Positions 1 to 64,000 of a DNA stretch of 64,000 bases are shown one piece after another (position 1 is the stretch's first letter; the number at the start of each line of letters is the position of its first letter). The position numbers and the translations under genes are program-made. The stretch lies in contig CBFFRP010000152.1 in NCBI GenBank assembly GCA_965644295.1, positions 124,001 through 188,000 on the forward strand. The letters are read 5' to 3'. This DNA is from Paraphysomonas bandaiensis. Lineage: Eukaryota > Protista > Chrysophyceae. The notes beneath the pieces are model-generated. The model was not told where the DNA came from, searched no databases, and worked only from the letters and a program-made list of their open reading frames with translations.

Positions 1-3000
1 TATCGCAACAAAGACGAAGACCACGCTTAAGGTATGCCCCGCTCATTTGTGGTGATATTTGCTAATGCGGCCATGCAGCAACTCTGTGGCTTTTCGTCGG
101 TGGGATCTGGTGGTGGCGACGATATTGAGGGCCTTTTTCCTAAGGACGGACGAAGGTTCTACTGTACTAGTTCCAACGACTCTGGTGGTGATATCACGCG
201 CGGGGCAGTCGGCGACGTCATGACGAACAAATCTTCCCAAAAACGCTCTCTTCGTGCTGTGAAAGATTGTATTGATCACTTGCAGGTGACCTTTATATAT
301 TTAATACGTGTAATTGTGATATATTTTGTATAGATGTTATCATTCCAAGAAGGGAGGGCAAAGGACGCACTGGTGAAAGTCATTGAGTTGAAGAATGAGA
401 TTGCAGAGATGGACGACGAGGTATATGATGCCGTTGTGTGCAATATTTCTATATGATGTACAACTGTGCCTTAATTAATCGTCGCTTATACAGTTGGATT
501 TGCATGAAAGTGAAAAGCCGACATCTTCGTCCCCTCATGCTCTCGTGTATGACATTGTGTGGGGAGCCAACAGCGTCCCTGTGCCGTCAACAGACCATAG
601 TGGGAAGTTTGTTTTTTGCCGCAACGGGTCGTGTTACAAGGAGTTTAACCCGCATCCGAAGGATGATAGTACGACTTTAGATGAAGCCACCACTTCACTG
701 GAGATGTCAATGCAGCAACAACAGGAGACAGCTGGATTGAAAGATTTGATTTTCACACTTAAGCTGGCAGGAGTATCGTCTGACCCCGCAGACACAACTC
801 CCCCGGTGGTCTATCTCAAGGAGTTCACGGTTGGGGAGTTGTCACCTTTGCTTGCCCAGCTCCAGGCAGGTACATTACGTGTGCACTCAATTAAAGACAG
901 ATTTTCCTCAGATTGGTTCGGCTCACATACTGCGGTCCTGGATGCTGTGTCGTCTCTCCCCGAGTCATCGTCACGTGATAGCATTTCCAAACCTGAGCAA
1001 AGAGATTCTATCTTCGACCAAATTTCAGCCGCCCTGAGTCAGCCATTTCTACGATTTGACTCAGATATATCAGGTGTCGATGACACAACAACATCTTCAT
1101 TTCCTGTTGGTTGTGGTCTCTTGTGGGATGAAAGAGCTATGGTGAGTCCATCGTATGCAACAGTGAGTTATATTCGTGTAACTCCAACGTAGATGTCATA
1201 TGGCCTCTGTGACCCATCGGGATGCCTTATTCCTGTAGGTATTAGCGGCTGCGTCGGCGTCTTCGCTAGTAGCTCGTCCTATCAGAACATTCTCTGTGCG
1301 CTGTCGTTGCGAGACTACATAAGCACCGAGATAGGAACTCATCTCCCCGTTGTAGTACGTATCTGTGCTTGTTTCCAGCTAAGAATATGACTATTATTCT
1401 TGTAGGTATACCTGTCATCGAGTAAATCTTTCATAGGCATGAACGTACTGCAACAGCACTGTGTGGTGAGAGACTTCCTCCGTGATTGTACTCCACATCG
1501 ATGCACATGCAGTGCACCGTGCAATTACCCTGCCATTCCGCCAGATTGTCCGCCGGGTATGCGACTCACGATTGAGAACTACTACAATTTGAAAGCATCA
1601 GAGAAAGCGCGCATACATGGGGCATGGTCAACCAATTATTCCTTTCTCAAAGAATTATACCCCACATCTTTACCTTTTGAAGTGAAAGAGGTTGCCAAGC
1701 ATCTACTCTACGGCCTTTCGGAGGCCGTTGCGTCAGCTAATGTCAGGGCGGTATGTTTCACAAAATTCTAAGTATGATGAATTGATTTGTCCGCAATCAG
1801 GCGAAAGAAATTGTAGGTTCTGCTACGTTTTGTTTAATAAAGGTTTGCGCTATATATCACTGACGTAATACTTATTCTGTGGTGTGTGAACAGGCCCCTG
1901 AGTTGCGATCACTGGGTAAGTTTGACATAGAGAGCGAAGTACAACCCGATTGCGGCACTTCAACGAAAGAGGGACCTGTCGCCCCCCTGGAAGATTTTGT
2001 GCAACATGTATCGTCGTTGGTGGTTAAATATGAGTCACCAGTCTCAATGCCTGTACCTCACGCGGAGCTCATGGTGCCCTTGGGGGCAGTGCGAATAGTT
2101 TTAGCTGCTGTCAACAAGCAGACCAATGAGAGAGTGGATGAAGCCTGCATTGCCTTGGCAAGGTGGATTGATCTGAGCAGTTCTGTTGCTTTCCGTATAT
2201 TCGGTTCAGTTCACACACCTGTGGCTGAGGTGGCATCAGCCTCTACATCTGATATCGGTGATAGCATAACTGCCTCCAGAGTTTTTGAGAATGAACCGTC
2301 GCATGACCCGAAGATGCCCCCTTTAGCTCCCGTAGGAGTAGGAGATAAAAAAAGGTCCTTGGAGAGTATCATGCGACGTCGAATTCCTCTTCTCGGTAGT
2401 GTGACTGTATCTTGTCGGACGGAGCTGTATCATGACCTCATGAGTGCGCAGATAAGTGCCACCGAAGGACGAGCATACAACGAGACCATCTTCAACAGCG
2501 ACTTGGATTCTGGGGGCACATACCCGACTAGAAGAAGTCGCGAGTTTACCAGACAGTCGACAACACGAGCAAGTGAATATAATTTTAAACCTGACGAACA
2601 AATTGATTTGCTGCTGCATCTCTGTAGACATATGTGTACACTTGCGGTTGACTGTGATAAGAAATCATCGTCCCGAGGATCTGCTAGTCTTCAATCAGTG
2701 AGGAATGAGCTTCGGTTCCATGTGCTCCAATATCTTCTTGGTTTAGATGAGCGATGGAGTTTTGACCACACGGCTGAAGTCTGTATGTTTGTCCTGGAGA
2801 GAGTAGAGGAGTATAGATCCATCGTGCATTCGTCGCCCGAATGTCGGGGTGATATACTTTTTAACTTTGGACCCTTCAATCTAATAGGTCGCGCGAGTAA
2901 GCTCTTAAATCAATCATCTGTTAATGTTATTGCTCGAGGATTCCCGGCAAGTGTATTGGGACTGAACTGCAATATCAGGTACTCTCTGGACGAGGATGGG

Positions 3001-3448
3001 GCTACGCTGATGTCTCTAAATAACGCCATTCAATCAAAATCGTATAAGGCATGTATGCTGGTGATACAGGATACTATGGGTCATGTATTTGGGGGATTTA
3101 TTAATGGAGAATTTCAGACACAAAGTAAACAGTACTTTGGCTCTGGTGACAGTTTTGTGTTTAGGGCACTTCCAAGTACGAAGATTTACCCATGGACACA
3201 CAGGTAAGTTATATCTTTTGTTGTACACTATCTTAAAATGTGGCAGAAATGATTTTTTTGCGTATTTTTCGAATACGAATATCGGTATGGGAGGAGGGGG
3301 GGCGGGATTCGCATTTATGCTCAACGAAGATATGTCACAAGGAACAAGTGCTATGTCTGATACCTATGGTAACAGTGTTTTAAGTTTTACAGAACAATTT
3401 TCATGTGTTCAATTTGAGTTTTGGACATTTGAGGATGCTTTGACTTGA
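1..3448 (+). CDS. Multi-exon gene, 5' end outside the window, encoding a large protein with a C-terminal TLDc domain (OXR1/NCOA7/TLDC family domain)
   Basis: ORFs 34-333, 494-1192, 1193-1390, 1439-1771, 1879-3207 and 3083-3448 can be joined through short GT-AG introns (e.g. 3204-3246, giving ...PWTHR/NDFF...). The C-terminus has TLDc hallmarks: YSLDEDGATL, LVIQDTMGHVFGGF, YFGSGDSFVF, IGMGGGGAGFAFMLNEDM, GTSAMSDTYGN, EFWTF. Confidence 0.8.
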
Positions 3449-3869
3449 TGATAGTGTTGATTGTGTTTGTATTGTATTTTCGTTGCTTTGCTGCAATTAC
3501 TTTGAATCATTACAGAATGAAGGTTTTATTAAGCTTTGTATTGTCATACTTGCAGTGCAAGTTCAATGATATATACGATTAAGGTTAGACTATATGTAAC
3601 TATATACAAATGCGTTAGTGCGAATTAAGAATATTGAGATAGTAAATAATTAAGCTGATAGGAAATAATGAGAATTTTAGATTTCTCCTCGTTTCGTTTG
3701 AAAAGTTCCTTTTTTCACATGTTGTTGGTTCAATTGAACACTCATACCTACTATATCAACATTTGACCTCATCAACTGAACTCGAAATCACAAAGTAATT
3801 AATTATATTCAGCATGTTTCATCATTCATTGATATTCGCTACAAATTCTCTCTGTGATCTAGCTTAAAA

Positions 3870-4340
3870 TGAGCAATTCCAACATGGTAGCGAGGGAGGA
3901 GAAGAGAAGGAGGATAGAGGAGTAGTTCCACAGTTAAATGAGAATAATGTTGAGCAATGGATTGAGAATTTCGAAACATTCCTCATGAGGAAAGAGCAAA
4001 GTGAAGTTGCGGTGGAGCCACCACCGAAGGAAAGCGACTTCGGGGAACAGCCACTCACGTTAATGGAGGAGAAGTCTTACAGACAGGCTGTGAAGAAGTA
4101 CTGGAAGGTGAATGCCACAGGGTATTCGTACTGCAGGGAGGCAGTGCAATCATCTTCGAAGGCGCTCCAGAAATTCCATCTTTTACATAAAGGGTTCAAG
4201 GCGGATGGAAGAGGAAGCAACAGGTTTAAGGCGCATATTATGATTTATGAGTTGAAGAAATGCTTTGCTGGAGGGAAGCAGTACAAAGATCAGCGAGCGA
4301 TTAACTCAGTATGGCTCTTTCCGTATGCGTCCGGAGGAGA
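3870..4340 (+). pseudogene. Degenerate Ty1/copia-like gag N-terminal fragment
   Basis: The reading frame of ORF 3985-4398 extends upstream as VPQLNENNVEQWIENFETFLMRK...KKYWKVNATGYSY, resembling copia gag N-termini (PxLxxxNYxxW...W...N..A). It is frameshifted from the ATG at 3869 and truncated by the foldback at 4379. Confidence 0.45.
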
Positions 4341-4869
4341 CTGCGAAGGACTATATAATACTTTTATATATTTTATAAAAGTTATATTTTATTTCTAAGG
4401 CATAAATGGATGAAGTTGGAGAAAAATTGAACGAATATGTAGTGCAACCACTATCCTAATAAAAGGCTTCGTTGCCTTTGGCGCAACCACAGTCGGTGAA
4501 GCATAGGGATTCATACTCTTTAGTTCTTCGTGATGGTGGTGCCCCTGCACAAGAAGTGAAAAGTTAAATGATATATCAGAAGCATAAAAGCAGACATTTT
4601 TCACGACTTTACTCCGCTTGGGTTTCTTGTAAGTGATCTTCTCGGTCAGTTCCTACGCTTTCTTCGTGGCACGGGCCTTCTTGCAGCTTACACCCACCTT
4701 CTTCGGCACCACTAAACTGTTGCGTGCAGAGGCCTTGGTTCTCCGGCCAGCCCCCTTTCGTTTATTAATCCTAGAGGGTTCCAGGTTCAAGTCATCCGGT
4801 TCAAAAACTAGCGACCCCGAATCATCCTGGTTAGGTCCTCTTTCCGGATCATAGGTAAAGCCTTGGACT

Positions 4870-5541
4870 TTAAACCAATGGCTCAAGGAAGATATATATC
4901 ACTCTATCGTGGTCCTCAAACTCCAGAGGAATATATTGGTAATCACTCCTGAACTTCGTGATCCCCGGTAAGCGGAACCACTGTTCCATTGTGCCATCTG
5001 CTAACGGTAGCAGCATGATGTCGTACCGTGGGTAGACGCACTTGGTCCGGAGTGAGCATCCCACATAAAACCTCTGGCCTCTCATGTCTTCGACGACGGC
5101 ACGACCTATGGCCAACCTATTCAACCTCGTGTTGAAATGAGCAGACAATACTATATAGTTATATAGTGACCCGCACTTATCATAGACCTCTAAGTCAATG
5201 TAAAATTTAAGTGGGGTGTTGTTAGGATCACTCCTAAACGTCTTGTGGACATAAAACTGCCCACATCCAGCTAGCAGGATAATAGATATTGACTCTGACG
5301 GGGATTTAAAAAATGTAGTAATAGTCGATAGATAATCGACTGTGATCTCGTTACCATTTCCGTCTGTAGAATCAATTGTATCATCAGCAACATTAGTTGT
5401 ATAATCAGCCACATCAACATCAGCAACAACATAGGTGGCATCGTCAGCCACATCAGCATCAGCCACAACATAAGTGGCATGATCAGCCACATCCGCACCA
5501 GCATAACTGGCATCATCAGTCAAATCAGTGGGGTCAGTCAC
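4870..5541 (-). CDS. Orphan ORF (223 aa) in the left foldback arm, with N-terminal ADVADDATYVV-type repeats; probably TE-associated
   Basis: Open frame in the ORF track. An almost identical copy lies at 5528-6181 (+) and a diverged copy at about 9300-9680 (-), which conserves HFNxRLxxLAIxRAVVEDxRGQRFYVGC. Confidence 0.4.
   Translation of the reverse strand: MTDPTDLTDDASYAGADVADHATYVVADADVADDATYVVADVDVADYTTNVADDTIDSTDGNGNEITVDYLSTITTFFKSPSESISIILLAGCGQFYVHKTFRSDPNNTPLKFYIDLEVYDKCGSLYNYIVLSAHFNTRLNRLAIGRAVVEDMRGQRFYVGCSLRTKCVYPRYDIMLLPLADGTMEQWFRLPGITKFRSDYQYIPLEFEDHDRVIYIFLEPLV
5375..5540 (-). repeat. Degenerate in-frame minisatellite encoding Asp/Ala/Val-rich repeats (ADVADDATYVV)
   Basis: Repeated gtggcatc..tcagccacatc units. 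The translation reads DDASYAGADVADHATYVVADADVADDATYVVADVDVADYTT. Confidence 0.8.
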
Positions 5542-6181
5542 AGTTGGGGAGGTGACATTTGAGAAACTTCAGAAACCTCATGTTGTGGCTGATGCTGATG
5601 TGGCTGACGATGCCACCTATGTTGTTGCTGATGTTGATGTGGCTGATTATACAACTAATGTTGCTGATGATACAATTGATTCTACAGACGGAAATGGTAA
5701 CGAGACCACAGTCGATTATCTATCGACTATTACTACATTTTTTAAATCCCCGTCAGAGTCAATATCTATTATCCTGCTAGCTGGATGTGGGCAGTTTTAT
5801 GTCCACAAGACGTTTAGGAGTGATCCTAACAACACCCCACTTAAATTTTACATTGACTTAGAGGTCTATGATAAGTGCGGGTCACTATATAACTATATAG
5901 TATTGTCTGCTCATTTCAACACGAGGTTGAATAGGTTGGCCATAGGTCGTGCCGTCGTCGAAGACATGAGAGGCCAGAGGTTTTATGTGGGATGCTCACT
6001 CCGGACCAAGTGCGTCTACCCACGGTACGACATCATGCTGCTACCGTTAGCAGATGGCACAATGGAACAGTGGTTCCGCTTACCGGGGATCACGAAGTTC
6101 AGGAGTGATTACCAATATATTCCTCTGGAGTTTGAGGACCACGATAGAGTGATATATATCTTCCTTGAGCCATTGGTTTAA
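5528..6181 (+). CDS. Mirror copy of the orphan ORF in the right foldback arm (217 aa)
   Basis: Same translation as 4870-5541 apart from the N-terminus and one residue. Confidence 0.35.
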   Translation: MGSVTVGEVTFEKLQKPHVVADADVADDATYVVADVDVADYTTNVADDTIDSTDGNGNETTVDYLSTITTFFKSPSESISIILLAGCGQFYVHKTFRSDPNNTPLKFYIDLEVYDKCGSLYNYIVLSAHFNTRLNRLAIGRAVVEDMRGQRFYVGCSLRTKCVYPRYDIMLLPLADGTMEQWFRLPGITKFRSDYQYIPLEFEDHDRVIYIFLEPLV

Positions 6182-6696
6182 AGTCCAAGGCTTTACCTAT
6201 GATCCGGAAAGAGGACCTAACCAGGATGATTCGGGGTCGCTAGTTTTTGAACCGGATGACTTGAACCTGGAACCCTCTAGGATTAATAAACGAAAGGGGG
6301 CTGGCCGGAGAACCAAGGCCTCTGCACGCAACAGTTTAGTGGTGCCGAAGAAGGTGGGTGTAAGCTGCAAGAAGGCCCGTGCCACGAAGAAAGCGTAGGA
6401 ACTGACCGAGAAGATCACTTACAAGAAACCCAAGCGGAGTAAAGTCGTGAAAAATGTCTGCTTTTATGCTTCTGATATATCATTTAACTTTTCACTTCTT
6501 GTGCAGGGGCACCACCATCACGAAGAACTAAAGAGTATGAATCCCTATGCTTCACCGACTGTGGTTGCGCCAAAGGCAACGAAGCCTTTTATTAGGATAG
6601 TGGTTGCACTACATATTCGTTCAATTTTTCTCCAACTTCATCCATTTATGCCTTAGAAATAAAATATAACTTCCGAATTCAAAATATATATACTGA

Positions 6697-7914
6697 ACAT
6701 TGACTATCCAGCTGAGATCCTCAAAGACGTCTCTGCGTTCTTCGCGCTCACTGCAATCGTAGACCAAGGCACGCAACAAGTGTCGGACAACTTCCCCAAT
6801 AATACGCTCACAACCGTTTCAGCGTGACGGTTGGCAATGCTGAAAGTATGCCGGACACCCATATATTCGGTTAACTGTTTGAATAAATCGGAAGACAAGT
6901 TTAGTTCAAGGAGGCTGATAAGCATAGGGATTCATACTCTTTAGATTGCTTCTCATTCTCATCTGACTCTTGTTCCTCCAAGATTGCCCAACTCATAACA
7001 TTCAGATGTGTCTTTGTTTAAAAATTGAACCTGCCTTTGAACTGTTTATACTTCTCAGAAAGCTCTTTTGTTATTTTATTCTCAAGTGTTCAAAAAACTC
7101 TTCTAGGAAAACTTCTACTGAATTAAAATTCTCTGTTCTCAACAACCTCTTACTGGTATCTCTCATACATGGTGGTATCAAACTCATCCAAACTTCCAAT
7201 CAACCCCCTCTCTTAGTCGTAATGGGAGGTATACTTAAGTCAACAAGTGGTTCACCTTTGCTGCATCCACTAAGAAATCATATCTCTGGATAAACTTATT
7301 TCCTCGTCAGCTTTCCTGAAGTCTTCCAACCTTTCCATAGTGGCTTTGTATGCCTTGCATGCCTTATACAATAACTTGTTGAATGCCGTCACATCTAACA
7401 GTTTGAACAAATGTTTAACTGCCTCAAAAATATGAGTGATCCTGGCGTCTGTACATTCCAGTTATGTGGGAAACTCCGTTGGATTCATGCACCTTAATGT
7501 ATGCCGAACCATATCCCATGCTCGGTCAAGTAAACTGAACACTGAAGGAAATGGTCTGTCTTCATTCCACTTCTCATATTAAGCAATCTTTTCCATGAAT
7601 ATATCATAAACCCATATAAAGTGATTTTACTTAATTGAATTAAATATGATGTATCCTGCTGCGTCAAAACAACCTGACTAGTCCTCTGCTTATCAGCCTC
7701 CTTGAACTAAACTTGACTTCCGATTTATTCAAACAGTTAACCGAATATATGGGTGTCCGGCATACTTTCAGCATTGCCAACCGTCACGCTGAAACGGTTG
7801 TGAGCGTATTATTGGGGAAGTTGTCCGACACTTGTTGCGTGCCTTGGTCTACGATTGCAGTGAGCGCGAAGAACGCAGAGACGTCTTTGAGGATCTCAGC
7901 TGGATAGTCAATGT
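6697..7914. repeat. Second inverted pair: 6697-6924 versus 7687-7914 (about 228 bp, integrase-derived)
   Basis: ORFs 6704-6925 (-) and 7713-7907 (+) translate near-identically and their coordinates sum to 14611. Confidence 0.93.
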
Positions 7915-8215
7915 CCAGAGTATATTTTGTATTCTTCGGAAGTTTCATCAGAAACAGGATATTGTTTTTCGAGTTAACTTTTGGTTCCAATGACCTCGAT
8001 TATCTGACCATGGACATCAAAGGGTTACCAGAAAAAGCACATGTTCGCCTTACTTCTCTCAACGACCATTTAGCGAAACTTCGTTAGGCTTCCAAAGCCT
8101 ATCAGCAAAACCTGGCCAGCGGAAGAGCCAGTGAGGGTGTTCATCCTGACAGACGAAACAGATATCAACCAAGCGACTTTGTATTGTTATATTCCTTCTT
8201 CGAGGTTGATATTCA
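7687..8215 (+). pseudogene. Frameshifted retroviral-type (gypsy-like) integrase core fragment
   Basis: Across frameshifts it reads LTSDLFKQLTEYMGVRHTFSIANRHA/NGCERIIGEVVRHL...FELTFG...LNDHLAKLR*ASKAYQ...RYQPSDFVLL. This matches the rve catalytic-Glu helix (NGxxER), the PFELxFG-like motif and the downstream YxPGDxVL motif. Confidence 0.65.
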
Positions 8216-8333
8216 CTAGTATGATACAGCAAACCAAGTTACTAAGTGTATAGAAATATACATAAATTCTAGTCACAACCGTTCTCATGTAATAATTCTT
8301 ACAACATGATAACCGATGATTCTCAACTTTCAT

Positions 8334-8780
8334 CAGTGACTGGTATAATTGATGGTAAATTAGAAGAGCATTACGAACACACAAAATATACAGAATATGT
8401 AAAAGTCTCCCTCGACTCTTGCACAGCAGAACGAGTTGCACGCATCTAACTTTTCAGCAGTAGGTGGTCCTGAACCATTGTACATAAACTAATTATAACA
8501 GTATATTGATCCAGATATCTGCTGCAGACGAAAATCGAAGATGCAATTCAGCAGGCTGTCTTGAACGCAACACAGATTTTGACAGAGGAATATCAACCTC
8601 GAAGAAGGAACATAACAATACGAAGTCACCAGGCAGTGACTGGTATAATTGATAATAAATTAGAAGAGCATAACACACCCAATACAGAACATGTAAACGT
8701 CTCCCTCGACTCTTGCACAGCAGAACGAGTCGCATGCATCTAACGTTTTTAGCAGGTGGTCCTCTGAACCATCGTACTTA
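8334..8780. repeat. Diverged direct repeat (about 150 bp; 8334-~8485 and 8634-~8780)
   Basis: Both copies share cagtgactggtataattgat...aaattagaagagcat...gtctccctcgactcttgcacagcagaacgagt...catctaac. Confidence 0.85.
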
Positions 8781-9099
8781 ATTTTTTTATGAGTATCATG
8801 CATGACATCACCAAAATGAGCAGCCTGAGGTGCAGGAGGCCCGGCAGTATCACGAAAAGCATCAAGAGGGATAGTAGGAGGCACAGGAATTATAGGAGGT
8901 ACATGCGGTTTGGAAACGTCAACAATAGGCGGCTGCGCGCAGGAAGGGCATGCTGTACTGGTGATGAGGCCACGTCTTTGCTAGATTTGATTTACTTCAA
9001 AGTTGTTCTCTCATATTCTTACATCCTGGGGGACTCTTTCAGTTGCTGCATAAACACTTGGATCACAGCATTCTAGTGGAGAGGAGGGGTGGATGACGA

Positions 9100-9890
9100 T
9101 TACCCCCATCCTCGATCGTGATTACTTCTTTTTGGCGCAGGCCTTCTTGCGCATATAAGGCTTGGTTCTCCGGCCAATCTCCTTCCGTTTACCCTCAGAG
9201 GGTTCGAGGTCCCAGTCATCCGGTTCAGCAATGAGCGACCCCGTCTCATTCTTGTTTGGTCCTTTTTCCGGGGTATAGTAGTAGGTGAAGAAGCCAAGGA
9301 TTTAAACCAGTGGCTCAAGGAAGATATCAGTCCACCGTGGTCCTCAAACACCAGAGGAATATATCACACACAAGAAGGGGGCAGGACAGGACACACTAGA
9401 AGGGTATCTTTTCTTCAACTTCGGGATCCCCTGTATGCGGAACCACTGCTCCATTGTGTCATCAACAAACGTAGCAGTAAGACATCGTACTTGGATACCA
9501 GATCGTGGGGAGACGCACTTGCGGTCTGCAGTAAGCAGCCAACATAGAACCTCTGGCCTCTACAGTCTTCGACGACAGCACGACTTATGGCCAGGTTATC
9601 CAATCTCCAGTTGAAGTGGGCAAACAACATTCTAATATAGTTATATATATAATTACCGGTACTCGGTACCCCGAGGTCATATAAATAATAATGTTTCATA
9701 CACGACTTGAAAATGGACAAAACAAGAATGAGACGGGGTCGCTCATTGCTGAACCGGATGACTGGGACCTCGAACCCTCTGAGGGTAAACGGAAGGGGAT
9801 TGGCCGGAGAACCAAGGCTTATACGGACAACAGGATAGTGGCGCCGAAGGTGTGTGGACGCCGCAAGAAGGCCTGCGCTGCGTGTCTGTA
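9100..9890. mobile_element. Diverged second copy of the foldback-family sequence, itself with inverted arms (9154-9257 vs 9720-9823)
   Basis: ORF 9415-9903 (-) contains LFAHFNWRLDNLAISRAVVEDCRGQRFYVGC. The arm ORF EPDDWDLEPSEGKRKGIGRRTKA matches EPDDLNLEPSRINKRKGAGRRTKA of the large foldback. Confidence 0.7.
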
Positions 9891-9909
9891 ATATATATGT
9901 CATGTATAT

Positions 9910-10500
9910 GAGTCACCCTGAATATCTCATTATCAACGTTGACGACATATTGTTATCGCATGTGCTGATCTGACCATTATGACAGATTAATAAACGGTTA
10001 CCTTAAAGAGTTGACACGTCCGACATGGGAGAGTTGGAACATTTACTCAATGTTCGAGTTACCGCCAGAGCCAAGAGTTTCACCCAACTCGATCAGTCAA
10101 CTACACAGAAAAGATTCTTACGAATTAGGAGGAGTTCCTTGGTCCAACAAACAAAACCAGGAAATCTTCTACGAACAGATGCCTCGGAATTTATCCAAGC
10201 CCCTGCAGAAGAGGGAGTAAAGACTTATCCGTAACCGTAGTTTACTGGGTGTCGTATGGTATGTATCCACGAATACACATCCTGACATTGAATACTGCTA
10301 AGCCAACCCTGACTGCATGAGAACTCATGGCTCACTTCTTACAATATGTCAAGGGGGACGCTCAAGAGTGGAATCCGGTACATCGGATCTAACTTAGATA
10401 TTCATATTTACGGATGCAGATTGGGAAGCTGATGTCGTGTCACCCCTTTTCACGACTGGATAATACATTGTGCTTAAATTGCTGAGGCTGGACCACCCCC
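9910..10500 (+). pseudogene. Degenerate Ty1/copia reverse transcriptase / RNase H fragment
   Basis: Across frameshifts it reads IINVDDILL (YVDD motif, about 9929), SDMGELEHLLNVRV...LDQS (MxDLGxxxxFLG motif), HFLQYVKGT..SGIRY, and TDADWEAD...FTTG (start of RNase H, YxDADW..D...STTG). Confidence 0.75.
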
Positions 10501-11440
10501 CTGGTAGTCTATCTAGACCTCATCCAGAATGAGTATCAGGCTGGGTCAGAAGTGGTATTTGCCAACGTTCTCTTTGGTAAGAGTATCCCTCCAATAAGGG
10601 ATCAGGAATGCAACGAGGATCTGGAGACCCGAACAACTGTTGCAGAGTTCAGTCATCTTGTCGGCTCATATCATGTGGATTAGGACTTTTCTTCTATGAA
10701 ACCACTAGTAGAGTAATGGTTCAATAATGTTTGATTGTATCCTTTAGGGCACTTGTGACTCCAATACATGTTGCTGATGTAGACAGTACAAAAATCATGG
10801 CGAAGGGGCAGGTGGTGAACCATTGACGTCAGCTGTGGGAGCTAAATGGTTTCAATTTTTTTGCATTAGTCATACCTTCAGTTTCTTTGTCCAGATGATC
10901 ACTACAAACGGATTGAATCTTGGAAGCTGTTTCAAATCTGAACTATCACCCAGTAGCCAGTCCATATCCGAATAATAGGTATAGGTTTATGATATGAAAT
11001 ATCATAGCTTGGGATAAGGAGAACTATCCCTCGTCGAAATTAAAAGATATGGACTTTTCACCCTCGCTTAAGAATATAACCTTTGTAAAGCCCTCACTCT
11101 TCATCTGCCATTTCGCCAAACTTTTGAATAGAAGAGGGTACAGATGTACAGATTCATGGTGTCATTCAAGTGTCTGATGGGACAGAGTCGGTTGCATCCA
11201 AACTGATTTAGAATCCATCCGCTACTCACTAACAATGAAGATGAAATCAATATATATCGCTTTCTGTTTAAATCTTAAAAAAGCTTACAGAATCGTTCAC
11301 ACGGTTATACATATTATATATTGCAATATATTAGTTAAGATTGACCCTCGTGCTGCAGCTAAATTACTAGGTATAGTGGAAATAAAGAGAGCTGGAATGA
11401 CTTGCACGCATAGAATTAACGAATACTCAAATACTGACAG

Positions 11441-14400
11441 TTAATATGCCGGTGAGGGAGGCTTATGTCGCTGTGGTGGTTTGGCTGCATGCGAGGTCAC
11501 AGCTGCTGGTAGATCACGCTCTCTCGCGTCACGCCACTCTGGAATCGAGTTGCCGGCGGGACCACGTCTACTTCGCCCCTCTGTTTCACCACGATTGCTT
11601 TCTGAAGAAGTGTAGCTTGTGTAACGCGTTGTACGCATCTTGGATGACACGGTATGGTCGGTGATACGACCCGTAGACCCCGCCCGTCTCTCTACCTCCC
11701 CCACCTTGTGGCGCCCTTTGGACACCCCAGACTTGTCATCCTCAGGATTTAGAGATCGAGCAACATTCGTATATTTTACTGGAGAGGTCCTGGAGTGTCG
11801 ACCAGGCAATGGATGGACGTATGGTGATTCCGCTCGAAATCTAGATGCTGCGGGAGACCCAGTAGTGGATGCCAATCTGCGAGGAATGCTAGAGGAGCGC
11901 TTACGCGCCTCTACAATGCTTGGAGGCGTTTCGGGATCTCCTGGCCGAGACTTCACCGGGGTGGTATGAGAAACTACAGTCTTATCAATTACACGTCTAG
12001 CTCCAGACTCATCATCGGGTACATGAGATAGAGAAACAGAGGATGGTATAGACACCTCCTTTCCCTCTTCTCCACTAAAAGGGCGGGATGAGCTAAGCTC
12101 CTTACGAAGGGCAGCTCGTTTCTTTCGCTCCGTCTCCAACTGCGTGTCAACATCAATGAGCTCTCTCCTCAGCTGTACAACTGCGCGATCTTTCTCCTTT
12201 ATAAGACGATTGTTTTCGTCTATCTCATTACGTAAGCGACTCACTAATGACTTTGTTTCATTCAATTCTTTCGTCAATGCCTGCTGGACAGTTACATACA
12301 GTTTCAATTGTAAGTATATACAAATCGTATCAACCTGATAAGTGGCCGTGCTTGCCTCTGCTGACTTTTTGCTCGAATCTTCCATCGACTTGATTCTGCG
12401 CAAAGCATCATCTCGGCCTTGTAGAGCCTTTGCAAAGTCCTCCACCATCTTGTCGCACTTCATCCTTCCCTGTCGTTGTAATAGCGAAAGCTGGTTCGTC
12501 AAAGATAGTATCTGAGCAATCAGCACAAGTGAGTGTTTGAATAGAATCAAATGGAGGCTCATACCTGTTGCTGTCCGCTCTGGAGATCGGAGGACATGTG
12601 TTCAAGCTGATGAGAAATTACTTCGCTCACCTGGCCTTTGCTGCCTCTATATACAGAGCACAACTCGTCAACAGAGTACGTGTAGCAGATAAAACTGTTA
12701 AAATACCTGTATAATGCTCTGAGGGTGTCTTCGAGACGCACTCGCAGTTCTGAGCGGTAGGACTCGCCTTGTTTGATCTGTACCAGTAGATCGTCACATT
12801 GACCCTCTAGCAGCTCGATTTCTTCTAGGTAGCACTGGCGAACGAGTGCAATGTCTTTTTCGATCCAACCTATCTCTACCCCAACCGCACTGCTTTTTGA
12901 CTCCTTTAAACCAGCGTGCTGCAGCCTACCATAGAATGATCCATCTGCATATAAACCAAGTAGACCCTTGCGGTATATTGAAACAAGCTCATCTGTCGCC
13001 TGCTGCTTACGCTGATATCGGACAAGCTGCCGCCGAAGATACTCGAAATCCTGATCAGTAGAGGAATTATCTGCGGAAGACCACCGATGATTTAAATGAC
13101 GTGACTCGCGCGAATTGTCTTTAGTCTCGTCGCGATAGACCAACCCTTCAAGTTGAGATACAGAATCTTGCAGTACTGTCCTATGGTGTCGCACTGCATC
13201 AAGCTCTTCTCGTAATGTCTTGACCTCTCTGTTGAGATACTCCACTTCGCTGGAATGCTCCTGCAGGTATTCAGGCATTTACATATAATACGCACATGGC
13301 TCTAACGTACCCTTTTTGAGACATACTCCACCAACTCGGTGTCCACTGTTTCGGAGGATACAGGAGCCACCCTCTGTGGATGCTTTCTTAATCGCTCCAG
13401 CTCTTCAGATAGAGAGGCGATTTCAAGCAGACATTCCTTCTCCTTGCGGTCTGCGCGATCACACTTATCCCTGAGTAGAGCAATCTCCTGCTCCAGATGA
13501 GCAACGTCTTGACTCGGCACCTGCGTCCTGACAACATCCCGCCCTCGAGTCACTCTAAGCTGCTCCTCAAGCTGCCGGATTTCTGCATGTAATCGTTGCA
13601 AGCGGTCCTCATGTATGATCTCAATTCCCTCCAGCTCTCGCTGAAGACGACTGTTCTCACTCTCCAACCGACGCATGTTGGACTCAAACGTGACATGACT
13701 CTGTGGTACCTTTCTAACGACCTCTGTTAGGTTCTTGATCGTCTGAAGTACAGAGGATATCTCTTTTGCACCTAAAGTGTCACTATCTCTGTTTTCGGCG
13801 TCACACTGGTCAGGGCGGCTATTGTCTCCCCTAAATGTCGATACTGAGTCAATGTTCTCAACGCTGGATCTAGAGTCAGAAAGAACTGCACTAGTCTGCA
13901 TAATTCCTGCTACTTCTCTCAAATATTCTGCGGCTTCTAACACCTCTTTTCGTGCCTTACGACCTTCCGCACGCAGAGCCGATGCTCTGCCGGAATTTAG
14001 AGCGAGTTCTCGCTGGGTGCGCTCAAGGAGAATCAGCTGTCGCTGAACATCTTGCTCCGCTCGAAGGCGTCTTTCCCGCTCTGACGAAATAGTTGCCTCC
14101 TTCTGAGTTACGACTGTTTTTAGATCCTCTAGCTGAGACTCCAACTCCTTCACCCGAGACTCTGCCCTCATACACCTACAGCAGTCATGATGAGCTTATG
14201 CACATAGTGTAAGTATAAATAAGCACAAGACGGACACCTGCTCTCCTCCTCTTCCATCAACGCTGTTGTTCCCTCAGCCTGTAGTCGCCAATCCTCCTCA
14301 AGGTTTTGTAGTGCACTCATGGCCGCCATCACCTTCTTGTGTTCTGCAGCATCCCGTTCCAGCTTGTTTTGTAATCGTTGGATCTCTTGAGCTGCCGTGG

Positions 14401-17400
14401 AACTCTCGCGCCGGTAAGTCGTCGCCTCAGAGGTCGCTTGTGAGAGCCTTGATTCCAAAAGATTAACTTTGGACAGTAAATCGGAGTTTTCTGTTCTAAG
14501 GGATTGCAACCGTTCTTCCATCCCCAGCTCCTTCTCTCTGTGGCTACGGTTAATCTCATGAATATCTTTTTCAAGTTCGCGGACTCGATTATTGGCACAC
14601 GCAAGACTGCTAGTTGACCCATCCGTGGAAGATTTAATTTTTTTCTCGAGCTCAGCTTTCTCTTTTTTAATGCGCTCAACGGTAGCCTCCAACCGCTCAA
14701 CTGTATCTTGCTGACGGGAACTTGACACCTTCATAGAACGAATCACTTCCTCTTTCTTGTTGCCAGCATCTCGTGCCTCATCGAGACTTCGCTCCAGCTG
14801 AGCGAATCCTTCTTTCAAATCACCACACTCTGCTTCCAGTTTAACCACCGTACTTTTTAGATTATCAATCTCCGAGTCCTTCTGCTGTATGGATGACAGC
14901 GCCTTGTACAAAGATTTCTTCTCATTATCCATGGTTGAGTTAACTAAATCACGTTCTCTACGCAGTCGCTGCAGCTCTTCTTCAAGTTTTCCCACTTGAG
15001 CTTTGGCTACATCAAAAGTCTGCATTCTCTGCATCATAGACTTCTCCTTTTCATCATGCTGCTTTAGCTTCAGGCGCATCTCGTCCATATCCTGTTGACT
15101 ACTTAGCTTCACGGACTCCAGTTCATGTTGTAGGGAGTGAATTTTATCTTCCATTTGACGTTTATTGCGCCTGTCTTCTCTAGCCCAGCTCCTGAGCTCG
15201 GCTAGTCTCTTCACAGCATGTTCTACCCTTCCCACTATACTACCGGCAGAAGTTTCCACCAGCACTGCATTGGTCAGTGTACTATCAATCTCGCGCACAA
15301 TTAAGTCACTACTAGACCGATTTAGCGATTCAGTGTTAGAATCAGCAGTCGTTCGAGAAGAATCAAATGTGCCATGCAGATGGTCCATTGTAGCACTAAA
15401 GGCCGCGAGCAGTCTTTCAAGTTCAAAACTGGCACGAACATCTTCGTCAGAACTACGGGTGCGAGCCTTTTCCAACGCCATAGATGCCTCAGAGCGAGCA
15501 GATTGCACTTCCATCTGAAGAGCGTTGCGTACATCAATGAGTGAGTCACGTTCAGCCTTTACTCGACCAGCGTCAGAAGACCATTGCTCCACTTGCAACT
15601 CCAGATTAGAGATCTTGGTACGAGCGAATGCCAAGTCGTTAGATGTCGATGAAAGATCGTTACTCAGCTCCTCCTTCTCTGAGCTAAGCAATCGAATGCG
15701 ACCTCGGAGGTCCATGCACAGAACCTCGGCCTCTTTCACAGCTTGTTTGAGCTCGTTTACATTATCTGCAGAGTTTTTCAAGTCGTCTTCCATAGCAAGA
15801 CTCTGTTGCGAATATTCAGCAACCATGTGCTTCAGCTTATCGTTCTCCGCTCTAAATGCGCTTAACTCGGCTTTCGTTTGAGCAACCATCGACTGCTCTC
15901 GATCCAGAGCAGCAGAGAGGTCCTCCGCCTTCAACTGAAGCTTCTGTTTGTCCATCTCCCATGTTTGCTGCATATTTACAAGCTGAACTTCAAGCTTATT
16001 GAGAGTACTATCTTTAGAGGTCAGGGTTGAATAAAGGCCACGAACACCCCGACATAGAGCAGTCACTGTATCAGCAGCTGTAATGATTGCATCTTGCAAT
16101 GGATGAGCGGTAGCAGGGTTATCCACAAGTGCCCTACTGCTTTGTGCGGAGTCACTCTTTACCACTTCTATTTTCGGCACTACTGATGACGCTAGAGACA
16201 TGGCGTTGGAGACATCGTCGGACCCCATGATACCCTCCATGTCGCGACGAATGAGGCGCACCCACTGAGCATACTCCTCCCCCGTGCACAGGGCATTATC
16301 CCGCTCCGTAATCACCGCCTCCAATTCATCACTCAACGAGTCTAGCTCATTCTCCGCAGCAGTAAGACGGGAAAGAAGGGCATCACGCTCTGCTGCAGCA
16401 GACCTGTACTTCTGATCGCACTGATCCAATGATTTCTTGACTTCAGTGAGTTGTAGCTGATATGAGTTGTTCGTCTCTTCTAGTTGGGCAGTTCTTTGCA
16501 AGTGCTCGTCTGCCATAACAATAATTTTTTCAAAATTGTGCTTCAAGTTAGTGAGGTATGACGAAGATGTCGAATCTTCAGAGAATGAGTCGCCGACTCG
16601 AGTAACGGAAATGAGGTCACGAGAGGGTGTGAGGAGAGTTTTAAGAGGAGTTGCAAGAAGGTCAAAGAACTCTGTCCGACCTCTGCTGTCGCCATGAGCG
16701 GGTGTACCCATAACACTCTCGTTCCCACTTCGGCTGACCAAGCCTCGCTTACTGGCAGATAGGACAGCGTCAAGTCGACTTGTAACGGCCTGCATATCCA
16801 GTACGATGCGACCCTCAGCTTGCCCATACTCCTCGACCTCCCTCTCCTTTGCCTTTAGCTGCTGCTGAATCTCGGCAACGCGGTCTGCTTTCAGCTTCAA
16901 TGAAGCCACCTCAGCTTCTAGTGATCGAATTTCTTTATCTTTGGTTAACACCTCTCGTCCTGTCGTCTCCAGCTTACTCTTTAAATGGATAATTTCGCTC
17001 TTCTTATCCAGCAGTTCCGATTCCAAAAGCTCAATTTCATTCCTGGCTTGGGTAAGATCAAATTGAAGCTCATCAGCCTTAGACTCAGCCATGTTAGATG
17101 TATCCATTATGGAATCATTCCTTGAGCGCAAATCCTCCACAACAGCTTCAAGGGCTTGTTTCTCAGAAATTAACTTTCTGCATATACACGAAAAATATAA
17201 TACAATGACATCATAGCACAAGAGCTGTACCTATTCCGGTCTTCAGCTTTAAGCTGCTTAGACGTAGCGGCCCGAACTTCGTTATCTTGGTCACTAATTT
17301 GCTGCCTGGCTTCATCAAGGAATTGTGATAGGTCCGCGACCTTGTCCTCAAGCTGAACACACTTTTGCGCGCTTTGCTCTAGTAAGCTTTCCGTACTATT

Positions 17401-20400
17401 AAGCTTGGACAGACACTCTTCGAATTCTGAATCTGCATCCCGGAGTCTGGCTGAGAGAGCCTCAATCTTGTTATCTCTATTCGCGACATCATCTTCTAAC
17501 CCTCGCAACTGAGCCTTTTGATCCGTCACAACTTCCTGTAGGTCCTTAATTTTTCCACCTTTCAATTCAAGCTCCCCGTACAGTTCAGTTTGAAGTCGCT
17601 CCCATTGCTGCTGCTTCTCCGACAGAGCTCGTTGCGATTTCTCCAGCTCGTTCTGCATATCCGCCTTCTGCCGCTCCAGCTGAAGAATATTCGCTCTAAG
17701 AGTGGAGGCAAAGCTCTCAGCTACATCTGCTCGCGCCGTTTCAGCGTCTATTTCGCGTTTCTGTGCCTCACTCTGACGCTGTGCAGCCTCCATCTCCATC
17801 TCCAGCTGTCCCTGTAAAGATTCATTGAGACTAGTTAACCGGGATATGGTGCGTCCATGGGCGCTTATCTCCTCCTGCATCTCCCGAATTTTAGTCTGAT
17901 AACCTCTCAGCTCATCCTCAACTCTGTCGTTCCTGGCCTCCTCCATCTCATGCGCTTCTTCTACAGCTTCAAGTAGCGCTGTCTCTTTTTCCTCCACCTC
18001 AAGTTCTAGGGCAGCACATTTTTCTATATACGTTTGTAACTCCTGCTCCAGCATACGGAACCGAATCTTCATAGTACTCGACTGTGCACCCGCTGAGCTA
18101 GCAGCCTTCACATCACCCAAGAGTTTAGCATTCACAAGACGGAAGTGATCAACAAGAGTAATAAGGCGTGCATTTTCCTCCTGCAAAAATGCCATTCCTT
18201 TCGTTGCTTTCGCAAATGTCTTGGCGCCTTGGGCAGACATCTCAAGGGCCCGCTTCTCCGTTACTTCGAACCGTTCAGCCAACCGCGTAAACTCTTCTAG
18301 AATAGTAACTGCTGTGTGCGAATCCGCATCGATGGAACTCTCCCGATCAACATCTTTCTCTCTTTCTCTGCCCCCTCCAACTGGAAGAGGCTCTGTATTC
18401 CTATTGAGTACAGCCTCCAGTCTGTGCTGAAGCTCAGTCATTTCCAACTGCTTCCGCTCCGCTGCAAGTTCCAACGTGCGAATGTTCTCTCTACACGTCG
18501 CTATTGTGGACTGCATTTCATCCCTACTGGCATTCCACCTCTGTTTCTCCCGATGCAACTCTGCATTGTCTTCCTTTAGGAGTCTTAACTCTCTATCTCT
18601 TTGGTTCCCAACACTAAGCAGTGAGTTAATCTTGAGAGAGACGCCCTCCACCCGCTCCGTGTACCTCTGCGTCCACTGATCCACAGTCGATTCGAATGAC
18701 GAAACCTGATGCTCGAACCGGCGCTGCATATACGTAGCCTCGTCTGACATATGCACCATAGACCGCTTCACCGCATCTTTGCCCTGGAGGTCCAGTCTCA
18801 ATGCTTGCTCTTGCTGCGACAAACATTCCCGTAAAGACTCGTTGTCTTCTTCCAGATCGATTAAATGCCTGCGCAAATCCTCTATTGTAGCCTCCTTCGC
18901 GGCGATAATATTGTCACTTTCATGAAGCTGTTCACGCAAGACCCGGCTGTTGCCCTCTGATACCTCTTGGGCCTTATGATGCGTTGTCTGATACACAGCC
19001 AGAGTCTGGTCTGAGTCTGCCAAGCGCTTTCGAAGCACTTCAACCTCTTGCTGAAGCACATCACACCTACTCGTCTCTTGATTCAATCGTAAAGTCGTCT
19101 CCTGTAGCTCCTGACTCAGGGATCCACCTTGCGCTTGCACTTCTCGCAGCAACTCCTCAGTGGTATTGTCTTTCTCATTAATTACCATGAGTAAATGCCG
19201 CAACTGTTTATTCATATCCTGCTCCGCTAATAGCTTTCTCAATCTTTCGTCCAGCAGAAGTTCAGCTTCTTTTTTATTGTCTTCCATGCGCTGTATTAAG
19301 TCCCGTAAACTCTCGGCAGTTCGTTCCTTCTCCATCAGCTGAGCCTGAAGCTCCGCTTCTACCCGCAGATCACGGGCACGCATTTCGCAGAGCTCGTCGG
19401 TTTTGGCTGTGACGGTAGCACGCAAACGGGCAACTTCTTTAGCTAAATCATCTGCTCGAGCAGATTTGTGCAATAGTTTCGTCTCAAGGGCAGAGTTAAT
19501 GGATTTCAACTCTGACATTTCTTGCTCCAGTGCATTCAGGCGAGCATTGATTTTGTCCGCCCTGGATTCCGCTCTCGCAATAGTTCCAGGTGTTTCACGT
19601 GCTAGGGCAACAGAGCTATTCATCACACTGAGGGCATTTGTCTTTTCCTCAATAGATTCCCGAAGCTTTGCGTTTTGTTGCTGCATTGAGTCAACCAACT
19701 CACTGGATGCACGAAGCTGAGCATTAAGGTCGTCGATCTGTTTCTCTCTCTCGATGACCTTGGCATTTGCCTCGTCCAGAGAATGTATCAGTGACTGTTC
19801 TCGGTTACTTGCTTCAATTGACTTCAGCGTTGCCTCCTGAAGAGAGCCATCACGTTCACTCACCATCCCCTCTAACTGCGCAACCTTTTCGAGGAGAGCG
19901 CGTTTGTGGTCCTGCAGAGATTTACACCGTGCCTTTTCATCTGACAAAGAGTCTTGAAGTGACTGGAGATGACAAATTTGAACCTGAACTTTTTTCTCCA
20001 TCGCCTGAAGTATACGATCATGATCGTCCATAGAGTGCGAGCGCATAGACGGCGACATCTGTCGAGGAGACCCTGGAAGGCTAGAAGTCGGGCTCGTCTG
20101 CATGGATTTCGTGAAGAGATCTTTCATGCGCCGTATAGTACTATCCTTGTTCATACCACTTTCCGTGAGCATCTCTACTTGCTTTTGAAGGTCTGCTATC
20201 TGCACGCGAAGAGACTCTAGCTCACTTGCCATAGCATGACTTTCGTCGTCAATACCACCACGATTAGACAGTGCAAGCTCAAGCTCACTGTTCTGGACCT
20301 CGAGCTGCTCAATACGGCCTCCAAGTCGCTGAAGCTCTGTCAAGCTGCCATCTTCCCCTGACTGATCTGCAACCTTTGCCCTGAGTTCAGCCACATGCGC

Positions 20401-22884
20401 CTCTAAATGTACTATTTGATCCTGCGCCAGATCAACTGCTGCTTGCTTGTCATCTATCTCTCTTCTATGCTCTTCCTTGTGATTAGCAATCAGTAGATCC
20501 TTCTCAGCGATTAAAGATTTCAGAGAGGCAACATCGTTCTCTAAATCTGTAACGCGGTTACTCCACTCGTCCTCAACACGCCGCCTGGATTCAGCTTCCC
20601 TTGCGAATTCATCTTCTTTACTTACCAGCAGACATTCTCTATCGTCCACTTGAAATCGCAGCTCTCGCACGGCTTGTTCCAACTCCCTTATTTTAGCCTT
20701 GTGTTCTTCATCTGCGCCATGGGATTTCGCATGAACTGCCGCTAATTCCTCTGCGACCACACCCTTGTATCTAAGAAGTTCATCAATCTCTACTTCCTTC
20801 TTTCTAAGCATTAGTTCCATTTCATTTTTTTCTGTCTGGTAAACCTGAAGCTCCTCTGCAAGCTTACTCATTTCTGCTCCCTGTAGCTGCAATGCTTGCT
20901 CTAAGTTCCCTATCTCTGCGTCCCGTTCAGCAATAATGTCCGAGAACGACTGCTTCTCGAACTCAAGTGTCTCATAGTCTCGCGAAACATCCTCCAGCTG
21001 AACTCTCAGTCTATTTATTTCTCTATCATACTCCCTCACACGGTCCTCGTAGGTACTCTGAAGATGAGCACTGCTAGAGGCTGTACTGGAGAGAAGGTCG
21101 TCAACCTCCCTACGTGCCTTCGCTTCGGCCTCCCGAAGTACATCGCATTCGTTCTGAAGTGCCACGACAGTAGCATCCCTCTCGACCAATCGCTGAATTA
21201 AATATAACCCTATTCACTGGATAAAATAAAAATTACGTACATTATTCGCTGCCTCAATCTGACTCTTTAACTCCTGCAACGCATCCACCGTTTGCTCGTG
21301 GCTTTCCTCTTGCAATTCTTTTAACAAGGCCTGTAGGTTTTCCACCTCCCGCTCAAGTCTTATTTTTTCGTCTTCTACAACCGCTAATGCTGCCTCAGAT
21401 TTTTCTAACCTCTCAACAAGACCTGTAACAGTTTCTTCGTACTGTTCCCATTCCTTTTCCTGCAGATCAAGGTGATTCTTCATATAAGTGCTGAGGACAA
21501 CCTTGCTGCGAGGTGTAGTCGCATCAGGTATGCTCATAGCCGTATCTACCCCTCCTTCTCTTCTGGCCTCTGCCTCATTGAGGCGACCTCGGACGTCCTC
21601 TAACTCCTCCCTTAGAGCAGTGCTGGACTGGACACTTTCTGCCTGTAACTGCTGTATCTGGGCGCGACTCTCTCCTAGCTCGCGCTCCAGCGATGTTATA
21701 GTAGCACCTTTTTGCTCTGTTGCCTCACTGAGAAGGTCATATTCGTGCTCAGAATCATGCAGCTGAGTTTCCAAACTCTCAATAGTGCGCTCCAATTGCT
21801 GCACTCGCTCACGGTCACCACCCTGTTCGTTGAGAGTGAGTACCAGCCGTTCTTCCAGCTCCCTAGAGCGCTCATTGGCTTCTAAGCACATCTATATACC
21901 ACAATCAAGATTACACATTATATATTACGAACGCAACTAGAAGCACCTGTTCCATGTCTCGAAGTTCGTCTTGCACTCTACTATAGTCAGTACGGAGGAT
22001 TTCCCATTGGGCCTTCTCTTCCAATAGAGCATCACGCTCAGCTGTCATCACATCCAACTGTTCCGCAATTGCATTGAAAGTTTCTTCATAGCCCTCCCAT
22101 TCAGACTCCTGTAGGTCAAGCTGATTCTTCATATATACCTAGTACCCGTGAACATAACCGCACACAAACATTGCTGACATTTCACACCTTTAGAACATGT
22201 TTGCTATGAGGTGTGGCCTCAGAGGAGGAGAGAATACGCAGACGGTCCTCCTCTTCATCTTGGTTATCCTCCATGTCTCCACCTGGTACTGGAGAAAATA
22301 TTATCTTTTTGGCATAGGGTATTGTGGAAGTGTGCTCCGTCTCAGCCTCCAGATGGCCCTCCACGTCCTAACTCCAGATAAAAAACAGCAGCAAGATATA
22401 GTTTACGCTCACATGTAACAGTTTGGTGATAACAGGAATTCGTTCTTTCGCATCGCTCGATATTTCTTCGTGGTTGAGGTCATTAAGTTCGAAGAGTGCG
22501 CGTCGGATTGCATCCACAGCCTCGTCGGACTGAATCGAACTGGGAGCAGAGACCTCAGACGACACCGCCTGTCGTTGTGGGGACGAATACCCTTTTAACT
22601 TACGTTTTTTATCACTATAAGATTGACCCTGAAATCACAATATCATGATAAAAGGGAGAATTGATATCAATATCATACCAATATTCCTCCCTCTGCCAAT
22701 GCAGTGCTATAACTCATATCTACTTCACCATTTCCCTTATCATCATCTTCTGTGTGTTTAATTGGACGAGATTTTTCAGCAGAATATAATCGAAGCTGTT
22801 ATATTGTTAGTATATAATGTATTATATTTAATGAGATCAGGATACCAATTCTTCAGCGTCTTTTTTTGCTGCAGGTGAAGCCAT
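11441..22884 (-). CDS. Giant multi-exon coiled-coil protein (roughly 3,500-3,600 aa, estimated) with a Ser/Pro/Arg-rich disordered C-terminus; possibly a centrosomal, basal-body or rootlet scaffold
   Basis: Successive minus-strand E/K/L/Q-rich ORFs (22368-22565, 22182-22364, 21911-22132, 21214-21891, 17170-21189, 14168-17221, 13302-14171, 12559-13278, 11441-12562) are separated by ~50-bp GT-AG introns. The likely start is ATG at 22884 (MASPAAKKDAEEL/gt). No catalytic domain was recognised. Confidence 0.75.
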
Positions 22885-23498
22885 AAGGAAATAATTTGAA
22901 TACTAACTACTTATTACTTAAATATAAAGTATAGTGTTAGTTTATTAATCTCATTAACAATATTGAATCCATGGGTATGGATAGAGCATTTCTAATGAGT
23001 TTAATCTGATGTAATAAATTCAAATGATGCATGCAGGATGCAACAAAATCATGCTTGCAATGCCCATATATATATATATACATGTATACCAGGTATACTC
23101 TATGGATGTATGTACTACCAACAGGATCCTCAACATGCATACGTACAGATATGACATTTGTATACAGCGATCTCTTCTACAACACTCTGACGGATCCACA
23201 CACATACACATCCAACCACCCTACATACAGAGTTCGTACGAAGATCATGATTTTTTCTTGCAAACCACTGCCCCAAATATACAGTATATTCCGTAAGATT
23301 TATACCCGGATATTTAACCGGTTTAGGTAACCCGTAAAGAATTATATGAATGAAGGTAAGAAAAAAAACATATGTTTGTTTCTGGACAGCAAAATACGTA
23401 CATATTGACATGGTTAATCTTCACATACACCGCAAGTTTAGTAGTAAGACTGACTTTAATAGATATTCATATATAAACATATTAGTTTATTATAAAAG

Positions 23499-25177
23499 AT
23501 GTCACAAGCAGCATCAGGTACAAGACAAGAAAAAGCTAGATTACTTGCTGCATCTATTAAAAGTTATGATGAAGAAAATAAAAGATTAATTAATGATGAT
23601 GATGATGATGATGATGAAGAAGAGGAAAAAGATGATGTATGATATATAGAAATATTATTATATATGTTATTAATGTGAATATAGGGATCTACTCTTATTA
23701 TAGCGTTTCTCCTTATGCTTGTTTTCAGTTTAGGGAATCGTATATTTGGAAAGTTAGTTACTGTAAGTCCCTTTTATTGATCTGTTATTTGTCTGATTCA
23801 TATATGCAGTATCCGATGCACAATTATCCTCTTTATATGAACTTGCTCTGTACTGGGCTCTATGTACCTATGTGTTTTCTATATATTGCCCCAGTTCAGC
23901 TATTCACGAATCGCATAACGAAGGAGACGACCGGTATTCCGAAGTCTAATTTTGCAGTAATGGGATGTCTAGACTCTCTTTCCAGTATCATGGCTGTATT
24001 TGCTGTAAACTATATTTCGAATGCATCTCTGATTGTGTTAGTTCAGCAGTCTGCCATTCCTATTTCTATGCTTATATCTAAGATTACACTCAATGCTCGA
24101 TACACTCATTCGCAATATATCGGCGCCGGTGTAGTACTCAGTGGCATTGTACTTGTTCTGTTGCCAACATTTTTCACCACTGGTACAACCACTCCTGGAG
24201 AGTCTAATGAAGTTCTTTGGTTGGTTTTATTAGTTATATCCTGTGTGCCGATGTGTTTGAGCAGTGTCTACAAGGAGAAGGCTCTGGGTGAGGTCGACAT
24301 CGATGTGGTATATCTAAACGGTTGGGTAGCGATATTCCAGACGATATGTGCGATACCTCTCTGCCTTCCTTCTGCCACTGTGACTGGTCTTGCTGTAACA
24401 GACATCTTGCCCAATCTGTATGGTGGCCTGATGTGTTCCTTTGGTGTCAACACAGTCACAGAGGCTACCTCTAGTCTGCATGTTGATGAGTGCTCCAGTG
24501 GTCCCCTCTTCGTTTCAATTTACCTATTTTTCAATATTTTCTACAATCTCTTGATCGTGATCATTCTAAAGCATGGCTCTGCCAACATTCTCTGGATGGC
24601 TTCCACTGTTATTGTGCCTCTTAGCAATGTGGCATTCTCACTCAAGATCACTCCCGGCCATAAGCCACTCAATACAATGGATATAGTAGGCCTGGTGGTG
24701 ATTATGTCCGGACTTGTAGTGTATCGATTCACCGCACAACTCCAGGGTCTGTGGATGTCTATTACTCAGACACTCACTGCGGAAGAGGCGGCTATCCGCA
24801 AGCTTGCGAAGCGTATTGGTATGCGGTCTGAGAAGAAACAAACAAAGCTGATCGGACTCAATCAGATTGAGGCATTGAATGCGATGATCGATTCCCGTGT
24901 AATGACCGCACAGAGAGCGCAACTATTTCGGTCTCCGGCTCAGGTTCGAGGAGAGCTTCTTCTGAAGCTAGGAATTCCGCCTTCCCCAATGATTTCTCTC
25001 GGCCCAGCTGGAAGGTATCAGGATCTTAAGAGTGAAGCCAGACAGCCTGCATTCTCTCCCCAGATGATGCCAAAGTTCAAGTCTCCCAGAGCCGCAAGAA
25101 ATGCCCAGAGGAATGCTGCAGGAAGCTCCAGAACTGCAGGAATTGCACTGCAACAGCAGCGACCCAACGAAGTGTAG
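23499..25177 (+). CDS. CRT-like (chloroquine-resistance-transporter family, DMT superfamily) membrane transporter
   Basis: Spliced model: MSQAASG...DDDDDDDEEEEKDD / GSTLIIAFLLMLVFSLGNRIFGKLVT / YPMHNYP... It has about ten hydrophobic segments and family-type motifs FAVMGCLDS, LVQQSAIPISM, SCVPMCLSSVYKE, YLNGWVAIFQ, FNIFYNLL, KHGSAN. Confidence 0.85.
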
Positions 25178-25626
25178 CTTATCGTTATAAATTAACGGAT
25201 CGATGAATTTGCTCTAGTTGAATTGCAGGTTGCATAGTATGTAGCTATGTAGTAGTAGGTTGCCGTGCTTTCAGTACATGAAAACATATCGTAGCATGCT
25301 CTGTTTGTGGCATGATTCATTTCTTCGAATTGTTAAATTATTAATATAATTATATTTTAGAAGTGGGAGAATTAGAGCAGCTAGAGTTTATATATGGAGC
25401 AAAGAGCAAACGTACACCGAGAGTAAGAAGAATCGTAACATAGAAACACCGACTGAATATTCCAAATTTCTATCCCTTGTCAACAGTGCTGCATGAGCAT
25501 TCAAATATTTGAATATTCGTAAAAGCAATATATAATTTGATGGTTGGTAAATTTGTAATTAATTATACATAATTCTTTATAGTCATATCACGGAAATTTC
25601 AAAACACAACTACCCATTACATAGGT

Positions 25627-26927
<1,301 letters not shown>

Positions 26928-27183
26928 TTATAACTCAGTTATGAGACTATCATGTATGAATATACTCACTCCGATGAGATGAGGGTGATTCTAATAATGA
27001 ATGGAACTGAGACCACATCAACAAAAACAAAACAAAAAACTGAAAAAAAATCAAGTTTACAAGATTGGATCATTTTCAGTTTGACTGTATAAGATATTTA
27101 ATCCTTCAGTTTCTATTTTTGTAACTGCCAAGAGTGGAAAAGGATGTTTACTATACTATAAAACGAAGTGAAAAGGCTTTAGT

Positions 27184-27240
27184 GTATGTATGTATGTATA
27201 TATGTATGTATGTATATGTATGTATGTCTATATGTACATG
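27184..27240. repeat. (TATG)n microsatellite in the KRR1/dynein divergent intergenic region
   Basis: Sequence reads gtatgtatgtatgtatatatgtatgtatgtatatgtatgtatgtc. Confidence 0.9.
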
Positions 27241-27320
27241 TCTACATTGAATTTACTATAGTATTAAAGGGGTGAATTGTCATATATATTACACGACATT
27301 TGCATAATATTATTATTGCA

Positions 27321-30300
27321 ATGTCAAAGGAAGATCCTTATGGTTCCTTTTTAGGAGCTACGGATACAAAGTAAGTATTGTTTATATGAATGAATTAAGA
27401 ATATTCAATATATCATACATATCTCATATGGTTATATATATAGTGGAAGAAGCTTAGATCAACCCCTTCATTTTTCACTGACTAAAAGTCAAGCTAATAT
27501 AGTTAAATGTAAGTATAATAATAATATCTTTAGTAAGATTATTAATGTATGTATTTAGCATCAATGAATTCAAGAAAATCTTCATCGACACAATCAAATC
27601 GTCGGAGAGATATTACTATGGATCATGAGGATACAGATAACACATCAGATATATCTAAGAGTAAAGCGTCTACGACTAAAGGGAGTACATTGTCTATGGA
27701 TTTAGTTCGTTCCAAACAGCTTGACGGTTCATCAAAGATGAAGTATCCTTCAGAAATGCAAGGCCTTCATAAGACTTATTTTGCTCATCAAAATATTGAT
27801 CGCAGTGCATACTACACTCCCTGCGATCGCATAGGACGTTACTACACCCCGTCAGCTGCAGGTCTAACGATGAAGCGAGCAACTAAAATCGCTAAAGCTA
27901 TGGCTATGGCACCTGCTACATCCACCGCCAATGTGCAGGATTATGCCCTTGCTGCAACTGCGCCCGATGCATTTGAAGCTTCTACAAGAATAAGGCAACG
28001 CGTTTCGAGTAACGATGATGGCGGTGTTAAGAAACTGAACCCTGTGAAGTCTCATAAAGACCTTCCGATGAACGCCTCTAGAACGGCGTTGCGTGACAGT
28101 CACCGGTACGAGAGGAGTCAGGCCAGATACACTGTACTACCACCCAGTCCGAAGCGTATAGAGCCTAGATTTGGCCAGCGGCGTGACTTTGATGACTGGG
28201 ATCCAGAACCAATGCAACGGAATGTGGAAGTGCCTCTTGAGTCTCAGACAGAGGTGTACAGGCAAAATAAGAAAACTGAATCCTGTGACAATTTCAATGA
28301 TGGGATTCAATTGATTCTCGATTCTGGTGTGCCTACAGCTTTAGGATCTGGGCACAGACTTCCTGTTATGTCTCTTCCTGACCACACTCTCGATATGATA
28401 CTGAAAAAGATCCCCCCGTCGGCGGATTACTTCGACGTGGATTCTCATCCTAGTTTACGAGATGTCCGTGATGAAGAAATTAGAAATGTCGAGCTCTCCT
28501 ACCGCCAGGCAGCTGCTCGTGCCACGCTTGAATACGATGTGCGGGATCCTGTTGAGGCTGCTGAGATCGGCATTGATGTAAATAGCCTACATGATGATGT
28601 GGGGATGGTTTGGTGGACGTCAAAGGAGTATCAACTTAAAGAGTGGCGGGTGTTGAGGCACACAGGGGTTGACGGTTCATGGGTGATGCGGTCGTACAGA
28701 AGGCTGGAGAACACTTTATGCAACGTTCTTCCTATTATGATTCAGCTGCAGCATCTGTGGGATCATTCCTCTCTTCCACAGTCATGGTGGGATTCAGTGA
28801 ACAGCAACATGGACAGGTGTACCTATTCACGTCTACTCTTCACAGATGTATATCAACCCAGGTTCCGCCACCGACTTCCTGTCACCATTGATGATTTCTC
28901 AAATCATATCGAGCGACATTGTGAAGAGATTCGTGAGGCCCTAGTTGAGTATTGGATTGCATCAGCAGGTGCTATGCTTCGTTTGTACGAAACACAGCAT
29001 TTCTCTGATGAGGGTGCGCATAATATATCCCACAGTGATGATCACGACGATTACGATTCTTTTGATGAAGAGGATGAGGGTGAGCAAGTTGAGGTAGACG
29101 ATCCCACAGATGGTAGCGGAGAGTTTCAAAAGTTTATCGCGAACAACCCTCTTTCTAAGCAGAGAGCTGTTGCCAATCGTGTAGAATTTGAGATGGACAC
29201 TAATTCCGGTGACTTTTCTTCTGACTATCATAAACGGGAGTTGAAGAAATCTGCTACAAGCTTCGGTAACGACCCACGCACCGGAAGAAATAAAGCAACT
29301 CGAATGATGGATTGTGCTGCTGTTCTAATGTCACGGCAGCTAAGAGAAATGTGTGAGAATTCATTGAGATCATTGAGTAAGCTATTTGAGCAACTCTCTG
29401 AGCCAAATCGCCAGGCCATGTACTCTATATTCATTGTCGACTTAAAACTGCGCAAGAAATATCGCAAAGACATCACTACTGACTTCTCCGAGCCCGTTGA
29501 GGTGTGTCTAGTTCCAGACGAGAATACGGTGCGACAATCATTATCGGCCAGTGTTCGTCAAATAGTTGCTTCCTCTAGAGACTTTCCCATGGTGGACCAA
29601 GGTTCGTCTGCCAATAGAGGAGGACAAGGTACACGATCTGGGAAGAAACTCAATGACAGTAGTGTTGCGTACACAGATATTATTGTTCAGGACACTGTCG
29701 ATCGTCTCCATAATGCAATTACATATTTTTTTCAAGGTCCTACAGAGCTTCTAAAGGAGTTTGAAGTGCTTGAGAATCTCCTTTCTGGAGAAGAGGCTGC
29801 CAAAGTAGACAAGGCAATTGAGGAATGTGTCGGTGGAGATGATGTTGTCGACAAGTTAGAGGTTTTGGGACTGATGTGCAATGACCTTGAAGCAACAATT
29901 GATTCTATAAAAACAATTGTTCAAGATGTATGCTATTTTCCAATGTTTGAAGTGAGATGTAATGAGCTGAAAGAGATTCTTATGCGATATGCGCGTTCTT
30001 TACACTCTCGCGTGATGGAAGCCATTGTGGAAGAAAATCGCAAGCATATGCTAAGCATATCTGGCAGCTACCAGGAGATTGCCAATAAGCTTATTGCTGA
30101 AGTCGCTGATAGTGCGGAGTTGAAGTCACTGCAGGATTTTACAGCGAAAACAGCCACTACCTTATCAGATCTATACGATCAGTACGTATCGGTTTGCTAT
30201 GAACGCAACAGATTTTTGTTGGATCATCAGTTTAAAATGTCACGGGATGATATACAAGTAGTGTATACGACCTACAATTGGCCTATGAATATTCAGTCCT

Positions 30301-33300
30301 ACTTGAGAAGGTCTTATGAGAGCCAAGCTCTTAGAAAGCGTGAGCTTGAAGAGCTGCTGGAAGAGGATCAAAGAAAACTCGAGAATGATATCAATGACAT
30401 AGCTAAGCGAGTTGAGCTTGTTGCTGAGAATGCAAGTCCAATGGAGTTCAGGAAAAATGTAGAGCGAATCGGAGCTATCAAAAGAGATTTGGAGGCGAAA
30501 CGTGAGCGTGCCGAGGAGATATCAGAGCGAGAACATCTTCTTGAAATGCCATTTAGCGACCACCTCACACGAGTTGACGCCACACGTGATGCTGTTGAGC
30601 CTCTTGATAGGCTGTGGAACACCGTCAAAACTTTCATTGAGAAGACACACATGTGGCACGAAGCCCCTCTGGGTGAGGTTGATGCAGAAGAAGCACAGCG
30701 TGTTGCAGAAGATCTTTACAGAAGCTTAAATAAAGTTTCGAAAGATTTTGATCGCATTGGAGAGAAAAGATCCGCAGCCAGACGAATTGCAGAGAGCATG
30801 CAGAGTGAAGTGAAAGACTTCTTAAATGACAATATTCCTTTGATGCTTCTCGTATGTAACCCCGGTATGAAGGACAGACACTGGGATGAAATTGAGAAAA
30901 TCACTGGTATTAGCATCCCAAGAGGTGACGTTGTATTGAACACGACTATGTTGTTGGAACTCGGTCTACAGCACCATGCAAAGGATATCGAAGACATATG
31001 TATTGCTGCGAACAAGGAATATGGGTTGCAAGTTGCCATGAATAAGATGGAAGCAGAATGGAACTCTATGATCTTCGATACCAAAGAATATCGCAACACA
31101 GGCACTCGTATTCTCTGCAGTATTGACGAAATTCAGCAGTTGTTAGATGATCAAATTGTCAAGACACAGGCAATGCGAGGGTCTCGGTTCATAAAGCCAT
31201 TTATTGAACAAATTACCGTCTGGGAACAAACTCTTACTTCCATGCAAGACATTTTGGATAATTGGCTGAAAGTTCAAGCCACGTGGTTGTACTTAGAACC
31301 AATTTTTAGTTCTGACGATATAATGCGTCAGATGCCTGCTGAAGGTAAAATGTTTCGTGCTGTTGACAATACTTGGCGCGAGTCTATGGCGCAGACGTAT
31401 GAGGAACCTGGATGTGTTAAAGTTGCCCGTCGACCAGGATTTTTGGAGTCGCTTATTGAAGCAAATAAAAAGTTGGAATTTATTCAGAAAGGCTTGAATG
31501 ATTACCTTGAGACCAAAAGATTAGCGTTTCCGCGATTTTTCTTTCTTTCCAATGATGAACTTTTGGAAATATTGGCAGAAACTAAAGATCCACTTCGCGT
31601 TCAGCCTCATTTGAAGAAGTGTTTCGATGGAATTGCAAAGCTACAGTTTCAAAACAATCTAGATATTACTGCATGCTTTGATCCGTCCGGTGAAAAAGTC
31701 GATTTCCCCTATGATAAGGTAAATCATAAGAAAATCAATCCAAATGATTCGGGGGGAAATGTTGAAAAGTGGCTTATTGAGGTGGAGTGCATGATGAAGA
31801 AGAGCATGGCCTATGCCATTGATTTTGCGATGAAGGATTTTCTTGAGTCTGATCGAATTGAGTGGCTACAGCGGTGGCAAGGCCAGGTTATTATTTGTAT
31901 TAATCAGGCCATATGGTGCTCTCAATGTGAAGCTGTGTTAAACGACGGAATAGCGGGTATTGGACTCGGTGGATTTTACGAGGTTCTTTGTGATGAATTG
32001 GTTCGGACGGTTGAGTTGGTACGTGGAAATATTCCGAAAGCATTGAGAACAGCAATAGGAGCACTTGTTGTTATGGATGTCCACAACAGAGATACTATTG
32101 CCGCTATGAGAGATTTGAAAGTACAGAAAAAGACAGACTTTGACTGGCTGGCCCAGTTGCGATATTACTGGGACGCAGAGGGCGACTCCGCTCAGACAGG
32201 ATTACCCGGAACAGTCGAGTGCATGATGATTAATGCAAAAGCTTTGTACGCATATGAGTATATAGGCAATCAAGGACGTCTCGTCATTACTCCACTCACT
32301 GATCGATGCTATCGTACGCTTATGGGTGCTATTCACCTTAACCTTGGAGGTGCTCCGGAAGGCCCCGCTGGTACCGGCAAAACTGAATCTGTTAAAGATT
32401 TAGCGAAGGCAATTGCCATTCAGTGTGTCGTTACAAACTGCTCGGATGGTCTAGATTACTTAGCGATGGCCAAATTTTTCAAGGGATTGGCTTCCTCGGG
32501 CGCATGGGCGTGCTTTGACGAATTCAATAGAATCCAGTTGGAAGTGCTATCAGTTGTTGCACAGCAGATCATGCAAATTCAGCAGGCAAAGATGAAAGGC
32601 TTGGCAAGGTTCGTGTTCGAGGGAACAGAATTGGAACTGAGACAGACGTGCTGCCCTTTCATTACTATGAACCCTGGGTATGCTGGGCGTGCAGAACTCC
32701 CAGATAACCTTAAGGTTCTTTTCCGAACAGTGGCAATGATGGTTCCCGACTATGCTATGATTGCCGAAATTATGCTTTACAGTTTCGGTTACACAACTGC
32801 AAAGTCATTGTCTGTGAAGATTGTTACAACTTACAAGTTGTGTTCAGAGCAGCTGTCCTCACAGTCTCATTATGATTACGGAATGAGAGCCGTTATGGCC
32901 GTGCTTCGTGCCGCGGGAAATTTAAAGAGATCCGATGGTCACCTTCCAGAAGATGTCCTTGTGTTACGTTCAATCATCGATGTCAATTTGCCAAAATTTC
33001 TTTCCCCTGATGTACCTCTGTTTAATGGTATTGCATCTGACTTGTTTCCTGGAGTTAAGATCGACCCACCTGATCGTGATGCGATGAGATCTGCATTTGA
33101 GGAGGCCTGTCAGAACTTGCATTTGATGCCAGAAGATTACTTCTGGGACAAAGTAGTCCAGATTTATGACATGATGGTTGTACGACACGGCTTCATGATA
33201 GTTGGTAACCCTTTTTCGGGGAAGACGTCGTCTTGGAAAGTGCTTGCGGAGATTCTTGGGCAACTTCACACATTATATCCGGATGATAAGCGGTGGAGTA

Positions 33301-36300
33301 AAGTAATACCCATCATGCAAAATCCGAAGTCGATTTCGATGGGGCAGCTGTATGGTCAGTTCGACCCGGTGTCACACGAGTGGACGGACGGTGTCCTTGC
33401 CATTAATTTCAGGAACGCTGCATCCAATAAAATTGGGAACCCTGAGGATCGAAAGTGGATACTTTTTGATGGCCCTGTCGATGCCATCTGGATTGAGAAC
33501 ATGAATACTGTGTTAGACGATAACAAGAAATTATGTCTGATGTCTGGCGAAATCATTGCCATGACAGATCAAATGAGTATGATGTTTGAACCCATGGATC
33601 TCTTGGTAGCATCACCTGCAACTGTATCGCGTTGTGGAATGATTTACATGGAACCAGAACAACTTGGTTGGAAGCCAATACTAGCGGCGTGGTTCGAAAT
33701 GAACAAACAGGGTGGTAAATTCGTAACCCTTGAAGGGGAAGCGAAAGTTCCATCTGGTCTCCAGCTGACGGAGGCTGATTGTGTTCACATTCAAGGCTTA
33801 TTCGACTGGCTGGTGGAACCGTGCTTGTGCTTTGTCAGAAAAGAAGCTGTTGAGATGTCTCCTACAGTGGATTCGAACCTCATTACATCTCTGCTGAATA
33901 TCTATGAGGCATTACTGAAACGAGCCCTCGTGAAATTTGCTAAGAAGCCTGGTGAAGAGGATGAAGCAGTTGATCCCAGCATTGAAGCCAAACAGCTGAA
34001 GCAGCGAATGCAGGATGTGGAATGCTGTTTCTTCTTCTCATTGGTGTGGTCAATTGGTAGAACTGGTACAGAGCGGTCACAAGGCCAGTTTAGTACATTC
34101 CTAGAAAACATTGTTGCATCAATCAACTGCATTGAAACTGATTTTGGTGCTGTGTGGAATGCTCTGCAAGTTCGGAAATGGGAAAAACCCAATTTTTTGA
34201 CTGGTAGTGTGAAGGGTACACTTATTTTCCCCATGCCCATCAAAAACGACTACTCGGAGTGTGTATATATCCCAGAGGAGAGTAAATGGAAGAATTGGAT
34301 TGATATGCTTCCGAACTTCAAAATTCCTGCTGGCACGTTATACAGTTCCATCGTAGTTCCGAATTCATACACTGCGCAGCTCTCTAATATGCTCGAGCTT
34401 TTGATTCGTGCTAAGAAACACGTGCTCGTTTGTGGCCCTACAGGGACTGGTAAATCGGTATATATCAATGATACAATCACGAAGACATTACCCCAAGACG
34501 AGTTTAAACCATTACAACTCGGATTTTCGGCCAAGACATCTGCGAATATGACTCAAGATATTATTGACGGAAAACTTGATAAAAGAAGGAAAGGTGTTTA
34601 TGGTCCGCCTCTCGGCCAGCAGTCAATCATATTTGTCGATGACCTTAATATGCCAGAAGTCGAAACATATGGCGCACAGCCGCCAATTGAACTTATCCGT
34701 CAGTTGATTGATAACGGTGGGTGGTATGACTTGAAAGAAAAGTCGTGGAAGAAAATTATCGAAGTGTCTCTTGTTTCTGCAATGGGTCCGCCAGGTGGAG
34801 GACGAAACTTCGTGACACCACGACTTCTTCGTCACTTCAATCTTCTGTGTTTTGCGGAATTTGATGATTCCACTCTCAGACGAATATTTTCGACGATAGT
34901 TCAATGGCACTTCACTGGTGCGTCCTTTGCTTCAGATGTACGTGGAATGGCGGATGCCATTGTTGAAGCTACGCTAGAAACTTACCGTGCTTCCATGAGT
35001 ATATTGCTTCCAACACCAGCGAAATCTCATTACACATTTAACTTGAGAGATTTTAGTCGTGTCATACAAGGTGTTTTGCTGTGTAAACCTTCCGATACTT
35101 TTGATAAAGGCGCTTTGACGCGATTGTGGTGCCACGAAGCTATTCGAGTGTTTGCTGACCGCCTCATTAGTGATGAGGATCGGCAATGGTTCCACAACCA
35201 CCTTGAAACAATGTGTAATACTAAGTTTTCGATGAAGTTTTATGACGTTTTCAAACACCTAGATACTGAAAAGGACAATACTGTCACGGTTAAAAATATG
35301 AGAAATCTATTCATTGGAGATTATATGAGTAATGAAGATGGGCAATTCCGCCCTTACGTGGAAGTACAAGATATGGAAGAACTACAAAAGAAAATGGAAA
35401 GTTATTTAGAAGATTTCAACGCCACCAGCAGAAAGCCCATGGACCTTGTCATGTTTGGGTTTGCAATTGAGCACGTTTCTAGAATTAGTCGGATTTTGAA
35501 AATGCCCGGAGGTAATGCATTGTTAGCTGGCGTTGGTGGGTCCGGAAGACAATCTGTGACGAGGCTTGCTGCCCATATGTGCGAATATACGGTCTTCCAA
35601 ATCGAAATATCGAAGAATTACACTAACTCTGAATGGCGCGAGGATTTGAAGTCTATTTTGAAAGGGGCAGGATGTGGACAGAATCCTATGACTTTCCTTT
35701 TCTCTGATACCCAGATCAAAAACGAAACATTTGTCGAGGATATTAACAACATGTTGAACAGTGGAGAGGTACCGAATATTTTTCCCTCAGATGAGAAAGT
35801 TGGTATTTGTGAAGCTGTTCGCCCTTTTGCAAAAGCTGTTCACGGTAAAGCAGCCGGTGATATGTCCCCACAAGAGTTGTATGCATTTTTTATCCAACGA
35901 GTTCGACAAAATCTGCATATTGTTTTGGCATTCTCTCCAATCGGTGACGCCTTCCGAGATAGATTACGAAAGTTTCCTGCCCTTATTAACTGTTGTACGA
36001 TTGATTGGTTTACTGCTTGGCCCCAAGATGCACTGCTAGCAGTGGCGCAGCGTTTTCTTGCCCCTGTGAAATTTGCAACAGAGGAAACCCGTGCCGCCAT
36101 AGTTGAACTCTGTCAGCAGTTCCATGTCGATGTAGTGAAACTCAGTGAAGAGTTCTTTCACAATTTGAAACGGATCAATTACGTGACCCCAACTTCTTAC
36201 CTGGAACTTATTTTGGCCTTTAAACAGAATCTAGATAAGAAACGTGTTGAAGTATCATCTGCGAAGAAGAGGTACGAAGTTGGTTTGGAAAAGTTAGCCT

Positions 36301-39300
36301 TCGCCGCTGAGCAAGTAAATCACATGCAACGAGAATTAGAGGACCTTCAGCCTGAGCTTGTTGAGTCCGCTCAAGCAACTGAAGTCCTGATGGGTCAGAT
36401 CGAGGAGAAAATGCCTGGCGTTCTCGAGACACGGAAAGTTGTGTCTGCAGAAGCGGCAGTTGCCCAAGGGGAAGCAGACATTGTTCAGAAGCAAAAGGAC
36501 GAAGTGGAAGCAGACCTTGCCGTTGCCATTCCTGCCCTGGAAGAGGCGATCGCTGCATTAAATACAATCAAGCCTGCTGATATTAACGAAATAAAAGCAC
36601 TGTCCAAACCACCGGAGAAGATTCGTATGGTGTGTAAAGCGGTGTGTATTATGCTTGATATCAAGTCCCAGCGTATTCCTGACCCTGATGACCCGTCGAA
36701 GAGAATCATGGACTATTGGGGACCGTCACAGAGAATGTTGGCTGATCCTAATTTCATAAATAACCTAGTCAATTATGACAAGGATAATATGAATCCAAAA
36801 ATTGTCAGCGAAATAAAAAAGAACTTCATTGAAAATGAAGAGTTTGAGCCTGCAAAAATTGCAAAAGCGTCCAAGGCAGCTGAAGGTATGTGTCGCTGGT
36901 GTTTTGCCATGATCACCTACGATAGAGTTGCAAAGATTGTTGCTCCGAAGAAGGCTGCTCTGGCCGAGGCGGAGGAAAAGTTGAACAAGACAATGGCAGC
37001 TTTGAATGCCAAAAAAGCTGCACTGCAATCTATTGAGGATGATCTTGCCTCTCTTCAAACGCAGTTAGAAAATGCAAAGCAGAAAAAGATAGATCTCGAA
37101 ACTCAAGCCGACCAGTGTGACAAGAAAATTGGACGCGCAAATCAACTGCTTGATGGACTGGGTGGGGAACGAGATAGGTGGTCAATGTTCGTTGAAAATC
37201 TCGGTGAAAAGTTCAAGAAACTGACCGGTGATGTGTTGGTTTCGTCTGCCTTGTTAGCGTATCTAGGCCCTTTCACTGCTGTCTACCGACAGAAACAGAT
37301 GAGCATGTGGGTTGACAAGATGAAAGAGCATAAAATTTCATGCTCAGACAATCCTACTCTGACGTCTACTCTCGGCGATGCTGTCTTGATTCGGCAGTGG
37401 AATATTGATGGCCTACCTACAGACAGTTTCTCTGTTGATAATGGAATTATCGTATTTAATGCAAGGCGATGGCCCCTAATGATCGACCCTCAAAGTCAGG
37501 CCAATAAATGGATTCGGAACATGGAAAAGAGCAATAACTTACAAGTAATTAAGCTTACAGATGCCAACTACCTGAGAGCACTTGAAAACTCTATCCAATT
37601 CGGTTCTCCTGTTCTGTTGGAGAATGTTGGCGAAGAACTGGATCCTTCACTGGAGCCACTTCTGCAGAAACAGTTATTCAAGCAAGGAGGTGTGCTCTGC
37701 ATTCGCCTTGGCGATGCTACTGTTGAGTACAGTGAACATTTCAGATTTTATATCACGACGAAGTTACGAAATCCTCATTACCTTCCAGAAGTGTCTGTAA
37801 AGGTTACCCTCCTAAACTTCATGATTACACCAGAGGGTTTGGAGGATCAATTGCTGGGTATTGTTGTGTCTCAAGAACGTCCTGATTTAGAAGCTCAGCG
37901 CAACAATTTGATCATTGAATCTGCGGAGAATAAGCGCCTTCTGAAAGAGATTGAGGATCGCATATTGCATATTATGAGCTCCTCGTCGGGAAATATTTTG
38001 GAAGATGAGACTGCTATTCAGACCCTCAAGGACTCTAAAACTTTATCCGATGAAATATCTGTAAAGCAGGCAATAGGAGAAGAAACGGAGCAAACTATTA
38101 ATCAAGTGCGTCAGAGTTACTCGTCGGTTGCGTATTATTCGCAAATTCTCTTCTTTTGTATTGCGGATTTGGCGAATATTGAGCCTGTATATCAGTATAG
38201 TTTAACGTGGTTTATAAATTTGTTTATCTCGTCGATCAAACTTTCTGAGAAAGGTCGCGACGTTAAGAAGCGTTTAGAAAATCTGTCTGCCCATTTTACG
38301 TATTCTCTTTATCGCAATGTTTGTAGAAGTCTCCTAGAGAAAGACAAAATGTTGTTTTCATTTTTATTAACCACTCGAATTCAAGCGGGCGAAAATCGCT
38401 TGGATCCTGCAGAATGGTATTTCGTGTTAACTGGAGGTATGGGTCTAGATAACCCGCACAAGAAGCCGGAGAGTGCCTCTTGGTTGAACGTAAAGTGCTG
38501 GGATGAAATATGCCGTTTAAGTGATATTCCTAAATGGAGCTCATTTAAAACAGATTTTGTGGAGCATATTGATCAATGGAAGGAAGTTTATGATTCCTTG
38601 ACTCCACAGGATGACCCTTTCCCTGGAATTTTCGAAAATGTTTGGGGACTCTCTAGGTTGTGTGCAATACGTACAATTCGACCGGATAAAGTTGTGTTGG
38701 CTGTCCAGAAGTTTGTCATAGAGGACATGGGAGAGAAGTTTGTTAAGCCTCCACCCTTTGACCTTCAAGCTTGTTACAACGACTCATCTGCCGTTGTACC
38801 ACTGGTTTTTATTTTGTCTCCAGGATCTGATCCAATGGGTGCTGTTCTTCGCGCTGCTGAGGTGCTGAAGACCACTGTTGACCCCATATCACTTGGTCAA
38901 GGACAAGGTCCAAAAGCTGAGAAGCTAATTGAAAGGGCCAAGCAGAAGGGAAGTTGGGTTGTCTTACAGAATTGTCATTTGGCACCGTCATGGATGACCA
39001 CGTTAGAAAAGATATGCGAGGATTTGGATCCAGATTTGGTTCATGCGGGGTTCCGCTTGTGGTGTACCACTTACCCCAGTGACGTTTTCCCCGTGTCTGT
39101 GCTACAAAATGGTGTAAAGATGACAAACGAACCTCCGAAGGGTTTGCGTGCCAATCTAATTGGATCTTATAATGCAGATCCAATTGCTAATGATGATTTC
39201 TTTGACTCATGCGTGAAAGGTTTTGAGTTTCGTAGGCTTATATTTGGGTTGTGTTTCTTCCACGCAATTGTTCAAGAACGGAGATTATATGGTCCTTTGG

Positions 39301-40592
39301 GCTGGAATATTCCGTACGAATTTAATGAATCAGACATGCGAATCTCGGCTCAACAATTACTTTTGTTCCTTAATGACAATGACTTCGTGCCATATAAAGC
39401 TCTGATGTACACTGCTGGTGAGTGTAATTACGGTGGTCGCGTCACGGACGATAAGGATAGAAGGACTCTGACATGCATTTTGGAGCGGTTTTATTGTCCT
39501 GAGTTTCTCGAAGAAAATCACAAAATATCTCCTTCTGGCGAATTTGTGTGTCCACCAGATGGCTCCAGGGATGCCTATGTTCATTTTGTGGAGAATCTAC
39601 CATTGGTTGCTTCACCAGAGGTGTTCGGAATGCACGATAATGCTACTCTCACACGTGACCAAAATGATACTAATGCCCTTTTGTCGTCCATGTTAGACAC
39701 GGAGAGTGGGGGAGGAGGAAGTGGAGGAGGTGGTGGCGACGGACCGAGTAGAGAGGAAATAATCTCCACAGCTGCATCTGAAATATTAGCAAAAATCCCT
39801 CCAAATTTCGATATGGAAGCAGCACAACTGAAGTATCCAGTTCTTTGGGAGGAGAGTATGAATACTGTTCTCTGTCAAGAATTAATTCGCTTCAACAATC
39901 TGCTCTCGTTAATTAGAACTAGTTTGGGTAACATTTTGAAGGCAGTGAAGGGTTTAGTGGTGATGTCTTCTGATCTTGAAATACTGTCAAATTCATTATT
40001 CTTCAACAAAATCCCGGTAATGTGGAAAGCGAGATCATATCCAAGTTTGAAGCCGCTCGGAAGTTACGTCACTGATTTGCAAGTCAGGCTTGAATTCTTT
40101 GATGGCTGGCTTAAAAATAAACCTCCTGCGGTATTTTGGCTCTCTGGATTTTTCTTTACGCAAGCATTTTTGACAGGTGCAGCTCAAAACTTTGCACGAC
40201 GATACACGATTCCAATCGATGATGTGGTCTTCGACTTCGAAATGAAGGCGGAGTCTTCCTATGATGAAGGACCAAATAATGGTGTGTATACGTATGGTCT
40301 CTTCCTTGAGGGTTGTCGCTGGGATCCTGACCAATTTATACTGAATGAATCACTTCCAAAGATTTTATTTTCGCCAGCTCCTATCATACACTTTGCGCCT
40401 TATCGAACCAGTGATATTCCAGATTATCCGCACTACAAGTGCCCGGTGTATAAAACTTCAGATAGGAGGGGAGTATTGGCTACCACTGGACACTCCAGTA
40501 ACTTTGTGTGCTTCATTAACATGCCATCAGATCAACCTGAGCGTCATTGGGTAGAGAGAGGTGTGGCAATGCTTACTCAATTGGATGATTAA
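27321..40592 (+). CDS. Axonemal dynein heavy chain, single-headed inner-arm class (DNAH3/7/12-like)
   Basis: A 4347-aa ORF plus two short 5' exons (ATG at 27321). P-loops are GPAGTGKT, GNPFSGKT, GPTGTGKS and GVGGSGRQ. Also present: RLVITPLTDRCY, GLDYLAMAKFFKGLASSGAWACFDEFNRI, the stalk/MTBD coiled coil, and the C-terminus CPVYKTSDRRGVLATTGHSSNFV...HWVERGVAMLTQLDD typical of the single-headed class. Confidence 0.96.
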
Positions 40593-40969
40593 GTGGACTA
40601 TAGTGTTTGGAAATCTTGGTGAAAATAAATATATTGATGTCAATTAGTTAAGGGTAGAAGGTAGGAGTGAGAATTACTACTACATATTAGCACCAACTAT
40701 CTAATAATGTGTAATCTATAACGTTTTATTCTTTATTATTTTCTTATGAGCTACTACAGTGTAGAATCAAATAAATTCTCTGAGTATAAATTTCAACAAT
40801 TCTCTGATTCTCTGATTCATCATCAGTCATCGTGAGTTTCAAAAATACTCTCTCTATCGATTTTCTTTAGGATCATACCACTAATCTTACCACATCGTTG
40901 AAGGTAATTGTTGACGTAACTTGTTGGAAGTCTCCTGAACTATCCACATTACTTACTTGACCTTTACTA

Positions 40970-43630
40970 CAGTTCATTCACCCACAACTAACTGCTCAAA
41001 AAACGGTCGACAGTTACGTTTTTTTCAGTTATTGAGTTTGATAATATTTCAGGAAATCTCTCAATTTCACCACGACTGCTCCCACACACCCTTCCAAACC
41101 GACTTGACACTGTCAATCAGGCCACAGGCTTCCATTTGCATGCTTAAAATATCTCATTCATACTCTATGTCCAATATTAGAATGATGCCAACACAGTGGT
41201 CCCAAAATTTTCGAGGTCCGGTGCCGTGCAAAATATATATTTTGCATTTCACCTCAAACGAACTCCATATTTTGTGGTAAGTATCGCAACATCACTGGTG
41301 ACAATCTCACGTTGGGTATTTTTATTTAAGGGCCTGCTTGTTTCAAACATGGCGATTAACAAAAGATCAAAATCTGTCAGAAAATCATCCCGTGGAAAGA
41401 GGTCTGCAGTGGATACAATGCACGGTCAAAAGGGCAGGAAAAATAGAGAGAAAAGAGAATTACGTGCAAGGCGACGTCCAGTGGGGATAGAGGAAGAATT
41501 AGTCCAAGAAGACCCTGAGGTGGTGGAGGAAAAAGCAGAAGTTCAGTGTGACTTCAGAGACAGGGCTGTTGCCATTCGGGAGGAGCTATGTCGACCTCAG
41601 GGCCAATTGGCATCATTCGATGATGTTGTTAATGTCTTACGCATCTATTCTAATCTTATTATGAAGAAGAGAGCAAGCAATCACACCGCAGCCATTAAAT
41701 TTACTGCTGACGCATTACAGATGGGCGACACGACTGTTAGACATATCATTCAGGTGTATGACACAAATGGTCAAGAAGTGTACTGTACCCCGTGCAGTAT
41801 AGCACCAACTCGAGGCACAGGCAGCAAGGCCTATGTTTATGAGCACATGAAAATTCAGAAAGAGATGCTTATTTCATGTCATGACTACATTATGAATGAA
41901 TTGTGGGATGGTGTAAGGCATACATATGCGGACCTGCATCCGTATCTCGAGAACCAATTTGACATCAAAGTGTCATACACCGCTTTACGAAAACGAATGT
42001 GTTTTGACTTTGATTATGTTATTCCGTATAACACTACTTTAGTAAAAATAACACTGCAAATCCGACGATTTATGCTGTTGTATAGTGGTACGTTATTGTT
42101 GAAGAAATTATGTTATTTTATATATACAAAAACCGATGATGATGTATGTGCTGTGATACCGTAACATTTATTACTTGTTATGGTGTGTATTAACATTAGC
42201 GTCTCTACAGATGCAATTAAAAAAGAAAAACAAGGGAGTGCCTGCATTGCATACATGGATGAGACCAAGGGATGGTTGCACCAAGGTGCTTGCAGCAATG
42301 CACAAGCAGTCCCGAGATAACTGAGCATTTCATATTCTGTGTTACAATTAGTCTAAAGTAATAGATAGATAAATGCAACAAGTTCTCTCATGTAATAATC
42401 AGATCTATTATATACATGGATGAGACATGGGTGTGGAGATATCATAGCAGGAAGACTGGCATAGGACCCAAAGGAGTAACACGGCAAGGAACAAAGTCGT
42501 CTAAGGGAGATCGTTTAATAATTGTCGATGCAAATACTTCTGATGGTGCTATTCGTTGGCAATTAGAGAATAAAAAAGGTAAATTATGGTATACGTTGTG
42601 GTCCTTCCTCTATACAAAATCAGGAGACTACCACACTGCCATGAATTTCGAGTCGTTGTAGAAATGGATTAACTGTTGTTTTGTTCCAACATGGAAGAAA
42701 ACGTATCCTGGTACCCCTTGCATTCTAGTATTGGACAATGCCCCCTACCATATGGGAGGCATGATTAACCCACATCGTCTCAGCAAGAGTGAGTGTACGC
42801 TGCATTTGCGCAAGTGTCTGCCTAGGGGGTCCCGTATTACTGTCAACAGGAATGGCACGCTGCTTCAGTTTGAAGTGCCTAGGCATGGAGGGTTTCCAAA
42901 TTCTCCAGCAGGTCCATCTCTCAGGGAGGTTCAAGAGGCTGTTCACGACATTCTAGCTGATTACAAGCCTCGCGACTTGCTGACTTGGGTAGAATGTCGC
43001 TTTGCAGAGCTTGGTTGGGAGGTGATATTTACCCCACCTTACATGTGTAATTTCCAACCGATAGAACTCTGGGCAAACATCAAAAATAGCATTGGACGAA
43101 GGTACTTTTCTGGTAGAGACGTGAATTGGATAATACTAGACTTCTTCAAAAAGCATTCTGTAACCATTAAGTGTGATTCTTTGGTTAGCCATGCGCATGA
43201 TTGTATGAATATCTGGCTCAGACAGGATAATTTGTTGGGTGGTGTGTATGACAATAAATGTAACTGTACCTGACGATGACATTAGAGAGAATATACTAGC
43301 AAATAACCCTAAGTTTATGTCTGAAAAAGAAATGGAAGATATACAGAACCCATCTCATGTGGCTGTACACTTCACTATTCACAGGAATGGTGATATATAT
43401 GGATTAGGGCCATATTTTGTAAGTGTAAAAAAATCACGAATTTTGAACTGTTCACTTTCACTTATCTTAACGGTATAGTAAAACGGCTAGTAGGTAGAAG
43501 CTAAAACTTTGTCTCATATATCTTTGTGGCATAAGCTTTCAGTGCATATGCTTACTTTTTAAGACTTATGTCTAGTTCTAGAAATATACTTGCTGAAATT
43601 AGGAGCAGTTAGTTATGAGTAAACGAACTG
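40970..43630 (+). mobile_element. IS630/Tc1/mariner-type DNA transposon with 28-bp imperfect TIRs and TA target-site duplication; decayed
   Basis: Left TIR 40970-40997 is cagttcattcacccacaactaactgctc. The right TIR 43603-43630 reverse-complements to cagttcgtttactcataactaactgctc (4 mismatches). TA lies at 40968-69 and 43631-32. A DDE transposase lies inside. Confidence 0.9.
41349..43478 (+). pseudogene. Disrupted DDE transposase (DDE_3-like) with a long D-E spacing
   Basis: Basic N-terminus and HTH-like region, then YMDETW (D1), SSKGDRLIIVDA, GDYHTAMNFE, LVLDNAPYH (D2) and VIFTPPYMCNFQPIELWA (E). There is an in-frame stop at about 42659 and a frameshift near the 3' end. Confidence 0.85.
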
Positions 43631-43989
43631 TAGTTTCCCAGTATTTTTTCCCATAACAGATAAATGTCTCATGTAGTGGATGCTGGTAAGCTGGTAATAT
43701 ATTTCTGGCGAGTTACTAAAATTCCACGATTTCTTTTTCACATGACTTTTAGGCACTAATAATATATTCCTTTGCGAAATCCTGTCGCAGAAAAATTGGT
43801 CGTAGTTTTCTCTAGTCGTTCTAGACTAGACTTAATATACTTAACATAATGTATAATATAAATTATATAGGCAGAACTTTCAGCTTTCGTTTCAGTAGTC
43901 TCAGATACAATTTATTGCATCGGTATAAATACTAATCTCTTGATCTTACAACAAGATCTTATAGTTAATACACTTCTATTAAGAAATTT

Positions 43990-44640
43990 CTATATATTTA
44001 TATTTAGTCTCTGACTCTCTCGCACGTTGTCGTGGTGTTCTAGGGGATAAGTACCGGAGAGATTCTCTCTGGGAAACTAAAGCGTGAGCCGCAAACATAG
44101 TCAGCAGATATTATTCTGCCTACTCATAGCCGAATGCTTGTGTGGTACAAGGGACACCAATACGTGTCACTTGTGTAGACGTCTTTGGGCCCTGACGAAT
44201 AGACAGGCATCCGGGACAGGGCCCACCTGAAGGGTAACCGGGGTATTGGGCTGCCTGATGAAGTCAAGCATCCGGAATGTTCACCTTAAGAACTCAGAGC
44301 GTAAGTGGTTGCACCTTTTGGTGCTTGCGGCGACGCACAAGCAGCTTCAGTAAGCGCTAATTATAAGGATAAAAAAGTGTGTACTGATTATAGTTACAGG
44401 TAAAGGTCTAACTAGTTTGTCTAGCATTCATCTAGCTGCTAAGTTGGTGCAGGCTTTTAACGCCTATTGCTAATAATAAGACTTTCAATATATGGTCTCT
44501 GACTGGCTCGAGTATATACTGTGTGTATCTTTAAGTTGAGTATACCACCTGACATTGGATGGAAGGTCCATCCCATGGTTGGCTTCATCACAGGCGTTAT
44601 AAGCATTTAGTAATGCTCCATTCTAGCACAGTAAGAAGAA
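43990..44640 (+). ncRNA. Candidate structured non-coding RNA or structured insert of unknown class
   Basis: ORF-free island with a locally GC-richer core, many stem-loops, G-U wobbles and GNRA-type loops that read on the + strand. I recognised no known family motif. Confidence 0.3.
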
Positions 44641-44790
44641 AGTAGCAGCTTTTTAATCAGAGCTCCTAACTTAAATTATTTCTAATATTACAGTGATACT
44701 CCATCAGATTTTATTAACACGAGATTTATTAAGTGGATTCATGTCACAGTATTATCATGAGATGGTGTGGATGTATTATCAATAAAAACA

Positions 44791-47700
44791 TCAGCGGAAC
44801 CCTTCCCGAAGTCTTCTATTCTCTTCGACAAGACCGTTTATTTGCTCTTTAAGACTTGTGATATAATGTATTTTCTGCTTTTTGTTGGTATGCCCCAGCA
44901 ATGCATCATGCTCGAGTAAGATTTGGTCGTACTTTTCTTTGACTTCGCGTAAGTCATGCTTGCAATTCCGTAATTCCTGGAATAACTAAATAAGGCTAAA
45001 ATATATAAGCTGTAAAGAATACCGCTTCACGCTCTGATAATTCAGTAGCCAAATTTTTCTGAGATTTAAGCAACTCTCTCATAGTAAACAATTCGTTTTC
45101 CAATTCTTTATGTTGTGTAAGTAGCGCTTCTTTTTCGCTGTGCAAGTGGTCAATAGCACCCTTCAGTGTTCTCTGTTCTCCTTCACTCTGCAGTGCACAT
45201 CAAAATCAATGTATTACTATAATAGAACTTACTCTTTCAACTTTCAGTTCCAGCTCTTGCTTTAGTTTTGCAATGTTTCTGTACTCATCAAGTTCAGTCT
45301 TGTTTTCAACTATTTTTTCTTCAAGACTGCGAATTTGAGTCTTTAAGTCAGTTACAGTACTACTCATTGCAATTTCGGTCCTTTCATATTCCTGACATAT
45401 CTACATAAAGTAATATAATAAAAGAAAAAACATTAGCAATACAATATTTTCACCTTTGTTTTTGCCATATTCAAACTGTCGATGTCATTCTTGAGGCCTG
45501 ATATAATTTCTTGAGATTCAATGGATTTCTTGGCAAGCCTATAGTTGTCAGCTTGATGGCTTGCAATATCAGTCTCAAGAGTATGAATCCTGGATATCAT
45601 ATCCTGTTGTTCAGCGGCATAATCCTCCACACGAGCATTCAAATCATCAATTTGCAGTAACATACTGGCATTTTCTTCCTTCAATGATACGTTAATATCG
45701 TTTACCGAGTCACGTTGAGCAAATGTCTCTTCCAGCTCTGCTCTCACAAACCTTAAATCTCTAACCGTCTGAGAAAGCTGAGCGTCTAATTCTGAATTTT
45801 TGCTTTGCATGTCACTGAATTTACTCGTCATTTCAGACATACTGCATTTCAATTCTTCTCTGTCTTTTTCAATCAACTCGAGCTCCCTAATAGCATCACT
45901 GAGCTCTTTTTCTGATTTATGAAGATCATTAGAAAGATTCGCCACGGAATTCTTCGCCTCTAGTAGCTCATTTGATAGTTCATTACACTGTCTTTGAAAC
46001 TCCGCATTCTTATCAGTAAGGCTTTGAATTGTACATTGTTGATCAGCGAGTTGGTCTGCTGCGGCGTCGTACTTGTTCTGAAGAGACGCACTAGCTGCAT
46101 GGCGCTCAATGCAGTTCTTTTCACTCGCTGCCAATAAATTCGTCAGATTAGACTCACTTTTAAGTAGGCCATCAATTTTCTCTTCTGCCGACTTAACGAT
46201 ATCTTTGTACTCATTTAACGATTGTGTATGCGCAGCACTCATATCCCTAATTTGACATGTGAGTGCACTGTTTTCTGCATTTAATTGATCTAATAAATTT
46301 TGTTGAGCAGATTTATCTCTCTGCGCCGCGTCGCGGAATTCCTCAAGTTCTGATGTCTTGAATTCTAAGCAGCTGTTGAGTTCGTCAACTCTCACCGCCA
46401 ATTTCTCACAATCTTTCAAAGCATTGCTGTAGTTGTCCACATGATTCGCCACATCAGACTTCATCGACAGCATCTCTGAGCTCAACTGTCCACATCTTGC
46501 TACGACTTTCTCGTTTGTAGTCCTCAGTGCCACGATGGTTTTACTCAACTCATCTTTGTCTGCTTCTGCCTCTCGCAATTGTTCAGATAGCTTCTCAATA
46601 TGTTGCTCAGAGGCCTTGGCTGCACTGTCTAAACGAGATATCTCACTATCTTTACTGGAACAAAGGGTGGATAACTCAGACACTTTAGACTCTGATACCA
46701 TCAGTTGATCTTTTACCTCGGCGAGAGACTGTTCCACAACCTCTAGAGTTTCACGTTGCATCGTATGCTGAGAAAGAATTTCAGTGTACGCATTTTCTGC
46801 AGCTTCTAAATCTCTACGTGCAGAATTACGACTTTCCTCAAGCTCAGTATTGACACAATCCAACGAATCAGACATTTCGAACATTTTCTTCTGAAGACTT
46901 TCGCGCTCAAGGTGCGCATTTTTACAATCCTCCGCAAGGGAAGAAACCGTATTTTGAAGGATTTTAATTTCGTCTGTCAGTTTATCGCATTTCTGCTTCG
47001 CTTCCATATTGACAGTTTTCAAATCCTCGATGGCTTTCTCATCATCAATACCACGAGAATGAGCCTCTTGCAATTGTTCAGATAGTTTCTCAATATGTTG
47101 CTCAGAGGCCTTGGCTGCACTGTCTAAACGAGATATCTCACTATCTTTACTGGAACAAAGGGTGGATAACTCAGACACTTTAGACTCTGATACCATCAGT
47201 TGATCTTTTACCTCGGCGAGAGACTGTTCCACAACCTCTAGAGTTTCACGCTGCGTCGTATGCTGAGAAAGAAGCTCTTGATTTTGTTCTACAAGATTCT
47301 TTTCTCTAGAAACGCAGTCAGACAACTTTTGGTGCATCTCTCTCAATTCTACATCAAATTTTTCGCGAAGCAGTTCTATTTCCTCTCTGTGTTTCTCTAG
47401 TTCCATGTGATATTTTGTTTCTGTCTCTTCCAAATGAGACTGTAAATCAGTGTATGACTGTTCAACTCTTAGTTTTTCATCAATCGCTTCAGCTTTATGT
47501 TTTTGGGACTGCTCCAATATCTCTTTGAGATAGTCAATCTCCTGTTCGAGTTCAAATCTGTCATGCATTTCTGATTCCCATTCAGAGCGCTGAGTCTCGA
47601 ACTCCTCTTGTTGCTGTGTTAGGTGTAACTTAAGTGATTCAATTTCATGATCTTTCTCTTCTTCAATGCGCTCTATTTCTTCATGTAGTCCTTGACAGTC

Positions 47701-48120
47701 AAGTTCCTTTCGGCGGAGCTTATCTGCTGCCCTCTGAGCTTTCTTGTCGAGCTTAGATTGCGCTTGCCTCCAGATTACTTCATGGTATTTCTCTTTAGAC
47801 GAGTTGGATGAAAGAATGCGCTTGTATTGTTTTTCGACATTCTTGTACTTGAGTTGTATTCCGGCATATTCACTCAGCTTACGTTCTTGTTGTGCGATAG
47901 TCCTCTCAAGTGATCTTAACTGCTTATCTTTATCATTCAACTGAACATTAAGCTTCTTAACTTCTTTCTCAGCTTCAGTTGGAAGTCTTGATTCAATATT
48001 ATGAGGATGAAGACAGGATGATGTACGAGAACGTTTGTTTCCTCTTGTTATAGTGCCATTAGGGAGAGTGTTCTCTTTACAGATATGAGTCTTACTATTT
48101 CCAAGTTTAGGGGTCTGCAT
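44791..48120 (-). CDS. Long coiled-coil protein with a C-terminal HMMR_C-type (RHAMM / kinesin-12 tail-like) basic-zipper motif, multi-exon
   Basis: An 895-aa coiled-coil ORF plus three further short exons. The last exon reads ELRNCKHDLREVKEKYDQILLEHDALLGHTNKKQKIHYITSLKEQINGLVEENRRLREGFR* (stop 44791-44793), matching LLGHxNxKQKIxxxxxLKxE of HMMR/KIF15 C-termini. No motor domain is visible. Confidence 0.8.
46575..47273 (-). repeat. Intragenic direct duplication, 204 bp (46575-46778 and 47070-47273), offset 495 bp (165 codons)
   Basis: The peptide LSQHT(T/M)QRETLEVVEQSLAEVKDQLMVSESKVSELSTLCSSKDSEISRLDSAAKASEQHIEKLSEQL occurs twice. I counted 3 nucleotide differences. Confidence 0.95.
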
Positions 48121-48675
48121 ATTATGTATGGTGAGATGAATGAGTTGTTTGATAGGGATGGGAAGGTTGAATGTAATGAACTGATATAAGTGTGGGTATA
48201 TTAGCTATAGTTGTATAGGATAATAGTCCTTAATTGTAATGTATATCTGCTGTTGGATATATATATATATATAGATGCATGCATGGATGCATGATGCATG
48301 CATATGTATATAGTGCTGTGTTTAGAGGACATTAATATCAACGGATACACTCCTTATCATCACGAGCAGCAGATACATATCTCTCTAATCTACACAGCAA
48401 CTCTTATACAATCAAATCCGAAACTCATAAACTGAAAATATTTCTCTATCAATATTAAAAAAGTGAAACGATTATATATGGACAAATATATATATAACAT
48501 ACATACGCAGCTTATATATATATATACACACAGCTCTCCATGATATATATATAGAGAGAGAGACAATCAAGTTCCTCATTATCTCTACTATCATACATTA
48601 AAAACATACATTCAGCAATGCCGTATACAAATATATTAGATTTATTATCTTAACAACCACACGATCAAGCTTGTC

Positions 48676-51600
48676 ATGGGTAAGTAGACCTCCTCTCTCC
48701 CTCTCACTATATATAACTATATACATAGACTGCTTACGTATTGGTGATTATATCACTTTAAAGACCCCTAAATATGATAGTTATCTCTTTGCTGATGGGA
48801 TTCTTGTGGAAGATTTAGCAGTTGCGGAGACTAATAAAATTCTTGCATTTGAAGAGGCCTTATTTTGTATTCACTATCCTCGTCAATATTCTGCAGCAAG
48901 AGAGTTAGAAGAATTCACTGAATCAAATCTTATTGCTGAAGGAACTATATCAAAAGATAAGACTACTGAAAAATATATGGCTGCATTGAGGGTAATAGTC
49001 CATATGTATGATGTCTGTTTACTGAAAATTACATATCCAGAGGGGCCGAGACAATGAAAATAAGCTCAATGACAATTATATGGCTCAGAAAATTGGCACA
49101 CCAATACAGTTTGGTGATGTCATCCAGGTAGGTGCCATATATGTTCATAGTTTATCGTATTGGTTATGGTTCTGTAGCTCCTTCATGTGAAGTCGGGAAA
49201 GTTTATGACAGTAATTCCCGACCGCCTAGCCTCCCATGAAAGAGAAAACATGGTTGTGTCTTTGAGTGAAACTGGTAACTCATATTCCTGGCTTCAAATC
49301 CAGCCTCGATATAAAATAGATCGTGAAGGAGACAAGGTTCTCACTGGAACTGAAGTACTACTAAAGGTGTCCGAGCGGCCGAACGAATACGTTCATTGCT
49401 CTGACCGCACCCCCCCGAAAGGAGCATTGAGAGAAATCAACTGCTCATTGGAAACGTCGTCTTGGAAGTTGTCTGCTTTTCAGACCGTAAAAGATGCATC
49501 AGATAAAAATCTTTTGCTTATATCTCAACTTGTGGTGATACATGACCCGGAGACACGATCCAATATCCAAGTTGTAGAAACTGAATCCAAAAATGGGAAG
49601 CCTTCATATGGCATAGCTATACAGCCAGTACATGCTAGTGGGGAGTTAGACTCAATGGCTCTATGGGTATTGGAGTCCAAAAGTGTGGTACAGGGGGGAA
49701 CAATTCAATGGAAGTCGGACTATATACGCTTCAGAAATCTGAATACTGGAAAGTACCTCATGCTCAAGTCAGACAAGAAGTCCTCCGGAGATAAGAGTGT
49801 GAAGTATGAACTGGGAGTGGCGGACTCTCTTCATTCCAGTGGCACTCTCTTTACCTTACACGAGATGTATGGGCAAAGCTTATTTCTCTCGAATGCCAAA
49901 GCCATGCAGATGTGCCAAAACAACATGTATATCGAAAGGGGAGAATATTCGGACGAAGATGGAACTTTCCTATCCAGCGCGACGAAAGACAAGAGTCGTG
50001 CTGTGAGTTTGCTTATTCACCGTTATGTTCAGGTGCTGAAAAGGAACCAGACAGAAGTTGGTGAGGTGATTGTAGAGAAGCAGGACTACAGTAGCACTAT
50101 AGAAGAGCCGCTGGATGTCTATGTGGGTGTTACTGCCCGTAAGTACCTCACCCACTACATCGAGAACATGGTCGTGCCTACTTTCGAGTTTTCTGCTGGG
50201 ACTCTCTGGCCTGGCTCAGATAGATCTACATTTTATGAGGTGTCTTCGGTTCTGAAGAAAATACTACTCTTTGTTCGAGGTCTCAAAGTGTCAGAAGAGC
50301 TAGAAGCACAGTTAGGAATCGACTCTGCCAATGTACGAACTAACTTTCGTCGAGCACGGCAAGCGATGGCTCTTGAACAAGGAGTGGTGACGAATATTCT
50401 CCTCATGCTAGAACGCCTCATTCCACTTTCTGCACGATTAGATGCCTCGGGTATGAGTTCGAAGTCTTTTGCGTCGAAGTCAGATGAAGAAAAGTCTGTA
50501 CTGCGCATATGTGAGGTGATCGTATCACAGTGTTTTACGCTTTTGTATCACTGTATTGAGGGGAACCCGAGGACTCAGATTGCTGTGGCGGATTCGATGC
50601 CTGTTTTGTTGGCCTATGTAGCGACGCAGCAGTACGCCGCCAAGTGTGTTACGGAGATGCTCTCAACCAACATGGAGTTACAGGAAACGAAAATTGGAGA
50701 GAGGGAAATAAAGATATTTACAGAGAAATTGAGGTCATCCAAAATGAATTCCATGTATCTCAATTTATTGAAGTCGTGCTGTTCTTGCATGGGTAAACCC
50801 ATTGATGGTAACCAGGGTGTTGTTGCTGAAGTTCTTTTTGAAGATACGAGCGATATCATCATTCAAGTCCACCCGGACATGGTGCGGATCAACCGAGTGG
50901 TTTGGGACTCTACAGGAACCTCTCTTTTTATCCCTGCCCAGCCTGAACCGGGATCACCCATGTTAGGTTCCGAATTGCTGGAGCGAGGGATCCCTAACCT
51001 GTCATTGTCGTGGACAACAAAGTCCATTGACTACTCCCCACTGGGGCTTTTTGGAAAATTATCGGTGAACATTCAGGACTTGTATCCTGGTAAATCTCAA
51101 GGTTCAAATTTTACCGAATCTGAAGAATGGCTCATTCAAAAGCGCCCACAAGGGAAGGGCACAATGGCACAATCTCAGAAGCAGGCGGTAGCAGATTACT
51201 TTATCGCAGAACTATATCTAGCTGCTGAGATGTGTTTAGGAAGAAATTACGTCGCAATGCAGAATCTGGAGTCGCTTTTTACTTATAATACACTGGTGAC
51301 AATGATGAAAATGAATGCTAGCGAAGCTCTAAAAGCCGCTGCAACCCGACTTATGCTCTGCCTCTATGTTGACAGAGAACCTCAGATTATCACCACAGTG
51401 CCTTGTCTCACTAGATCTTGGAGCGAAATTGCCAAATCAGGCGTTCCGCAGCTTCCGTATGTCGAAGTCGCCAGAAAGAACCAATTTTCCCTCTTACAGC
51501 AAATGATATCGGAGCACATTAGGGATATGAAGGGAAGACGGTGGGAAGAGCTGTCGGTGTCAATGATGCTTCTACTAAAATACCTCATCATGTTCAACTT

Positions 51601-54600
51601 CTATGGGACGAAAGAAAAGCTGCAAGATGTCATCGAGCCAATCATAGATGCTATTGATCGAAGAGGCATTAAAGTTGATGACGGCGTGGACGCAATTATG
51701 GAAGCAATGGCCGCAGCCGCGCGTGGAAAGCGCAAAGGAAAAAAAAACAAGAAGTTAACAGACTCATCGTCCAAATACACCCTGGAAGGTACTAGTTTTG
51801 AAGACCTCTCAAAGTATGAGGAGGGAAAGGAGTCAATGACAAACATGGATCAATCAGAGGTTTTAAAAGAAGAAGAAGAACAAGGAGAACCAAAGGTTAA
51901 TGAGAACTCTTGGCAAGCCCAGACACTGAATTTATTGGAATCTTTACCTGTGATGACTTTTGTCATTGTATTGGTCTTGGTTGCAATTGCAGTTGCAATC
52001 GTTGAAGCTCTGACAAGTACAAATGAATGGGAGTATTACGTATTCGACTTAATTGTCACATCTATCTTTTGTTTTGAAGTAACTCTGCGCTTCTATTGCT
52101 TCGTATATGTGAACAACTCTGCTCTCCAATTTTTTGCGAATGTGTTGAATGACATCGATGTGGTTGTCGTTATTATTGATTTGGTGATTATTGGTCAACC
52201 GAGTGCTGATAGCGGCGGGGCGCAATTTGTGAAAGCTTTGCGCGCAGCTCGACTGATTCGCCTAATTCGAGTGTTTCGTGCAGCGAGAATTGTACAAAAG
52301 CTGAAAGACATGACGGCAAAGACGTATGATGCCTGGAAAATGCCTGTCCGATATTTGAAAACGCCAAAGCATGAACTCGAAACTATGGTTGAAAGTGTGA
52401 ATATATTGTCGTACATCCAACAGATTATTGAGGATCGAAACTTATCTCTACTACTGCAAGGATTCCAGAGGTGGCAATGTGGAGATGATAAAAGAACCCC
52501 TGGTGAAATATTTGAAGATGTTATTGCTCAATCACAGGACTTAACTTTGGGTTGTGAGAAGTTTGATGCAGTCTTTATTGATATTTTAATGTTTGTTCAC
52601 ACCGACTTGGTACAAGTCGCTTTGGATGTACTTATGGCTCACCATTCAGCTAGAAATTTACTTTTTGTCAATGCCCAGAAGTTGCAACTACTAATATCAC
52701 CTCAGCGGGAGCGCCAGCTGAAGACAATTCGCAATATGCTCCAGGAACTCGAACGGAACGCTGAAACACATGAGCTTTGGGGAGAATTGCAGAGTGAAGA
52801 AGACCACAGAGTCAATCGGCAAACTTTTGAGCATATGAGTGAGTTAGTTCAAATGTGTCGCATTCAATGTACTGAATTAGAATTCGATGAAAAATTCTCC
52901 GCTGATAGAGATATTCAAAATTTGCTTCGTAATTTGGGATTCTTTGATGCTGCACTGAAGATACTGGGGCTTTTACCAGCTGTAAAAAATGTCAGCGAAG
53001 ACGAAGAAGATGAAGTTTCAAAGAATACAAGAAGTTTGATAAGAAATTGCAATGAACTTTTATATTGGTTCTTTAACGATAATACTGAAAACCAGGCCCT
53101 TGGATTCAATGAACTCAATTTCTTCTTGCATTCTCTGGACATGCGCATAAATAGCCACCATGTTATTCATGCAATCTTCAAAAACAATGAACACCTCATG
53201 CGTCAATGTCCTCGCGAATTGATTGAAGAGTACTCTGAGCGTGTGTGCAAATCGGGTAGACACCCCCAGTATCTGGCGATTCTATCATCTGTTACACATG
53301 TCAAAGATAAAAACATACTCGAGAACCAGTACGAGATTGTGAAACACCTTATGGCTCCAGGAAGAATGAAGAAGATGGTGAGATTCTGTGGTGGAAGAGA
53401 AAATCCAGAGTACGAAGAACGTGTCGAGTTGATGAAGCCGTTTTTAAACAAGAAAGATGTCAGCCTAGATGAGCTTCCCAACGAGCTGTCCTATCATTTG
53501 GAGTTTCTCCGTGTTCTGTCCGGGTGTACAGTTGGGCGCATCAATATCACCACCGTGGAAGCCAAAGTACAATCAGTGTATTCATATACTGGTATTCTTG
53601 AAGCTTTAATGGACCCGAGAACTATCGACCTCGCTAAAACCCGTCTGGCACTACTGTTTTTTAACGCAATGATCGAAGTCGAAATCAATATTGGTGGTTT
53701 GGGTGTTGATCCTATGGTGTGGGATTTTATCAAGAGTACAAAAGGTATATTTAAAAAGGCAATAACTGATCTGAAAGCGGTAGAGGAGCATGGCTGGGAA
53801 GGAAGCGCTGTAAACAGACAAAGTATTGAATATGTTATTGTTTGCGTCATGATTTTATCTGGTTTTTTTATGAAGTACTTTGATTTGTCGAACTTTGAGT
53901 CGTTTTCTCGAGATGATAAACCTACGTTGACTATGGACGAAGTACAGGATATTATGACGGGGGTGTTTACACAGCTATACGCCGTAAATGAAATGAAGTG
54001 CAAATGTCTTACCGCTAGTCAACACTTTTACATCGCCAACGCTCTCGATTCAATGCGCAGATATTCTCCAAAATTGACCTCCCTATACCCAGAGATAATT
54101 GTTGGAAAGAACGATGGGGAAGATGATGCGAATGACGATTCCGTAGCTTTAGCAACTGCTGCAGACTTGGAAGAGTCGATTGATGTGAAAATATCGCGTC
54201 AGTTTGAGTCGTTTGTTAGCCAATTGGTAGAGGACGAAAATACAAAACACGCCATCAAAACCGAAAACCACAAGTTTGTGGAGTACATTGATTCTTTACC
54301 ATTCGTAGCCGACAGTTGTGTATCTGATGTCAGATACGAAGCTCTGATAAAAAAGCTCGTTGTGCATGTCCGTGATCGCCTCGAAACAGTTGGTACTGAG
54401 AAGCGATTAGACGCTCGTTGTACACAAACTACTACGTGGATAATTCGATCGTTCCGCACAATGATAGAAAAGCGTTGGGGAATGAGTATATATGAACGGG
54501 ATGAAGATGGAGGCGAGGAAGAAGATATCGCTGCCGCTCCTGTTGTTAATGCTCTGAATAGTTGCGGTGCAACTACACTCTGCTTAGATCTGATAAGTGT

Positions 54601-57520
54601 CGGTATCGACTCCGGCCTCATGCTGGAATCAATGAAGCTATGCGTCGCCATGCTCTTTTTAGAAGGAGGAAACTTGCCAGTACAGAAAACTATGTATGCA
54701 TACCTCAAAAACACGAAGTCTGACTTGTTTTTTCAACAACTCCGCAATTCCATTCAGAAATTGATTAATTGGCACAAATGGCACGATGTGATTGTTCTTG
54801 AAGAAGATCAAGAAGTGGAGCTTCCAGAAGATATCATAGTGGTACGTTTTTTGCAGTTAATGTGTGAGGGACACTACCAGCCCAACCAGGATATCATGCG
54901 GGAACAACCCTCGAATACGATTTCCATCAATCTTCTAGATGATTTTGTCCAGTATTTGAATTGTGTGAGTAGGATTCCTTGCCGAACGAGTACTGATGCC
55001 GCGAGCCGTGTTTCAGCAACGATCTTGGAGGTGATACAAGGTCCCTGTGAGCAGAACCAAGAGCACTTCGCTTTACATACGGAATTAATTGAAACTCTAA
55101 ATCGCATATTACGAGCCAAAACTATTCGTGACTGTGATGAAGATGCGGAGGTAGACTTGAAGAAAACAGCAATCGACATTCTACAGGGCTTACTGGAAGG
55201 GCAGGGTGGGAAAACAACTGTATATGACCGCGTACTCAGTGTCGTACATCTGGACGCGATTCAAATGATGTGCCAACCGGAGAGTAAGAAACTTCTGGAT
55301 GGCGACGAAGAACAGGAGAAAGAAGAGAGTGAAGAGGTAGTTGTTCTGCGGGTCGAGTGCCTAGTGCTGCTTCAGATGCTGTGCGACTACAGACCAGCTT
55401 TGCGCGAAGAGCTGGAGTTATCTTCTGATAAGATTGCAGTGAAAGGGGTTGGTGTGGCGAGCGTGGAGATTTTGTGGTCAGGAGAACTACAGCGAAGGTT
55501 CTTTCACGTTCCGAAGATATGTGACGATCTAGCAAAGGCCTCAAAAGATGCACTTGTAGAATATGTGGACAGGAGTAACCAAGAAAATAAGTTATTGGAT
55601 TTTTTGCTTCGATCCCGTGAGCTCTATCGCGAGATCAAGCACCAGCAAGTGTTAAAGGAGTACAAAGTGAGTGGTATATTTAGTCGTTCGAATCAAGATA
55701 GGGCAACGTGGTTGTCTCTATTTTTAGCCGTTGTGATCAATGCTGTGCTTATATACGACTACCGACTTGAAGATGGTGAACCCTATCTGTCTCCCAATAT
55801 TGCGACTACAGTGGATGCGCTTAACATATTCCAGATTGCATTTTCGAGCTTCACTCTTGTTCTATTTTTAGTCGTTCGTGTGCCGGTGAAGTACCAATCG
55901 AATCTAGCTGCCGGAATGGATCAGTTTCGAACTGTACTGTTCACGTGCACAGATCCCATGACGATGTATTATTTTTTTTATTTACTGATGTCAATATTCG
56001 GTTACAATATCAGCTATTTCTTCTTGACAATTTTGCTCCTTGATATTCTAGTTAAGAACTCCACAGCAAGAGACATTCTGATGGCGGTGGTTTTCCCTCG
56101 TAAGCAGTTGGCAATGACATTTGTACTGACTCTATTTGTCGTGTACATATTTGCTTTTATCATCGTAAGTAGTGATTGTCAATTTGTCTTTATTTTATCT
56201 TACTTGTTGTATTAGTTTTTCAACTTTCGCGATGAATTTTCTCCCGACCGTCGGCACGATGACTGCAAGAATTTATTCAGTTGCTATAAAATCACTCTCG
56301 GAAATGCACTGCGATCACCTGGCGGTATTGGCGACTTCATGCAACATGACCTGGAGTATCGTTATATTGTAGACACACTGTACTTTGTCATCGTTCTAAT
56401 TGTATTGCTCAATGTGATGTTTGGTATTGTTATCGACACATTTGGTAATCTGCGAACAACCAAGGCAGAGAGACAAGCGGACACTACTGGTGTGTGTTTT
56501 ATTTGTGGTATTGATAAACAAATTTTTGATCGTGCAGCTGATGGGGTAAAGGGGTTCCATGACCATATAAAGTCTGATCACAACATGTGGAACTACTTGT
56601 ATTTCATTATTTACATATGGGAGCAGGACAAAGATGATGATGATGGTTTAGAGCAGTTTGTGCGTCGCAGTATTGAAGTCAACGATATTAACTGGTTTCC
56701 AATGAATCGTGCGATGCGGCTCAGTGTCACGGAGAGTTCTGAGGATGAGCTACTGAAGGAACTGAAGGAGGATGTCGTTGCAGCTGACAACAAGATGACC
56801 CAGAAGCTCGCCGCTTTTCAGGCCGAAATAGCAACTACTCTGGATGAGATTGCTAAGAGTGTTATAACTCCTGTGGGAGGTGACGAGAGTTTGTCAGGAG
56901 TACCTTCTCCTGACCGTCTCAATTCAGTCATGGCTCGCACCCAGGACTTTATTGACGAGATGGTAGTTGAGGCTCGCTTGAGTGGAATTCTTCCCGAGGG
57001 AGACCAACTTGGGCTGTCGATGGATATTAGGCGTGGTGCATCGAATGCCCTGAAGGATATGGATGACTTTTCCGAATCCACACAACATAAAAATCCCAGG
57101 TACTGGAAGAAGCTCAAACTTAAAGTGATTGATATACAGGGGTTGTCATTACCTGAAAAGGATATGGAAGGGGTGTCTTGTCGTGTGATTTGCGACAGTG
57201 GAATGTTTTCGGTGTCGTCAGCACAGGTCATTGGGGACAAAGTTTTATTTGAACCGGAAGAAGTGTCGATATGTGAACGCGCTGGACTGGATGACAACCG
57301 ATCCCTACGTATCCAGATTTTGCAAGGGTCCGGTCGAATTGCAAAATTCATTAGTATTGTGGATATATCGTATGAAGACTTGATTGCCTCTACTGATCTC
57401 GTGTACGAAAAGGTGTTTACCCAACCCGACAACCCCAAGCCCTGCGTGCTCTCTATCTATCCCATGGCAACGGATGTCGCATCAGATAGCACTGCTGGTC
57501 TTGACCATGGTTCTCTATAA
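48676..57520 (+). CDS. Inositol-trisphosphate-receptor-like Ca2+ release channel (about 2881 aa) with an inserted voltage-sensor domain and a C-terminal C2-like domain
   Basis: Exons 48676-48679, 48729-48991, 49041-49127, 49178-56164 and 56216-57520 join in frame. IP3R/RyR hallmarks: LRIGDYITL, IQFGDVIQLLHVKSGKFM, IRFRNLNTGKYL (MIR), RQAMALEQ (RIH), VRFLQLMCEGHYQPNQDIMREQ and EVIQGPCEQNQ (RIH-associated), six C-terminal TM helices, pore LRSPGGIGD, LLNVMFGIVIDTFGNLR, and CFICG...HIKSDHNMWNYLYF. Confidence 0.93.
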
Positions 57521-57899
57521 GTTGGATGAAATATGTGATGTTAGTGTGTGTTATTGTAGTTGCATATTGTAGTGTTCCGGGATTAAACGTTCAGTAAACG
57601 ATAAGTAAGTATCTTGACAAGTAATATTATAGAATATGTTACCTCTCGCAATATATATATTAAGTATTTCAAATGACTACAGCCAACACGTAGTGTACAT
57701 ATGGATACCACCCAGTTTCATAACAACGAAATCACTGGAGATGTAAACTAATCAAGAGCTGGCACTCCTTTATTTCATGAAAACAGATATTTTAACAGTA
57801 GGTCTATAGAATATTCAGAATGGTATATAGTATATAGGAAAACGACAACACGGTGAAGCTCGGTGTCATTTTTTAACCTACATCGGTGGGTCGAATTTA

Positions 57900-58190
57900 G
57901 TACCTATAGGTCGCTCGACCTACCTATAGGTCCATCGCAGGTACCTAATAGGTACCTACCTAATAGGTACCCACCTATAGGCATGCCTAAGGACCCTACC
58001 TATAGGTAGGTACCTAGCTGTCACTACCTATAGGTATACCTAGCTACCCTGCCTATAGGTGATAAGAGTTAGGCACCTACCTATAGGTACCTCAAGTCCC
58101 ACCTATAGGTATCGAAGGATTAGGTACTATCTATAGGTAGTGCTACTCGTTGCCTATAGGTATAAGACGAAAGACCTGTAGGTACCTGAG
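57900..58190. repeat. Left subterminal array of palindromic CCTATAGG motifs
   Basis: Nine exact CCTATAGG copies plus variants (CCTAATAGG x2, TCTATAGG, CCTGTAGG) interspersed with GGTACC, irregularly spaced. Confidence 0.93.
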
Positions 58191-58351
58191 TTTTGAACCA
58201 TCAGATGTTGTTTTAAGTTTCACAATGTACATAGGCAAGCAACACAGCGGTGAATAGTATAATATATCTTTTTTTGTTATATATTATTATTACTAAACAA
58301 GTATGGCTGTGCATTCTATGATCATAATCAATAATAAGCGCGCAACATTAA

Positions 58352-61300
58352 TTATGTGTCATTGTCAGAAGAGTCACCGGTGCTGTAAACAGTACTGGGA
58401 TTGCTATCACATTCTGATGAGTGGTCACTACTGCAACTCTCATTGTTTGCGTTATGACTGTCGTGGCCATGCACATTACGTTCAAGAACAATTGCACCGG
58501 AGCTATTTTGTCTGATATATTGTTGCATTCCCTCTATATGATGACAGTTAATAAAATCCAAATCATCCCACCCACAACGATCAAAAAACTTCCTCGGAAT
58601 AAACCAAAAACGATCTGAAATTTGAGGCTTACCCACGACGACATCGCAAGAAGAATCTGGTATTATAAAAGCTGTGTCAATAATACTTTCAAAATTAATA
58701 ATATCCTGAAAAAACTGAGGTTGTCGTCGCCTGTTGTAGCGCAGTACCTCCCACTTATATTTTGAAAACGGGTCAAGAATAGTGGTCGTACATTTTTCCA
58801 TGTATTGAACAATATAGAGATATTTAGTGTTGTTGGCCGCTGACAACTGAAGCATCGATACTATTTGAGCAACTTGTATGTCTCCACTTTCCATTTGGAT
58901 GCATATGAAATCAAAGCGTGGTTTTCGACTCTCTGCCCCTTTCATGGCATGATGAGATCCTTTACCAATGCCACTCTCTTTGTTGGCATTGTAGGTGAGG
59001 GCCTGTATTAACTTCAACGAGATGTCACCACGTTGTAAACAGTTCCAGTTCTTATCACCAAGAGCTTGTTTACAAAAATCAGTAAGGGAGTTACTAGATA
59101 ATTCCTTGTGTCCAATAAATTCTTCCAATTCTATTCCTTCTTCTTCACAAATAAACAAGGAGTGGTTAGCATCAACACATAACCGCACATGTTTGACATT
59201 TCTCATGGGGTAAACTAGAACGACCTCCGGTGGAATTTCTGGCTTCAGAGAGTTTATGTATTCAGTGTCGTGTGTGTGGCACGCGGCTATAAACTCAAGT
59301 ACTCGACAATGATCTTGGCATATTGCTAATGTTAGCATCTCCACATTAGAAGAAGTATACCTCCTGCTTGTGCGTCGCCAGTTTTCGGTTGTAAAATAGC
59401 GATTGCTTGATTCCCAAGTACCCGCATCAGACTTTGATAATGCCCCAAACATGGAAATATTAAGTGAAAGATGCATTACAGAATGGAGTTTGCGCATTAA
59501 TGGACTTGATGGCTGGTTACCAAGAAGTGTTTGTTTCAAATCCCATACCAGTAAAACCTTAGCAACCATATCGTGGCACATACGGTCCACATTCAGGATG
59601 TCACCATCAGTAAAACAGCTTTTCTTGCACTCAAAATAGACGTTCAGCACGGCTTTAATTGCTTGTAACACTTTCTTTGTTACATTGCCTAAACGCAGGT
59701 GCCGTGAATTTTTGCTGCAATAACTGTAGTTGGTATCTGTCGGTAGCACTTGACCATCCGTGCCAATCTAATGTAAAAAGGTGATGTCAAGCACATAATA
59801 TAGAGAATACAATTTAGAAAAACATACCGCAAACAGAAGTTGCAATAGTGCCGTGATGAATTCACTTGATCTATATCCACCTCCGGAACCAGTCGAGTGG
59901 CCCTTTTCCTTTTTACTTTTATTGCTCATAATGTGCATCAAGCCTTTCTTGAAGACTGTCCAATTCACGTGTGGCATATCAGGAACCTGAGGCATCAACT
60001 TAAGTCTGGCATCCAACACGCCCTTAATATTTCGAAATGTTCGGTCTACTGTTGTGCTAATACTGTCAACAACGCTAAGAATCCATAAAACAAGACTTTT
60101 TGCAATACCAGCACAAAACAGGTGAAATAAGTCTTGAGGATTATTGAAGCAATGGTTGTTGTAGCCCATAAACGCATGATGGAAGGCGTTTACAAACGGC
60201 ATGATGCATCTATTATCAAGTAACTTACGAACATACTTCTCTTCTTTGTCTGATAGCTGACCACTATTCACATTTCGGCACTGTTCAGCAATGGCATTGC
60301 CATCTCTCCTCGGATGAAGGTCTGGGTTATAAAAAACACCGGCCCTCAGAGGATACTCACATGTAACACATGCAAAGCGGGAATTTCCTTCGTATAAGCC
60401 AAACTGTCGATGGATGGCCGGGTCATCTCCAATGCTAAAAGGATGAAAGGTATAAACGGTAATTAAACCCTTTCCTAACACATACATCTCTGCACCTCTA
60501 GAAGAAGCAGCTTTGAGAGGAGCCGTAACCATACTCCAGAATTCTTTTTCCAAGTGCAAGTTAAACCACCTGACTTCCTTCCCTGCTGCGGTTCGGCTCA
60601 TTCCACGTTCCATCAAATGAGAAATCAGAGCTTCGACACTTATCGTGCTTGTGATGTCAGGAATAAAACCTAAGCAAAACTTTGCAATATTTTTCCGAAT
60701 TAACTCATCGCTGAAATTGCCGCATGTCCCCAGGACTGGCACAGACTTGATGTTGGCACCATGCCCCATAGCAACCCCGTCATGATACAGTAGACATGGC
60801 ATTAATTTGCCTTCAGGATTTTTTTCTTGGCGTATAACTCGCTCCGTGTTCTTCGCCCAGGATGATGACATGAGATCACCAACATAGTTCTCACCAGTAT
60901 TAATATCTGTCATGGAAAATGTATCATAATGAACGTGCTCTTTCCACGAGAACTGAATTGTCGGGTCGACGGCCAGATAACTTAGCATTTCCAATGGGTC
61001 TCGTGCTCGAACAATGATTTCGTCAGGTTTCTGTCCAGAAATTTTCCAAGATTCCATTTCCCACGAAGATGGCCAACCTATAGACTTTTCAACATATCTG
61101 TAATGTTGTGTTCTCTTTTTGAAATTCGACACAACTGTCTTCCATGATTTTGGAAGTTCTTCACAAGGTTTGAATAAGCGAATCAATTCCAGAAGTGCAT
61201 CTCCTGTAGATCGGCTTAACTTGCACTTTCTTCCAAATGCATACAACTTGAGAAGCAAAATATCTGACATGTTATGATTACTCGAAGTGCTGACAGCTTC

Positions 61301-61729
61301 AATAAAGCTTTCAAGATTCATAGCTCCCAATGCATCCACGCCATAAGACTTGTCGTAAAACACTTCCTGGAGCTTCTTATACGTGGAGAGTGGTTTGTCT
61401 TCCGCGTCATAATCTGGATGACAGATTGGAAACTCTGTATTTCCAGTTGGGCTTGCTTCCTCCAGTCTCTGATGTTGCCACATGTACATAGGAATTGATG
61501 AGTCCTCACAGTCACTGTACTCATCAATTCCACTGTCATCTTGATTGTAATCATCATGAATAGTGTAAGCCTGAGGTCCATATGCAGCTTTTCGTTTCTT
61601 AGAATACTGCTCTGATGTACAAATCTCTGATTCTGAAGACAGTGGCGAGCAGTATCTTCCATGGTTCCCCAGACTCTGACTTGAACTGAATATTCCCTGA
61701 CATATTGCGCATTTCCACAAGCTGTCCAT
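58352..61729 (-). CDS. Plavaka-family transposase (about 1105 aa), two exons, apparently intact
   Basis: Intron 59768-59827 (60 bp, phase 0) joins the 653-aa and 465-aa ORFs (LLFA/IGTDGQVLP). N-terminal zinc finger CAICQGIFSSSQSLGNHGRYC; then LYHDG, PVLGTCGN, GFIP, IGDDP, CVTC, PQDLFHLFCAG, DARL and KLHSVMHL...MFG...DAGTWESSN..FTTENWRRTS, as in Plavaka transposases. A BAH-like C-terminal region follows (RFDFICI...VAQIVSML...YIVQYM). Confidence 0.85.
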
Positions 61730-62009
61730 AATATACTGCTACGATCGTAATACGTATCTACTGCTATCTGTTATACGGTACAGCAGTATACTACAGTGTT
61801 GTATATAAAAACGAGTGCACGATTATAGCACACACTTCCTGGACTTCTCTCGAAGTTGACTTCGAAGAAGTGCATCACATAACTACATATATGAAAGAAA
61901 GAAGCAAAGAGGCGAAGTGTGAGTATGTGAATATATTCAGAGAGTATGCGAATATTTGAATTTCAAACATGTGAATTCATGGTGACTTAATGCCACAATT
62001 TACTCTGAG

Positions 62010-63562
62010 ATGCCCCTGCGAAAACGAACTGCATCTGCTGTGTCTGCGAGGGCACAGAAAAGGCCTTGTCAACAGCAATCCATCGTGGACGACAACTTCG
62101 CCGCCGAACAGTCAGATGCTTCACCTCGAGAAGCCAGGATGCCTCCATGTAACTCTTCGTCCAACTCGACAGTGTACACGACTTTCAGGCATAAGAAAGT
62201 CCAGTCCAGGATTTTGGCGACGGTTCTCACAACGAATGAGCTGTGCATTGGACGCCAGAGCGCCGAAAAACTCTCCACTCTTCCAGGATTCCGTGCTTAT
62301 CACAAAGAGATGATGTATGAACGTCTCTTTGTTAAACTGGACACAGGAGATGTGGTTTCAGTGGAAGAGCACTTCGACCTATTGATTCAGCTGATTTTGG
62401 TGGTGATTTCAAAGGAGGGGGTTGCAACTCAAGCTCCTCATAACAAGGTTATTCATGTTGTTTTCTCTGCCACATATCTTGAATCATATAGCATCACATA
62501 TCATCATATATTGTATACCCTCACATCATCAAATACCATCCTCCTTTTATCATGTATTAACATATCGTACACCGTTATATTATACATTTCATATCTATCA
62601 TTGTATTAGATACCTCTTGTGTTTTTTGAACAACCATATCAAATATTATGATATCGTATGATATACATCGTATAACATATATTTTATACCATTCATTATT
62701 GTATCATTACGTTATATATATATCATATCATACAGTACAGCATAATATATATATCGTGCCGCATCGCATTTTACAGTGCCCAGTCATCTGCTACTATTAT
62801 ATTATTATTGTGAATAACACACTAGTAGGCATTATCTCTCGCTTATAAAGAAGGTGCTTTGCAAGCTGATGAAAAATTGTTAGCAAGTGAGGTGGTGTCT
62901 GCATTTTCGGCGTGCAAGTATATACTGCTCATATTATTTACTTTTTTCTAATATCATTGCAGGTATGTCAAGAAGTATATTCGCAAATTGTCGTGTAATT
63001 TGAAGACCAAGATTAGATGTTGTCACGCCAAGCTGTTCTCCACACAGCCTTTGTGGGCGACTGCATCATTTAGACGGGAATTAGCCGAAGTATTGGAAAA
63101 TGGTAAGTATTTATTATATTGTGCCAATTGATGTAATTCTGTTGAAAAGGTATTAGTCCACGAAAGTATCAAGTGGACAACAAGGGGTCATATATGCAGA
63201 CTGCCATCGAGGCAGTATGCATCATGATTGGAGCTTACGACTTCGACGAAAACGAAGGTCCTGGGGCCTTTATGGGCCAGACTAGCATCATGGTTGAGTC
63301 AACGGCTCAACAGATGCTTTTAGGTCCTCCACGAGAAGCATGGACATCTGAAATTTGCTCCAGAGCGACCGACGGTATGAATCCTATTCGGGATTCCCGG
63401 CGTGAGCTTGTGATAAGTGACAGTGATTTGAATTTTTTCAAGAATGAAAGGTTAGTATGGTTCAAACGTTGGGGTATGGTTCAAACGTTGGGGAAGTCGA
63501 AGAAGGACGACGACAGTCTGAACAATGACGATACTTCCCTGTTAACTTCAGATTGGCGGTGA
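62010..63562 (+). CDS. Four-exon accessory gene of unknown function inside the transposon
   Basis: Spliceable in frame: 62010-~62447 (...QAPHNK) / ~62829-62916 (ALSLAYKEGALQADEKLLASEVVSAFSAC) / ~62963-63102 (YVKKYIRKLSCNLK...EVLEN) / ~63150-63562 (GISPRKYQVDNKGSYMQ...DWR*). Each exon is bounded by GT/AG. Confidence 0.6.
62480..62810. repeat. Low-complexity CAT/ATA-rich degenerate repeat, intronic in the accessory gene
   Basis: Runs such as catatcatcatat, atatcatatcatac and atatcgtatgatatacatcg. Confidence 0.7.
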
Positions 63563-63821
63563 AGGCTTCTGAAGTGCACAATGCTTCTACTTCTTAGCAG
63601 GTGATTGGGAGCTAGCTTACGATGTGGTTCAAATTTGTCGTGGTATGTATTTTGTAGGTTCTAAGTAGTAATTGCCGTTAATTTTTACTTCGAACTATGT
63701 TAATGCCGTCTATATTAATTGAATACATAGTTTGTCTACTCATTCATGATTACAGATCTGCATTGCTTGCTTTTTCTACTTTGCAATATATATATTATAC
63801 TGTGTTTATTATTGCTAATTA

Positions 63822-63990
63822 TAGTACCTATAGGTAGTATTGGTATTATATTTTTAGGTAGTACCTATAGGTAGTATTGATACATGTAGGCAGTACCTAT
63901 AGGTACATTTTAATATAAATAGGGATACCTATCAGTAGGAAATCTAGAGGTCATAGGTACCACCTATAGGGAGACGAATAGGTACGTGTA
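63822..63990. repeat. Right subterminal array of CCTATAGG palindromes (truncated by the window end)
   Basis: Four exact CCTATAGG copies, including tagtacctataggtagtattg twice; same motif as 57900-58190. Confidence 0.9.
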
Positions 63991-64000
63991 TTAGGGGGTA

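What the first reader, a model, noticed from the sequence alone, without database searches (positions are those of the whole stretch)
51910..52320. A complete S1-S4 voltage-sensor domain inserted in the cytosolic solenoid of an IP3-receptor-like channel
Seen in sequence: inside the uninterrupted exon 4 (about aa 1030-1160 of ~2881) are four hydrophobic segments with voltage-sensor signatures. S1 is LPVMTFVIVLVLVAIAVAIVE; S2 is FDLIVTSIFCFEVTLRFY (F-x-x-E-x-x-x-R); S3 is FFANVLNDIDVVVVIIDLVII (N-x-x-D); S4 is KALRAARLIRLIRVFRAARIV, with seven K/R at every third position (52232-52288). Established knowledge: canonical IP3R and RyR channels have only the C-terminal 6-TM domain, and their S4 is not a charged sensor. 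That 6-TM domain is also present here, so this sensor is extra. The flanks LIMFNFYG...IIDAIDR and ETMVESVNILSYIQQIIEDRNLSLLL align by eye with IP3R1 LIYFGFY...LLAILD and [26 protein letters not shown], which border a known variable loop. Four TM segments would keep both flanks cytosolic. A polybasic patch (RGKRKGKKNKK, about 51722-51754) precedes the sensor. Inference: this is a 10-TM channel in which membrane voltage acts on the IP3R regulatory solenoid, conceptually a one-polypeptide analogue of CaV1.1-RyR1 coupling. I do not know of this architecture having been described.
Basis: partly seen in the sequence, partly recalled or inferred. Interest (0 to 1): 0.93.

Follow-up and report, generated by a model that had tools for sequence, protein, structure and literature searches.

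The report
Calcium-release channel with built-in voltage sensor
A marine stramenopile protist makes a giant IP3-receptor/ryanodine-receptor-type calcium channel with a complete, fully charged voltage sensor inserted in the middle of its cytosolic regulatory arm. I found no published description of this design, which belongs to a large conserved gene family and may couple membrane voltage to a calcium-release-type channel within one protein.

Summary
Window 48676-57520 (+) holds a five-exon gene for a 2881-aa RyR/IP3R-superfamily channel with beta-trefoil/MIR, two RIH domains, RIH_assoc and a C-terminal 6-TM pore (GGIGD filter).

Between the RIH domains, aa 1041-1164 form a true S1-S4 voltage-sensor domain (VSD):
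- Pfam Ion_trans scores 40-46 bits against a cut-off of 25.
- AlphaFold pLDDT is 85.
- Z is 13-14 and rmsd 2-2.8 Å to NaV/CaV VSDs.

A spliced 8.8-kb transcript contig runs unbroken through the VSD. At least 57 cluster representatives share the architecture, including chrysophyte and pelagophyte proteins. Eight paralogues sit in this genome. The S2 Phe/Glu, the S3 Asp and seven S4 basic positions are 83-100% conserved, as is the short post-S4 linker into the solenoid.

Canonical IP3-binding residues are absent, while the Ca2+-activation motifs are kept. My best reading (0.58) is a Ca2+-activated channel modulated by voltage through an intrinsic sensor in the same membrane as the pore. Function and localisation are untested.

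Eight literature searches and four papers read found no description, although unannotated homologues are public. The scan flagged the same architecture on another piece of this genome. Verdict: new variant of a known kind, high interest.

The parts
48676..57520 (+). Whole gene: exons 48676-48679, 48729-48991, 49041-49127, 49178-56164 and 56216-57520; CDS 8646 nt, 2881 aa
   Evidence: ORF and translation. Exons 1-3 are inferred from GT..AG sites and homology to the intronless relative P0006. The last intron (56165-56215, 51 nt, GT..AG) is removed in contigs of four runs. The 8819-nt transcript contig length fits 91 nt of 5'UTR, the CDS and 82 nt of 3'UTR (inference).
49187..49495 (+). C-terminal part of the Ins145_P3_rec (beta-trefoil) domain. 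It starts in the upstream exons and a MIR match follows.
   Evidence: Pfam PF08709 58 bits; PF02815 23.7 bits, just under its cut-off
50318..50866 (+). RIH domain 1 (aa 499-681)
   Evidence: Pfam PF01365 70 bits
51722..51754 (+). Polybasic patch (aa 967-977) within the variable, predicted-disordered linker before the sensor
   Evidence: Sequence. The linker has pLDDT below 50. A comparable patch occurs in only 45% of relatives.
51908..51943 (+). Conserved amphipathic pre-S1 helix (S0, W-Q...L-x-F-L-E-S)
   Evidence: Consensus of 82 relatives; helix in both models
51944..52015 (+). VSD helix S1 (aa 1041-1064)
   Evidence: AlphaFold helix 21-44; hydropathy 3.07
52028..52114 (+). VSD helix S2 (aa 1069-1097) with F1082, E1085 and R1089
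   Evidence: F in 79 of 82, D/E in 100%, K/R in 100% of relatives
52121..52195 (+). VSD helix S3 (aa 1100-1124) with N1109, D1112 and D1119
   Evidence: D1112 is invariant (82 of 82), D1119 is 94% conserved, N1109 is in 73 of 82
52220..52315 (+). VSD helix S4 plus its cytosolic extension (aa 1133-1164). Basic residues at 1137, 1140, 1143, 1146, 1149, 1152 and 1155.
   Evidence: K/R conserved at 83, 98, 98, 96, 94, 96 and 95%; one 32-residue helix in the model
52316..52393 (+). Short conserved post-S4 linker (W1171, P1174, R1176, Y1177, E1184, T1187, M1188) leading into the next solenoid helix
   Evidence: Conservation. The S0-to-linker distance is fixed at 135-150 aa in all but one of 42 relatives (one at 179). 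pLDDT is 80-89 in context, and the following helix is 97-98.
52895..53356 (+). RIH domain 2 (aa 1358-1511)
   Evidence: Pfam PF01365 62 bits
54839..55111 (+). RIH_assoc domain carrying the Ca2+-site motifs (…CEGH… and …E-V-I-Q-G-P-C…)
   Evidence: Pfam PF08454 73 bits; aligned to the RyR motifs FLQLLCEGHN and TEYIQGPC
55703..56449 (+). C-terminal 6-TM pore domain (aa 2294-2525, interrupted by the 51-nt intron). Selectivity filter GGIGD at 56321-56335.
   Evidence: Spliced translation; hydropathy; Pfam Ion_trans S6 match; alignment A2

Best explanation
This is a real, expressed gene for a tetrameric-type cation channel of the RyR/IP3R superfamily. A canonical S1-S4 voltage-sensor domain has been inserted into a surface loop of its central helical (linker) region, giving 10 TM helices per subunit.

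Shown:
- the architecture;
- its presence in mature mRNA;
- its conservation across a large ochrophyte family and eight paralogues in this genome;
- near-complete conservation of the gating-charge-transfer centre and of six to seven S4 charges.

Inferred:
- All TM segments are inserted co-translationally into one membrane, so the sensor reads the potential across the membrane that holds the pore.
- On depolarisation S4 moves away from the cytosol. It pulls on the short, conserved, structured post-S4 linker and the solenoid helix that follows.
- That shifts the allosteric path that links the N-terminal domains to the pore gate in IP3R/RyR. This resembles the way S4 drives the cytosolic enzyme in VSP or the cytosolic domains in SLC9C1.
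- IP3-contact residues are lost and the RyR/IP3R Ca2+-activation motifs are kept. The channel is therefore most likely a Ca2+-activated, voltage-modulated Ca2+/cation channel rather than an IP3-gated one.
- It probably sits in an electrically active membrane (plasma, flagellar or vacuolar) rather than a silent ER.
For: VSD identity:
- Pfam 40-46 bits against a cut-off of 25.
- The PDB profile matches CaV/NaV repeats at 30-53 bits each, TPTE2 at 58, Kv2.1 at 57.6 and Ci-VSP at 54.5.
- AlphaFold pLDDT is 85.5 and pTM 0.71.
- Z is 13-14 with rmsd 2.0-2.8 Å to VSD-IV of NaV/CaV. Only VSD proteins top an exhaustive PDB search.

Expression and continuity:
- One 8819-nt contig of run X1 lies gaplessly on 50700-56164 and then jumps the 51-nt GT..AG intron.
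- The same joint appears in a polyA marine metatranscriptome and two other runs.

Selection:
- 36 synonymous against 4 non-synonymous differences between strains. Both differences inside the VSD are synonymous.
- F1082, E1085, R1089, D1112, D1119 and the seven S4 basic positions are 83-100% conserved in 82 relatives that are only 24-61% identical in this segment.

Family:
- 57 representatives of 50%-identity clusters match on both sides of the VSD as well as in it.
- The Pfam order RIH, Ion_trans, RIH, RIH_assoc, Ion_trans holds in P0122 and in the intronless P0006.
- There are eight paralogues in G000. In six of them the VSD and RIH_assoc lie in one open frame.
- VSD and pore-domain divergence are correlated (r = 0.71 over 435 pairs), which fits one old insertion inherited vertically.

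Coupling:
- The post-S4 linker is conserved and of fixed length, while the pre-S1 linker is variable and disordered.

Ligands:
- IP3-contact residues are replaced and the Ca2+-site motifs are kept.
Against: - There is no functional or localisation datum of any kind.
- The sensor has no S4-S5 linker to a pore of its own, so the coupling route is hypothetical.
- A co-fold of the VSD with the pore domain gave no answer.
- The predicted models give no geometry relative to the membrane.
- From my recollection of IP3R structures (not tested here), the equivalent loop is not membrane-proximal in IP3R1. A cis arrangement would then need a differently shaped cytosolic assembly.
- If the protein lives in the ER, that membrane is thought to be nearly isopotential. 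The SR stays electrically silent in muscle (abstract of PMC6080890, seen).
- The IP3-site and Ca2+-site statements rest on pairwise HMMER alignments plus residue numbers recalled from the literature.
Confidence: 0.58

Rival explanations
1. The domain keeps the VSD fold but is not used to gate the channel by voltage. It would serve as an extra membrane anchor or assembly module that holds the solenoid at the bilayer. Alternatively it would be a lipid or ligand sensor, like the S1-S4 bundles of TRP channels and of IP3R/RyR themselves.
For: S1-S4-like bundles without voltage function are common in TRP, IP3R and RyR channels (established knowledge). There is no S4-S5 linker or pore directly attached. 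A polybasic patch in part of the family hints at lipid contact.
Against: Non-sensing S1-S4 bundles lose the S4 arginine ladder and the charge-transfer centre. Here seven basic positions, the S2 Phe and Glu and the S3 Asp are 83-100% conserved over deep divergence. Sequence and fold are closest to true sensors, not to TRP-type bundles (Z 13.5 against about 10).
Confidence: 0.2
2. Trans arrangement. The pore domain sits in one membrane (cortical ER or another store) and the inserted VSD sits in the apposed plasma membrane. One polypeptide then spans a membrane contact site and does what CaV1.1 plus RyR1 do as two proteins.
For: The insertion is in the cytosolic solenoid, about 1130 residues before the pore helices. 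The post-S4 linker is only about 17 residues long and structured, so the sensor must sit close to the solenoid surface. A voltage sensor is most useful in the plasma membrane. There is a weak hint of a C2-like module at the extreme C-terminus.
Against: I know of no integral membrane protein with helices in two separate bilayers of the secretory pathway. Co-translational insertion would put all ten helices into the ER membrane (established knowledge). The C2 hint is not supported by Pfam. No structural or localisation evidence exists.
Confidence: 0.07
3. The VSD is itself a conduction pathway, a proton or omega-type pore like Hv1. It would add a second permeation route regulated by the large cytosolic assembly.
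For: VSD-only proteins can conduct, as Hv1 does. Four sensors per tetramer would be present.
Against: S1 has no acidic residue at mid-membrane depth (the Hv1 selectivity Asp). The hydrophobic plug Phe is conserved and the arginine ladder is complete with no gap. The best profile matches are CaV/NaV repeats, TPTE2, Kv2.1 and Ci-VSP; no proton-channel chain is among the 60 rows shown.
Confidence: 0.04
4. Artefact: a misassembly, a gene-prediction fusion or an unspliced intron that happens to look like a VSD.
For: None found. Only the general caveat that the upstream exons were modelled by homology.
Against: The VSD lies in one 6987-nt open exon. A spliced transcript contig covers it. The same insertion at the same site occurs in eight paralogues and in dozens of independent assemblies and transcriptomes, including an intronless gene. 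The codon-level substitution pattern shows purifying selection.
Confidence: 0.01

Closest known systems
Canonical IP3 receptors and ryanodine receptors (RyR/IP3R superfamily)
   Same: N-terminal beta-trefoil/MIR region, two RIH domains, RIH_assoc with the Ca2+-site motifs, a C-terminal 6-TM pore with a GGIGD filter, and a post-S6 Cys/His zinc-finger motif.
   Different: They have no charged voltage sensor anywhere, and their own S1-S4 is a non-sensing bundle. Here an extra S1-S4 with seven S4 charges is inserted between the RIH domains. IP3-contact residues are not conserved, and no SPRY or RyR-repeat domains were found.
CaV1.1-RyR1 conformational coupling (skeletal-type excitation-contraction coupling)
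   Same: A voltage sensor of the CaV/NaV type would control a giant RyR/IP3R-type release channel through its cytosolic assembly.
   Different: That system uses two proteins in two membranes plus adaptor proteins. Here the sensor and channel are one polypeptide and most probably lie in one membrane. The functional coupling is inferred, not shown.
Voltage-sensing phosphatases (Ci-VSP, TPTE2)
   Same: A stand-alone S1-S4 sensor whose S4 continues through a short conserved linker into a cytosolic effector rather than a pore. The family profile matches TPTE2 at 58 bits and Ci-VSP at 54.5 bits, with Z 12.2 to the Ci-VSP VSD.
   Different: The effector is a PTEN-like phosphatase at the C-terminus. 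Here the sensor is an internal insertion, with both ends tied to a solenoid that regulates an ion pore.
SLC9C1 (sperm-type Na+/H+ exchanger with VSD and CNBD)
   Same: A VSD grafted onto a non-voltage-gated transport protein that acts through cytosolic domains. SLC9C-like proteins (Na_H_Exchanger, Ion_trans S1-S4, cNMP_binding) are among the best hits that lack IP3R-type flanks, for example P0160 at 66.8 bits and 35% identity. Z is 12.2 with rmsd 2.0 Å to the SpSLC9C1 VSD.
   Different: The carrier is an exchanger, not a channel, and the VSD follows the transport domain rather than interrupting a cytosolic solenoid.
Oomycete PKDRR proteins (PMC7399828)
   Same: Stramenopile-specific chimeric Ca2+-channel architectures that mix RyR-related modules with another channel family.
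   Different: PKDRR proteins are polycystin/TRP channels that carry RyR 'R' domains. They have no RIH/RIH_assoc core and no inserted VSD. That paper's survey of oomycete ITPR homologues mentions no internal ion-transport domain.

Membership tests
Voltage-sensor domain of the voltage-gated cation-channel superfamily (S1-S4 half of Pfam PF00520) | Significant match to the family model restricted to S1-S4 | tested here: met
   46.3 bits (E 4e-12) against a cut-off of 25, profile positions 6-118 of 241
Voltage-sensor domain of the voltage-gated cation-channel superfamily (S1-S4 half of Pfam PF00520) | Four-helix transmembrane bundle with the VSD fold | tested here: met
   AlphaFold helices 21-44, 49-77, 80-104 and 113-144, pLDDT 85.5. 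Z 13-14 with rmsd 2-2.8 Å over 112-126 residues to NaV/CaV VSDs.
Voltage-sensor domain of the voltage-gated cation-channel superfamily (S1-S4 half of Pfam PF00520) | S4 with basic residues at every third position | tested here: met
   Seven positions (aa 1137-1155), each 83-98% K/R in 82 relatives
Voltage-sensor domain of the voltage-gated cation-channel superfamily (S1-S4 half of Pfam PF00520) | Gating-charge-transfer centre: S2 aromatic, S2 acidic and S3 acidic residues | tested here: met
   F1082 in 79 of 82, E1085 100% D/E, D1112 in 82 of 82
Voltage-sensor domain of the voltage-gated cation-channel superfamily (S1-S4 half of Pfam PF00520) | Gating charge movement in response to voltage | not testable with these tools
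   Needs electrophysiology or voltage-clamp fluorometry
RyR/IP3R superfamily of Ca2+-release channels | N-terminal Ins145_P3_rec/MIR region, two RIH domains and RIH_assoc | tested here: met
   PF08709 58 bits, PF01365 70 and 62 bits, PF08454 73 bits; MIR 23.7 bits, just under its cut-off
RyR/IP3R superfamily of Ca2+-release channels | C-terminal 6-TM pore with a GG(V/I)GD filter and a post-S6 Cys/His motif | tested here: met
   GGIGD at aa 2483 after splicing, followed by CFICG…H…H
IP3 receptor proper (IP3-gated) | Basic and Thr/Tyr residues that contact IP3 (R265, T266, T267, G268, R269, R504, K508, R511, Y567, R568, K569 of IP3R1; list recalled from the literature) | tested here: not met
   The HMMER alignment to IP3R1 gives I, A, I, Q, P at 265-269, A at 508, L at 511, N at 567 and P at 568. 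Only R504 is kept, and K569 becomes R. Alignment quality in the beta-trefoil part is moderate.
Ryanodine receptor proper | SPRY domains and RyR repeat (R) domains | tested here: not met
   No SPRY or RyR-domain hit at E <= 0.1 in the 2342-aa exon product or the C-terminal exon
Ca2+-activated RyR/IP3R gating site | Glu (with His) in the …CE(G/N)H… motif and Glu/Gln in the …E-x-x-Q-G-P-C… motif (identities recalled from RyR1 and IP3R3 structures) | tested here: met
   FLQLMCEGHY and LEVIQGPC align to RyR FLQLLCEGHN and TEYIQGPC. Ca2+ binding itself was not tested.
Hv1-type voltage-gated proton channel | Acidic selectivity residue in mid-S1 and a VSD-only protein with a coiled coil | tested here: not met
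   S1 (aa 1041-1060) is purely hydrophobic, and the domain is internal to a 2881-aa protein

The most novel reading that the evidence does not exclude
One polypeptide bridges a membrane contact site. The inserted S1-S4 sensor sits in the plasma membrane while the C-terminal pore sits in an apposed Ca2+ store. Depolarisation would then open a release channel directly, giving a single-protein version of skeletal-muscle excitation-contraction coupling that evolved in stramenopile protists.
Probability: 0.07. Interest if true: 0.97.

Novelty: new variant of a known kind. Interest (0 to 1): 0.86.

Why it matters
Known voltage sensors drive their own pore (KV, NaV, CaV, HCN, TPC), a proton path (Hv1), a phosphatase (VSP) or an exchanger (SLC9C1). 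A 2024 review of voltage sensors covers these classes, and a term search of it found no mention of an inositol-trisphosphate receptor or of a sensor built into a release channel (PMC13095418).

RyR/IP3R channels are the textbook case of channels that sense voltage only indirectly, through a separate CaV protein. A family in which a fully charged sensor is wired into the regulatory solenoid would be a new class of sensor-effector coupling. It would also be a natural experiment on how force applied to the solenoid gates these giant channels.

It could further explain how some ochrophyte flagellates turn electrical signals into Ca2+ signals. The family is large, expressed in ocean metatranscriptomes and expanded to eight paralogues in one genome, so it is likely to be physiologically important. 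It also offers compact test objects such as the intronless gene of P0006.

Tried and rejected
- Complex prediction of the VSD with the 6-TM pore domain of the intronless relative P0006 returned 'no answer' (score 0.00). This is neither support nor evidence against a cis contact.
- The two further RIH_assoc loci of the genome (C395, C144) are too divergent for a flank comparison. tblastn found only RIH_assoc and pore similarity in C144 and nothing in C395. I could not show a 'before insertion' paralogue.
- I did not build a VSD tree against Hv1, VSP, TPC and CaV sensors. No Hv1, VSP or Kv sequences could be brought into the script, and a 120-residue domain resolves poorly. The origin of the sensor stays open. 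SLC9C-like sensors score 66.8 bits, single CaV/NaV repeats up to 53 bits, and TPTE2 and Kv2.1 about 58 bits.
- The possible C2-like C-terminal module rests on language-model similarity of 0.91 with low recognition. Pfam gives no support even at E 10, so it is kept only as a lead.
- The organism could not be named because run and organism labels are coded. The dynein heavy chain in the window is 83% identical to Ectocarpus fasciculatus, 81% to Epipyxis and 80% to Mallomonas. It is therefore an ochrophyte, and probably not a diatom, since diatoms are reported to lack IP3Rs (PMC11085791).
- Eight literature searches (one further call was rejected for a term-format error) and four papers read found no description.
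- The search of earlier findings near the locus was blank.
Full report
**1. The observation**

The region 51910-52320 lies in a 7-kb open frame (49187-56215, +).

Pfam finds the RyR/IP3R domain set in this frame: Ins145_P3_rec, MIR, RIH and RIH_assoc. It also finds an Ion_trans match of 40.4 bits (cut-off 25) that covers only profile positions 7-118 of 241, which is S1-S4. The isolated segment scores 46.3 bits, E 4e-12.

The two RIH domains are at aa 499-681 and aa 1358-1511, so the sensor (aa 1041-1164) lies between them.

**2. Gene model and expression**

- Homology to the intronless relative P0006 and GT..AG sites give three tiny upstream exons.
- The frame ends at an apparent stop at 56215. 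Laid contigs of four runs skip 56165-56215 (51 nt, GT..AG). These runs include a polyA marine metatranscriptome.
- After this splice the protein reads through a pore loop with a GGIGD filter and S6.
- The full product is 2881 aa.
- In run X1 a single 8819-nt contig lies without a gap on 50700-56164 and then on 56216-56600. It is therefore spliced RNA, and it retains the sensor. Its length equals the CDS plus about 91 nt and 82 nt of UTR (inference).
- Of 40 listed differences between that strain and the window, 36 are synonymous. Both differences inside the sensor are synonymous.

**3. The inserted segment is a voltage-sensor domain**

- A profile of 82 family sensors matches every VSD repeat of CaV and NaV channels (30-53 bits each). 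It also matches TPTE2 (58 bits), Kv2.1 (57.6 bits) and Ci-VSP (54.5 bits) in the PDB.
- AlphaFold with that alignment gives pLDDT 85.5 and pTM 0.71, with helices at S0, S1, S2, S3 and a 32-residue S4.
- Foldseek's top 50 matches are all VSD channels.
- VIA-align gives Z 13-14 with rmsd 2.0-2.8 Å over 112-126 residues to VSD-IV of NaV1.7, NaV1.5, CaV3.2 and CaV1.1.
- An exhaustive comparison of a larger model with 48,161 chains again puts only VSD proteins on top. These include SpSLC9C1 and Ci-VSP at Z 12.2.
- Hydropathy gives S1-S3 and the C-terminal pore helices. S4 is charged, as expected.

**4. It is a family, not a one-off**

- A word-indexed search restricted to the sensor found ten full-length relatives that are 49-62% identical in the VSD and carry the same Pfam set.
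- An exhaustive HMMER search of 1.84 billion representatives found 299 hits. Of the 158 sequences then compared by BLAST, 57 match the window protein on both sides of the sensor, at lengths of about 2000-3700 aa.
- In P0122 and P0006 the precomputed Pfam order is MIR, Ins145_P3_rec, RIH, Ion_trans, RIH, RIH_assoc, Ion_trans. The P0006 gene is a single 8.5-kb exon.
- Named members are:
  - KAJ1428063.1 (Ochromonadaceae sp. CCMP2298);
  - KAJ8601792.1 / A0AAD7UD70 (Chrysophaeum taylorii, auto-named 'Inositol 1,4,5-trisphosphate receptor');
  - proteins of Epipyxis sp. PR26KG and a 'Chrysophyte H1' assembly.
- A Pedospumella encystans protein (P0330) is a family homologue by the whole-protein search. 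Its own VSD was not checked.
- The window's genome (62.6 Mb) has eight loci where the sensor lies about 2.7 kb upstream of RIH_assoc on the same strand. In six of them both lie in one open frame. Two further RIH_assoc loci have no detectable sensor.
- Paralogue sensors are 27-59% identical to this one and keep the S4 ladder.
- Pairwise divergence of sensor and pore domain is correlated (r = 0.71). This fits one ancient insertion inherited with the channel.

**5. Signs of function**

Across 82 sensors that are only 24-61% identical to this one, the key positions are conserved as follows:

| Position | Conservation |
|---|---|
| S2 Phe (F1082) | 79 of 82 |
| S2 acidic (E1085) | 100% D/E |
| R1089 | 100% K/R |
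| S3 D1112 | invariant |
| D1119 | 94% |
| Seven S4 basic positions | 83-98% K/R |

- The 17-residue stretch after S4 and the start of the next solenoid helix are conserved (W1171, P1174, R1176, Y1177, E1184, T1187, M1188).
- The distance from S0 to that stretch is fixed at 135-150 aa in all but one of 42 relatives (one at 179).
- The linker before the sensor varies from 28 to 228 aa and is predicted disordered.
- In a 441-residue model the post-S4 stretch has pLDDT 80-89 and the following helix 97-98.

The sensor is therefore tied firmly to the solenoid through S4 and loosely on the other side. This is the geometry expected if S4 movement is the output.

**6. Where it is inserted, and what kind of channel it is**

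- HMMER aligns aa 783-942 to IP3R1 723-896 and aa 1245-1320 to IP3R1 1058-1133. The sensor thus sits in the C-terminal part of the first helical domain, inside a stretch that is 162 residues in IP3R1 and 303 here.
- The IP3-contact residues of IP3R1 are almost all replaced. The residue list is from my knowledge of the literature.
- The RIH_assoc region aligns best to RyRs. It keeps the CEGH and E-x-x-Q-G-P-C motifs that I recall as the Ca2+-activation site.
- No SPRY or RyR-repeat domains are present.

The protein is best called a RyR/IP3R-superfamily channel. It is probably Ca2+-activated and not IP3-gated.

**7. Mechanism**

Shown are the architecture, the expression and the conservation. 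The rest is inferred.

- A single polypeptide is inserted co-translationally, so the simplest model puts all ten helices in one membrane, with both sensor ends in the cytosol (standard orientation).
- Depolarisation would move S4 outward and pull the conserved linker and the central solenoid. That would bias the allosteric path to the gate, as S4 drives the enzyme in VSP or the cytosolic domains in SLC9C1.
- ER and SR membranes are thought to be nearly isopotential (abstract of PMC6080890, seen). I therefore expect at least some paralogues to reside in an excitable membrane.

I give this reading 0.58. The rivals are:
- a non-sensing anchor or lipid module (0.20), which is weakened by the intact charge ladder;
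- a trans arrangement across a contact site (0.07), which is attractive geometrically but has no precedent in membrane-protein biogenesis;
- a conducting VSD (0.04);
- an artefact (0.01).

**8. Novelty**

- Eight full-text searches found no description of a VSD inside a RyR/IP3R-type channel.
- Four papers were read:
  - PMC7399828 on oomycete ITPR and PKDRR proteins;
  - PMC9694693 on oomycete IP3 signalling;
  - PMC11085791 on diatom and stramenopile Ca2+ channels;
  - PMC13095418, a 2024 review of voltage sensors.
- Homologues are public but unannotated or auto-named.
That agrees with the paralogues found here.

I rate this a new variant of known kinds: two well-known modules in an undescribed combination that suggests a new sensor-effector coupling.

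**9. Limits**

- There are no functional data and no localisation.
- No full-length or tetramer model was possible.
- The co-fold test gave no answer.
- The origin of the sensor is unresolved. Among the best hits that lack IP3R-type flanks are SLC9C-like exchangers and a MORN-repeat protein.

Noticed in passing
window 57050-57517 (+), C-terminal ~155 aa of the same protein: The tail after the pore and zinc-finger region is conserved in P0006. Language-model features resemble C2 domains (score 0.91; 79 of 100 hits in the C2 set), but recognition is low and Pfam finds nothing even at E 10. If real, a C-terminal lipid/Ca2+-binding module would bear on which membrane the cytosolic cap faces.
   Followed up: partly
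proteins P0160, P0205, P0179, P0166: Among the closest sensors that lack IP3R-type flanks are SLC9C1-like proteins (Na+/H+ exchanger, S1-S4, cyclic-nucleotide-binding domain) and a protein with a VSD plus MORN repeats. This is a hint that the sensor may derive from an 'effector-coupled' VSD lineage rather than from a channel repeat.
   Followed up: partly
G000:C395:128689-129099 (+) and G000:C144:125455-125757 (-): Two further RIH_assoc-bearing loci in the same genome have no detectable VSD and are very divergent from the window protein. They may be this organism's conventional IP3R-like channels.
   Followed up: partly
window 27549-40592 (+): A 4347-aa single open frame encodes a complete axonemal-type dynein heavy chain (DHC_N2, AAA_6 to AAA_9, MT stalk, Dynein_C). 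The organism is therefore flagellate. The nearest named relative is Ectocarpus fasciculatus (83% over residues 1000-2000).
   Followed up: partly
window 23639-25177 (+): A 512-aa CRT-like (chloroquine-resistance-transporter-like) membrane transporter, Pfam PF08627 at 293 bits.
   Followed up: no
window 59768-61729 (-): A 653-aa ORF with a Plavaka-family transposase domain (46 bits), probably a DNA transposon next to the channel gene.
   Followed up: no
window 48680-48728, 48992-49040, 49128-49177, 56165-56215: All four introns of the gene are tiny (49-51 nt, GT..AG) and exon 1 holds only four coding bases. The VSD is not flanked by introns, so there is no trace of recent exon shuffling.
   Followed up: partly
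window 55391-56576, run X5: One metatranscriptome contig joins 55391 to 56576 (skips 1184 nt, ends GA..CT, only 25 letters on the short side). It is most likely a chimeric contig or a relative's sequence, not an isoform.
   Followed up: no
window 14168-21189 (-) and 45433-48120 (-): Long coiled-coil ORFs (weak Filament, GAS and crescentin-rod matches below the cut-offs) of unknown function flank the region.
   Followed up: no
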